Origin: Euprymna scolopes
Taxonomy: Eukaryota
Strand: one strand, 5' to 3'
Length of the DNA stretch: 64,000 bases
NCBI GenBank assembly: GCA_053919585.1
Contig: CM132790.1
The notes under the pieces were generated by a model. That model was not told the DNA's origin, ran no database searches, and was given only the letters and a program-made list of their open reading frames with translations. Below are positions 1 through 64,000 of the stretch, in pieces. How positions within the stretch are numbered: position 1 is the first letter of the stretch; every line of letters begins with the position of its first letter. The translations under genes were made by a program, and so were the position numbers.

Positions 1-182
1 GAATATTGACACCGTTCGTAAGATAACGAATTTGATAACGGATGCGTTCCCCGACGTTCCACTCATCCCGACCGTAGGAAATCACGATTTCTTCCCTGAT
101 GCGCAGACTTCAGCCTCGATGTTGGATGATTTTGCTAACGTCTGGTTTAACGAGTCTGGTCTGTACACAATGTTCAGAAAAG
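1..182 (+). CDS. SMPDL3: Internal exon of acid sphingomyelinase-like phosphodiesterase (5' part outside window)
   Basis: Frame from base 2 reads NIDTVRKITNLITDAFPDVPLIPTVGNHDFFPDAQ...MFRK-G, containing the metallophosphoesterase GNHD motif. Ends at AG|GTAAGA donor (phase 1). Too short for the ORF track. Confidence 0.88.
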
Positions 183-1642
183 GTAAGACACAACTATAAG
201 ACCTTAAAGTCACTTCTCGATGAAGAAAGTGCAACAAACGATGATATCGACTTGAATAAATGCAATCAATAATTTAAAAAATTAATGCTGAAAGGAAACC
301 CAATTTTTGAAAGTTGAGGTGATAATTGAGATGCATAATAAATAGTGACAAGCGTATAATAATGTGTTGTTACATGAGATTTGGTTACATACTAAAGTAT
401 TTTAGTTGAAGTCGCGAGACGTTGAAATCTGCCCGAAGACGGCGCCATATTTTTCTGTTTTTTATTGGATGATTAGTTTCATTCAACTATTACGCATAGT
501 TCTATTTACGCATACTACATTGTGCATAATTGCGTACCATCTAGAGTGAAAAATTTATAGCCCGACACATATGTGCATATATTTTAATTCCAAGCTCCTT
601 ATTGTCGAACTTTATTTAATATATTGGAACCTTACGCCAGTGAGTAGAGATTATATTAACTAGTATGATTTTCGACGAGGTTTACATTGGTGCATGTCAG
701 GACAACCTGGCGGCAAACGGAAATAGACCCAACTACTGGTGGCGTGATTGAAGGGAAGTGTCAAAGGTTAGCCTACTAGACAAAACACGCCAGAATTGAG
801 GTGTCGAAATATAGAAGGTGATGAGGTCACGCCTGCGAGGAAAGAAAGAAAAAGGAATTTGGAAAGCAAAGATGTGCCCGATAATCTAAGTGAATACTGT
901 ATTCAGACTCTGCCCGTGCGTCGCCCCCATTAAGATAAAATTAGAAAAATAAGTTTTAAAAAAATTAAGTAAGAAATAATTTTGGTCTCTTCCCAAAAGA
1001 CTAAACTCTCTGAATAAAACCCTGTAACACTGTACACTTTTTTTGACGGTTCAGTATAATCTTCCGTCACATTTTATCGGACCCAACACGTTGTAGATGA
1101 AAGTCTCGCAAAGAAACAGAGGAAATGAAAAGGAAAGAAATTCAACTCAGTCTTTTTTAACAAAAATCATTTATTCTTGGTATTTCAAACAACGTGCTGC
1201 CTCTTGTTTTAAACAGTTCATTTCTCGCATCGACATGTCTTGTCAAAACGAAATGAGGTTAAAATGTTTACGATTCCGATACGCCCAAATGTTCTGATTT
1301 TTTTCGATTCCAATTAGTCGTCCTAAAGTTAGACGAAAATATTCGTATACATGATTAGGTATAAATTTTAAAACATTTTTCATTACTTCAAATATATGTT
1401 TAGATTAAATTAAGAGTTATAAAATAAATAAAATTGAATTTTTTAAAAACTTTCGTAGGAAAAGGTATTCTACTCTTTTGAAAATTGTCATTATGTTAAA
1501 GTTAAAAATTTATTTTCCGGAATAAAGTCTATAATATATTGAATAAATACTGAAAATTTGATATTTATCTATTTGCAGATTAAAAAATGGATGTGTTTTG
1601 TTTTTGTTTTATATCTATATATGCGTGGGTTCGTCGGTTGTT

Positions 1643-2027
1643 GTCTAGAATTCAACCTAATTAAAACCAAACGGTTACAACAAAAATGTCAAATTCAAAA
1701 AATTGCATAAATTGCTGAAGCAGTTTTTATTTTTTTTACGACTTTTAACGATGTTAATAGTAAATTGTACTTATTACACAACTGATTTTTATCTCAGTAG
1801 TTCGAATTGAGTTGTATCCCTTTATTTAAAACAACATACCAGATCAAAACAAACTCGAGTATTCATAAAATTTGATTATTTTAGTTAAAAAACAACTACT
1901 TGATCAGTCTACGCGTTTTTTTTTTTTTTTTTTTTTTTTAATATGACACTTTCGCTTAGTGGCGAGTACACACATTATAAAGATTTTCTGCATTTTTTTT
2001 TTTTTTAATTAGGTTGAATTTTGGACA
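1643..2027. mobile_element. Possible MITE (inverted repeat pair)
   Basis: GTCTAGAATTCAACCTAATTAAAA near 1643 is the near reverse complement of TTTTAATTAGGTTGAATTTTGGAC near 2003-2026. Ends not defined. Confidence 0.35.
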
Positions 2028-2123
2028 AGCGTCTGTTCCTGATTGCGTTTGTAGTTGACCTATACATCTTTAACCCCGACAAATAGTTTTCTTTATTTTT
2101 GTTGTTTTTGTTTTTGCATTCAG

Positions 2124-2293
2124 GTGGTTATTACAGTGCGAAGGTTGCCCCGAAACTCAGATTGATAAATCTGAACACCATTCTATACTATAAGAGAAAT
2201 AAAATTGTAAATCCAACTACAGATCTTGATCCTGCGGGACAATTTGATTGGCTTGAGAAAGAACTGCATTCATCACGAAATGAAAATAAAAAG
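2124..2293 (+). CDS. SMPDL3: SMPDL3-like exon
   Basis: Pyrimidine tract + CAG acceptor. Reads GGYYSAKVAPKLRLINLNTILYY...DPAGQFDWLEKEL...NKK. AAG|GTGAGG donor. Phases (1 in, 0 out) fit the neighbouring exons. Confidence 0.9.
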
Positions 2294-2439
2294 GTGAGGG
2301 AGAATTTTCAGCATTTGTATTGTTTTGGGCCACTTTTTTTGTTTCATTTTTGAAGAACTCCTTTCAGAACAGGGGAGACAAATCAAAAATCCAAAAATAT
2401 CAAAGTGAAACAGCTCCATCAAAATCAACAGTGCATGCC

Positions 2440-2700
2440 ATTTCTGAAATGACCTTTTCCCTGTTGATTGCACTAAGTTGCTTGTCTGGTGCAGTTCTAG
2501 GAGGTTCACTCTCCCAGGCTTTGTCGTCTCTCTTTAAGAAAGGATTAGTTTATTGCTAACCGCCTGAGGTGCTCCCCCAGGGAAATGCCGATGGAGCCGC
2601 CATGCATTTTTTTTTTTTTTTTTTGACAGGCCAGTGTTTTTCCTCAATTCCACTTTCCGACTTTTGTGTCACATCCTCCCGTCTTGAAAGGGAAATAAAT
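2440..2700. repeat. Dispersed repeat, second copy at ~19320-19555
   Basis: Shared core GAAAGGATTAGTTTATTGCTAA with flanking similarity (…GGAAATGCCGA…, …TCCGACTTTT…). Confidence 0.7.
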
Positions 2701-2892
2701 AATTAGGTGGAACATATTCATTTTTTAAAATTATTATTATTTAAAAGTCCCTTGAGTACAGCCGTTAATGATATCAAAGTCTACCTTTTACTTTATTTTC
2801 CAGATCGAGGAAAAGCATTTTATTTGTAATACAAGCAATATTTACTGATTGTGTAATAATCTATTCTATTTCTTTATTTTTAATTTACGAAG

Positions 2893-3064
2893 GTTTTCAT
2901 CACCGGGCACATTCCTCCTGGACTTTTGCCCAATGGGAAAAGTTGGTTTCCTGCTAATTACAATGAGCGGTTCATTCAGATCATCCAAGAATATGCAGAT
3001 GTGATTAATGCCATGTTCTTTGGTCATGATCATGCAACAATTTTTAAAATAATTACATCAAATG
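2893..3064 (+). CDS. SMPDL3: SMPDL3-like exon with metal-binding His motifs
   Basis: Reads VFITGHIPPG...YNERFIQIIQEYADVINAMFFGHDH...SN-G (GHxPPG and GHxH motifs). AAG acceptor, G|GTAAGT donor, phase 0 in and 1 out. Confidence 0.9.
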
Positions 3065-4599
3065 GTAAGTACAACGATACCGGATTGCATGAGGTCCCTA
3101 AATGACGTAAAGCTGTGTTTTTTCCTCAAACTGCTAGGCTGATGCATCTACCACTAGTCTCTCACTCTTAGACAAGCCCCAATAAAGAGTCTTAATCTGC
3201 AAATGAGTGTGTATGGTGACTATATGCAAATAAAAGCCGTGTGTGAAATGATGTCACGGTAAAAAAAATAAAAAAAGAGAAAGCAGAAAGAGCATATTAG
3301 AGAAGACGATCACGTCAGAGACGTGGGTGACGTCACAGTTGTAACGAAGTCACGTGTGGCGGGAGACTGAGTGTTATATAGTGGAGGGTGGATATTATGA
3401 CAACATATCAATGTGTACATATATCGGAGTGTTGTATATCGAGATGTTGACATATGACGGGATACATTTTAACAAGAACAAAATTTATAACAGAGGCTGA
3501 GACATTTATATTTTTGGTACATCATGACGACTGTGATGAAAATTATTTTATCATATCATTAATACGAACTGGGAAAGGCATTTATGCAGTTCTTTTTTAC
3601 ATATAGAGACTTCTTTATGATGTTGGTGGAGACACATAATACTTGAAGGGGGTTATACAAAGTTCATTCACAGATGATAGACAAAACACATTTACCTTTC
3701 TGTTGTAATGATGACGGCGACATTTATTCATACCAGCTGATGATGATAATGGTCAGGGATTCACGCCTTTATGATTACATTGTTTTATCTTCCCCACCTC
3801 TCGCCTCCAAGAGGGCGTCAACTCCTAATTTGACCGACTCGATTTCCTCTGAGTCTCTTCATACTCTTCTCCTAACTGACTCGAACCCATCTCATTATAT
3901 TGGGGATTCTCTTTCTTTATGACGTCAAAGGCTTGCTTCGACACGTGAATGAATTTCACGTGGATTTCACCTATGTATGTCCAAACACGCCTTTGGCAAA
4001 CAAAGAAATTCCTAAATGAATTGTTTCATTTATAACCTATTTATTTTATTATTATTTCTAAACTGCATTGTTTATATCTAACTCTGACATAAATAACATT
4101 TAGTTATTTCCAAGAACAATGAGAATCGTTCTACATTTCTAGGATTTCAATATGTATTCTTTTTTAACTTTCCTTACTGGGTTCGATTCTAACCTTTTCC
4201 AAATATCATTTTCAAACTTATCTAGTTTGCTCTTTTAATTACTGATGTCTGTCCTCTTCTTATGTAATACGAGGGCTAAAGGTTTTTTCTTAAAACCTGA
4301 AACAGGAGTTTAAGTTCTTTCCTATTCCTTGTATCCTTTGCAATTGAGTCTACAACGTGTGGGTCCCGAGTGTCTACATGTTTACACATGTGTAGTTGTG
4401 GAAACCTAAGTGAAGGTGTACAACATTACACAAATACTACACACTCTAAGTGTAATAATCTAAATTTTGTTTGCCTAGAGAGAATTACAATTTGCATGAG
4501 TATGGAATGTTTCCTATCCAATTTCAAGTTCATCCCTTTTATAACTAGAAAAAAGTTAGTGCATAATGTGATGGTCGATCAATTTTTATTGCCATTGTA

Positions 4600-5170
4600 A
4601 ACAGCTAACAACTGGCAATGTCTCCTTGACACGTTGTAAGTAGTCAACTCAATCGGTTGTGATGTCTTTCTGTAGTAATAATAGTTATTCTTTACAAACC
4701 CACAATACGTCCATGCATCGACTATTGTTGCCACATCTGGGCTGATGCATCTACCACTAGTTTCTCACTCTTAGACAAGGTCCAATAAAGAGTACCAAAT
4801 CTGATAGATCTCGCACTATCGGCCAAGCTCAAACCTCTGTCCTATCACTACAATGCCGCATCCTTGAGCCTGTTTAAAAGTATTTAATGGGATGTGTTCT
4901 GATGAACTCATTGCATTATGCTTCTTGGACATACATATTTCCGGCTAACCCAGAAAACAACAAAATCTCACCCCTATACTGTTGAGGTCTCTAGATGCCG
5001 TAAAGCTTTGTTTTTTCCTCAAACTGCTAGACTTTACAATTCCTTCCCTGTTTCTTGCTTCTCTAACTGTACTAACCTGTAGAAGTTTAAATGCTATGTG
5101 AACCGACATCTTGCTGCTCAACTCCCTGTTAGACATGATCTCAAATAGTAGCCTCCTATGTTCTGAGTTG
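4600..5170 (+). mobile_element. Decayed LINE 3' fragment (CR1/L2/Jockey-type RT C-terminus)
   Basis: Reads LYKPTIRPCIDYCCHIWADASTTSFSLLDKVQ with stops. Related pieces at ~3085-3190, ~17480-17640 (minus) and ~18250-18450. Confidence 0.7.
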
Positions 5171-5635
5171 CAATATGTCTTGTTTGAGGTGAAAAAAAAA
5201 ATTCTGCTTAATCGGTAGTGGTGTTTTTCTATAATAGTGGCAGTATCTGTTATTGCAAAGATCATATTGATTTCTTTTTCACTCTTTGTGGCTGCAATAA
5301 TAGAAGCAATTCAAAAGAACAACAATAATTATTTGCACTGAGCTGCATCTTAGTTTCTGCTGGGTTTATTTAATAGCTAAATAAATGCATCTTTCTCACC
5401 GATACTCATAATAGTATTAAAAGAGACCCCAAAACGATCTATTTTCACATTGACATTGAACATTCAAGTAGCAGGATTCATCTTGCCTCTTTTCCACGTT
5501 GCTTTCTATGTACATGTCACTTCAAATGGAATTTTTTTCTTTCTTACTCTAACCTCATGTGAAAAATTCCGTTTTTAACCTTATTTGTTTACACAAACAT
5601 CCAATCTCTCTGTTCTGTTGTGGAGAGATGAGATG

Positions 5636-5638
<3 letters not shown>

Positions 5639-5687
<49 letters not shown>

Positions 5688-5775
5688 TTGTGTATATATA
5701 TTCTTGTTTATATATATTCTCGTTTATATATATTCTCGTGTATATATTTTCTTATGTATATATATTCTTGTGTAT
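5639..5775. repeat. (TA)n microsatellite and TA-rich minisatellite
   Basis: Directly visible. Confidence 0.95.
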
Positions 5776-5857
5776 GTGATGTCTATATAATTGTGACATG
5801 GCCGTGACGGCCTGTCTTCTGTGCGTGCATATCTACAATCATGGATGTGTGTGTGTG

Positions 5858-6198
5858 TGTTGTGATATAAGAAGATCTTAAGACAGGTGTAGTACTTACC
5901 AACACAACAAACGCCCTCGTGTTTGTGCCTTGTATAGGCATGCGCGACAACAAAACTTGGGTTTTTATAAGCGGAAGTCTCAAGGTTGTCAGGAATCTAC
6001 AGGCGCATGCGCAAGAGAAGGGATTGAGATAGTGGTATAAAGGCAGGTCGAGTGAGAAGGTTGTTGTTGTTGTTGTCATTGGACGTTACAGTGACGCGTG
6101 CGTTAACAGGTGATTAGGAGGCGGTTTATTTTTGTGTGTCAAGTCGCGCACCTCGGTGAAGGTCATATAAATCGTCCACCTCGGTGAAGGTCATAACA
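5858..6198 (+). mobile_element. Possible solo LTR
   Basis: TGTTGTGA...TCATAACA terminal inverted ends, ~340 bp, TATAAA followed by (GTT)n. No target-site duplication found. Confidence 0.45.
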
Positions 6199-7095
6199 GG
6201 TACTTTTTTTCTCATTCTGGGTCTCCCCTTCACCCGCGACGATTCATTCCTGCTCCCCAAAAACGCGACTTGATTTTATGGTTTAGAGAAGTCTTTATTT
6301 GATAGGGCCTTTGCATCTTTTTTCTTTCTCCATTTTCTCATCCTTAATCAAGATTATCTTACTAAAAAACTCTCCATGATTCCCTGTTAACTGGCTCTAG
6401 GCTAACTGCGATTAACTAGACTAAAAACGCACGTTTGTCCTTATTTATTTTAACATGTATGTGTAGGGTGGTAACCCCATTAACTGGTTTGCACTCAAAA
6501 CGCACCGACCTGCCTCATGGTCCCTTGCTAGCATGCAGATAGGTGCACGTGAAGTCAATGAGTTTGAAACCTGTCAGTCTCAACCTTTTCACCTCTCTGC
6601 ACTTAACTTAGAATACAAATCAGTTGTTCCAAGCTAGTACGACGTTAACCACATCATTGACACATAACATCTCTACAAGTAAACATACTAACGTACAGAT
6701 CGACACACTACTTTATATCAGTTGCGATATGTTGTGTATATCCTAATATACTTATATTTTATCTATAACGAAACGAGAAAATTATTTAAATGATTCAGAG
6801 ATGTGATTTACCATCAATGTTTAAAATATTAATACTAATATTACTTTAGTTAGAATAAATAAATAATTACTTTATGGTTCTTAGATAGTCTACTTATTTA
6901 GAATATTAATTCTTTAAACATTTGTCAAGTATATTATTTAATTGGAATTCTTTTTGAGATGAGTAATTATCCTCATGTTTTAGTTGTTGTTTCACGCTAT
7001 TTCAGCCAACAAGTGAGACGACAAAAACTATGGAAGGCAGTAATTGCTGAGTATACAGTTAGGAGACTCGCCATTCCTATTCCGTTGCGATAAAC

Positions 7096-7137
7096 CACCT
7101 GATGAAGGCCAGAGGAATAGTTGGCCGAAATGTTGTA
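7096..7137 (+). ncRNA. Minimal type I hammerhead ribozyme motif
   Basis: CAC-CTGATGA-A-GGCCA(gaggaatagt)TGGCC-GAAA-TGTT-GTA. The second copy reads GAAACGTTGTG, giving the palindromic mini stem III and CAC/GTG stem I. Confidence 0.7.
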
Positions 7138-7187
7138 AAACAACAACTAAAAGATGAGAATAAAAGTCCGCAATGAATAAATAAATA

Positions 7188-7393
7188 AATAATACAAATT
7201 ACTCATCTTAAAAATAATACAAATTACTTATCTTAAAAATAATACAAATTACTCATCTTAAAAATAATACAAATTACTCATCTTAAAAATAATACAAATT
7301 ACTTATCTTACAAATAATACAAATTACTCATCTTAAAAATAATACAAATTACTCATCTTAAAAATAATGCAAATTACTCATCTTAAAAATAAT
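7188..7393. repeat. 25-bp tandem repeat, ~8 copies
   Basis: Unit AATACAAATTACTCATCTTAAAAAT recurs at 7191, 7216, 7241 and so on. Confidence 0.95.
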
Positions 7394-7594
7394 TCCAATT
7401 AATTAAATAATACACCATTTGGTACAGACTCGATAATGGAAGATCAGATAACAAATAAATGTGGATTTATAAGACCAAAAAGTCTAACCTTGATCGCCCC
7501 TTCGGGGCTCATGGCGCAGTGGATAGAGATAAACATTGTCTGAAGATAGCGGTTTCAATCCTTTCCAAAACCGGCCAGAGGCTTAGAGTGCCAA

Positions 7595-8472
7595 AATGTG
7601 GTGATCTTGAGCGCGTGGTACAGTGGTGGAAGAGGTGGCTTGTTACTTTTAATGCATCTAAAACCAAGTTCCTATCTTTACATCATCAACTGATCCCCAT
7701 CTGGCATCAATTGAAATGAATGGCTCTCGTCTAGGGGAAGCTCCATGTTTTGATAAGCTTCTGGGCTTGACCTTTACTCCTGGCCTGAAATGGAACACGT
7801 ACATCAAGTCAGTTGCCAAGGTCGTTGGAAAAATGGTAGGATCCTTTTACCGCTCCAGAAGATATCTCACTGCTGATGTAACTCTCTATCTATATAAAAG
7901 TCAAGTACATCCAAGGATGGAGTATTGCTGCCATATCTAGGCAGGAGCTGCTAAAAACAGCCTATTCTGCCTTGACAGAGTACAAAATAGGCTTTGTGGC
8001 TAGGTGAGGGATGCCTTTTTCTCTTCCCTGCAATGTCTCTCCCACAGTCTCTCTTGTTACTTCCATGGCAAGTGCCCGCCTGAGCTCCAATATCTGGTCC
8101 CCCCTCGCCAATCTTTCATGATAAACACCCGTTTATCTGAAACCACTATCAAAAGTTTTCCCCACTCTTTATCTGTGCCAAAACCAAAATGTAGATTCCA
8201 TGAACAAAGCTTCTTTCTTAGAAGTGCACGCCTGTGGAACGCTCTTCCATTTGCTTGTTTCCCACCTGACTACAACCTGGATGTCTTCAAGTCCAACATA
8301 AACAAACACATGATGAACCGCCCCCTTAAGTAAGACACTTTATCAAATCTCCAATACTAGCCATTACTACGATACTATCTCATTGATTACTGTACACGCA
8401 ATAACCCTTATCCCCAAGTGGCTTCCGGGCCTTGATAAGTGATGACTACCTTGTAAAAAAAAAAAAAAAAAA
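7595..8472 (+). mobile_element. 5'-truncated LINE (RT C-terminus, 3' UTR, poly(A))
   Basis: ORF pieces WLVTFNASKTK, LYLYKSQVHPRMEYCCHI, SFFLRSARLWNALP; ends in an A tail at 8455-8472. The same 3' tail recurs at ~16205-16260 and ~18990-19058. Confidence 0.85.
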
Positions 8473-9678
8473 GACGACAACAATATGGAAGGCAGTAATT
8501 GCTGAGGATGCAGTTAGGAGATTCGGCGTTCCTATCCCATCATGATTAACCACCTAACAAAGACTAGAGGAATAGTTGGCTGAAACGTTGTGAAAATAGA
8601 AGATGAGGGTAATAGTCTGCAATAAATAAATAGTCTGTCAAGCAGGTGAAATATTAAAACGTGTATTATTTAGACAAAATTGCTCGACAAATTGCAATTT
8701 AAAAAATATTACAGAAAATTATAATACATACTTGTTATTTGTTTACTGTTTTAAACACTAGACTTGACACATAACAAGAGCAAAACAACTGATTTGCCTT
8801 GTCATTGCTTACTGTAGTGCACTGCACAGAAAATTAGGAAGTACGGTAGCTGACTATAACCTGATTTTATATGCCTTATTGCAGTTGGCTATTTTTTGCT
8901 AAATAAATTTTCTTTGATTTTCTTTGATTATTTCATATTATTTCATGTTGATGAGAAATAGATAAGTCTTTAGTAGATAATGTTCATATTTTGAACTCAA
9001 GCAACAAGAATGAAGGTGAATTTCTGTTCCAAATTCTTTTTAACAAATCTATCTATAAATCTATAAAAGTGAAAATGTGTGTGTGTGTGTGTGTGTGTGT
9101 GAAGCCACTTCTCAACCTATATATTCTACTAATTTTTGATCTACAGACTTGCAGTTTGGTATATACAATGATCAAATATATGGAAAAATTTTAATCTCGG
9201 TCTGTTAGTAGTTTCACCTAAGTCAAAGCCACACTGCCCAAATGATGGATTCTTAACTTTATATGACAAAACAACTAAAGTATATGCAGCCAAGCAGTCC
9301 ACCCATTTTCCCTTTCAGACTTAACCCAACTCTGTAAATCAGAATTATTCCCAGTGTTGAATGAAAGATGGATGATGTAAAGTTGAGGCAGGAGAATAGA
9401 TGTCCAACACTAAAGTATAGACAAAACACAGAGTATTATGAATGAAATCATGTTTCTGAAGAGGAAAACTAAGTTTTTAAGATCAATCTTTCTGGAAAGC
9501 CGTACACACAAGACATAACCAATAATCTAAAGCAAATGTTACTTTGATGTCTGTCCGTCTGTGACACTCATTTCACTAAGTTAGAAAGTAAAGTTAAGAA
9601 GTAAACAATTATCTAAGATAACATTAGAGTCGATTCATCAGAAAAATTATTAATCCTTTTTTTGTTTTATTCTTTCAG

Positions 9679-10199
9679 GAAAAGGTTCGGTGCCTGTACT
9701 TATTGCACCATCCGTGACACCATGGACATACAAATATAATCACAACCCGGCAATGTGGCTTGTCACATATGATCGACAACTTGCGACTCCTGTCAGAATA
9801 GATCAGTATTACAGCGACTTGCTGCAAGCAAACCGACTGCAAAAGCTTGATTATGTGCTCAGCAATTCACTCCCTGGCGTGTATAAAATGGACAACATCT
9901 CTGGTGAGTCGCTGTTGGATTTACGTGAACGAATGAAATCGGATGATCGATTGTTTCGCCTCTACATGAAATTCATGTATGCTAATGTGACCACAGACAA
10001 GCAGCCTGAAATCAATTTGGACTTGAAGATAAGCATATTGTGTGCAATGAGTAATATGGATAGAACATCATATGGCACTTGCAAAGCACATGGAATTAAG
10101 CTGGAGAATAATGCATTTAAAACTGCCATAAGCATGACCACATTGCTGAACGCTTTCATAATTGCACTTATTAGTTTAGATTTGCTTATTTTTTGCTAA
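9679..10199 (+). CDS. SMPDL3: SMPDL3-like terminal coding exon
   Basis: TTTCAG acceptor in phase 1. Reads GKGSVPVLIAPSVTPW...HNPAMWLVTYD...LCAM...YGTC followed by a hydrophobic C-terminal tail and TAA. Confidence 0.88.
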
Positions 10200-10249
10200 T
10201 GATTTTGTTTTTCTTTTGCACAAAGTGTACGTTTAACACCCAAATTATG

Positions 10250-10983
10250 CAGGCAGCTGAAAGGAGCGAGTTTAGCATTGCACCATATCTGACGTCACTA
10301 AAATAACATGCTGTCTTAAACTGCATGACTGAATCTAAGAATAACATTTAACGAGAAAAAAGCTATTACTGAAAAAATGCATATACATATTTCTTATAAA
10401 TATGGAAAATTTGACACACTTAAATTGATAATAAGAGAAAATATCTACAGTCTTAATTCTGTTTTATTATCTTGTTATGTATACATACTAGCAGGCTTCC
10501 CGGTGTTGCTCGGTCATAAATATGCTTAAATATGATATTTTAATTTATGCAAATTTAGTATTTATTATTATAGAGCCAATTCTCTATTGATTATTATATT
10601 GTACCCAATACATCGTAGTGATTTTAAAAGTTAAAAAGAAAAAATATTTGTAAAATTGAAACCAAAATATCTAGCTCTTCAGTCGTATTCGCTACCATAT
10701 GACGTAACGACACATGGATATCAAAGCTTAATAAAATTAACGCAGTTAAATATATAAATGAATATTTGCATATGCGTAAATGATACACATTAAGTCAACT
10801 TATGCCTGCTATATTCCAATTTTATTAATGTTGACCCCTTAGCAACTATTTTTACCAGTTAAAAAACCAAATCAAATTTGGTGCAAATCTCTTATATATA
10901 AAGTTTCAGTCTATATAATTGACAATCGTTTAGTAAAGACCGTTCCTCAAACAGACAGATAAGGACATTTTTATAATATATAC

Positions 10984-11016
<33 letters not shown>

Positions 11017-11480
11017 TGGTACAATGGAATCAATAATTGATAAAAGAAATATCAGTATATTCATTTAATTTCCACTGTACTTTTACAAAACGTATCCAAT
11101 AAAATTATTTGTGTAGACTCATACATTAATAGTAAACACAGATAACAATGAACCAATATGTTGATTTACGCCCAAGCAGACTTTTCTTTGCAATGTTTTT
11201 TTTCTTTTTGTGCCGAGTGTACATTCAATACATAAATGATGAATGCAACTAAATTATTCAAGTAGCTGAAAAGAACAAGTTTAACATGACACTGTATCTG
11301 ACGTCACTAAAATAGCATGCTACCTCAAACTACATTTTAAATTGACTGAATGTAAGAATGAATTCATGGATAAAAAAATTACCAATTAAAAATGTATATA
11401 TTTCTATGCATTTCTTATAAATATGGAAAACTTGACAAACTTAAACTTAATAATAAAAGAAAATCTCTGCAATCTGTTTT
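10250..11480 (+). repeat. Two diverged direct copies of ~200 bp (10270-10465 and 11280-11480)
   Basis: Shared TATCTGACGTCACTAAAATA.CATGCT and TTCTTATAAATATGGAAAA.TTGACA.ACTTAAA. Confidence 0.8.
10485..10990. mobile_element. Possible non-autonomous Helentron/DINE-1-like element
   Basis: TACTAGC…CCCGGTGTTGCTCGG hairpin end, with ACAGACAGA…TTTATAATATATACAGAT at the other end, followed by (GATA)n. Confidence 0.45.
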
Positions 11481-13249
11481 ATGTTTCAGTTTTTTAGATA
11501 AGGATTGATAATTCGTATTACTTGGTTATTTGCACTAATCTTGTTTTTTTTTCATATTTCAGTCGATGTAACCTCGGACCTTTTTTTTTCAGATAAGTCA
11601 ATAAGTAGATTTGAAAACAAAAAATAGGTTTAAAGCTCCCAAAATCCGTACTAGAATTGCCTGCAAGGACCCGTGTGTAAAGTACTTGATAAATTAAGTT
11701 GTAAGTTACACTCTCCTGGAGATTAAAAGTTTAATCCTTAGTGTGAGTAACAGTGAAAATATAGTTGTGAATTACATAAACCTTCTACTTAGTCATGGCT
11801 GACGGAACAAGAGGATCGAAATTCTGTGCAGATTCCCAAGTTCAACAGAAAGATTCCAGAGTTTGAGAAGATACACCTGAAGAAGGTCAGAGGTTAAATT
11901 GATCGAAACAATGTGAAAATAACAATCAGAATAAGAACAGTAGTTGAAAGGATCGAAATAATGTGAAAATAACAATCAGAATAAGAACAGTAGTTGAAAG
12001 GATCGAAATAATACAAATAAATTACAATTTTAGTTTATGTGTTCATTTGCTGTAAAACTATACATTTTTTAAAAATTTTTGTGTGATACGTGTGAACTGA
12101 CCATGCCAGTCTGAAAGAACAGCAATAGAATCACTACCCTACATGATGACCATATTTCATTCTGGCGAATCTTTTCACCGTATATGAGACGAAGAACGAT
12201 TTAATGTAGTCTGCAAGAAATAAAACTGGGCCAAGATCAAAGTATAGTATCTGTTCTTCAGGTGCTGCAGTATACTTTTTTATGTCTCGGTTAATGGAGA
12301 AGAAATCCTTCATTACTGATACATTTTTTTTTATTTTTGTTACTAACTAGAGTGCCCTTTTTTGGGGAGCTGATTTCCCCCACATTAAAAACCGACCTCA
12401 TGTCTAACGCTGCCCTCGTGGGAGACAAGTAAGCAAAAATAAAAATACAAAATAAAATCATTGTTTTTTGCCATGAAAGCATTTTCAAAACCTAAGGAAG
12501 GTAACTTTTCTATTTATTTTTATTGATGGGAACTATTTTAGAACTTCGTTGGTCTTGGAACAAAGTGTATTTAGTCTTTATACAGATAGAGAATTGTGTG
12601 GGGATTGATGAGAGTTGGCTGCGAACCGGATGTTGACACATCCACGGTCAGAGACTGAATAAAAAAACGTCTTGTATGCACCAGCTCAACGCAGGGCTTC
12701 TGGTTGAAAAAAAGAAAAATAATAAAAAAAAATGATTGCAAACTAATGGGAAGCTTTGGCAACTTTAAAAAAAAACATTGATTTCTATCATCACTGGGAG
12801 CCCCTGGAAAGATTTTATGAACCAGGCAGTGAATTCAGCAGGATGATTCGAGAAGAGAATTTGTCTTGCTACGTCAGTGAACGTATGGACGGATTCTGTC
12901 ACCAAACCTTAAGAGATGTGAAGAAGAAAAGAAAAAAGAAGCCACTGAAGTGGACTGAAGTCAACTCTGCTCCTACGTTACAGGCCGAGCACCTTCATTT
13001 ACTAACCATTGCCTGATTCACACCTAAACCGACAAGTACAAACCAAATGAACATTCTCTTTTTGTTGATTTCTCTCACAAATTCACGGACATCCTCCTCG
13101 ACCACTAAAACAAACACTTTTCACTTACAGCCCATCAATAAATTAAGCTGCTTTTCTCACTTTTAAAATTTAATGGATGTCTTATTTATTTTATGGAGTC
13201 AGATAATTACATGTTAAAATACTAACCTAATTAAAACATGGGCTATAAT

Positions 13250-14030
13250 TGCATTGGTAGTGAGATAACTACTGGAGCGGTACAATGATCAAGCCATTTT
13301 TCTAGCAATCTTGGCAACAGATTTGATGTATGTGCTCCATTTCAGATTAGGAGGGAAGGTCAGTCTCAGAAGTTTGTCAAGATATGGTGCTTCGCCATTC
13401 ATGTCAATTTGGGCCAGATGGAGGTCAGAGCGATTATGATGGAAAAAGATCCATTAAAATTAACCAGCAATCTTTTTCCCCGTTGCACCACGTTCTCAAG
13501 ATCAGAGGAGAGAGAATCAGAAAGATCTTGGTTATTGTTTGCCTTTGAAGTGTGGTCATTGATTGTGGTGTCGTCTGCATAAATATCTATAAATGATCTA
13601 AGAATGTGATTTGGGAGATCATTGATTGAAGATCAAGAAGAAAGTGAGGTGGTTGACCACTTCTCTATTTATCACAGATTCCAGCAACCTACTCATGGCA
13701 TGCAGGAGACTGATTGGTTTGTGTTGAAAGGCAGATGACTAATCTCCAGAATTTTTAAATAAGGGGCAGACTGATGAAGTTTTCCAGGGTGTTGGGAAGT
13801 ATTTCTCCTTAAGGCAACATTTAAACAGCTTTGTAAGTATGGGAGCTAGTTCTAGTTGAAGCTTTTTGAGCACTATGCGTGGAATGATTGGAATCAAGGT
13901 CTTTGATAAGTTTGGCAATATCATGTACAGATATTTGTATGTCATACAGCATATTTTCAGATACAGGAGGAAATGCGGTGTGTAGGCAGCCATGATCGAG
14001 AAGGGTAGAATTTGCAGCAAAGATTTTTCT
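13250..14030 (-). mobile_element. Decayed LINE RT fragment
   Basis: Minus strand has ELAPILTKLFKCCLKEKYFPTPWK and IYADDTTI. 13270-13500 matches the LINE at 7600-7860. Confidence 0.8.
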
Positions 14031-15749
14031 GTTTCATGTTATGCAATAAAAGAGAGGTGACGATGGTTAAGCATGAACTGACAATCTGGCTGTGCCAAGT
14101 GTGGATCCAGTTTTTTTCCACAGAAACACTTTAATGTTGGCAATCTTCACATGGTCTAAGTGTCCGATGATTTCTAGAAAGATATAAGAGAACTCAATGC
14201 AAACAATAGAATCATTTCATTCATGCGAAATGAATTAATGACTGCAATATTACATTTACTGTGATAATTTTTTTTATGGTGCCAAAATAATACTATACTT
14301 ATTTTTATTTTTAAAATGGATTTTAAATGAATATTGCTTATTTCTTAATTTGGAAAAAAAAAAAAAATGTAATACAAGGGAGTTAACTCTTGTATTTCTT
14401 TCATTTTTATCAGTGAAAGGAAGCTCACATTTCCATTTATTTTATCTTTTTTTGGGTCTAAGGGAGCGAACTCTTGTAATTGTTTCCCGAATTAACTGTT
14501 GTATTTTCTATTGATGTAACACTTCTTATATTTCATGGAAAAACAATTCAAATGCACGTGTCTCTGATTTCTCTTTAATGCAGATAAAAAAAAAAAAATA
14601 ATAAATGTTTGCTTATTTTCTATGATAAAAGCAATTTAAGTAACCAAAGGAGGGTGTGGCGATTCTAGCGAGGATGTTTCATGGGTTTAATAGTTAAATA
14701 GCTTTCATTTACAAGCTCAAAGAGTGATTATTGGCACAGGCACGCACCTTCCGGCTTGCCCAATCATATATCATGTCTCAGGCAAGTTGAGCAGGTAACG
14801 AAGTAAATAAAAATGTTGAACTAACATTTCTCCTTCTTTTTTGAATGTTGAACTAACATTTCTCCTTCTTTTTCCTCTCTTTCATACTTGAATGTAGAAC
14901 TGCCAACACGTGTGCAACAGTGCCCCTGTAGTGGAAAAGAAGTTTAAGTGAAATTAAATCTCTTTGCCCCAAACAAAATTATTAAAAAAAAGGAATAAAA
15001 CAAAATGACACCTCCTTCTGGTTTAAAATGCACCGCATTTACTTTTTAACAAAAACAACAAGATGAACAAGCAAAGGTCCAATCGGTGAAAGTTCTTGCA
15101 AAGTCATTATGATTAGAACGTTAGATGAAAGTCCTTCATGGAATTAATAAGATTAGAAAGTAAAAGTCTTGCTTGAAAATAATGTCCTTATTTTAAGGTT
15201 GGTGTTTTAACTGGTGAAGTTCGCCTTATTTAAAAGTCCCATGAGGAAAGTAATTCGTGAGGAAAGTAATTTGTTGTTATTAATTAGAAAATGTGTGGAA
15301 TGGGTGCGTGTGTGCATAAGTGTGAGTTTTGAGTGCCCGCGTGGCGTGTGTAATTATGGTTTTGACGGCTTTGACAGCAACAATGATATGAAAATGAGAG
15401 GCATGTTCCCGTGTGACCTCAAAGTGAGAAGAAGAGAAAAAGAAGGGAAGAAAGAATGTTTGATGCATTTATATACATTTTGGACCGGCTCCAAAATAAG
15501 ATTGCTACTGCTGATATTTTGGGTTTTGGAAAAGCATTAAAAAGACAATCTTCTAAATTTTCTCATTGGTCGCTTGTGTCACATGATACTGTTGTCAACT
15601 ACGTCTGCCAGAAATATGTTCATTTTACCTTTATTGTTATGCGAAAAAGTGTGTTGGGGTATTTGAAATTATGCCGTTGCTAGAACATATTTTTGTACAA
15701 AATGCGCGAGAAATTGAAATGAATAAACGTTCGTTTATTTGCGTGCGAG

Positions 15750-15795
<46 letters not shown>

Positions 15796-16329
15796 TGAGT
15801 GACTGCATACCCCAACAGAAGCCTGTTAGCACTAAAAGATGACTAAAATTCATCACCACTTAAGGAACACATGCACACAACATTTAAACATTCTTTCAGT
15901 TTCTTTCTAATAATATAATAAGCAATGGACACTCTTTTTAATAACTTTTAATTAAGAAAATATAATCCAGTGGAGAAGTTTTTATATAATATTTCAGACC
16001 TATGATATGATATTTCAGATCCATACAACACATGGCACTAAAACTGTCAACATTGGAACTCTTCTATACCTCAACTCCCCCCCCCCGCTCTACAAGAACG
16101 CTTAATATTCACGAACATTCTATTCCTTCTAAGGCTGTAATCCTCTGTTCCTAAATGCATATAAAATATCTCTTGTGTGAATACCCTTTACCTTTTTATT
16201 TGTTTGTCTTATCCTAGAGCGGCCTCTGGGCCTTGATAAGTGGTGATTCCTTTGTAAAAATTTTTTTTTTAAATATGACTCAGACAGTGCTGTGGACACT
16301 GAAACATTATATTTTGGCATATTATACCA

Positions 16330-17000
16330 GTAAACCGCCTTTGCTATGAAACATTTATTCCTAACCAAAATGGTTTTTACACTTCTGTGACTTCTCTCAA
16401 CACACACCCGTCTTGCAGAAAGTGTTGGCTGGTAAATGCAGTGCCATTGTCCATTAGAATTTCGACTGGTGGGCCTTGTCCATAAAATATTGACTTCAGC
16501 TGACATGAGATGTTAAGAGAGACAACCATATCGCAAACCACAAAGGACCACAATCGATGACTGTGAAATAGTGGTCACCACAATAATAAGTGATGTCCAC
16601 ACCCAACCTGTTCTAATTGCTTCTCCTTGCACCAGAGTACAAGCAGAGGAGCAATCCACTGGCATGCCTCATATGTTTTAACTGCAATTTGTACATCAGC
16701 TTTCAACACAGTTGGGTCCTTTCATTTGACAAAGTATAATGTGTGTCCAAAGTATCCACTCTGATGATGGATGTGTGCAATTTGCTTAATATTTAATGGA
16801 TGTGCAGCGGCGGCATAAGTACATTGGATGGGCTCAACTTCAGTTTTTACTTTACTGGGCCACTGCTGGGATATTATCGTCAGTTGGTTCGCTTTATCGT
16901 CGCCTGCCTTAACTAGTCCTACATCTACTATTAGTCCATACTCTTTATTAACCACATTCACAAGCATGCTGAGCTGTCTTTTTAGCAGCATTTGTAGTTA
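16330..17000 (-). mobile_element. Decayed LTR-retrotransposon RNase H/integrase fragment
   Basis: Motifs resembling the RNase H end (DKANQLT), the integrase HH pair (IHHQSGYFG) and ERSHRSVK. Confidence 0.5.
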
Positions 17001-20000
17001 GTTATGATTTCCCTGTCAGGACGTCTGCTGTTCATCTTTTATTTATTTATTTATTTTTTTAATTACATTTTCACCACAAACAAGGCACGTTGTCACTTTG
17101 ATGTAGGGGGTTACTATCAGGGACATAAACTACAGGGGTACTATGTAGGGAGTTGGGCAGCAAGATGTCGGTTCACGTTACACTTGAACTTTTGCATGTC
17201 AGTACAATTGGGGAAGCAGGGACCCGGAAGGGAATGCCAAAGTCTAGCAGTTCTGGGGAAGAAACTACTGAAGTAGAAGGATCTCTACTGTGAAGAGGTG
17301 GGATTTAGCTGCTTGTTGGGTTTGTCAGGGGTATTTACATCGAGGGGGTACAAGTGCTTGCAGTTCATCAAAGCATTCACCGTTAAAGTACTTGTAGAAC
17401 AGGCAGAGGGATGCAACATTTTGTCGATGGGACAGAAGGTGAAGCTAAGATGACAGTTCAGGACCTATCAGATTGGCGACTCTCTTTTGAACCTTGTCTA
17501 GGAGCGAGAGACTAGTAGCAGATGCACCAGCCCAAATATGACAACAATATTCCATACATGGGCAAATGGTGGCCTAATAGAGGTACAGGATACTATTGGG
17601 CATTAGTAACTGCAAACACAGGCTGAATCTGTACCTTTGGCTGCAACTGAAGCGCCAAGTTCTGCCAGTTTACATTATTTGGTGAGTGCAACCAGCTTGT
17701 ATCCTCAATGACTGATCTGTTGGCCTCTAATACGACCCCAGGGGCACATGAACTTGCATCAAGTCAAACTGTAAGCTCACTTCGGCTCACACATCAATCA
17801 CTTTGTTCAGAGTTTTCATTAAAATACTCCTGAGTGGAGGATCATTCATTTTGTCGTCCCAGTTAATCGTAAATTTGTTGCTGCAATGTTTCATGTGTGC
17901 TGTAGCTACACAGAACCACAAATGGTAAAATGACCAATCAGTTTTCCACATACTGAAAAGATCATTCGCAGCATAGTGGAGATTCAGGAGTATCTCCTTG
18001 TCCTATCCATCATAGTCTACCACCATTACTGTAAACGCACCATCCAAGCATTCATGCTCCTACTTGAAGCCACTCAGGAGATTTACAGGTAAATCCAAAT
18101 TTTGTCAAATGTTACTTTAGATTTACAGATGTGAGACATAAATTGACAGAAAGTCATTGATAAATGACGATGTATTGTATTGACACATCCTGTATTCGAT
18201 TCTTTAGTTACCCTGGTGTTTGTCGACCCATCCCATTCCTGGGAATAAAATCCCGTCCCTATACTGTTGAGGTTTCTAGATGCCGGTAAGCTTTAATAGT
18301 TTCTCCCCTCAGACTGTTGGACTTTGGGATTCCCTCCTTGTTTCCTACTTCCCCGACTGTACTAACATGCAAAAGTTTAAATGTAATATGAACGGATATC
18401 TCGCTGTTCAACTCCCCTCGGTCCTTTGCTAGACACGATCCCAAATAGTATGTTCAAGTAGTAATATGCCTTGTTTGGTGTGAAAATGATTAAAAAAAAG
18501 ATGGAGTACTATTGCCACATCTTGAGAGGTGCCATTCACATAATCCTTTCTTGCTTAGTAAAACAACTTTGAAATCTATTTTTTTTTTGGTGGGGGGGGG
18601 TTCCTCTATACAGGCACAGTCTCAGAAAAGAGATGTTGCTAGCCTCTCTCATCATTTTCATGGCAAATGCTTAACTGAGTTCCAAATCTATAGTTTCCCT
18701 CCCTGTAAAAATTCCCAACAAAAATTTATCTAGCTGTAACCACTGTAGATAATTTCTTTTTCTCCCTGTGTATCTAAAACTGAATGAAGTTTCTACAAGT
18801 AACTTTTCTTCTCCATTTCTTCTGCTCGTCTATGGAACACAATACCAGAGTTGCTTCCCAGTTGACTACAACATAGTTGTTTTCAAGTCCAATGCAAACA
18901 AATTCTTGATAAATTATTAAATTCTGCCCAGTTTTATCCATCATTACAAATCATGACAAGTGTTGTCTCACCGTCCAGCAGACACATTCGTTAACCCTTA
19001 TCCTCGAGATGCCTTTAGACCGTGATAAGTGGTGGTTTCTTAGCATAAGAAAAAAAATCGTACCTACGTCAAAATAAAAAAAATCAAGCAATGCATAAAA
19101 AAGGCTAGCTAAGGACTAAAAACGATAATCCAAGTTCAAAATTCTGTATTTAAAAGTCCTTCAATGACAAAACCATGCTGAAACACATTTCACTCTAAAT
19201 AATTTACTAAACTAAAATAAGAACTAACCAAATAAGTGAAATTAACCCTTTCCCCTTTCAAAGTTTACATGAAATAATACAACTACATTCGAAATTTAAT
19301 TTCATTTACATTCATTATTTCATAGAGATTTTTCCTTCAGCCCCCAATTCTAAATTATTCTTGGTCATGTGCTGTTCAAGGAAGTCCCCCTTCCCAAGCT
19401 TTGCCTTCTCTATTTGAGAAAGGATTAGTTTATTGCTAATAACGGGGAATGCCGACGGGGTTGCCAAGGCATTTTTTGCATGCTTTTCTTTTGGGGTGCT
19501 GACTTTTCAATCCGACTTTTTGACTCTTGTGTTACATTTGTCACTGAAATAAATGCTTTCATTATTTCAAAGATTTGGTCATATAGACCTCTCTCTCTCG
19601 AAAAAGAAAAAAAAAAACAAACAAACAAACAAAAGAAGCAAACTGTCCGGAGGTAATACTGTCCACCTCTGTTTTCTCTTTCGAGATCAATCAGCACTTT
19701 CTATTTCCGGTTTGATTCTTTTACCGGAAGTTAGTATAAAACCGTCTCTTGTGCTAAAAATTTCTACTAGGAGAGCATTGTTATGTCTATGGTTGAAAAA
19801 GTTGAATCAAGTTTGAACATTCAATTTCGTGAATCATGAAATTTATTCGGTTTTAAAAATGAAACTTGAGCAGAAACAAAATGTCGGACATTCTTCTTAT
19901 AAGCGTCAGAAATAAATGTTGAAGATGACAAAACTTTGAGAAAGACGGAGTTAAGAAAAAAAAAAGGTCAAGTGTCATGATTGGATAAAACTGCAGAAAG

Positions 20001-20091
20001 ATTATCAAGTAAGTCCGTAAATTCATGTAATTGGTAATTATTTTCGGTGAAAGTGCACTGGGAGACCACCCGAATATTTACCTTTAAGAAG

Positions 20092-20123
<32 letters not shown>

Positions 20124-20550
20124 ATCCAACTGTTTACAGCTCCAGTCGGGTCTAAAAAAAAAAAAATTAATAATGTCGCGGACTAGAATTATGAGTAAAA
20201 CTGACACATGCACTAGCCCATGGTTACGAGTATAGTAATGTCTGCCCGACATTTTTTTTTTTTTTTTGCTTTTCTTGCCTGTCGTCTGGTGAAGTCGGTG
20301 CGCATACGCAGAAATTGTCAGTGATTGTAGCAGACGATTTCTTTTTCTTTAGTTTCAGCATTTACTGCAAACAAAAAACCAGGCGAAATTAAATTCTAAA
20401 AAAAATTTTCTTACTCTTTTCTGTGCGAAAAAGTTTTTTTTTTTCATACATTTATCTCTTTATACAGTTCTTTATACATTTCTTTCTTTCCATTATTTTT
20501 TTTTTTCTGTAAAAAGTTATTTTAACATTTTCTTCAAGTGCCAAAAACAA

Positions 20551-20592
20551 ATGAATACCAATACTGTGGATTCCTACTACGGTTGTAGCAAC
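20551..20592 (+). pseudogene. Merlin transposase piece 1 (start)
   Basis: MNTNTVDSYYGCSN joins in frame to 32255 (NYFDTVKAFHKDTSRQFLRKHG) after removing BEL-1 and one TSD copy. Confidence 0.75.
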
Positions 20593-20815
20593 TATGGAAA
20601 AATTAATTTCCTAAAAGTAATAAGACTGCTCAGTCGAGAAGGAAGCAAGATACACTCACCTTTAGAGTTGAGAAAGAATTGCCCCTTCCGCGACGTGACA
20701 GTCAGTTAACAAAATAAGTAAATCAATGTAATCATCAGCATCATCAGCAAAAGTAAACACCACTGAAAATGTAACCATCAGCAGCAAATTTGTAAATACA
20801 ACTGAAAATTGTAAC

Positions 20816-23800
20816 TGTATTTATTTTCAGAAAATTTACAATGTAAAAATCAGAAAAATTTGGCACAAGGCCGAAGATGGGGGAGGGGAAAGGACGGTCT
20901 TCTCTGACTAGTGCTAACTAATCTAACCTAACTAGTTCCTACTTTCACTCTACTTATACCATAATACCACATTCATACATTCTCTCAGCGTATACATCCT
21001 TCATCAATCACCATAAGAACATCATACCATGATAACCTAATTAAAACCCATAAGAAAGGGGGGTTTGGGAAGATAAAAATGTTATATACAAAATACAAAT
21101 GAAATATTGGTATTATTATACAAACACCGTGACAGCGTTAGGGTTAGGGAACATCCAAGAACCAGTCAAGACTTGCTTCTCTCACCCGACACACGCGCAA
21201 CTGACACCCACCTTTCAACAAAGTCTGACGAAGAGAGTCTAACTCTCTCGGCCTTGATACGAACCTTCAAATAATGACGGAAGAGTCGTATAAGGTCGAG
21301 GGGAGCGAAGTCCTCAGATCCATAGACCACTTTCATACGTGTGTTCCAGATAACACCTCTCATCACTGCTAGCAAGGTCAAACACAATTCTTTCTGAGCC
21401 TATCTGTTGTCGGAGTCCAATTGCTACAGACATTAATAGGAACCAAGGTTAATGAGGATGTGTTCAGTATGCGGACCATGAGACCTGTAACAAACTCAAT
21501 CAGCGGCGCCACGATGCGACAATAAACGAAGGCGTGACATAAAGTCTCGTCCTCATCGCCGCACCGTTTACAAATAGGCGAATCCACCAAGCCAGCTGAG
21601 TGGAGTCTCTTACCGACCCAGAGAGCATCCCGAATTACCAGCCAGGTCAGGGAAGCCTCGTTGTTAGTAAGGCATCCTGACCCAGGCGCCCAAGGCCAGA
21701 TTGAGCGGAGCTGCTCCTTCGTCAAAGAGAGCCTCCCACCGATGACATCCGTTACGGATCCCCTCACTAAAACCCGATATAATGCCTTTCGGGACAACAG
21801 CAGAGTGTTAGAGAGGCTTTCCTTCACTCTTAAGAGGGACTTCAGTGCGCGCTGGCACTCGCGATAGAAGGGACATTCACCTCGAGGCAACCTGTGTGCC
21901 TCCCCCTCGGAGTAGTGCACCCCTCTCAAAGCCGGGAAGGCTTTCTTGGTGTCCTCCATCCAGAGGCCACCGTTTTCCCTATCTTGTGTGCACATTCGAT
22001 CTAGGTAGTAGAGCCGTAGCGTGTATAGCCGAATCTCCACATTTGGAGGTCAGGACCAAACCAGACGCCGAGTATCTTGCAAGGCCCATCGCTCCAACTA
22101 AAGGGCCCCTGAAGGGGCATACCCCTCCAGGCACCAATGCGCAAACTCGAAGACTTGTCGCAGTTAATTTTGGCCCCTGTTACCGTTTCATACAGTCTGA
22201 TTTCCACACCGATGACACTAATCTCAGCACTGCTCATTACAAGCACAGTTACATCGTCGGCATAGGTGGAGTACTTCGCCTGGGCATCCACACCGGGCAA
22301 AGTGATTCCGCGTAGGACCGGATTCACCCTTAGCCTGCGCAAAAATGGCTCGATCGCAAGCACATATAGCATGGGTGATAACGGGCACCCTTGACGAATG
22401 GAACGTGACAAACTGAAGGGTCTCGACCTCTTCCCATTTACTTCTACCATCACCGCGGGGTTAGCATAGAGAAGATGAACCCAAGAGCGAAATTGCGGGC
22501 CAAAACCGGCCGCCGATAAAACAGCCCCCAAGTACCGATGGTCAACCCTATCGAAGGCTTTGGACTGATCTAAATTGATCAGCACGGCCTCAGTGTCGAC
22601 TTTTTCTATCATCAGGCGTATCGAGTGAAAGTTATCCTGGATTGTCCTGCCCTTCACGGCACACGTTTGCTCGGGGCTAATAAGACGAGCCAGGACAAGC
22701 TGCAGACGATTTGTGAGAATCTTGGCCAAAATCTTTAACTCAGCGTTAAGCATCGTTAAGGGCCTGAAATTACCTAACCCATCCCCACCATCTTTGCTTT
22801 TACGAACAAGTTTTATCACACCCATGGTAAAGTACTTGAGGATTGAGCCGTTCCTAAACCATGAGTTAAACAAAACCGTCAGTAAAGGGACAAAGATGTG
22901 CGACAACCTCAAATACACTTCGTAGGGAAGACCATCGATCCCCGGTGACTTATTAAGGCTTCAATGACTTCATCCTCCGTTATGCCACCTTCGCACCTAG
23001 CCGCTTCGGTCGTCGAAAGATGAGAAAAGTCAGCCAAATAGGTGTCGAACTGTTCTAATGACAGACTGGGTTCCATGGAAAAAAGCTCCTGGAAATGAGA
23101 TCTAAACGCCTCCAGCACACCCTGGTTTGTGGTCACGGTACGCCCGTCCGGCAATGTGACACGAGCGATGTGCCTATCAACCGCTTGCCTAAGCTCCTCT
23201 GCACGCAGTTCAGCAGCCATGTTTGTTGCTTCCTGGGGTATTCTTTTTAACCTAGCCCTAATCACTAAAGCTTGGTGCTCCTTTTCAGCAAGGGAGGCAA
23301 GCCGAGCCCTAATTATATTAATGCTAGCACTATCCCCCTCCTCCACCGCCCGATCTAGTCTAGACTCTAGTGTCACTTTAGCTGCCCTAGAATCTAGATT
23401 GAGTCTTTTGCTAAAGTCAGCAGCAAAGGACCTAATGGCTTCCTTAACTTTTACCCATCACTTATTCCCAATAATTGCCCCCGTCAATTCCCGCTGTAGG
23501 GTTAGTAATAGCCCGTCACAGAAGCCCTTCACATCGAACAACGACGTGTTGAGCTTCCAGTAACCGGCTAATCTAGGCTTAGGTCTATCTAAGTTTACCC
23601 GTACACGAACAAGTCTGTGATCCGAGTAAACTATATTGTGGAAACTTGGACAATCCAATACTCCTATGTCGACTCGCCTAACTAAGAACCGGTCGATATA
23701 GCTTGAGAGCTGTATCGAATCGGAGCCGCCTCTACCTGTCCAAGTCCACACTAAGTCACGGGGCTTTTCATTTCGGAATTTGTCGATAAGATCAAACTTA

Positions 23801-26248
23801 TCCATAAATTCACAAAATAAAACAGCATCCCGATCTCTGTTAGTTCCCCTAGATGTTAACCTAAATCGATGTAACTCGGGATCCAGGACGGCGTTCCAGT
23901 CTCCCGCTAAAATAACTGTTCTGGAAACATCTATGAACTGCTCGATCCGCCGAAAAAAACCAGCCAGCTCAGAATGGCTATTGGGCGCATAAACCCCAAT
24001 AAGACGTAATGCCCTACCCTTTATGGTAACATCCAAAACACAGTCTTCCCTCCGGATCCAAGTAACACGGGTCACACGACGCATCTAGAGACCTTTTAAC
24101 TAGCCAGGAAACCCCTCTCGAGTGAGAAATCTAGTGCGCTGAGTAAGCCTCAAAGGTCTTAGACAGTGCACTCAAATGGTCACCAGGAATAAGGTTGGTT
24201 TCCTGCACACAACAGATATCCACTCCGAGGTGCTGCAGGTCCAAACTCAAGAGCCATTTGTGAGAGTCGGCCGTTAGCCCTCGGACATTTAAACTAGCAA
24301 GCTTGAGATCCATGGTGGTGCTTTAGGGTTGGGAACCAGGAACGAACATTGCGGTCGTGAGCATGCCGACGGCTCTCGTGAGGGAATAAGTACCCATCGT
24401 AGTATCGATGAGGCCGTCACGAGAGATACCACCGACATGCAAAGGATAGGTTAGTTTTGCTATCCTATATAGGGAGGGGTGCATTTTTACCGGGACCCTC
24501 CCAACACAACATTTTTTAAGGTTTTTTATGTCGCTATCTTTAAACACAACAAGGGGAGTGGGAAGGTTGAAGGCTTTATTTGCCTCTTCGAACATTAGCC
24601 AAAGGTTCTTGGCCTCTTCTTTTTTCCGAACGACGGTTAGGATTCTTTTGGCATTTGGAAAATTAACAGGGATTACTACTAGTTTCCCCCCCACCTCCTT
24701 GAACTCAATTAGTTTTGTGAGGTCAGTTCCTTTGAAGTTCTTGTGATTGTTAATAGCGGCTTGGTTTATTATGTAAATGTCTTTGCCAGGGAGGTAGAGA
24801 GTCTTTTTCTTGTGTTCAGGCGAGGGGGTAATGTCCATAGCAGAATGTGTGTTTTTAGAAGGAGATGCAAGGGGAGTGTTGTGAGTGGTCGCAGAGGTGG
24901 ATGGAATGGGAGAGGAGGGTTTGTGTTTTTTTGAAGGGCTTAAATGTATTAGTTTAGGCTGTTTATAAGGGACCGGAGTTGTAACAGGAGGAGGCATTTT
25001 GAGGGGGGAAGGAGTTTTTGGCTTTGTAGGAGACTGGGTGATAGGGTTGGTTAAAGATTTGGGGCTTGGTTTCGGAGAAGTGGGTTTACATGGGGATTTG
25101 GGTGATGGGTGTTGAGCGTCTAATTTCTTTTTTAGTTTGACAATTTCCAGATATTTCTCTTTTCCAGGGTTGTTTTGTAGCATTGCCTGTTCTTTCATTT
25201 GGTCAAGGCTCAGGCGTCCAGGGGTTTTTCTGCCAGGGTTCTCCCCTGAGGATTTCGTCCGAGTTTGTTTCGTTGGTAGGCGGCTTGGGAACACTTTTTG
25301 ATGAGGATCCCAAGTGTTGTCCGATGGATTTTTTGGTGTTTGGAGGAGGTTTTTTTAAGGGGGCACTCTGACGTGAGGTGGCCAATTTCGCTGCAATTCC
25401 AGCATGTCGGTCTTCTTCCAGCCACTATTATAGGAAGTTTCTCCTCTCCCGCCTCGAGGAAGAAAGGGATCGCATCAAAATTTACCTTATCGAGGAGGAT
25501 GTCATATGACCATATGCCGTGGAACTCGTCCACCTGCACCGAAACCATTTCGCCATATTTTAGAAGGAAGGCGCCGATGTGTTCTCCTTCAATGTGGTGA
25601 GGTACATTAAAAACGGACACCGTAGTCCGACGTTTTCCCATATATTCTGATCTTAATATAAAGTTCTGAGTGATTATCTCTTTTTGTGAGATAGTTAGGC
25701 AATCTTCTGGGGAGTTAAAAAGTACACTCCATGTGTTGTAGCCCTTGCACTTGACGATGCGCAAAGGTCTAAAACCAGCTGTAGCCAAAAGGTTGGTGAA
25801 GATATCTGCACTTGCTCTTATGACTTTTTTTAGTTTTCTGTCGACTATAAATATTGTCAGACACTTTTTTTGGATTTCCTCCAATCTTGGCACATTGACA
25901 ATTAGTCCTTTGTTGGTGACAAGTTCCAGGCATTGTTTTGCCTTTTCAATGAATTCATTGACATTAATATCCACTTTCGGTGGTTTGGTCCAGGTGTTTG
26001 GCGTAGAAGTAGTGCCGTTTTCCGCTTCAGAAATGTCGACGACAATGGGCGTTTGGCTCGCCGAAGCGGCCATAGCCGAACCATTAAAAAAACGGTTAAA
26101 AGAAAGTCCAAAAAAAAACAACTGTTAAAAATAACAGTAAGACAAAGGAAAAAAAAAGCGTCGTGTAGAGAAAAAAAATCCGACGGTAATAAAAATAAAA
26201 GGGTAGAAATTGCTGATAGAATAATGCACGAGACAAGAGTCAAAAGCA
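20816..26248 (-). mobile_element. Tx1/L1-like LINE A, near full length, mutated
   Basis: ORF1 26121-24323 with CWNCSEIGHLTSEC knuckle. ORF2 from 24313 with APE endonuclease (SLNVRGL, QET, GDWN, SDH), RT (QGCPLSP, YADD) and CKRC…H…C finger. No poly(A). Confidence 0.93.
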
Positions 26249-26569
26249 ACTGAAATTGTAACAACAACAAGGAGTTTGATTACCTCCCTTTATAGGTCTG
26301 AAAAGGTCATGTGATCACCATCACATGACCAAGGTAAAGCTTTATAACGCTTCTAGGAAACAACAACTCTTTTGGTTAGTAACAAGATAAGTGCACCTAC
26401 TCCTCTCTCTCCTGAGCAACCAGTAATTTCTAGTTTTTTCCACACATTCCCCAGGAAAGAAAAAAAAAAGAAAATGAAGGGAAACAAAGAATATAAGGGT
26501 AGGCTCTTACTCAAAACAGTAACATGTTAGTATATTTTTTGTTTATTTTCTTTTGTGGTTGGTCCCTAA

Positions 26570-29500
26570 CTATTCGGGGAGGAGGCTAGGCCTGCCTCGC
26601 CGCCGTCGTAGCGGGACACAATCGGGACAGTACCACTTTTGTCTTTCAGGAGGTGGAGACTCAATCCCCACACACCTGAAGTGACACCAGTCATCACATC
26701 TATCACAGCAAATCATGTCCTGGTCACCCTGCGGGGAACCACATATGGGACAATACCAAACAACTTCATTGGAACATGCAGACTGGGGAGGAGTATCACC
26801 GAGATTGTCTGCCGGCTCATCAATTGATGCAGGTACAGTTGGAGCATGATCCTCTTCACTCAAGGATAATTCCAGGGGAAATAGGTTCCTTAATGAGTGG
26901 ATATGTACTGCATTCCCACCCCCCTGTCTGACCCTTGCTGACCTGACTACGCCATCCTCTCTGCAAAACACCTCCAGGATGATTCCAAGGACCCAAAAGG
27001 GCCTAGGCTTCAGAGGACTCTTCACCAACACTACGTCTCCAACCTTTAAACGATTCTGGATAGGCACTCTGGAACGACCCTGGGGTCTCTCTCTGAGACT
27101 CAACAAGTAATTGTACCACAGAGCTTGGAATTTCTCCAGACACTGGTCCCTTACCCGCATGGTTCTGAGAAGCCTCTCTCGACTGGGAGGAAGGTGTGCG
27201 GCAAAATCTGCATCATTGAGACTGAAAAGCAGCCCGGGACTCTCATTAGGCCGCAAAAACATGTTGGGGGTTACTGCCTCCAACTCAGTCTCTGCCGATT
27301 CTCGATAGGTTAGAGGGCGGTTGTTGATGGCTCTTTGAATATCTGATATGATGGTCAATAAGGTGAAATAATTCATCTGACCTCTACCAACCACCTTAAA
27401 AAGACAATTCTTGATTGTCTGGATACTTCTCTCCCAGACACCTTCAACCCAGGGCGAGAAAAGGGGGATGGGACAGAACTTGATTAAACAGGAGCCGAAT
27501 TTCTGTTGGTAATCGTGAGTCAATACCAGCCTCTTAAACAGCCGACCACCACCTAAAAAGGTTTTAGCATTGTCACAATAAATGGCAGAGGGAATGCCAT
27601 ATAGGTTGGTGAACCGCACCAAAGCCTGCAGAAAGGACAACACGCTCATGTCCGGCACCACCTCGACATGTACAGCTCTGACACTGAGACAAGTGAAGAT
27701 GAGCAGGTACATTTTCACCTCCTTATTACCTTCTTTAACCCACAGGTGGCCTGTAAAATCTACCCCCGTGTGTTTGAAGGGAACCTCCAGTTCGATACGG
27801 GAAGCAGGAAGGTTGGCAACATTAGGAGGCATGACTTGTCTGGTATTGTACTTCCGGCACAGGGCGCATGAAGCCAGGACCGTCTTCACTGCCTGTCTGC
27901 CCTTGGGTACCCAGTAACCATGGCGTCTTAATTCTGCCAAAGTGGATGCGACTCCCAAGTGCTGGCATCTGTCATGTGCATCCATGATGATAAGCCTAGT
28001 CACTGGGTGATGTTTTGCCAACAGAATCAGGTGTTTAATTTCCACGTTAAAGTGGAGAGATCGGCTAATTCTACCACCCGACCTGATTAGTCCATCACTA
28101 TCGATGAAGAGGTCAAGGGCCCGCACCAACCCAGGAACAGTCTTGCCTGAAGAATCTAACAAGAATTCTATTTCTTCAGCATATACTTGATGCTGCATAG
28201 TCTTCATGATCAGAATGGCTGCCAGCTTTTCACAGTCAACCTCTACTCGACGCAATCGATTAATAAACTTAACTACCAGGGTGGTCACCCTCAAAAGCTT
28301 TGAAAGGGTAGAGAATCTTTCTAAGGGAAGCACCGTACGAGATTCCTCTCCATGGAGGATAGCAGCATTCCAAGAGGAACGGACTATTTCCTGGCTGCGT
28401 CGACTCAGACATGGCAACTCTTGTGTTACCCATGGTGCAGAACCACTACTCAACCAACTGGGACCATAACACCACAGTTGGAAGCAGGTTCTGAATTTTT
28501 GCATCGTCAACCCCCTTGTGATCAAGTCGGCAGAATTTTCTGCGGTTGGGATGTATCGAAAGGAGGGAACAAAGCCAAGTGCAGATCCCAACTCTCCACT
28601 CATCTGCTGAATGTCCTACAGTCTATTACGGGCAAACAGGTTCTTACTCACAATAGTCCCTGAGACTAGCCAAGAAAGAACAACCTGAGAATCAGTGGCC
28701 ACATGAATCTCAGAAGGAGAGAATCTGCCAAAGCTCCGTAAAATAGTGGGAAAGTATCTAAAAGCCAAGAACACTGCCATAAGCTCCAGTGTAGGAAGAG
28801 TCTTCCTCTTCAAGGGAGCCACCCTAGCCTTTGCAAACACCAGGCACGAATGGCAATCTTGCACCGTGTAAGCGGCGAATCCGTATGCCTCTGGAGAGGC
28901 ATCACAGAAGAGAAAGAGTTTGCCCACTCCATTCTCACTGAATGCCCTTCGGGGAAAGGAAATGGTCCCCAGTTCAGAGATATCAGATGAAAGCTTTTTC
29001 CATAAGGACAAGTATTCTGGTGGTACCAGGACATCCCATGCAAACCCCCCCTTCCAAAGCCTGCTCAACAGAATATGGCCCCGCAATGTAACCGGCAAGC
29101 ACAATGATAAGGGGTCATAGACCTTCGCTGTCTCCCCGAGAATCTGTCTCTTTGTGCAAGCACAAGGGTTGCAATTAACAGGTGTCACATGAAGGGCATC
29201 CGAGAGAGGAGAGTATCGATACCCCAGCACCTTTTCCCAATTGTTACCATGAACACTCAATGTCCCATGTTTTTCCATTTCACCTCGAATACCCACATGA
29301 TCAGAATTACAAGACTGCAATTCAAAACCTCCCTGAAGCAGTCGTTCCCGAGAGAGAGCGTATAATCTACACAGTTCATCTGGATTATCATCTGACATCA
29401 CCAGATTATCCACGTAAAATCTGTTCTCCATCAAAAACCTACAATTGTCCATTGGGAACTGAGCAGCATGGTACCGGAGAACATAATTTAGTATGAAGGG

Positions 29501-31861
29501 ACTGGAAGCAAACCCAAATATAATGGTATTATATCTAAAGCAGCGCAGTCGACCCCCATCCTTCAGAAAAAAACAGAATCGGTTTCTATCTGCTTCCAGT
29601 TTCAGTCGTATCATCAGGAAAGCCTTCCTTATATCCGCTAACACAACATGGTTATTAGCACGGAAGGTGAGCAGTAAATTTAATAGATCACTCGTAAGAT
29701 TCACTCCCTGGTAGGTTGCTTCGTTAAGGGAAGGAAAGTCCCCAGTCTTGAGACTGCAGTTGAACACGGGCCTAATTTTAGTGGTAGAAGTAGGGTCTGA
29801 CTTAAAAACAGGTCTGTGTGGAATCCATATAAACTCCTTAAACCGCTGTGGAGGTACAAAAATCTCTTCTATAATTCCTTCACGTTCCTGATCACGAAAA
29901 ACCTGCAGATAATCATTATAAAGCTGCCTCCGCTCCAATTTTCGTGCTACATGCTCCAATACGCGCAAGGCCACTGCATGGTTCGAAGGTACGCGAGATA
30001 TTTTGTCGTCGTCCCAGGATAACTGGACATAATATTTATTGTCCTTAAACGAGATGGATTGTTGAAAATGAGCAATCTTCTGTTCATCGTAATTGGACAG
30101 TTTCTGCTCATCCAGAGACTCCACACTGAACAATTTCTCCAATCCCCTATGCATGTCACTGTCCATGAAAAAATCGCTCAGGAGATCTTCATACTTGCTT
30201 TGAGATTCCAACACAAAACACAAGTGAGAAGGTTTAACATCAGAAGTTGAGGCTAGGACTGAATCGAAAGCAAGACACTCCGGCTCCCTATGTGTAAAAA
30301 GTTCTGAACAAAGAAACTGCTGCACCTCACCAAAGGGAACCAGTCCTGTTGGTGTGGAGAATGCTTTCCCACGCAAACAAGGAACAAGTTGGAGGGTCCC
30401 CAACTGCTGAATAAAATCCAGGCCCACAATACCATGAATAGGTACAAATCCAGTGCCCCTGTGAAATCTACCAGCTAGGGGACAATTAAGGTGTTGGAAC
30501 TCATCTAAAAGGGAATCCAGTTCCTCAACACGTACTGAAATAGCTATGTCCTCATGCACTAACACCGGAAGAGAATGAGAACAATGTGGTCCAATGCCCA
30601 TCTCCAACACTACCTCTCTAAATTGTCGGTCACAATCTCCAAGGATCGTGGTTAGCTTCAAATCACAATCCAGCCCGATCGACTCCAAAGAACCAAAGGT
30701 CTGCAACACCTTACTGGACAGATAAGTCCGGCCACTGCCCGTGTCCAACAAACAGTTGACAGAAACATAGTTGCCATCTCTACCAAAGGTAACACACACG
30801 ACCGGGGGAAGGCTAGACCATTTTCCACAGGCAGAGTTAACATGAAGAGAAGAATCCCTTCGGCCAGAATAGGACCCTGGTCTGGATGACACATTCCCGG
30901 AGGAGCCCCGACCAGTATTAGGGATAAACCCAGGGACCTCGTCCCCCTTGATAAGGAGACATTTGACCGCCTCCCTGGTATCTTGCAAAATGGAGGATAA
31001 AGTAGGGATTCTTTTACTGTAAATCTGGATTAACTCTCCTCTGACCTCTCTGGGGCATTTGGAGAAGAGAATCTTCGCCATAAGGCGCGCCCCAGAAGAA
31101 CAGTTATTAGAGAATGAACAATCAAAGGAGCCTTCCAACTCCGCAAGAAGTGAGGCTGCTCTGGACATAAAACCAGTTAAACTGGTGTACGATTTGTCTC
31201 GTTTACAGGAGAAGTCTAAAATGTCCTGGAAGATGTTATCTATAATTTCATCTTCATCGAGATACTCGCTTTTCAGGACCGAGAGAGCCAACTCATAATT
31301 CCTGTTGCATATACTAAAATTGTTAATCAACAGGAGAGGTTGACCAGACAGAGAGCATTTTAAGAAATTCAGCCTTTCGGCATCATTGGCCATACCAGCT
31401 ACGCAGTTTTCAAAACGCGACAAAAAATTCCTAAAGCTCATAGGATTGGATTGCATAGCCAACCCATCAAAGGTAGGACCCGTAATTTGTATTTGAGGTG
31501 GCTTCACGGTAAAAGATGACACTCCTCTCTCACGTTCAGAGGTACCTTGAGCAAGGCTTAGTGACTCAGGGGCAGCAGGGAGGAACTTCAACTCAAGATG
31601 TTCCAGTTCCTTTCGGAATCACAAGGCGGTTGCCAGAGCATCCTTCTCAATTCTCACCCAGTCCTCCTCCTCAGAAGATTGAAGTTGGATTTTGCTAACG
31701 CATATGTCTACCTCCACCAAATACTCATAAACGGATTTCTGCAATGCAGAGAATGATTTAACGGAGATTTCATTCTCCTGATGAGCCGTCTCCAGAATTG
31801 TTCGGATTTTGATCCATAGGATAGAAATTCTTCTCCGTAGATCTGCTTTGCTACTATCCAT
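26570..31861 (-). pseudogene. BEL-1 Gag-Pol with C-terminal PHD finger (one frameshift near 31600, one in-frame stop at 28616)
   Basis: LLDTGS protease, FYVDN RT, FCDAS RNase H, HLG…CALC and GVDFTG/CDNA/WER integrase, terminal C4HC3 finger. Confidence 0.95.
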
Positions 31862-31888
31862 GTTAGTATTAGGGTTTCTTTCGCAATA

Positions 31889-32250
31889 TATGGAAAAATT
31901 AATTTCCTAAAAGTAATAAGACTGCTCAGTCGAGAAGGAAGCAAGATACACTCACCTTTAGAGTTGTGAAAGAATTGCCCCTTCCGCGACGTGACAGTCA
32001 GTTAACAAAATAAGTAAATCAATGTAATCATCAGCATCATCAGCAAAAGTAAACACCACTGAAATTGTAACAACAAGGAGTTTGATTACCTCCCTTTATA
32101 GGTCTGAAAAGGTCATGTGATCACCATCACATGACTAAGGTAAAGCTTTATAACGCTTCTAGGAAACAACAACTCTTTTGGTTAGTAACAAGGTAAGTGC
32201 ACCTACTCCCCTCTCTCCTGAGCAACCAGTAATTTCTAGTTTTTTCCACA
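31889..32250 (-). repeat. BEL-1 5' LTR (362 bp)
   Basis: Near-identical to the two halves of the left LTR. Ends TATGGAAAAA…TTTTTCCACA. Confidence 0.95.
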
Positions 32251-32254
32251 CAAC

Positions 32255-32775
32255 AACTATTTCGATACAGTAAAGGCATTTCACAAAGACACGAGCAGGC
32301 AATTTTTGCGAAAACATGGTGTTTTGGCGACAAGCATTACTTGTCCGCAATGCAAAAATGAGTGTTCATTTCGAGAAGGTAAACGAATCTCGAGGTGCAC
32401 GCATTACACAAAAGTGGGAAAATCCAAAAAAAGAAATATTGCGGTTCCACTGTCGCCGAAACCACAGGAACATTCATTGCTCGGATGCCGGCGTGGAAAG
32501 TAAATGTTCGTCAAACATTTTTTAAGCACTGTGAAATCATCGGACAGTACGCGAAAATCTGGACATTTCGCACCCACCACTCTTCAGTTGATTGGCGGTC
32601 CTTCTGTTCCGAGGTTTGTGAGAACTGGCTTAACAATCAGGAACCCATTGGAGGCGACGGGATAGCTGTTGAAATCGACGAAACCCTTATCGTGCACCGA
32701 AAGTATAATAGAGGAAGGATGGCTAGTCATATATGGCTTTTCGGCGGAATTGAAAGAATTTCAAAAAAAAGTTTC
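32255..32775 (+). pseudogene. Merlin transposase piece 2
   Basis: Zn ribbon CPQC, then WRSFCSEVC…IGGDGIAVEIDETLIVHRKYNRGR…WLFGGIER (first catalytic D). Frameshifted. Confidence 0.92.
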
Positions 32776-35700
32776 GGGTTTGTATTACTGTACACATAGA
32801 TTCGAAAAAGTTGTCAAAAAGCAAATATATAACAAATAAATGTTATCAAAGGCAAGATAAGTTACTTTTCTACCTAACTGGATATATTTTTTGTGTTTTT
32901 ATTCAATGTAGCATATTTATTCAGCTCGAAAAACATACAGTGTTTACCGATGTATTCGAAAATGCAAGATGGCGTCTCACAACCTCTTTAACACCGTAAG
33001 TATGGAAAAAGGTGTTATAAATAAAAAACTATACAAAATACTGTCGGATTTTAACCGACTGAAGGGGGGGGGGAGGCGTTTCTGCAACTCAACGGCTAAA
33101 CTTGAACTCGACGTAGAAGGAAAAAACAATGAAACTCTTAACTTGTGTGGAGAACCCTTCTCGGCTTTTCTCGGCTAACTGGAGTTGCAACGTATTGCCT
33201 CGTTGCTTACAATGACAAATTGTCTTTGTAATAGTAACTCTTTAACACCGTAAGTATGGAAAAAGGTGTTATAAATAAAAAACAAAAAATCCAACTCTGT
33301 GGCAAAAGATTCCCCTTGCATCAACTTTATCAAATAGATTTTTGCCAGAAGGTGATTGTCCTCACTTCTCTTCAACGTTTTGTTGACAAACTTAAAAACC
33401 AAAGTCATTACATTAACTAATCTGTTGAAGTTGGAAAATCTTTCTACAGAAACTATAGGGGAACTTTCGTTGTGTCTCGTAAACAAATTCATTGCAGGAT
33501 GAATGCATTCCTTTTGTTCTTCCGAGAGACAACCTAACTCGAGCTTGTTCTACCGAATTTCTTCCTGCTTTATCCATGCAGGGCCTTCATACCAATAGGA
33601 AAGGTGTTCCTGAAATTTTTTAAAGGAAAGTCCTCTTGTGATGTAGTCGGCTGGGTTCTCCTTAGTTGGCACGTATTGGAAACTCAATTCCAACTTTATC
33701 TCTGACCTGATTGTTGCAGACATTTGCGTTATATCTTGCAGCCTGTTGCGCGCAAAGATGTTTTTTGTGGTTATCGACTTTGATAGTATCCAAGCCAATA
33801 CCACTTGAGCGTCCATTAGAACATATACTTTTTCTATCAGGGAATTCTTCAAGGCTTCCTTTATAAAGGGAAAACATTTCAATGCTAGAAACACTGACAA
33901 AAGCTCCAAAGTGGGTAGAGATTTACCTTTTAAGGGTGCTACTTTTGCTTTAGCAAACACCAGTGCAGACTGTCCATCATGTACAGTATATGCTGAAAAG
34001 CCGTATGCATTTTTGGAGGCATCACAAAATAGGAATAATTTTAGGGGCTTATTGTCATCTAGGACTCTCCTTGGAAATGATACAGAGCCCAATTCTGTTA
34101 AGTCCTTTGCCAGAGCTTTCCAGGGTTTTTTTTACTCTTCTGAAACTTCATCATCCCAATCCAACTTTTGCTTCCAAAGTTCTCCTATCAGCATTCTGCT
34201 CCTTACTGTTACTGGAAGATATAGGGACAAGGGATCAAATATTTTGGAAGCTTCAGACAGCATTTTCCTTTTTGTTGATGCGGTTACATCGCATTGGTGC
34301 GAACAGACCTTCATAGTATCATGTTGAGGGTTGTACAAATATCCTAAAACTTTCTCCACACCAGAATCAAAACCTGACAGTTCCATCTGCTGCCATTTTT
34401 TCTTGTAACACTGCACTGTTCGAGTTACAGGATTGTATCTCAAAGTTACCCTCTTGCAGTCGTTCCTTCACCGCTGAGTATAACGTAGATAGAGTATCTA
34501 CATCATTTCCTGTTTTCACCAAATTGTCCACATAAAAGTTTGACCTGAGTACTTGGGAACATTCATCTGCAGGAAATTTTTCTGCATGATATTTTAAGAC
34601 ATAATTTAATATAAATGGACTTGCATTGAAACTGAATAAGATGGTAGAGTATCTGTAACAATGCAAGTTGTCGCCTTTTTTCAAGAAGAAACAAAAACGA
34701 TTGCGGTCCTTTTCTAGCTCTAGACGAATCATAAGGAATGCTTTCCTTATGTCGGCCAATAGTACATATTTGTTGGCCCTAAAGCGAATCAACAGTTCTA
34801 ACATGTCTCCCATTAGGTTGACTCCTGGATAGGCTGCCTCATTCAAAGATGTAGCATTTGCCCCCTTGTAGGAACAATTGAACACAGGTCTCACCTTCGT
34901 GGTCGTCTGATCAGCCGGTCTGTGCGGAATCCATATGTACTTTTGAAAGTCTTCTGGAGTCACTGTTATTTCCTCTATAATCCCTTCGTCTTCCTGTTGT
35001 CTAAAGACGTCTACGTATTGGTCATAGAGGCCTTTCTTCTCCAGGTCTTTAACTACTCTTTCCAGTATTCTAAGAGCAGCATTGTGGTTAGAAGGCACAG
35101 ACTTCACTTTGTCTTCATACCATGGCAGCTGTACATGGTATCGGCCATCTTTGTAGGATATAGTGTTCCTAAACTTTTGTACCATCTCTTCATCCACGGT
35201 GGAGAATTCCTCTGTGATAGGTAACCCTAGTGACTCCATGCTAAACATGTTTTCTAGTCCTCTCTGAACGTTTCCTTCTTCAAACCAAGCTTTTAACGGG
35301 TCTGGGTATTTCTCCTCTGGATTCAGCACAAAATTAATTTTGTACTCCGAAAGTGGAGGTGTTTTGTCCAACAAGGAGGTATAATTAATTTTTTGCCCCT
35401 CTCTTTACTTTGTGTCTTGGTTTTAACTGATTCTCATACATGAAGCAACGGCTGTTACCAAAGGGTACAAGTCCTCTCGGTGTGGAAAAAGTGGCTCCAT
35501 ACATGCAGGGAACGATTTCAAATGGTTCTATTAATTGAATGGCGTCAACTCCCAACACCCCCTCAATTTTAATATAACTGTCCCGGGAATTGTACTTAGC
35601 TTAGTTGTTAACTGATGTTGTTTCAGGTTTTTAATTATCTGCGGAAGCTCCAGTAACTCATGCGAAAGATTCAAATTACTGGACAGAATTTGAAGAGTGT

Positions 35701-36560
35701 GAACTTTCTCAGGGATAAGTCTTAACTCCACTGTGGCCTCTTTAAAAGGTCTTGTCTCTGAGCCCAAAAAGGTTTTCACTTCCAACCTACTTTCTTTAGC
35801 TGTAGAAATGCAATTCAGTTTTTCCAGCACAGAGGTATCCAAGTAGGTCCTTTGGCTTCCGGTGTCCAGGAGACAATTTATTTCCAACTGGCTATTTCCC
35901 TTTCCTACTACTATGTTGATTACAGGAGACATGAAACCATAGCTGTAGTCATTCGTATGTACACAGGTGTCCACACGCACCTTGCCTCTCTTGTCTGGGC
36001 ACATTGCTGTCACGTGGCCCTTAACAGTGCAGCTGATACAGCTACTATTTTTAGCTGTTCTCAAAGGGCACATTGCTCCCCTATGTGTCTTTTTTAGGCA
36101 TCTAAAACACAGCCAAAGTTCTTTGCACCTTGTAATCCGGGCTTCATGGGAGGTGTAGCAGGGACAATTTTCCGAAGAATGTTCGTGCTTTTTACAAAAC
36201 TCACATTTTTGTGGTTTTGATTCCACTTTGGCATTGAAAGCCTTCAGGGAGGAATGTGATTCTTCTTCACTTTCTTTCCTAAGTCTAGGTGGGGGTCTCA
36301 GCTTGGTCACAGGGTGCTGTTCAGGTTTTCTAATAATCAAAAAACGCTTAATAATTTCTGGTGTCTTCAACAGAATTATTGATAATGTTGGATAGGTTTT
36401 TCCAGAAATCCTGATCAGTTCATTTTTTATGTTGGATGGTAATTTTGCAAACAATACCTGAGAAATTATTATGGCACCTGCCGACTGGTGATCATATAAG
36501 TCACAGCTCTAAGTTCCCATACGTCTGTCTGCGTTTTTATCATAAAATCCTTCAACCCCA

Positions 36561-36995
36561 TGTTGAGAATAACAATGGCTGACACTAAATAAGAGTTATC
36601 TCCTCTTTAAACGTAAGGTAGGGATTATCTCCCTTCCTTTTTATGTACTATAAAAAGTGTAAATAAAAGCGAATACATTAGAACGTATTTTTTGACTACG
36701 AAAAACTGTCTTTGGTTGTTTACTTGGAGAACAAATTTGCGAGGTAATGTACCATTGTTTTAAAAACTGTAATTCCTTTTGCAACAAAGGTTATGGGCCC
36801 AGCACGCTTCCACTGCGCCACTCTGCTGAAACACCCGGAGTCAGACAGTTTAAAGCCGGCAGAAGAGAGGTCGGTTTCCCAAAGGTATAAACTTTCTGAT
36901 AGAGTGGAATCGTTCAGACTAGAAACGTCGTTATTAGAATAAGAAATCCCAACGATGCCGGTTATATGATACGTTGTATGTTCCCAAATTGTCAT
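36561..36995 (+). mobile_element. Partial Copia copy: complete 226-bp 5' LTR, PBS and ~170 nt
   Basis: 36561-36786 matches 46301-46526. Same CCCCA left junction as 43215. Confidence 0.92.
36789..36827 (-). other. 39-nt 5' half of initiator tRNA-Met at the Copia PBS (copy 1)
   Basis: Minus strand reads AGCAGAGTGGCGCAGTGGAAGCGTGCTGGGCCCATAACC. Confidence 0.93.
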
Positions 36996-39900
36996 TGGTG
37001 ATCATATAAGTCACAGCTCTAAGTTCCCATACGTCTGTCTGCGTTTTTATCATAAAATCCTTCAACCCCACCAAGTCTTTTGGATTCTCCAAGCGAAAAT
37101 CTAATATACCTTGGATTATTTCGCCACATATTTCTTCCTCATCCAAGTATTGTTCTTTCAACAATTTTAGAGCCACTGGGTAACTGTCTTCGGAGACGGA
37201 CAAGTGGTCAATAAGTTGAAAGGCTCTACCCTCAAGAGAACACCTAAAAAAATATAGCTTTCAAAATCCCTTCCACTGAAATGTGGCCCTTTCAGTTTGA
37301 TTTTAAAAGGTTCTACTGAAAAGGAAGAATGTGCGGTTGGGTTGAAGGATTTGGTTGCTTCTGGGATACTAGTGGCTTCCTGACTATGAGGGTTGAAGGT
37401 TGGTTCAACGTTGGTGGACATCCTATCTTCTATAGGGACCTCTGAAGTATTTCCTTCACTGACTGTCCGTACAACTCCCAGTCTCTGTCGTACCTCTCTC
37501 TTAAATCTAAACGAAGCTTGAAAAAGTTCAGCAAGCGATTCAGCTTCCTCTTCTGCAGCCAGTTGCTCCTCCATACTCCAAGACACACCCTCTAGCTCCT
37601 CTAGCCATCCTTCTATATCCTTTTCAAAGGATAAAAACACATTCAAGGATAGAGGTTCTTCTTCCATACCCACCACAGTCGCCCTTATTTTTCTTTGAAG
37701 AAGGGATAGCCTTCTCTCTAGTTCCCTCCGAGTAATAGGGTCGTTCATATTTTTTTTTTTTCTTTTGTGTTACGTTGCAAAGTGTCGGATTTTAACCGAC
37801 TGAAGGGGGGGGGGCGTTTCTGCAACTCAACGGCTAAACCTGAACTCGACGTAGAAGGAAAAAACAATGAAACTCTTAACTTGTGTGGAGAATCCTTCTC
37901 GGCTTTTCTCGGCTAACTGGAGTTGCAACGTATTACCTCGTTGCTTACAACGACAAATTGTCTTTGTAATAGTAACTGTGAAACGTGTAACTTGACTAAA
38001 CAAAAAAGTCCAACTAACACATCAACGATAGGGGTGTTTTATAATCCACAAGCTGATGCTATGCAAAGTTCAGTCCAACCCACGTGGTGGACAACAAACT
38101 ACTGCTACTACTATAAAATCAGTTGACCAAGCACTTTTTTAAACCTTTTGCTTGAACGACTGCCTCCCAGAATTCCACTGCCTCCCCCCTCCACATCGAG
38201 TTCCGGTCAGTAATAATTACCACACATTCCCATATCAAAAAAAAAAGAAAAACGAAAAAAAGAAAAATGTCTTTTACGGGATGTGAGATAGGGAAAAGAG
38301 ACGGGAATTCATCTTTTAGTTACAGTTTTTAAGGTCTTGCCTGAGACCTTCGCCTGAAATTTCTGGTTCTTTTTAGACCCCTAACAAACTGGGTCTACCC
38401 CGACGCCTTGGTCTGCAAGTTGGACAATATCATTGTTCTTCTTGGGGTGCATCTACCAGGCCCACACAACCAAAGTGGAACCAGTCATTACACTGATCAC
38501 AAGCCACCATTGGTCTGAAATCTTCTGGTTTATCATATGCAGGGCAAATCCAGATTCTAACACTCTCATCAGGTCGGACGATATATTTTTATCTGGCACA
38601 TCCTCTGGTTCATGAAGAATTTCATTATCCACATTTTCAGAAAGAGAATTAATCTCCAGAGGAAATAAATGGTTGATTGAATGGGTTAATGTAGCTCCAT
38701 TTCCTTTTCTCACTCTTGCTGAACGAACCAACCCATCCTTTCCTTCAATCAACTCCAGGACTTCACCTATAGACCAAAATGGTCTAGTTTTAAGAGGGTC
38801 CTTTATTAACACTATGTCACCCTTTTTGATGGCATTATCAAAGGAAGGGTCATAACTCAAGAGTTCTTTCTCTCAGGCTCAACAGGTAATCTTCGTGCCA
38901 CATCTTTCTAAACTTTTCTAAACTTTCTTCATGAAGACAGAGCGTTCTCTTTAACTCGATCCTGCTAAGTGGCTCTGTTAGTCCCAGTTCTTCATTGTCC
39001 AATCTTATCATTAAACCTTGACCCACATTTGGATTCATGAGGGAGTTGGGAGTTAGGCAATCCATTTCATTAGAGCTTTTATAAGTCAGAGGACGACTGT
39101 TAATGGCACGCTGGATATCTGATAACATGGTTAATAAACCAAAATAGTCAACCTTTCCCTATTCCTATAGTTTTGTAGAGACAGGATTTAACTGTCTTGA
39201 TTGTCCTTTCCCAAGTACCTCCATACCAAGCTGAATAAAGTGAAATGGTACAATGCTTAAGGTGATAAGAACCAAACTTCTCCTTGAACTCATCAGTGAT
39301 CAATCCCTGATCAATTATTTTGGCTGCAGAAATGAAAGTCCTTGCGTTGTAAGAGTAGAGGTGAGAGGGGATTCCATTCGCATTTGTGAAACGAACAAAG
39401 GCCTGCAGGAATGAAGATACACTCATATCTGGGACTAGTTCTATGTGAACCGCTCTGATAGCCATGCACGTGAAGATGAGGATATACATTTTATAGTCCT
39501 TCACTTCTCCCTTAACCCAGATGTGACTGGTGTAATCCACACCGGTATGGAGATATGGTCTTACTAAATTTACTCTAGAGCTAGGAAGGTCTGTTGCATT
39601 CGGTGTCGAGAAGGCAGTGGCATTGTATCTTTTGCACTTGGCACAAGTGCTCACAATTTTTTTAACAGCCTGTCTGGCTTGTGGTATCCAATATCCTTTT
39701 AACCTTATTTCATTTAAGGTTGTTGCCAAACCCAAATGTTGGTTTCTCTGATGAGTGTCCTTTATAATCAAATCGGTTAAATGGTGTCTTTTTCCTAAAA
39801 GAATTGGATTTTGCACCTCATAGGAATGCCATTCCGAGCCACCTATCCTTCCTCTTGAACGAATGATATTGGAGGGATCCAGGAATAGGTTTAAGTTTTT

Positions 39901-42900
39901 CACTAATTTTGGTGGACTCTTACCTTCAGGATCCAACAAAAAATCCAACTCTGTGGCAAAAGATTCCCCTTGCATCAACTTTATCAAATAGATTTTTGCC
40001 AGAAGGTGATTGTCCTCACTTCTCTTCAACGTTTTGTTGACAAACTTAAAAACCAAAGTCATTACATTAACTAATCTGTTGAAGTTGGAAAATCTTTCTA
40101 CAGAAACTATAGGGGAACTTTCATTGTGTCTCGTAAACAAATTCATTGCAGGATGAATGCATTCCTTTTGTTCTTCCGAGAGACAACCTAACTCGAGCTT
40201 GTTCTACCGAATTTCTTCCTGCTTTATCCATGCAGGGCCTTCATACCAATAGGAAAGGTGTTCCTGAAATTTTTTAAAGGAAAGTCCTCTTGTGATGTAG
40301 TCGGCTGGGTTCTCCTTAGTTGGCACGTATTGGAAACTCAATTCCAACTTTATCTCTGACCTGATTGTTGCAGACATTTGCGTTATATCTTGCAGCCTGT
40401 TGCGCGCAAAGATGTTTTTTGTGGTTATCGACTTTGATAGTATCCAAGCCAATACCACTTGAGCGTCCATTAGAACATATACTTTTTCTATCAGGGAATT
40501 CTTCAAGGCTTCCTTTATAAAGGGAAAACATTTCAATGCTAGAAACACTGACAAAAGCTCCAAAGTGGGTAGAGATTTACCTTTTAAGGGTGCTACTTTT
40601 GCTTTAGCAAACACCAGTGCAGACTGTCCATCATGTACAGTATATGCTGAAAAGCCGTATGCATTTTTGGAGGCATCACAAAATAGGAATAATTTTAGGG
40701 GCTTATTGTCATCTAGGACTCTCCTTGGAAATGATACAGAGCCCAATTCTGTTAAGTCCTTTGCCAGAGCTTTCCAGGGTTTCTTTTACTCTTCTGAAAC
40801 TTCATCATCCCAATCCAACTTTTGCTTCCAAAGTTCTCCTATCAGCATTCTGCTCCTTACTGTCACTGGAAGATATAGGGACAAGGGATCAAATATTTTG
40901 GAAGCTTCAGACAGCATTTTCCTTTTTGTTGATGCGGTTACATCGCATTGGTGCGAACAGACCTTCATAGTATCATGTTGAGGGTTGTACAAATATCCTA
41001 AAACTTTCTCCACACCAGAATCAAAACCTGACAGTTCCATCTGCTGCCATTTTTTCTTGTAACACTGCACTGTTCGAGTTACAGGATTGTATCTCAAAGT
41101 TACCCTCTTGCAGTCGTTCCTTCACCGCTGAGTATAACGTAGATAGAGTATCTACATCATTTCCTGTTTTCACCAAATTGTCCACATAAAAGTTTGACCT
41201 GAGTACTTGGGAACATTCATCTGCAGGAAATTTTTCTGCATGATATTTTAAGACATAATTTAATATAAATGGACTTGCATTGAAACTGAATAAGATGGTA
41301 GAGTATCTGTAACAATGCAAGTTGTCGCCTTTTTTCAAGAAGAAACAAAAACGATTGCGGTCCTTTTCTAGCTCTAGACGAATCATAAGGAATGCTTTCC
41401 TTATGTCGGCCAATAGTACATATTTGTTGGTCCTAAAGCGAATCAACAGTTCTAACATGTCTCCCATTAGGTTGACTCCTGGATAGGCTGCCTCATTCAA
41501 AGATGTAGCATTTGCCCCCTTGTAGGAACAATTGAACACAGGTCTCACCTTCGTGGTCGTCTGATCAGCCGGTCTGTGCGGAATCCATATGTACTTTTGA
41601 AAGTCTTCTGGAGTCACTGTTATTTCCTCTATAATCCCTTCGTCTTCCTGTTGTCTAAAGACGTCTACGTATTGGTCATAGAGGCCTTTCTTCTCCAGGT
41701 CTTTAACTACTCTTTCCAGTATTCTAAGAGCAGCATTGTGGTTAGAAGGCACAGACTTCACTTTGTCTTCATACCATGGCAGCTGTACATGGTATCGGCC
41801 ATCTTTGTAGGATATAGTGTTCCTAAACTTTTGTACCATCTCTTCATCCACGGTGGAGAATTCCTCTGTGATAGGTAACCCTAGTGACTCCATGCTAAAC
41901 ATGTTTTCTAGTCCTCTCTGGACGTTTCCTTCTTCAAACCAAGCTTTTAACGGGTCTGGGTATTTCTCCTCTGGATTCAGCACAAAATTAATTTTGTACT
42001 CCGAAAGTGGAGGTGTTTTGTCCAACAAGGAGGTATAATTAATTTTTTGCCCCTCTCTTTACTTTGTGTCTTGGTTTTAACTGATTCTCATACATGAAGC
42101 AACGGCTGTTACCAAAGGGTACAAGTCCTCTCGGTGTGGAAAAAGTGGCTCCATACATGCAGGGAACGATTTCAAATGGTTCTATTAATTGAATGGCGTC
42201 AACTCCCAACACCCCCTCAATTTTAATATAACTGTCCCGGGAATTGTACTTAGCTTAGTTGTTAACTGATGTTGTTTCAGGTTTTTAATTATCTGCGGAA
42301 GCTCCAGTAACTCATGCGAAAGATTCAAATTACTGGACAGAATTTGAAGAGTGTGAACTTTCTCAGGGATAAGTCTTAACTCCACTGTGGCCTCTTTAAA
42401 AGGTCTTGTCTCTGAGCCCAAAAAGGTTTTCACTTCCAACCTACTTTCTTTAGCTGTAGAAATGCAATTCAGTTTTTCCAGCACAGAGGTATCCAAGTAG
42501 GTCCTTTGGCTTCCGGTGTCCAGGAGACAATTTATTTCCAACTGGCTATTTCCCTTTCCTACTACTATGTTGATTACAGGAGACATGAAACCATAGCTGT
42601 AGTCATTCGTATGTACACAGGTGTCCACACGCACCTTGCCTCTCTTGTCTGGGCACATTGCTGTCACGTGGCCCTTAACAGTGCAGCTGATACAGCTACT
42701 ATTTTTAGCTGTTCTCAAAGGGCACATTGCTCCCCTATGTGTCTTTTTTAGGCATCTAAAACACAGCCAAAGTTCTTTGCACCTTGTAATCCGGGCTTCA
42801 TGGGAGGTGTAGCAGGGACAATTTTCCGAAGAATGTTCGTGCTTTTTACAAAACTCACATTTTTGTGGTTTTGATTCCACTTTGGCATTGAAAGCCTTCA

Positions 42901-43244
42901 GGGAGGAATGTGATTCTTCTTCACTTTCTTTCCTAAGTCTAGGTGGGGGTCTCAGCTTGGTCACAGGGTGCTGTTCAGGTTTTCTAATAATCAAAAAACG
43001 CTTAATAATTTCTGGTGTCTTCAACAGAATTATTGATAATGTTGGATAGGTTTTTCCAGAAATCCTGATCAGTTCATTTTTTATGTTGGATGGTAATTTT
43101 GCAAACAATACCTGAGAAATTATTATGGCACCTGCCGACTGGTGATCATATAAGTCACAGCTCTAAGTTCCCATACGTCTGTCTGCGTTTTTATCATAAA
43201 ATCCTTCAACCCCATGTTGAGAATAACAATGGCTGACACTAAAA

Positions 43245-43283
43245 GGTTATGGGCCCAGCACGCTTCCACTGCGCCACTCTGCT
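43245..43283 (-). other. 39-nt 5' half of initiator tRNA-Met at the Copia PBS (copy 2)
   Basis: Identical to 36789-36827. Confidence 0.93.
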
Positions 43284-43429
43284 GAAACACCCGGAGTCAG
43301 ACAGTTTAGAGCCGGCAGAAGAGAGGTCGGTTTCCCAAAGGTATAAACTTTCTGATAGAGTGGAATCGTTCAGACTAGAAACGTCGTTATTAGAATAAGA
43401 AATCCCAACGATGCCGGTTATATGATACG

Positions 43430-46306
43430 TTGTATGTTCCCAAATTGTCATACAATTTGTTAAGTGTTTCCAGAGCTACTAAATCTGGAAAAACTTGTAT
43501 TTTTGATAATGTGGGATGTCAAATACTGGACAAGAGACAGAAAATAGTGGCTACAGGTGCAAAAATTGGAGGAATTTTTTATTTAAACTGCAGTTAGGTG
43601 AATGAAGAAACCCATGCAGCAAACTCCTGCCTAGGTAGTAGTACAAAAGAAGATATTTGGCACAGACGTTTTGGCCACCTTGGAGAAAGGAATTTGCAAA
43701 AATTTGTAAGGGACCAACTCGTAACTGGCCTTGACTATGATGTTACCAGCTATATCAACTTTTGTGAACCTTGCGTAGATGGAAAACATCATCGTTCCTC
43801 ATTTCCAAAATCTGGTGGAAAGCGAGCTACTCAACTCCTAGGACTTGTGCATAGCGATGTCTGTGGAAGGATAGAGGCAAAATCGCTTGGTGGAGCTGAA
43901 TACTTCTTAATATTTATCGATGATAAATCAAGATTTGTTTGGATATATGTGCTCAAACACAAAAACGAGGTTTTTAAAAAGTTCCTGGAATGGAAAACCA
44001 TGGTGGAAAAATTAACTAGGCATAATATTAAAGCCCTACGCACTGATAATGGTGGAGAATACACTTCAAGAGAATTTGAAGATTATTTAAGAGGGGATGG
44101 TATTCGACATGAATATACTGTTCCCAAAACTCCAGAGCAAAATGGAGTAGCCGAAAGAATGAATCGGACATTGGTGGAAACAGTGCTATCAATGTTATCG
44201 GATTCAAAGCTCCCTAAGAAATTTTGGGCAGAGGCTTTATCCACTGCTTCATATATTCGAAACCGAAGCCCAACAAATGCTGTGCAGGGTATGACGCCAT
44301 ATGAAGTATTGAAGGGTCACAAACCTAATGTGAAAAATTTACGCATTTTTGGATGTGAAGCTTTTGTCCACGTACCAAAGGATGAAAGATGTAAAATGGA
44401 TTCGAAAGCAAAGAAAAGCATATTTCTTGGTTATGGTATTGGAGTAAAGGGATACAGACTCTATGATACCAGAAAATCTAGAGTATTCCATAGCAGAGAT
44501 GTCAAATTCAATGAATCAGGTTCAATAGCTGAACAGGAGGAAAAGGAATTAACAAACCCATCTCGAGTAGAAATTGAATATCAAGACAGCTATGATGATG
44601 ATGATGACAACTTGCAGGAGGTAGAAGGACCTAGTGAAACCTCACAGGAAACAGTACCTCAAAGATCATCGAGAATTAAGAAAACTCCAGATCGATATGG
44701 CGAATGGGTCTACATAGCTCATAGTTTAAATGATCCATTGACAATGAAAGAAGCACTTTCCAGTCCTGAGAAAAATGAATGGATGAAAGCAATGAAAAGT
44801 GAAATTTCCTCCTTACATACTAATAAAGTATGGGATCTTACGGAATTGCCTAGTGGACGAAAAGCTATTGGTAGCAAGTGGGTATTTAAACGGAAGTATG
44901 ATGCTGATGGAAACATAGAGCATTATAAAGCTCGACTGGTAGCTCAAGGTTTTCTTCAGAAGCAAGGAATTGATTATGACGAGACCTTTTCCCCAGTTGT
45001 CAGATTTGAATCGGTGCGAACTGTTATTGCATTAGCAGCACAGCATGACCTGAAGCTACATCAATTGGACATAACCACTGCATTCCTAAATGGTGAACTT
45101 AAGGAAGAAATCTACATGAAGCAATCTGAAGGATTTAAAGTTGAAGGAAAGGAACATCTTGTTTGTAAACTGAAGCGAAGCATTTATGGCTTGAAACAAT
45201 CACCGAAATGTTGGAACGAAACATTGGATTTTCAGCTGAAAAAGATGAACTTCAAGCAGTTGGAGAATGATCCCTGTATCTACATACAATCTTCAGGAGG
45301 AGAAATCTTTATAGTTTCTGTTTATGTTGATGATATCATTGTGGCAAGCGAATCCCCGACTCGTATTCAAGATTTTGTGAAAACTATATCGAAAATTTTC
45401 AAAATCAAGGACATGGGAAAACTGCATCATTTTTTAGGTGTTAAGTTTGTTTATCCTGAATCAGGGAAAATATGGATTGGACAACCTGCATATACAGCAG
45501 AAGTCTTGAAAAAATTCCAAATGGAAAATTCAAAACCTATATCAACTCCAATTGATATTGGGGCAAAATTAACGAAGGCAACTGAAGTAAGTAAGCTGGT
45601 TAACAAAGAGTTGTATCAATCCGCAGTTGGAAGCCTACTGTATTTGTCAACAAGGACGCGACCTGATATTGCCTATGCTGTCGGAAATGTTGCAAGATTT
45701 TGCTCTCAGCCTACGATGGAACACTGGAAGTCTGTAAAACATATCTTCCGTTACTTAAATGGTACACGAGGGTACGGTTTATTGTATGACAAGGAGAAAG
45801 CTACCAATCTCCTGGGGTACTCAGATGCAGACTGGGCTGGTGATTTAGATGATCATAGATCAACATCTGGTTATTTGTTTACACTAAGTGGAGCAGCTGT
45901 GAGCTGGAGAAGTAAAAGGCAAACCTGTGTTGCATTATCAACAGCTGAAGCTGAATACATGGCATTAGCAAGTGCGGCACAAGAGGCTGTTTGGATGCAG
46001 CACCTTCAAGGTGCTTTATTAGGAACTTAAGTTACACCAACACTTATCTACGAGGATAATCAGTCAACGATATGTATGGCAAAGAATCCACAGCATCATG
46101 GAAGGGCCAAACATGTTGATATTAAATTCCACTATATTCGAGAGCAGGTGAAAAAGAAAACAGTTAAACTGGAATACTGTCAGAGTAAAGAAATGGTAGC
46201 AGACATACTGACAAAAGGACTTGCGAGTACACAGTTTGTGAAGCTCGGAATTGTTAGGTGTCAAAGAGCTGGAAATTTAGGGTCAGCAATTGAGGAGGAG
46301 TGTTGA
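43430..46306 (+). pseudogene. Copia Pol (IN-RT-RNase H); 810-aa open stretch 43598-46030 bounded by premature stops
   Basis: WHRRFGH…CEPC, HSDVCG, RTDNGGEY, QNGVAER, YKARLVAQG, YVDD, YSDADWAG, KHVDIKFH. Confidence 0.95.
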
Positions 46307-47995
46307 GAATAACAATGGCTGACACTAAATAAGAGTTATCTCCTCTTTAAACGTAAGGTAGGGATTATCTCCCTTCCTTTTTATGTACTATAAAAAGTGT
46401 AAATAAAAGCGAATACATTAGAACGTATTTTTTGACTACGAAAAACTGTCTTTGGTTGTTTACTTGGAGAACAAATTTGCGAGGTAATGTATCATTGTTT
46501 TAAAAACTGTAATTCCTTTTTCAACACCCCACCAAGTCTTTTGGATTCTCCAAGCGAAAATCTAATATACCTTGGATTATTTCGCCACATATTTCTTCCT
46601 CATCCAAGTATTGTTCTTTCAACAATTTTAGAGCCACTGGGTAACTGTCTTTGGAGACGGACAAGTGGTCAATAAGTTGAAAGGCTCTACCCTCAAGAGA
46701 ACACCTCAAAAAATATAGCTTTCAGTTTGATTTTAAAAGGTTCTACTGAAAAGGAAGAATGTGCGTTGGGTTGAAGGATTTGGTTGCTTCTGGGATACTA
46801 GTGGCTTCCTGACTATGAGGGTTGAAGGTTGGTTCAACGTTGGTGGACATCCTATCTTCTATAGGGACCTCTGAAGTATTTCCTTCACTGACTGTTCGTA
46901 CAACTCCCAGTCTCTGTCGTACCTCTCTCTTAAATCTAAACGAAGCTTGAAAAAGTTCAGCAAGCGATTCAGCTTCCTCTTCTGCAGCCAGTTGCTCCTC
47001 CATACTCCAAGACACACCCTCTAGCTCCTCTAGCCATCCTTCTATATCCTTTTCAAAGGATAAAAACACATTCAAGGATAGAGGTTCTTCTTCCATACCC
47101 ACCACAGTCGCCCTTATTTTTCTTTGAAGAAGGGATAGCCTTCTCTCTAGTTCCCTCCGAGTAATAGGGTCGTTCATATTTTTTTTTTCTTTTGTGTTAC
47201 GTTGCAAAGTGTCGGATTTTAACCGACTGAAGGGGGGGGGCGTTTCTGCAACTCAACGGCTAAACCTGAACTCGACGTAGAAGGAAAAAACAATGAAACT
47301 CTTAACTTGTGTGGAGAATCCTTCTCGGCTTTTCTCGGCTAACTGGAGTTGCAACGTATTGCCTCGTTGCTTACAACGACAAATTCTCTTTGTAATAGTA
47401 ACTGTGAAACGTGTAACTTGACTAAACAAAAAAGTCCAACTAACATATCAACGATAGGGGTGTTTTATAACCCACAAGTTGATGCTATGCAAAGTTCAGT
47501 CCGACCCACGTGGTGGACAACAAACTACTGCTACTACTATAAAATCAGTCGACCAAGCACTTTTTTAAACCTTTTGCTTGAACGACTGCCTCCCAGAATT
47601 CCACTGCCTCCCCCCTCCACATCGAGTTCCGGTCAGTAATAATTACCACAATACTATTAAAAACCTGCCGAATATATGTCAACCTATGTCACGGTAACAT
47701 ATATTGAGCGAGTTTTTAACAGTATTTTATCCGGTTTTTTATTTATAACATCTTTTCCCACACTTACCGTGTTAAAGAGAGAATAAGACGCCATCTTGAA
47801 TGTTCTAATACATCGGTAAACACTGTATGTTTTTCGAGCTGAATAAATATGTTACATTGAATAAAAACACAAAAAATATATCCAGTTAGGTAGAAAAGTC
47901 ACTTATCTTGCCTTTGATAACATTTATTTGTTATATATTTGTTTTTTGACAACTTTTTCAAATCTATGTGTACAGTAATACAAACCCAAAGTTTC

Positions 47996-48104
47996 GTCGG
48001 CACGTGCACTGGCCCAGATGAGAAACGGGACGCTAAAACTCTGATTCCGTTGGTGCACTGGTGCACAAGTTTATCCTTCCGGGCTCAATAATTTTCAGTG
48101 ATTG
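47996..48104 (+). pseudogene. Merlin transposase piece 3
   Basis: KRDAKTLIPLVH/KFILPGSIIFSD (second catalytic D), with an 8-bp duplication causing a frameshift. Confidence 0.85.
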
Positions 48105-51100
48105 TGTCGATATTTCCTACCGACGAGTGGGGGGGGGGGAGGAGAAAAGACGTTTAGCTTGCAACGAAAAATTACCTCGTTGCTTACAAGCAAACGTATT
48201 CTTGTAAATATAACGCGCTGTTAACACTTGTCGTACCGCTCTGATAGATCTCTAACAACGACAAGAACAAACTGTTATTTAGCCTTTCGTCCCCGGCCTT
48301 GGCATTATCTACTGCCAAGGCCTCATTTGGGGTACGAAAAAGCTTAGGCACTAAGGCCAGTAAGGGGAAGTGGGGGAAAAAAGGGGTCTTTTCTAGTCCT
48401 TAGCTAGACTTGCGTCAGATAGCAAGTACTTTATTGTAAAACCTACACTAGAGTTTCTATCACGTACTGTTCGGCCTAACATTCTTACCAGAACCTACTT
48501 AAAATAACAGCTCCCCAGCTTACGGGATGGCAGGCGACATTCACGCTGTGAGGAAAAAGCATAAAAAAACCTATAACATTATTTACAAACTAAAGGTGTT
48601 TTTCTATTTTTATTTTTTTAATAATGGGGGCGAGATGATGGGGAGGGGGGCAAACTAGAATACACCCAAAAAGAAAGAAAAAGAAAACAAATGAACAAAA
48701 TGCCTATGGGGGCGGGTTAGTAAGGGGACCCTCCCTACCTAACGGCTGGTCTGTCGTATGAAACACCCACTGTCTTCCGGTCCTCTTCCCCCGGGGGAAA
48801 AAGGTGAAAGCAAGCAGGTCGTTTCCTAGAGGGGAGTGGAGGAACTAGGGACTTGTATGAAAAATAAATTAGGGTCGGGGATAACAGAGATGGATGGCGT
48901 CTTCCAAGATAAAATACGTAATGGGTAAAAACAGGCCTAGGACAAAATAAAACAAGTGGACTATTGGGCATCTCCTAGTGCCAATCTATCAAAAAATAAA
49001 AAGCTATGGGAACAGGATTGACACGCATACTACCCTAGCCTAGGCCCTATAAAAAGCACAAGCTATCCACTCTTGGTGATTACGTACCTATCTAGCCTTA
49101 AACCTACCCAACATTATAAGGTGAACCTTATATTGCTTGTCTTGATGGGGCTGGGTTCCAAGAAAAAAGAAACCTCAGCACCCTAGGATCAATACCACTA
49201 GGGTGGAAACACGAACTGAAATCTAGCGCCTCGTCAGATGCACAAACTAGTGTTGTGCACCCATCTCCTATCAAAGTCGATGCAGTGCAATCTTTTCCAA
49301 TCACATCTGATTTTCGTTTTAAGTTGATGCTTAAAACGAACTACCAGATCATGATCAGAAACAGATTGCTCCTCATAGACAATGTCCAGACGTGAAACCC
49401 ACGTCACTAACCTAGCCACCGCTAGGATCACCGCCCGTTTCTCCCTGTCAAACGGCAGATCCACATTGTTGACTACATACGCTAAATCAAGTGGCACCGA
49501 CCGCTCGGGGTCGATGCGAGCCATTACCCCTTTGACATACTCCCAGAGACTCCGCACCCCGCTGCAAAGAAAGAATGCGTGTTCTCTTGTTTCCTCCTCT
49601 TCTTCATCATTGCAGTGTGGGCACGGGGGATAGTAGTAACCCCTATCCCGATCATCCCTGGCTAGTTTGCCAAAGAGTGGCAGCGCGTCCTGGAGTAGCC
49701 TCCACGTGATAGAGAATTCTGCATTGTTAATATGGCTACTGGCAGGCGCCCAACTCCACAGCGAGAGAACTTCCCCCCTCGACAGATGTAGCCGCTCCAC
49801 CAGCGGGTCTTTTGCAGTCCCCACCACTAAATCCTCATATAGCCTCCACCTAGGCCGTGCAAGGTTACTGGACCCCGGCAATGCCCTAAGGGTGGGACGG
49901 CATTCGGTCAGGAAACACCTTTCCCCCACCGGTCTTCTGCGACCTTCAGTGGCAGGGTCGGATATGAGCCGTGGGAAAGCTTGCTCCACGACTGGTACCC
50001 AGGGCGTTTGCTCCATCAGTGTCCGACTCAGGAACGCCAATCTTTCTGCGTGCTTGTGACTTTGCAGATCAGGCATCCCTAAGCCTCCCTCGCTAAGCTT
50101 CTTTGGTTACCTGCCTCGGGATCGAGTCCTGGGCAAACCAGTGGTTAAACACGCCCGTCAGAAGGGGCACAAACATGGGCGACAGCCTCAAGAACAGTTC
50201 GTAAGGCAAACCATCGAGCCCCGGAGATTTGTTGCGGCCAACCTGCTTCAACGCAGTAATGACCTCATGCTCCGTAACCATCCCCTCGCAGCTAGCCGCT
50301 CGGGCCGCAGTAAGGCGGGGCGAGCCAGCTAAATAGCTGCCAAACTCCTGGCCGCGGAGTCTGGGTAGTTTGGTGAAGCACTCCTCCAAATGTTGCCGAA
50401 ACCCATTGCAGATCTCCCGTGCCGACACGAGAGAGCGCCCTCCCAGGTTTTTCACCTCCCGAATGTACCCATCCGAGCCGCGTCTTAGGGCGGCCCTACG
50501 CTCAACAGCGTCAACATTCACGGCTTCGTTGGAGACTCTTTCTAACCTAGCCCTAACTACGTGACTTTCATAACGCTCGCTAGCCAAGCGCTAAAGGTCC
50601 CCTTTAACTAGAGCTAGTTCTAGGGAGTCCCCCCCTGCCACCGCCCGGGTCAATCTATCCTCTAAGTGCCTTTTAGTCCCAGCCCTAGTTAACGCGAGGC
50701 ATTGGCTGTATTGGACACAAAAGCGCCTAATGGTAGCCTTAAGATTAACCCACCATCTACTCCCAGTAACTGCCCCCACTAACTCCCTCTGAATTAGTGA
50801 TATCAGCTGCTCCCGAAAGTCGACCGACTCCAATAAGGAGACGTTCATCTTCCAGTAGCCAGCCAACCTAGGCCTATTACCTAGTTTCAAACGGGCCAAC
50901 ACGAGTTTGTGGTCCGAATGACCTAACCAGTGGAACGTGGGACAAGATAGGAAATCTATATCGCCCCTTCTAATTAACATCCTGTCCAAGTATGTACTTG
51001 GACCGGCGGCCGAGCTAGATTGCCACATCCATATCTCCCTCCCTGGGTGATCCAGACGGAACCTATCGACCAGATCGCACGAGGCCATCAGGTCAGACAG

Positions 51101-54100
51101 GCTGCTTTCACCGACCCTCTAACCCCCCCGACCTTATGTATGCTGGGGTCCAGGATGACATTCCAGTCCCCCATTAAAACTACCTGCTCCGGACCCGAAG
51201 AGAGAAACACCTCCACTCGCGGATGTTAGGCGCATAAACTGCCACGATCCGAAACGCGCCGCTTTTAACGGCAACATCGACCACGACCAACCTCCCATGA
51301 GCGTCCGTGTGGACAAACGTTACCGTCGCAGACAGAGTGCGACTCACTAGTACAGAAACCCCCCGGCCATGGAGGCTGCCATATGCTGAGTAAACATCAA
51401 AATCGTTCACCAGCACATCGCAGTCCCCGGCCCCAACAAAGTGGGTCTCTTGTAAGGTGGCTACATCTACCTCAAGGGCCACGAGATCCTTCAGCATGCG
51501 AGCAGCCTTGCTTCGGGATCTCATGCCCCTCGTATTCAAACTAGCTAGATTTAAGCTCGTTGCCATGCTTCCACTACCTAGTAGTATTCGCCTACTAGGG
51601 GTCTAAAGTCCTCGGGAGAAAGGACGTCGAAGGTCTGGCCCAGACTGCCCTTGAGCAGGTCGGGCGTAAGCTGCCCGTTCCTGGCCAGACCCCCCACGTC
51701 CAAGGGGAACGACAGTTTAATAGCCCTATTGAAGGAGGGGTGAACATAAATGGGGACCCGTCCCTCGCACTGTTTAGCTATTTGTCCAAGTGATGGGTGC
51801 TCCTCGTCGACCAGCCTGAAACCCGGAAAAGTTGTTCTTCCAGCCTCCAGCATCCTCCATAAAGCCTTTGCTCTCCCTCCCCTATTTGGCCGAACGAACG
51901 TAATCAAGTTCGGGGCGTCAGCGAAATTGTGGGGGTCGATGACTTCTTTGCCGTCCACAGTTCTAGTTTCTCAAGCTGTCGGAGATTCTTCTTTTGAGTC
52001 CCATTAAGGTCCCCGACAGCGAGTTCTGCGTCACAAAGACGCTCCCCAGGCCGGAAAGGATATTTCCTGTTTTTTTCTGTCCTGGAGGGCACCTTTACTT
52101 CCTCTGGTCTTCCTTCCGCCGACGTTGCTTCTTGGTTGTCTGGAGTGTCCTTCTCTAGCTCCGGAGTGTTGAATAGGGGAGGGGTAGGCTGAGCATCTTC
52201 CTGGGGGAGTGATGCTGGAGGCTCAGCTTTCTGGTCATTATCCATGGACTCAGGGGGAGTCTCGTTGGTGTTGTCTTCTTGAGGAAGCTCTGTGGGGTGT
52301 CTCTGGGAGGCTCCTTCCTCTCCCTCTTTTCTTTCTTTTTATTCTTGGGTGTGGCTTCCTCCCCTTCCGACTCGGAGGAGCTTGTTTGGAGCTTCCTCTT
52401 TGCAGTTGCCGCAACTGCCCTCGATGTTGTAGGGACCACCTCCATCTTTTTGCCCTTCTTTCCGGCGATTGTACTCCATTCATTCTCCCCCTTCGTCTTC
52501 TCCGGCTTCTGCCCTTCTTCCTTCTGCTGGTCAGGTTTTTTTTGTGGCTGCTTCTTTTCTTAGAGGACAGAAGCGGGCCATATGTCCAGGCTTCAGGCAT
52601 TACCAGCACAGCGGTCTTCATCCTTCAACAATGATTGCCATATTCCAGCCCTCACACGTCAACTGAGCGGGGATCAGGTAGAAGTTCTTGCGTTCGACTC
52701 GCATGTATATCTTGTAAGTCCCCGTGATGATGTTCCGGGGGCCTTTGACTGGGTGCACCCCCTCCACCTCTCCAAACTGCGACAGCGTCGCTCCCAACAG
52801 GTCCTCCCCGATAAAGCACGGGACCCCCAGCACTGTCACCATTGCACGTCTTCTGGAGAGATACTCCGGTCGCAAACGAATGTCCTTCCACGTGAGGTCT
52901 CCCTTTGCCCAACTCATCGTCACTTCCTTTGACGGCAAAATGAGATCCCACGTGGAATGGTATCTCTTTACTAGATACTGGGCCGGGATCTTTAATTCGC
53001 CCAGTATTTCAATCATTTTCTCAAGGGAAACCCCAGTGAGCCCCTTCCCACCGGCATCAAAGGTGATGAAGAACAGCGTTCTCTGTTTAATATCCTCCAT
53101 ATATCGGGTAGGGTTTTGATCGGATTTCCCTCCATGTACTCCCGGTACTTATTCTCCAACAGATCTTTGTAGTATTCTGGAGTCTTGATATTGGTGTTGC
53201 TGTTGTCCTTCCACCAAGCTCCTGACTTCTGATATAGCCACCTCATTCTCTGCGGCATAATTTACTGGCGCACTAATCCGTTCCATTTGAGCCTTAGAAA
53301 GGCAGCCCAATTCACGATGGCACCAGGAGAATTCTTCTTGCTTTATCCACTTAGGTCCCTCATACCAAAGAGAAAGTTTTTCCTTAAATTTTCTTATGGT
53401 CAAACCTCTGGTGATGTAATCCGCTGGGTTTTCAATTGTCGATGAATACTTAAAGTTGACTTTTATGTTGAAATCACATTTGATCTTCTCTCTCATTTGA
53501 GCTATGTCCTGTAATCTATGTTGTAAAAACACGTTTTTCGTTTGGACGAAATCGGACAGAATCCAGGGCAGAACCACCTGAGCATCCGTGATTACATAGA
53601 CATCCTTAATAGTAATGTCCTTTAGTGACTCCTTTATAAAGGGGAGGCACTTCACGGCTAAAAATACCGCTAGAAGTTCTAACATCAGGAGGGATTTTCC
53701 CTGCTGAGGAGACATTTTTGCCTTTGCAAGGACCAAGGATGAGTTCCCATCCTGTACAGCGTACACCGCAAACCCATATGCGGCTTTAGATGCATCACAA
53801 AAGAAAAATAATTTGGTATCCTTTCCTTCATCTAAAGCTCTCCTTGGAAATGATACATTGTTTAACGCGGACAGATCCTTTGCCAGCGTTCTCCAAACTG
53901 AACTCATACTCTGAGGAACCACATCATCCCAATTTAATTTTTGTTTCCATATTTCTCTCATCAAGAGACGACCTCGCACTGTCACAGGTAGATAAAGAGA
54001 CAAAGGATCAAATACCTTAGAGGTCTCAGACAATATTTTCCTCTTAGTAGACGCCTCCACGTCGCATGATGGTGGGCAAACACTTATTGAATCTTGGACA

Positions 54101-57100
54101 GGGTCATATTGATATCCCAACACTTTTTCCCAACCAGAGTCGAATCCTGACAATGTTCCATCTGCCTCCATTTTCTTTTGGAGTGTTACACAGTTGGAAT
54201 TGCAAGATTGCAAATCAAAATTTCCTTTCTGTAAACATTCTCTCCTAGTAGTATACAAGGCAGATAGGTTTTCTGCATTATTTGCAGTTTTCACCAAGTT
54301 ATCCATATAAAAATTGGATTTCAATGTTTCTGAACAGTCATCCAAAGGGAACTTATCCGCATGAAACTTTAATACATAATTTAAAATAAAGGGGCTTGCA
54401 TTGAAGCCAAATATAATCGTTTTGTATCGGTAGCAATGCAAGTTTTTACCTTTCTTTAGAAAAAAGCAAAATCTATTACGATCCCTTTCAGATGCCAGCC
54501 GAATCATCAGAAATGCTTTCCTAATGTCAGCTAGCAATACGTATCGGTTTGTTCTGAATCGGATCATCAATTTTATCATGTCTGTCATCAGATTTACTCC
54601 AGGATATGCTGCTTCGTTCAATGATACTGAGTCCTTATTCTTATATGAACAATTAAACACTGGTTTCACTTTGGTAGTAGTCTGGTCAGTTAGTTTTAAC
54701 ACTGGCCTATGAGGTATCCATATATAATCTTTAAATTGTTCAGGTGGCACAATTATCTCTTCGATAATGCCCTCATCTTCTTGTTGTTGAAAAACTTGCA
54801 GATAGTGATTATACAAGTTTTTCTTCTCTAGATCTTTGGTAATCCTTTCTAGAACTCGAATAGCAGCATTGTGATTCGAAGGTACTGATTTTATTTTATC
54901 TTCATACCACTGAAGTTGCACATGATAAAGACCATCTTTAAATGTGATGGAATCTCGGAATTGCTTAACTTTCTCTTCATCCAAGGTGAAGAATTTCTCG
55001 TCAGTGGGTAATCCAATGGATTCAAGGTTGAACATGTTCTCCAACCCTCGCTGGACATTACTTTCTTCGAACCAATTTTTTAAAGGGTCTGGGTAGGATT
55101 CCTTTGGGTGAACCACATAATTGATTCTGGCAGGTGGAAGTTCAGGAGTTCTAGCCAACACTTCTGCATAATTAATCTGTGTTCTTTTTTGGTTTTTAAT
55201 CTGGTGTTTATAGAGAAAAGAACACCTGTTTCCAAAGGGGATTAATCCTTTTTGTGTCTCGAATGCCACTCCATACATGCAAGGGATTACCTTTAAAGGT
55301 TCCAGGTACTGGATTGCATCGAGTCCTAGTAACCCATCTATTATAATCAAATCCCTCTTGGCATCAAACTTTGCAGCCAGCCTGCGATTTTTTAAATTCC
55401 CAAGAATCTGAGTAAGTCCTTCAAGGCGATAGGATAAATTCAACTGGGTTGCTAGAATTGGGAGAGTATGAGTTCTCTCAATAACCAAATTTAATCCCAC
55501 AGAGATTTCCTTAAAATTTTTAGGACTAGTGCCTAAAAAGGTTTTTACCTCCATTCTTTTATCCTTGGCTAAGGAGAGGCGATTCAGCTTTTTTAAAATT
55601 AAAGTGTCAAAATAAGTCCGTTGACTGCCAGTGTCCAACAGGCAGTTCACCTTTACCTTTTTTTCGCCTCATATCACTATTATGCCAATTATGGGTGACA
55701 GGAAAGCATCATTATAGCCCTTTGTATGCAGGCAAGTATCAACCTGCATACTTCTTGTAATGGTTGAGTACATAGCAGTTATGTGTCCCTTCGAGTTGCA
55801 ATGATGACAACAAATTTTTCTTGATGTTTTTAATGGACACATATTCTCCAAGTGAGACCTCTTTAGGCACCGAAAACAGAGACGCAACTCTCTACACCTT
55901 GTTATCCTTGCTTCATGAGTAGAATAGCTGTCACAATCTTCGGACAAATGTTTATTTGTTTTGCAAAATTCACATTTTGCCTCGGATATTAACTTAGTAT
56001 TAAAGGTTTTGAGAGACGAGGTTTCAATTGTCTGCTCTGGCTTAAACTTAGGTTGGAGTCGAGTTTTGGCCATTAGTATCTTGGTCGGCTTTCTGGCAAC
56101 CAGCATCCGTTTTACTATACTTAGGGTTTCCTTCAACAGTGTAGACAATGTTGGGTATGAAATTCGTAACAGTTCTTCCCTATTTCAGGAGGGAATTTCG
56201 TAAATAACACTTGTGATATTATTATCGCTCTAGCTGACTTATCGTCATATAAGTCACAATTATAAGAGGCCCTTAGTTCCCACATATCTGCCTGGGTCTT
56301 GATCATAAAATTTTTTAATCCTTCCAGGTTTTTGGGATTGTCCAACTGAAAATCGAATATTTCCTTAATTATTTCCCCTCTTATCTCCTCCTCATCCAAC
56401 TACTGGTCCTTCAGTAGCTTCAGGGCCATCAAGTAACTTTCGTCAGAGGGTGAAAGATGATTTATAAGTTGGAGTGCTCTGCTTTCCAAGGAACATCTCA
56501 AAAAATAGAGTTTTTCAGTGTTAGACGTAATGGACTTGGCACAATTTTCAAATTTTGTCAAAAAGTCCTTGAAGATCCTCTTGTTGGTCTCAAAGTCCTT
56601 CTCATCAAAGCGTGTTCCCTTCAATTTTATCTTGAATGGCTCCACTGAAAATGAAGAATGGGCTTTTGGTTCGAAGGGTGGTAATCTTTCAGTGTTTGGA
56701 GTAACCGGGTTCTCCTGACTTGGAGTAGAGTCAATATCTCCTTCCATTGAAGTGGCTGTTGGGTTCTCACTCTGGTCAGCTTTGTGCAGAAAACTTAAAT
56801 GTTGCCTGGCTTCATATTTGAAGCAGAAGGAAGCTAGACTTAAGCTTGCCAACGCTTCTGCTTGTCCCCTTACAGCAAAGTGTTCCTCCATGCCAAAGGA
56901 GACTCCTTCCAGCTCTTCTAACCAGTCCTCTATTTCACGTTTAAATAGAGAAACCACTTCTTCAGAACTCTTCTCCTCCTTTTCTAACCCTTCCAGGGTA
57001 GTCTGTATTTTTCGTTGAAGAAGTTTCTGTTTCAGCTTCAGTTCCTCCATCGAGACTGAATCCTCCATGTTGTTAATTCCGACTTATCTCGAGAATAATT

Positions 57101-57526
57101 AAATTCTAAAGTTGGTTGAAATTCGCAGCCGGATTTTTTTCGTTACAATGTGTCGATATTTCCTACCGACGAGTGGTGGGGGAGGGGGAAGAAAAGACGT
57201 TTAGCTTGCAACGAAAAATTACCTCGTTGCTTACAAGCAAACGTATTCTTGTAAATATAACGCGCTGTTAACAGTTGTCGTACTGGTCTGATAGATCTCT
57301 AACAACGACAAGAACAAACTACAACAACAACAAGCCTACAAAGGTGACTCTTTTTATAGTCTCAATCTCTTGTTCAGCGAGATTGAAACGAGACTGAAAC
57401 GTCTATTTAAGCTATAAGGAATAGACATCCTATTTTCTTCATATTTTCTTCAGGCCGTTCACAGCCATGAGTGTCTTCCCTTCCCACCGAGCCACCCTCG
57501 GTAAGTCAATCAATTTAATTATCACA
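48105..57526 (-). mobile_element. BEL/Pao LTR retrotransposon 3 (integrase and U3 of the 3' LTR lost, LINE B in their place)
   Basis: 5' LTR 57151-~57526; 3' LTR remnant 48105-48273; Gag from 57068; 833-aa PR-RT-RH ORF 55650-53149. No TSD recoverable. Confidence 0.9.
48274..53215 (-). mobile_element. Tx1/L1-like LINE B (RT core deleted, 5' end fused to BEL-3 pol)
   Basis: ORF1 pieces 53100-51578. ORF2 from 51566 (SLNTRG, QETH, SDH, KSPGLDGLP), then a jump to GGLGMPDL and a CPHC…H…C finger. ~950-nt 3' UTR without poly(A). Confidence 0.9.
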
Positions 57527-57703
57527 CTTTAATTTAATTTTCCACACTACACTATAAACCACTCAGAAAATTTTGTGGACCCTCAGGATCCCAGAATCCA
57601 CACACAAAATGTAGAACGAATGTGGCTAGACGTAAAACAGTGGATTAAGCGGCCTGGTATTCGAGCAGAATTCCTGCAGCAATATCTAGCCAGGTATTTG
57701 TAA
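57527..57703 (+). pseudogene. Merlin transposase piece 4
   Basis: HYTINHSENFVDPQDPRIHTQNVERMWLDVK…QYLARYL (catalytic E). Confidence 0.9.
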
Positions 57704-58939
57704 GGAGTGAGACAGACAAGACGAAACTTTTGCCTAAATTTTTTTTACAGGCTGCTGCATTGTACAGACACAAGTCGGAACTTGGAGAGATTTCTTAAAA
57801 AAAAAAAAAAACTTCCTTCCTTGAAAAAAAAAAAAAAAAAATAAATATTAACCTCAACTTTTTCTTCCTTGTTAAGAACAAAACATTTTCTTTCTGTGTT
57901 AAAAAAAGGAAGGGGTATTAACCCGAACCCTTTCTTGGAAAAAAATAAGTGTACAAAAAGAAAAAAAAAATGTTCGCTTGTCTTTTTTCTTTTTTTTAGT
58001 CGGGGAGGGGGAGGTCATGCGCAGTGTGTTATCGGCTGTCTTGCATGACAAGAAACATGGTGGCAATTAAACTATTACCCGAAAGCATTTTTTTTCCATG
58101 TTATATTGTACAATAGTTCTAGTCTACGACACTATTAAATGCTTTTTTTTTTTTTTTAAGCAGCAGACCCGACTAGAGCTGTAAACAGTTGGATATTAAA
58201 AAAAACGACTTCTTAAAGGTAAATATTCGGGTGGTCCCCCAGTGCACTTTCACCTTAAGATTGAAATCTTAATTTGGCCACAAATGACGCGTGCAGGTTT
58301 TTCGACCCCTCGGCATTCACTTTTAATTTGTCAATGGATATAAGTTTTCGGGTACGTTGAGAACGAATATCACATTTATTTTTTGTGCAAACACGCAGTT
58401 ATCCATATTTGAAGACATTCAGTATCCAACGTAATAACTGTTGTTTTTGCTAGCGGCCATCTTATTTCCTATTTAGGAAAAAACGCCAAAGAAAGAGCCA
58501 AAAGAGCCAAAAACATTTTTCGGCTTCAATGACGAAATGACCCACGCCACCCCCACCCCACCGGATATTTTTTCGTTTCCCGATATCGAAACGGACAATC
58601 TTTATTTTCATTTTCTTAATTACATTAATTTTTTGGTAATCTGGAAGAAAGAGAGAGCCTGTTTACTCCGTTTGACAATAGGTGGCGTTACTGTCTGTCT
58701 GTCCACCTAGTTACGGAGGCACAAAATGTAAATAATGGCACCCTTGAAATAAAAATAAATGTTTATATTTTAATTTTAAACATATTTTTTTTGTTTTTGC
58801 GAACATATTTAAGTTTTATTTATTTATTTTTTTTTTCAAACATATTTACGTTTTTTTTTTTTTTTTTTAAATTTTGCTTTTATTTAATTTATTTATGTTT
58901 TATTTTTCCAAACATTTACGGTTTGTTGCTTGTTTATTT

Positions 58940-61900
58940 TGTTAAAAAAAAAATAATCCCGTTGAGGGGGGAGAGGGGTAAGTCGAGCGTAGGATCACGC
59001 TGGGTTGCAAAGGAGTCGCCCTTGCGACCCTTCCCTCAGGTTCAGGTAACAGAAGAGCAGGTTGGTAGAGGTATATAGGTAGAAGTAGACGGTAGAAAGT
59101 AACTAAGTACCGAACTGCCAGCAGGAGCGACTAGACTTGTAACACTTGCTAGCCACACCGAGGCAGAGTGGTTTGAGGTCACCTTTATAACAAAGGGAAA
59201 GCTCCTCTCACCACTCCTCCCAATCTATAAATAGGTGTCTCAACGAATGCACCTCTTGTACATTAACACGTCTAACGTGTGCTGCTCTGGTGACGCCGTC
59301 GTTACCTGGAATTAGGTTGGCAATAGTGCCTAAGCCCAAAATGGCCTGGGTTTTAGAGGGCTCTTGATTATGACTACGTCACCCTTCTGGAGTCGATCCC
59401 CAGATTGGGAGTGGGACTGCACTGGACCCCTTCTCCCTAATTCCAGGAGGTACTCCCTATACCAGCTTTTGTTGAAATCTGCGAGACACTGGTTCCTGCG
59501 TCCCAAGGACTGCATCAGCTCACTCCGACTGGCCGGCGTTAGTGCAGCTTCGTTTCCATCGTCCAATCATAGTAACAATTCTGGGCATTGATTAGGGCGG
59601 AGAAACATATTGGAGGTGACCGTGGTCGTACTCTTGTTGGCGGAAGACTGGTAGGTCAAAGGGCGGTTGTTGACTGACCTCTGTATGTCCGATATAACTG
59701 TGAGTAGAGTGAAATAATCTAGCTTGCCTTTACCGACAATCTTAAAAAGGCAGGTTTTAATTGTCCTTATACATCTTTCCCAAGTCCCACCATACCAAGG
59801 GGAGAACGGTGGGATGGTTCTCAGTTTCAGGTTGCACGGTCCATATTTATCCTGGTAGTCACGGAAGAGGTTCAGACGACTGAAAAGTTTTCCGGCTACT
59901 ATGAAGGTTCTTGCGTTGTCGCTATACAGAGCTTCAGGGACACCATTCTGATTGGAAAAGCGAATCAGGGCCTGGAAAAAGGAAGATATGCTCATATTGG
60001 GCACCACCTCAATGTGTACAGCTCGGATGTTCAAGCAAGTAAACAAAAGTAAATACACCTTTCGGTCGCTCTCTCCGTCGCTCACCCATAGATGACCAGT
60101 GAAGTCTATCCCAGAGTGTCGGTAGGGGGTGCAAAAATCAGTTCGATAGGAAGGTAAGTCAGCGGCAACATTGGGATGCATCGACCTAGAGTTGTACCGC
60201 TTACACCTCGCGCAGTCATACAAAACCTGGTTGACCGCTCGTCTTCCCTGGGGAACCCAGTATCCACGTCTCCTCAGCTCGACCAGGGTCGAACCAGTCC
60301 CAAGGTGACAACAAGCCTTGTGGCAGTCCAAAATAATGAGCCTTGTCACGGGGTGCTGCTTACCTATTAGGATGGGGTTCTTAATCTCATAAGAGAAGTG
60401 TATGGACGAGTCAATTCTACCCTTAGATCGAATCAGCCCATCTGGATCCAGAAAAAGGTCTAGGCTGCGTACCCTGGCCAGGATATGATCTCTGTCTGGG
60501 TCATTTAGGTATCCAATCTTCATGGGAAATTCCTGCTGTTGCATGGTCTTCATCAGGTAGTGACCAGCCTTGGATTCACAGTTCCACTGTTTATTAAGTC
60601 TGATTGCTATGAATTTGTAAACCAGAGACACGACCCTCAACAAACTAAAGAAGGACGAAAATCTGTCAAAGGGCACAACCAAGGGATGCCTCTCCTCATA
60701 CAAAACCGGATAATAAGCCACAGAGCGAGTCATCTGCTGACACGCCTCACTCAAGTAGGGAAGATCCCGCTCCGGCCACTGACCAATCCCTCCACTCAGC
60801 CGGGGGGGGGGGGGGATGCGCCGAAGCGCCATAGGTTGGGACAAGACCGAAATCGCCTCAAAGTAATGCCTCTCGTTATCAAATCAGCCGGATTAGATTG
60901 GATGTCCACGTACTTGAACAGAGTCCTCAAATCGTAGAGAGTCTCTATGTCAGAGCTCGTCTTCAGGATGTCCTCGAGTTGGTTCTTCGCAAAAATATTG
61001 TTGCACAACATAGTTTGCGACAGGAGCCATGACAAAACAACCTGAGCATCAGTGGTCATGCATAAGCAGTCAGGAGTGAATCCCTCACAGTTGTCCAGGA
61101 TAGTAGGAAGGCATTTGAAGGCCAGGAATACTGCCATCAATTCGAGGACTGGCAATGTTTTGTCCTTGATTGGAGCTACCTTGGCTTTTGCGAAAAGCAA
61201 TGAAGACTGGCCACCCTGTACGATATAGGTGGCAAATCCATAAGCATCACAAAACAGGTACATGTTCCCGGGCAGTCCAGGCATTACGCTCCTTCAGTCA
61301 AAGCGGACATCGCTCAATTTTGAGAGGTCTGCAGCAAGATTCCTCCAATCGTTCTGGATGGCAGGAGAGAGGGCATCGTCCCATCCCAGACCATCCTTCC
61401 ACATCATTCTGATCAGCACACAGCTCCGAATTGTAACAGGAAGGTAGAGAGAAAGCGGATCAAAGATCTTGGCCGCCTCGGAAAGGACACCTCTCTTTGT
61501 TGATGCACTGGCATCACATTTTGTATAAGGTACGTACAACTCCTCTGTGAGCGGAGAGTATTGATATCTGAGTACCTTCTCTCACTGTTCTTCATGGGTG
61601 CTCAGAGTGCCGTCCTCCTCCATCTTAGCACGGAGCGTCTTACAATTGGAATTACATGCCTGGAGAATGAACCCTCCTTCCTGCAGTTGCTGTCGAACCA
61701 GGGAATACATTGCAACAAGTTCGTCCCCATCAGCCATGGAAACGACAAGGTTGTCCACATAGAATCGGTCCTCCATCACCCCGCGGCAGGCATCTCGTAG
61801 GTATTTGCCAGCGTGTAACCTTAATATGCAACTCAATACGAACGGGCTGGAGGTGGTGTATCGGAAGCAGCGTAATCGATTTCCCTCCTTCAAAAAGAAG

Positions 61901-64000
61901 CAGAATCGATTCTTGTCCATCTCTAATTTTAGTCGGATAATAAGGAAGGCTCGGCGGATGTCTGCCAACAAAATGTAACGGTTGGCCCTGAATGCCAAAA
62001 TGTTCCCAGTCAAATTGACGCTTGAATATGCAGCTTCGTTCAGTGATAATCCGCCTCCCGTCTTTAAACTACAGTTAAAGACGGGCCTAATCTTGGTTAT
62101 CGCAGTTGGATCGGTCTTGTAGATCCGCTGATGGGGTATCCACACGTACTGGTTGAATTTCTGAGATGTGACAAAGATTTCCTCTATGATGCCATCTTCC
62201 TGCTGTAGCCGGAACACCTCCAAGTATTCATCGTACTTGTTCCTCCTTGTCAGGTCTGCAGCTACTCGGTCCAAGACACGCAATGACGTCGCGTGGGCAC
62301 CCTGCTCAGTTTATCCTGATGCTAAGGGAGCTCTACATAATAATTACCCCACGAAGCTCAACAGTCTTCTCAAACTGCTCAATCAGTTCCTTATCGTAGT
62401 CAGAAAACCCCTCTTGGTCCGGTATCCCTAGAGTCTCCAGGCTGACCATTCTCTCCAGTCCTCTTTGCACGGTGCTGTCCGGAAAGCAGTCCTCGAAGGG
62501 ATCGAAGTAGGTCGGTTGAGCCTCCAACACAAAACACAGGTGGGAGGTGTCGACCTGAGGAGTGTGATCTATTATGGTGTTGAATGACAGGAGATTTACT
62601 TCACAGGGAGAAACGTCATTCAAAGAGGAGGAGTCGACCCTCTCGAATGGCACCAATCCAGGCGCAATCGAAAAGGCCCAGCACCCCAGACACCGAACAA
62701 GGTTAAATGGATCCAAGTGTTGAATGAGGTCTAGGCCAACCACCCCCTTAATGGTTATCAATTTAGAACCTGTCTCAAACCGGCCAGCCAATGAATAGCC
62801 CGCCTCTCCCAAGGCTCGCAACAGAGACTGCAAATCGCGCAACCGGACCGACAAATCAATGCATTCAGACACCAAAACCGGACACCCTCTGGTATTTCCT
62901 GAGCCCAAGTCCGTTTGCAGGATAACCTCCGTGAACTGTCGTTGACATTCTCCATGAAACGTGGATAGTTTAAGCTGGCGAAGGGTCCCAATGGACCCAG
63001 CAGGGCACAGTTCTTCTAATACATCAGCTGACAAATATGAGCGTCCGCTGCCAGTGTCCAACAAGCAATTCACTGAAACAGTTTTTATTCCGCAGTAGAA
63101 GGTGACCGACAATATGGGAGGCAAGGTTGTTGAGTATCCTGATGACTTAGCATATGTAGCATCTACACCAAATGAAGGAGTGACAGAAGTCCATTAATTG
63201 GATTTCCTCATTTCACTTCAGCTTGAGGCAGGTGGAGGAGGGAGCGAGGAACCAGGCCGGCCCTTCACCTGCAGTCGCTTAATGGCTTCGATTGTAAGCC
63301 CCAGAATGGATGACAATGGTGGTACTATCTTATTTGTGAGGGCTATTAATTCCCCCTTCAGGTCACATGATAGTTTCCCGAAAAGTACCTTTGCCATAAG
63401 GTGAGCCCCGCTCGAGCTGTCCACGGAAAAATCACACGAGAGAGAGTTACCCAGCTCCTCCAACAAAGATGCCATTCTGGAAACAAATTCTCCTAGTTCG
63501 GAGAGTGGTGCGTTCTTTGAAGGTGTGAAGTCCAATATGTCCTCGAATATCAGGTCAATAGTACTGTCAAGGTCCAAGAACTCGTTCTTGAGTACTGTCA
63601 TGGCCCGAGCATAATTTGCATCAGTGCAGCTGTAGTGACTGATCAACTGCAGGGCTCTATCCGTCAAGGAACACTTTAGGAAATTTAATCTTTCCGCATC
63701 AGTGGCCATGCTGGCCATGCAGTTCTCGAATCTGGTCAAGAAGTTCCAGAAACATAAACGGTCAGTCGCCACTTCTCGGCCGCTAAAGGTAGGGCCCGTA
63801 ATCTGTAGTTGAGGGGGGCTTGACAATGAACGAGGCAGTAGGCCTTCCAGGGATCGATGAAGTTCCAGAGCATTGGGGCTCTGATTCCAAACTGAGAGGG
63901 GGTTTAGGTAGCTTGAAGATTGAATCCAACTCCGCCAAAGTGTCCAGGTAATTACTCATCAGAGGTACCCAAAGGCTCTCGCTCTCAGCAAAGGTCCTCC
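58940..64000 (-). mobile_element. BEL/Pao LTR retrotransposon 4 (decayed; 5' end outside window)
   Basis: Fragmented Gag-PR-RT-RH-IN most like BEL-1 (LLDTGSGRSY, FYVDN, GIDFTG, WER). Probable truncated 3' LTR at ~58940-59220. Confidence 0.9.

What the first reader, a model, noticed from the sequence alone, without database searches (positions are those of the whole stretch)
20760..26300. Two different Tx1-like LINEs occupy the equivalent site in BEL LTRs: candidate promoter-targeting hyperparasite
Seen: LINE A interrupts the BEL-1 3' LTR and LINE B joins the BEL-3 3' LTR (48273/48274). Both are co-oriented with the host element. Both junctions map ~30-40 nt downstream of the LTR TATAAA (intact LTRs: TATA 32095-100 vs junction ~32060-70; TATA 57353-58 vs junction 57320), next to a (GTT)n tract and an Inr-like AGT. 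LINE A is flanked by an imperfect ~14-bp duplication ACTGAAA(A/T)TGTAAC, and its short 5' UTR begins right after the LTR promoter. Known: the Tx1 clade contains many sequence-specific inserters, including Xenopus Tx1L in a DNA transposon. Inference: these LINEs target the LTR transcription start and borrow its promoter. Only two events are visible.
Basis: partly seen in the sequence, partly recalled or inferred. Interest (0 to 1): 0.78.

Follow-up and report, generated by a model that had tools for sequence, protein, structure and literature searches.

The report
LINE that lands on LTR start sites
A family of jumping genes (LINEs) in this mollusc genome is found almost only about 30 bases downstream of the TATA box of another kind of jumping gene (BEL retrotransposon LTRs), in at least seven unrelated LTR families. 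It therefore seems to aim at the transcription start point itself and to use the host element's promoter.

Summary

**LINE A (20776-26248, minus strand).** It is a clean insertion with a 14-bp target-site duplication (TSD) in the 3' LTR of BEL-1. The intact 5' LTR shows the empty site. The duplication begins 30 nt after the first T of TATAAA.

**Genome-wide, the pattern is far stronger than two events.**
- Of 56 copies carrying the conserved LINE 5' end, 43 lie 38-65 nt downstream of a TATA-like box.
- These 43 fall into seven flank groups with unrelated site sequences. Five of the groups were examined and look like BEL LTRs.
- Nine more copies are head-to-tail tandem copies separated only by a duplication.
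- Duplications are 13-16 bp and begin at +30 to +34 from the TATA box, where transcription is expected to start.
- The predicted empty site of one group occurs 56 times in the genome.
- One group carries 13-16 nt copied from another group's start site. This indicates transcription from the LTR promoter.

**LINE B (48274-53231).** It is full length. Its 3' end meets the BEL-3 LTR at +40, but its 5' end abuts BEL-3 pol, so there is no duplication. Only one other copy shares the junction.

How the start site is recognised is unknown. I found no published precedent. This scan had not noted it on other DNA.

The parts
20593..20775 (-). BEL-1 3' LTR, distal part (start-site region to the U5 end), downstream of LINE A
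   Evidence: 98.9% identical to 31889-32071 of the intact 5' LTR
20762..20775 (-). Target-site duplication, copy at the LINE A 3' end
   Evidence: Same 14 nt as 26249-26262 and 32058-32071, one mismatch
20776..26248 (-). LINE A: 5473 bp, a degraded full-length copy. ORF1 ATG at about 26073, CCHC knuckle in 25210-26121, APE in 23458-24084, RT in 22001-22918, zf-RVT in 21378-22040
   Evidence: Pfam hits. Several frameshifts. About 340 nt of 3' UTR are missing relative to other copies
20776..20815 (-). One 39/40-nt tail unit after the common LINE end (AAAATAAATAC at 20817-20827). The unit is homologous to the LTR sequence just downstream of the nick
   Evidence: The same unit forms about 8 copies in L002 and more than 80 copies in L003, between the LINE end and the LTR
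26249..26262 (-). Target-site duplication, copy at the LINE A 5' end
26249..26446 (-). BEL-1 3' LTR, proximal part (U3 with TATAAA at 26289-26294), directly upstream of LINE A
   Evidence: 97% identical to 32058-32252; sequence read
26447..31888 (-). BEL-1 internal region (gag, Peptidase_A17, integrase with PHD finger)
   Evidence: Pfam hits
31889..32252 (-). BEL-1 intact 5' LTR, which serves as the empty site. TATAAA at 32095-32100, target 14-mer at 32058-32071
48103..48273 (-). Remnant of the BEL-3 3' LTR (from +40 after TATA to the U5 end), abutting the LINE B 3' end
   Evidence: 95.9% identical to 57149-57320
48274..53231 (-). LINE B: 4958 bp, full length by family 5' end, 28-65% amino-acid identity to LINE A
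   Evidence: Family matches start at query position 100/101, which is 53231. tblastx against LINE A. zf-RVT hit
53232..57148 (-). BEL-3 internal region, cut off at the RNase H/integrase boundary by LINE B
   Evidence: pol homology to BEL-1/BEL-2 runs down to about 53254-53260, equivalent to BEL-1 position 28361
57149..57546 (-). BEL-3 intact 5' LTR. TATAAAAAG starts at 57358; the LINE B junction corresponds to 57320/57321

Best explanation
LINE A belongs to an L1/Tx1-type LINE family, about 6.1 kb when complete. Its members insert by target-primed reverse transcription into BEL/Pao LTRs, in sense orientation. The first (antisense-strand) nick falls at the transcription start point, about 30-34 nt after the TATA box. 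The second nick falls 13-16 bp further on.

Shown:
- The position is constant in at least six LTR families whose sequences at the site are unrelated.
- TSDs and empty sites exist.
- Repeated hits on the same site give head-to-tail arrays.

Inferred:
- After insertion, the LINE sits between the LTR's TATA box and the rest of R, and is transcribed from the LTR promoter.
- Its RNA starts with the duplicated 13-16 nt of R. Because the AATAAA signal lies 5 nt before the LINE's end, the RNA probably also ends a few nucleotides into the same R sequence.
- These terminal repeats would guide exact re-insertion into other LTRs of the same family by base pairing, as in R1/R2-type elements.
- Jumps to new LTR families land at the same distance from the TATA box without homology. 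The particle must therefore read a promoter feature (the TATA complex or the initiating polymerase) rather than a DNA word. That recognition step is unknown.
For: Window: a clean LTR interruption with a 14-bp TSD and an intact sister LTR.

Flanks of the 30 best full-length copies:
- All 30 either have a TATA-like box (one degenerate, TATTAA) about 38-65 nt upstream of the LINE head (29 copies) or follow another LINE head to tail (L041).
- They fall into six unrelated sequence groups.
- Each group's last 12-15 nt recur after the LINE tail in the 3' flanks.

Genome counts:
- The core 5' motif has 56 hits, control 0.
- 31 of them have TATAA 38-68 nt upstream, control 0.
- 10 more form a seventh group with xATAAAAG. 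One has AATAAAAG and one has TATTAA. Nine are tandem tail-TSD-head junctions at 6.1-kb spacing.

Nick position: +30, +33, +32, +34, +32 and +32; TSDs of 13-16 bp.

Flank identity:
- The shared upstream blocks end 156-260 nt from the LINE and begin TGT(G/A)G. For groups a and c-e this matches an LTR start.
- They share the CTTACC motif of the window's BEL LTRs.
- Two groups have a polypurine tract just upstream.
- Group b has BEL gag 446 nt downstream.

Empty sites: the predicted group-e empty site has 56 hits, control 0, including pairs 5.9 and 6.9 kb apart.

Promoter use:
- All four group-d copies carry group b's 13-nt start segment (plus 3 nt) between their own TSD and the LINE head.
- Off-target copies L030 and L029 keep 5-10 nt of group e or group a R sequence after the LINE end.

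A short derivative sharing the LINE's 3' end sits at the same BEL-1 site.

Other organism: related LINEs show the same tandems, and two have TSDs starting +32 and +34 from TATA-like boxes.
Against: - No transcription start has been mapped. 'Start site' rests on TATA spacing and on one transduction.
- Five of 30 3' ends lie elsewhere, and 4 of 56 5' ends are unexplained.
- The one group-f copy has a shorter TATA-to-LINE distance (head at +38).
- Many group-b copies on contig C46 are segmental duplicates, with flanks 99-100% identical over 760-1500 nt, so there are fewer independent events than copies.
- Groups f and g were not shown to be LTRs.
- R starts are partly alike in pairs of groups (ATTTCAGT in a and b; CAGTGTG in c, d and f). 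Some family jumps could therefore have been helped by homology.
- Nearly all copies examined are frameshifted.
- LINE B does not show the full pattern.
- Only the best-scoring 30-40 copies per search could be inspected.
Confidence: 0.75

Rival explanations
1. Homing plus lineage sorting. The LINE has no intrinsic start-site recognition. Rare random insertions that happened to land just behind an LTR start became the only expressed master copies. They then spread within that LTR family by base pairing of the LTR-derived ends of their RNA.
For: RNA ends very probably carry LTR sequence: the 5' transduction in group d, R remnants after the tail in L029 and L030, and a 39-nt tail unit homologous to the target. 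Some groups share partial start-sequence similarity.
Against: Expression alone only requires landing somewhere downstream of the start. Yet six groups all have the nick within a 5-nt window (+30 to +34) and TSDs of 13-16 bp. The b-to-d jump has only TGT in common with its new site.
Confidence: 0.14
2. Capture during BEL reverse transcription. BEL minus-strand strong-stop DNA ends exactly at the RNA 5' end, which is the start site. It switches template to a LINE RNA, so the LINE becomes built into an LTR before the BEL integrates.
For: This would explain a LINE tail joined to the first base of R in any BEL family regardless of sequence. It would also explain LINE B's structure (3' end at R, 5' end in pol). 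The window's LINE A is in a 3' LTR.
Against: - The duplicated segment has a near-constant length (13-16 bp) in different families, as expected for staggered nicks.
- Many LINE-bearing LTRs have unrelated sequence on both sides.
- There are long head-to-tail LINE arrays.
- Group b copies lie in 5' LTRs.
- BEL-1's other LTR is empty.
Confidence: 0.07
3. The pattern comes from copying composites, not from targeting. A few LTR+LINE chimeras were multiplied by segmental duplication or by retrotransposition of the carrier BEL.
For: Eight or more C46 copies share flanks at 99-100% identity over 760-1500 nt.
Against: - There are seven different flank groups.
- Within groups, flanks diverge exactly at the LTR edges in loci on different contigs.
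- The group-e and group-g loci lie on many different contigs.
- Empty LTR sites are common.
Confidence: 0.03
4. The LINEs are microsatellite or sequence-word inserters that target (AAC)n/(GTT)n or an AGT word, which BEL-1 and BEL-3 LTRs happen to contain.
For: GTT repeats adjoin the site in BEL-1 and BEL-3.
Against: Groups b-e and g have no GTT tract at the site. No base is conserved around either nick.
Confidence: 0.01

Closest known systems
Tx1-clade target-specific LINEs: Tx1L in the Tx1D DNA transposon, Tx1-Mar in Mariner-N4_AMi, and Tx1-8_Crp / Tx1-4_AMi in specific LTR retrotransposons (Kojima 2015, PMC4494074)
   Same: An APE-type LINE nested in another transposon. That paper proposes transcription from the flanking target for the co-mobilised SINEU elements. 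There is no poly(A) tail.
   Different: Those families recognise one target sequence. This family sits at one position relative to the TATA box in at least six or seven LTR families with unrelated site sequences. Clade membership was not tested here.
R2 / R1 rDNA-specific LINEs
   Same: No need for an own promoter because they are co-transcribed with the target. Target-derived RNA ends help exact junctions (as cited in PMC4494074).
   Different: R2 uses a restriction-like endonuclease and a single rDNA site transcribed by Pol I. Here the endonuclease is APE-type and the targets are TATA-type LTR promoters.
SLACS / CRE / CZAR elements in trypanosomatid spliced-leader genes (from my own knowledge, not checked here)
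   Same: Inserted a few nucleotides downstream of a start site and driven by the host gene's promoter.
   Different: They are sequence-specific for one conserved gene, have a restriction-like endonuclease, and do not live in other transposons.
Dictyostelium TRE5-A (PMC3159450) and yeast Ty3
   Same: Position-specific, sequence-independent integration measured from a transcription landmark.
   Different: Those read Pol III factors at tRNA genes. This would be a Pol II-type TATA promoter, and the targets are other retrotransposons.

Membership tests
APE-type non-LTR retrotransposon, L1/Tx1 group | APE endonuclease N-terminal to an RT in ORF2 | tested here: met
   Exo_endo_phos in 23458-24084, RVT_1 in 22001-22918, zf-RVT in 21378-22040
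APE-type non-LTR retrotransposon, L1/Tx1 group | RT nearest to L1-type RTs | tested here: met
   Best solved relative is human L1 ORF2p at 4e-30, against R2 at 5e-15
APE-type non-LTR retrotransposon, L1/Tx1 group | ORF1 with a CCHC knuckle | tested here: met
   zf-CCHC in the window ORF and in the intact 503-aa ORF1 of L036; the latter scores 20.2 bits, just under Pfam's 20.8 cut-off
APE-type non-LTR retrotransposon, L1/Tx1 group | Insertion flanked by a variable-length TSD | tested here: met
   14 bp in the window; 13-16 bp elsewhere
Tx1 clade proper | RT phylogeny groups it with reference Tx1 elements | not tested
Sequence-specific (target-word) LINE | One conserved target sequence at the nick | tested here: not met
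   Seven flank groups with no conserved base at either nick
Target-specific LINE by Kojima's criterion (more than 20% of flanks are one type of sequence) | Most flanks belong to one class of repeat | tested here: met
   52 of 56 5' ends are behind TATA boxes or in tandem. Groups a-e have BEL-LTR hallmarks
Position-specific, transcription-complex-guided retrotransposon (TRE5-A / Ty3 type) | Constant distance from a promoter landmark regardless of sequence | tested here: met
   Nick at +30 to +34 from the TATA box in six groups
Position-specific, transcription-complex-guided retrotransposon (TRE5-A / Ty3 type) | Physical contact with a transcription factor | not testable with these tools
   Needs biochemistry
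Promoter-less LINE driven by its target (R2, SLACS type) | Progeny carry target sequence starting at the target's start site | tested here: met
   All four group-d copies carry group b's 13-16 nt between their TSD and the LINE head. C9:78016510 is similar
Promoter-less LINE driven by its target (R2, SLACS type) | No internal promoter in the 175-nt 5' UTR | not testable with these tools
   Needs reporter or transcript data

The most novel reading that the evidence does not exclude
The LINE particle reads the Pol II pre-initiation complex or the TATA-bound factor and nicks the template strand at the start point, whatever the sequence. That would make it the first Pol II counterpart of the Pol III-guided TRE5-A/Ty3 targeting, and a LINE that lives as an obligate parasite of other retrotransposons' promoters.
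Probability: 0.35. Interest if true: 0.9.

Novelty: new variant of a known kind. Interest (0 to 1): 0.8.

Why it matters
LINEs face a standing problem: a copy made from RNA loses any promoter that lies upstream of its start. Known answers are internal promoters, or nesting in one conserved transcribed gene.

This family appears to use a third answer. It lands exactly at the start point of TATA-type LTR promoters of many different BEL families. Every new copy then gains a promoter, and the insertion disables or taxes another parasite rather than a host gene.

If the recognition is of the promoter complex rather than of a sequence, it would be a natural system for delivering DNA to Pol II start sites. 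It would also be a clear case of a transposon parasitising other transposons.

Practically, it gives sequence-based markers for BEL LTR start sites in a genome with little functional data.

Tried and rejected
- **LINE B family TATA test.** A 14-mer of its 5' end with TATAA upstream gave 1 hit, the same as the control. The 14-mer alone has 18 hits, and none lies in the family copies. The word is not conserved and the test is uninformative.
- **LINE B in held loci.** No LINE B copies are present.
- **Genome letters.** The flanks of LINE B copies, of groups f and g, and of the four unexplained 5' ends could not be read, and I did not try to get them another way.
- **ORF1 word search.** It gave one relative only.
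- **Pfam at E up to 1.** It found no extra DNA-binding domain in the ORF1 or inter-domain pieces.
- **Literature.** Four full-text searches found no report of a LINE aimed at Pol II or LTR start sites. The nearest is Kojima 2015.
- **Link to BEL self-priming.** I rejected a link between the TSD and the BEL self-priming segment noted earlier in this scan, because that segment lies about 90 nt further downstream in the LTR.
Full report
**1. What is in the window**

A self-comparison shows a BEL/Pao element on the minus strand.
- Its 5' LTR is intact at 31889-32252.
- Its 3' LTR is split into 20593-20775 and 26249-26446. The two pieces overlap by 14 nt on the intact LTR (32058-32071).
- The 5473-bp insert (20776-26248) is co-oriented with the BEL element.
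- The insert encodes a CCHC ORF1, an APE endonuclease, an RT and a zf-RVT domain, broken by several frameshifts.
- It is flanked by the 14-mer as a TSD with one mismatch.
- On the element's strand, the duplication starts 30 nt after the first T of TATAAAG (32100 downward).

**2. LINE B**

- Its 3' end (48274) abuts the last 171 nt of a BEL-3 LTR (48103-48273, matching 57149-57320). This is 39 nt after the first T of TATAAAAAG.
- Matches of the LINE B family begin at query position 100/101 of a probe across its 5' region, which places the family's 5' end at 53231. The copy is therefore full length at 4958 bp.
- Immediately upstream is BEL-3 pol, with homology to BEL-1 and BEL-2 down to about 53254-53260.
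- The integrase region and the U3 of the 3' LTR, about 2 kb in all, are missing. There is no TSD, and no LTR promoter in front of this copy.
- A probe across the 3' junction found one other copy with the same junction (C6:145700599-145700831, 95%) among the 40 scored matches. The rest were LTRs alone.
- LINE A and LINE B share 28-65% amino-acid identity.

**3. The LINE A family genome-wide**

The window lies in a 5.9-Gb assembly.

I fetched the 30 best matches to the LINE A 5' end. All of them have the same head (TGCTTTTGACTCTTGT, or a version a few nucleotides shorter). Twenty-nine have a TATA-like box about 38-65 nt upstream, one of them degenerate (TATTAA), and the thirtieth (L041) follows another LINE head to tail.

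The flanks fall into six groups with unrelated sequences, a to f. In the list below, '|' marks the start of the TSD.

| Group | TATA box to TSD | Notes |
|---|---|---|
| a | TATAAAG..CTTGTT\|GTTACAATTTCAGT | BEL-1 LTR |
| b | TATAAGA..TTTGGC\|TGTGATTTCAGTT | |
| c | TATAAAAG..GGGCG\|TCAGTGTGGAAAG | |
| d | TATAAAAG..CGGCAG\|TGTCCTGCAAATTGT | |
| e | TATAAAAA..GAGTTA\|CTTCATTCCTTTAT | |
| f | AATAAAAG.. | one copy |

The 30 best 3' ends all share the tail ..AAAATAAATAC, with no poly(A). In 24 of the 30, the tail is followed by the same 12-15 nt that precede the head in one of the groups. These are therefore TSDs.

**4. Counts over the whole genome**

Pattern searches give the tallies below.

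| Class of 5' end | Copies |
|---|---|
| Conserved 19-nt core of the LINE head, total | 56 (control 0) |
| TATAA 38-68 nt upstream | 31 (control 0) |
| Seventh group g (xATAAAAGAGG..AAGG\|CATTCTGAAGTTAGAT), on 8 contigs | 10 |
| Group f (AATAAAAG) | 1 |
| Group-d copy with TATTAA | 1 |
| Tandem junctions reading tail\|TSD\|head | 9 |
| Unexplained | 4 |

- The tandem class includes arrays at 6.1-kb spacing on C20 and C41.
- That accounts for 52 of 56 copies.
- The first base after the inferred antisense-strand nick is at +30, +33, +32, +34, +32 and +32 from the first base of the TATA box in groups a, b, c, d, e and g.
- TSDs are 13-16 bp.
- Several TSDs start at, or next to, a CA dinucleotide typical of initiators.

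**5. The flanks are BEL LTRs, and the LINEs are real insertions**

- Among independent loci, the shared upstream block ends 156-260 nt from the LINE and the shared downstream block ends 80-180 nt after it.
- In groups c, d and e the upstream blocks begin TGT(G/A)G (group b begins T(A/G)TTGA). Twenty to 50 nt further in, all carry the CTTACC motif seen in the window's BEL LTRs.
- Groups c and d have a polypurine tract just before the block.
- In two group-b loci, BEL gag follows 446 nt downstream, so the LINE is in a 5' LTR.
- I joined the group-e upstream flank, one TSD copy and the downstream flank into a 42-nt predicted empty site. It has 56 genome hits at up to 3 mismatches (15 exact, control 0). 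These include same-strand pairs 5.9 and 6.9 kb apart, as expected for the two LTRs of one element.
- Many group-b copies on C46 are segmental duplicates. Even so, at least six group-b contexts are independent, and groups e and g each lie on many contigs.

**6. Evidence that the LTR promoter drives the LINE**

- All four group-d copies have 16 nt (CTTTGTGATTTCAGGT) between their own 15-nt TSD and the LINE head. This segment is not in the group-d LTR, whose sequence continues GTGTGTGG. It matches group b's TSD plus the 3 nt before it.
- The simplest reading is as follows. The parent sat in a group-b LTR. Its RNA began about 31-33 nt after that LTR's TATA box. This RNA was then inserted into a group-d LTR, again at the start point.
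- A similar extra segment is seen at C9:78016510.
- At the 3' end, AATAAA lies 5 nt before the LINE's end, so cleavage should fall within the following LTR sequence.
- In line with that, off-target copies keep 5-10 nt of group-a or group-e R sequence after AAATAC (L029, L030).
- Group-a copies carry a 39-nt unit between the tail and the LTR: one unit in the window, about 8 in L002 and more than 80 in L003. The unit is homologous to the LTR sequence just downstream of the nick.
- A short element of about 390 nt shares the LINE's last 300 nt. It occupies the same BEL-1 LTR site in L002.

**7. Mechanism**

- Shown: the insertion position, the TSDs, the empty sites, the tandem arrays and the transduction.
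- Inferred: the RNA has the same R-derived 13-16 nt at both ends. This would guide precise re-insertion into LTRs of the same family by base pairing, as described for R1/R2-type elements (cited in PMC4494074).
- Jumps between families cannot use homology. The b-to-d jump shares only TGT with its new site. Yet these jumps land in the same 5-nt window, so I favour recognition of a promoter feature.
- Rival explanations are selection plus homing, capture by BEL strong-stop DNA, and amplified composites. The section Rival explanations weighs each. The near-constant TSD length, LTRs with unrelated sequence on both sides, and the tandem arrays argue for chromosomal target-primed insertion.

**8. Other organisms**

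- A word search with ORF1 found one relative. It lies in a head-to-tail LINE pair in ENA sample ERZ25069865.
- A search with the endonuclease region found 49 relatives, mostly from ERZ21867824. I read seven of these loci.
- The LINEs in those loci are 72-75% identical to LINE A in ORF2 at the nucleotide level. They have the same AATAAA-bearing tail without poly(A) and occur in tandem with TSD-sized spacers.
- Two copies have clear TSDs of 18 and 14 nt. These start +32 and +34 from an AATAAAA box and a TATATAG box respectively.
- One of these two flanks looks like coding sequence, not an LTR. This is suggestive only.

**9. Comparison with what is known**

- Tx1-type LINEs nested in specific transposons, including two families in LTR retrotransposons, are on record. 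So is the idea that a target's transcription can replace an own promoter (PMC4494074).
- TRE5-A shows position-specific targeting through Pol III factors (PMC3159450).
- Four full-text searches found no LINE aimed at Pol II-type or LTR start sites.
- The RT is closest to L1 ORF2p among solved structures. Placement in the Tx1 clade was not tested.

**10. Verdict**

I rate this a new variant of a known kind: a target-specific, promoter-borrowing LINE with a new logic of target choice. The interest is high. The recognition mechanism and the status of LINE B remain open.

Noticed in passing
L003 (G000:C8:170875041-170878276) and L002: There is a 39-nt tandem repeat (GTTACAATTTCAGTTGTATTTACAAATTTGCTGCTGATG). 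It forms more than 80 units in L003 and about 8 in L002, between the LINE 3' end and the BEL-1 LTR. It looks like an expandable LINE tail derived from the target sequence.
   Followed up: partly
L002:1457-1840 and L029:about 1460-1799: A short element of about 390 nt has a G-run head (TTAACAACGGGGGGGGGG..) and shares the LINE's last 300 nt. It is probably a non-autonomous partner. One copy lies at the BEL-1 LTR start site.
   Followed up: partly
G000 contig C46, 25-55 Mb (L044-L049, L051, L053, L056): At least nine LTR+LINE composites have flanks 96-100% identical over 700-1500 nt. This indicates recent segmental duplication of a block that contains the composite.
   Followed up: no
window 53232-57546 and 48103-48273: BEL-3 lacks its integrase region and the U3 of its 3' LTR exactly where LINE B sits. 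Either the LINE insertion came with a 2-kb target deletion, or a later rearrangement removed the segment.
   Followed up: partly
window 20588-20592 and 32253-32257: BEL-1 itself is flanked by a 4-5-bp duplication (GTTG, then T or C). This confirms a complete integration event around the LINE-bearing element.
   Followed up: no
L007:about 1790-1850: Two LINE copies lie tail to tail around a single group-e TSD in inverted orientation.
   Followed up: no
window 20828-21140 compared with other copies: The window's LINE A lacks about 340 nt of 3' UTR that most other copies have (between positions 5104 and 5141 of the element).
   Followed up: no
L061, L065, L066, L068 (ENA ERZ25069865, ERZ21867824): Related LINEs in other assemblies also form head-to-tail tandems. 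In L066, two copies of a 15-nt TSD (TCCCTGCTACTTCCG) lie between a LINE tail and the next head.
   Followed up: partly
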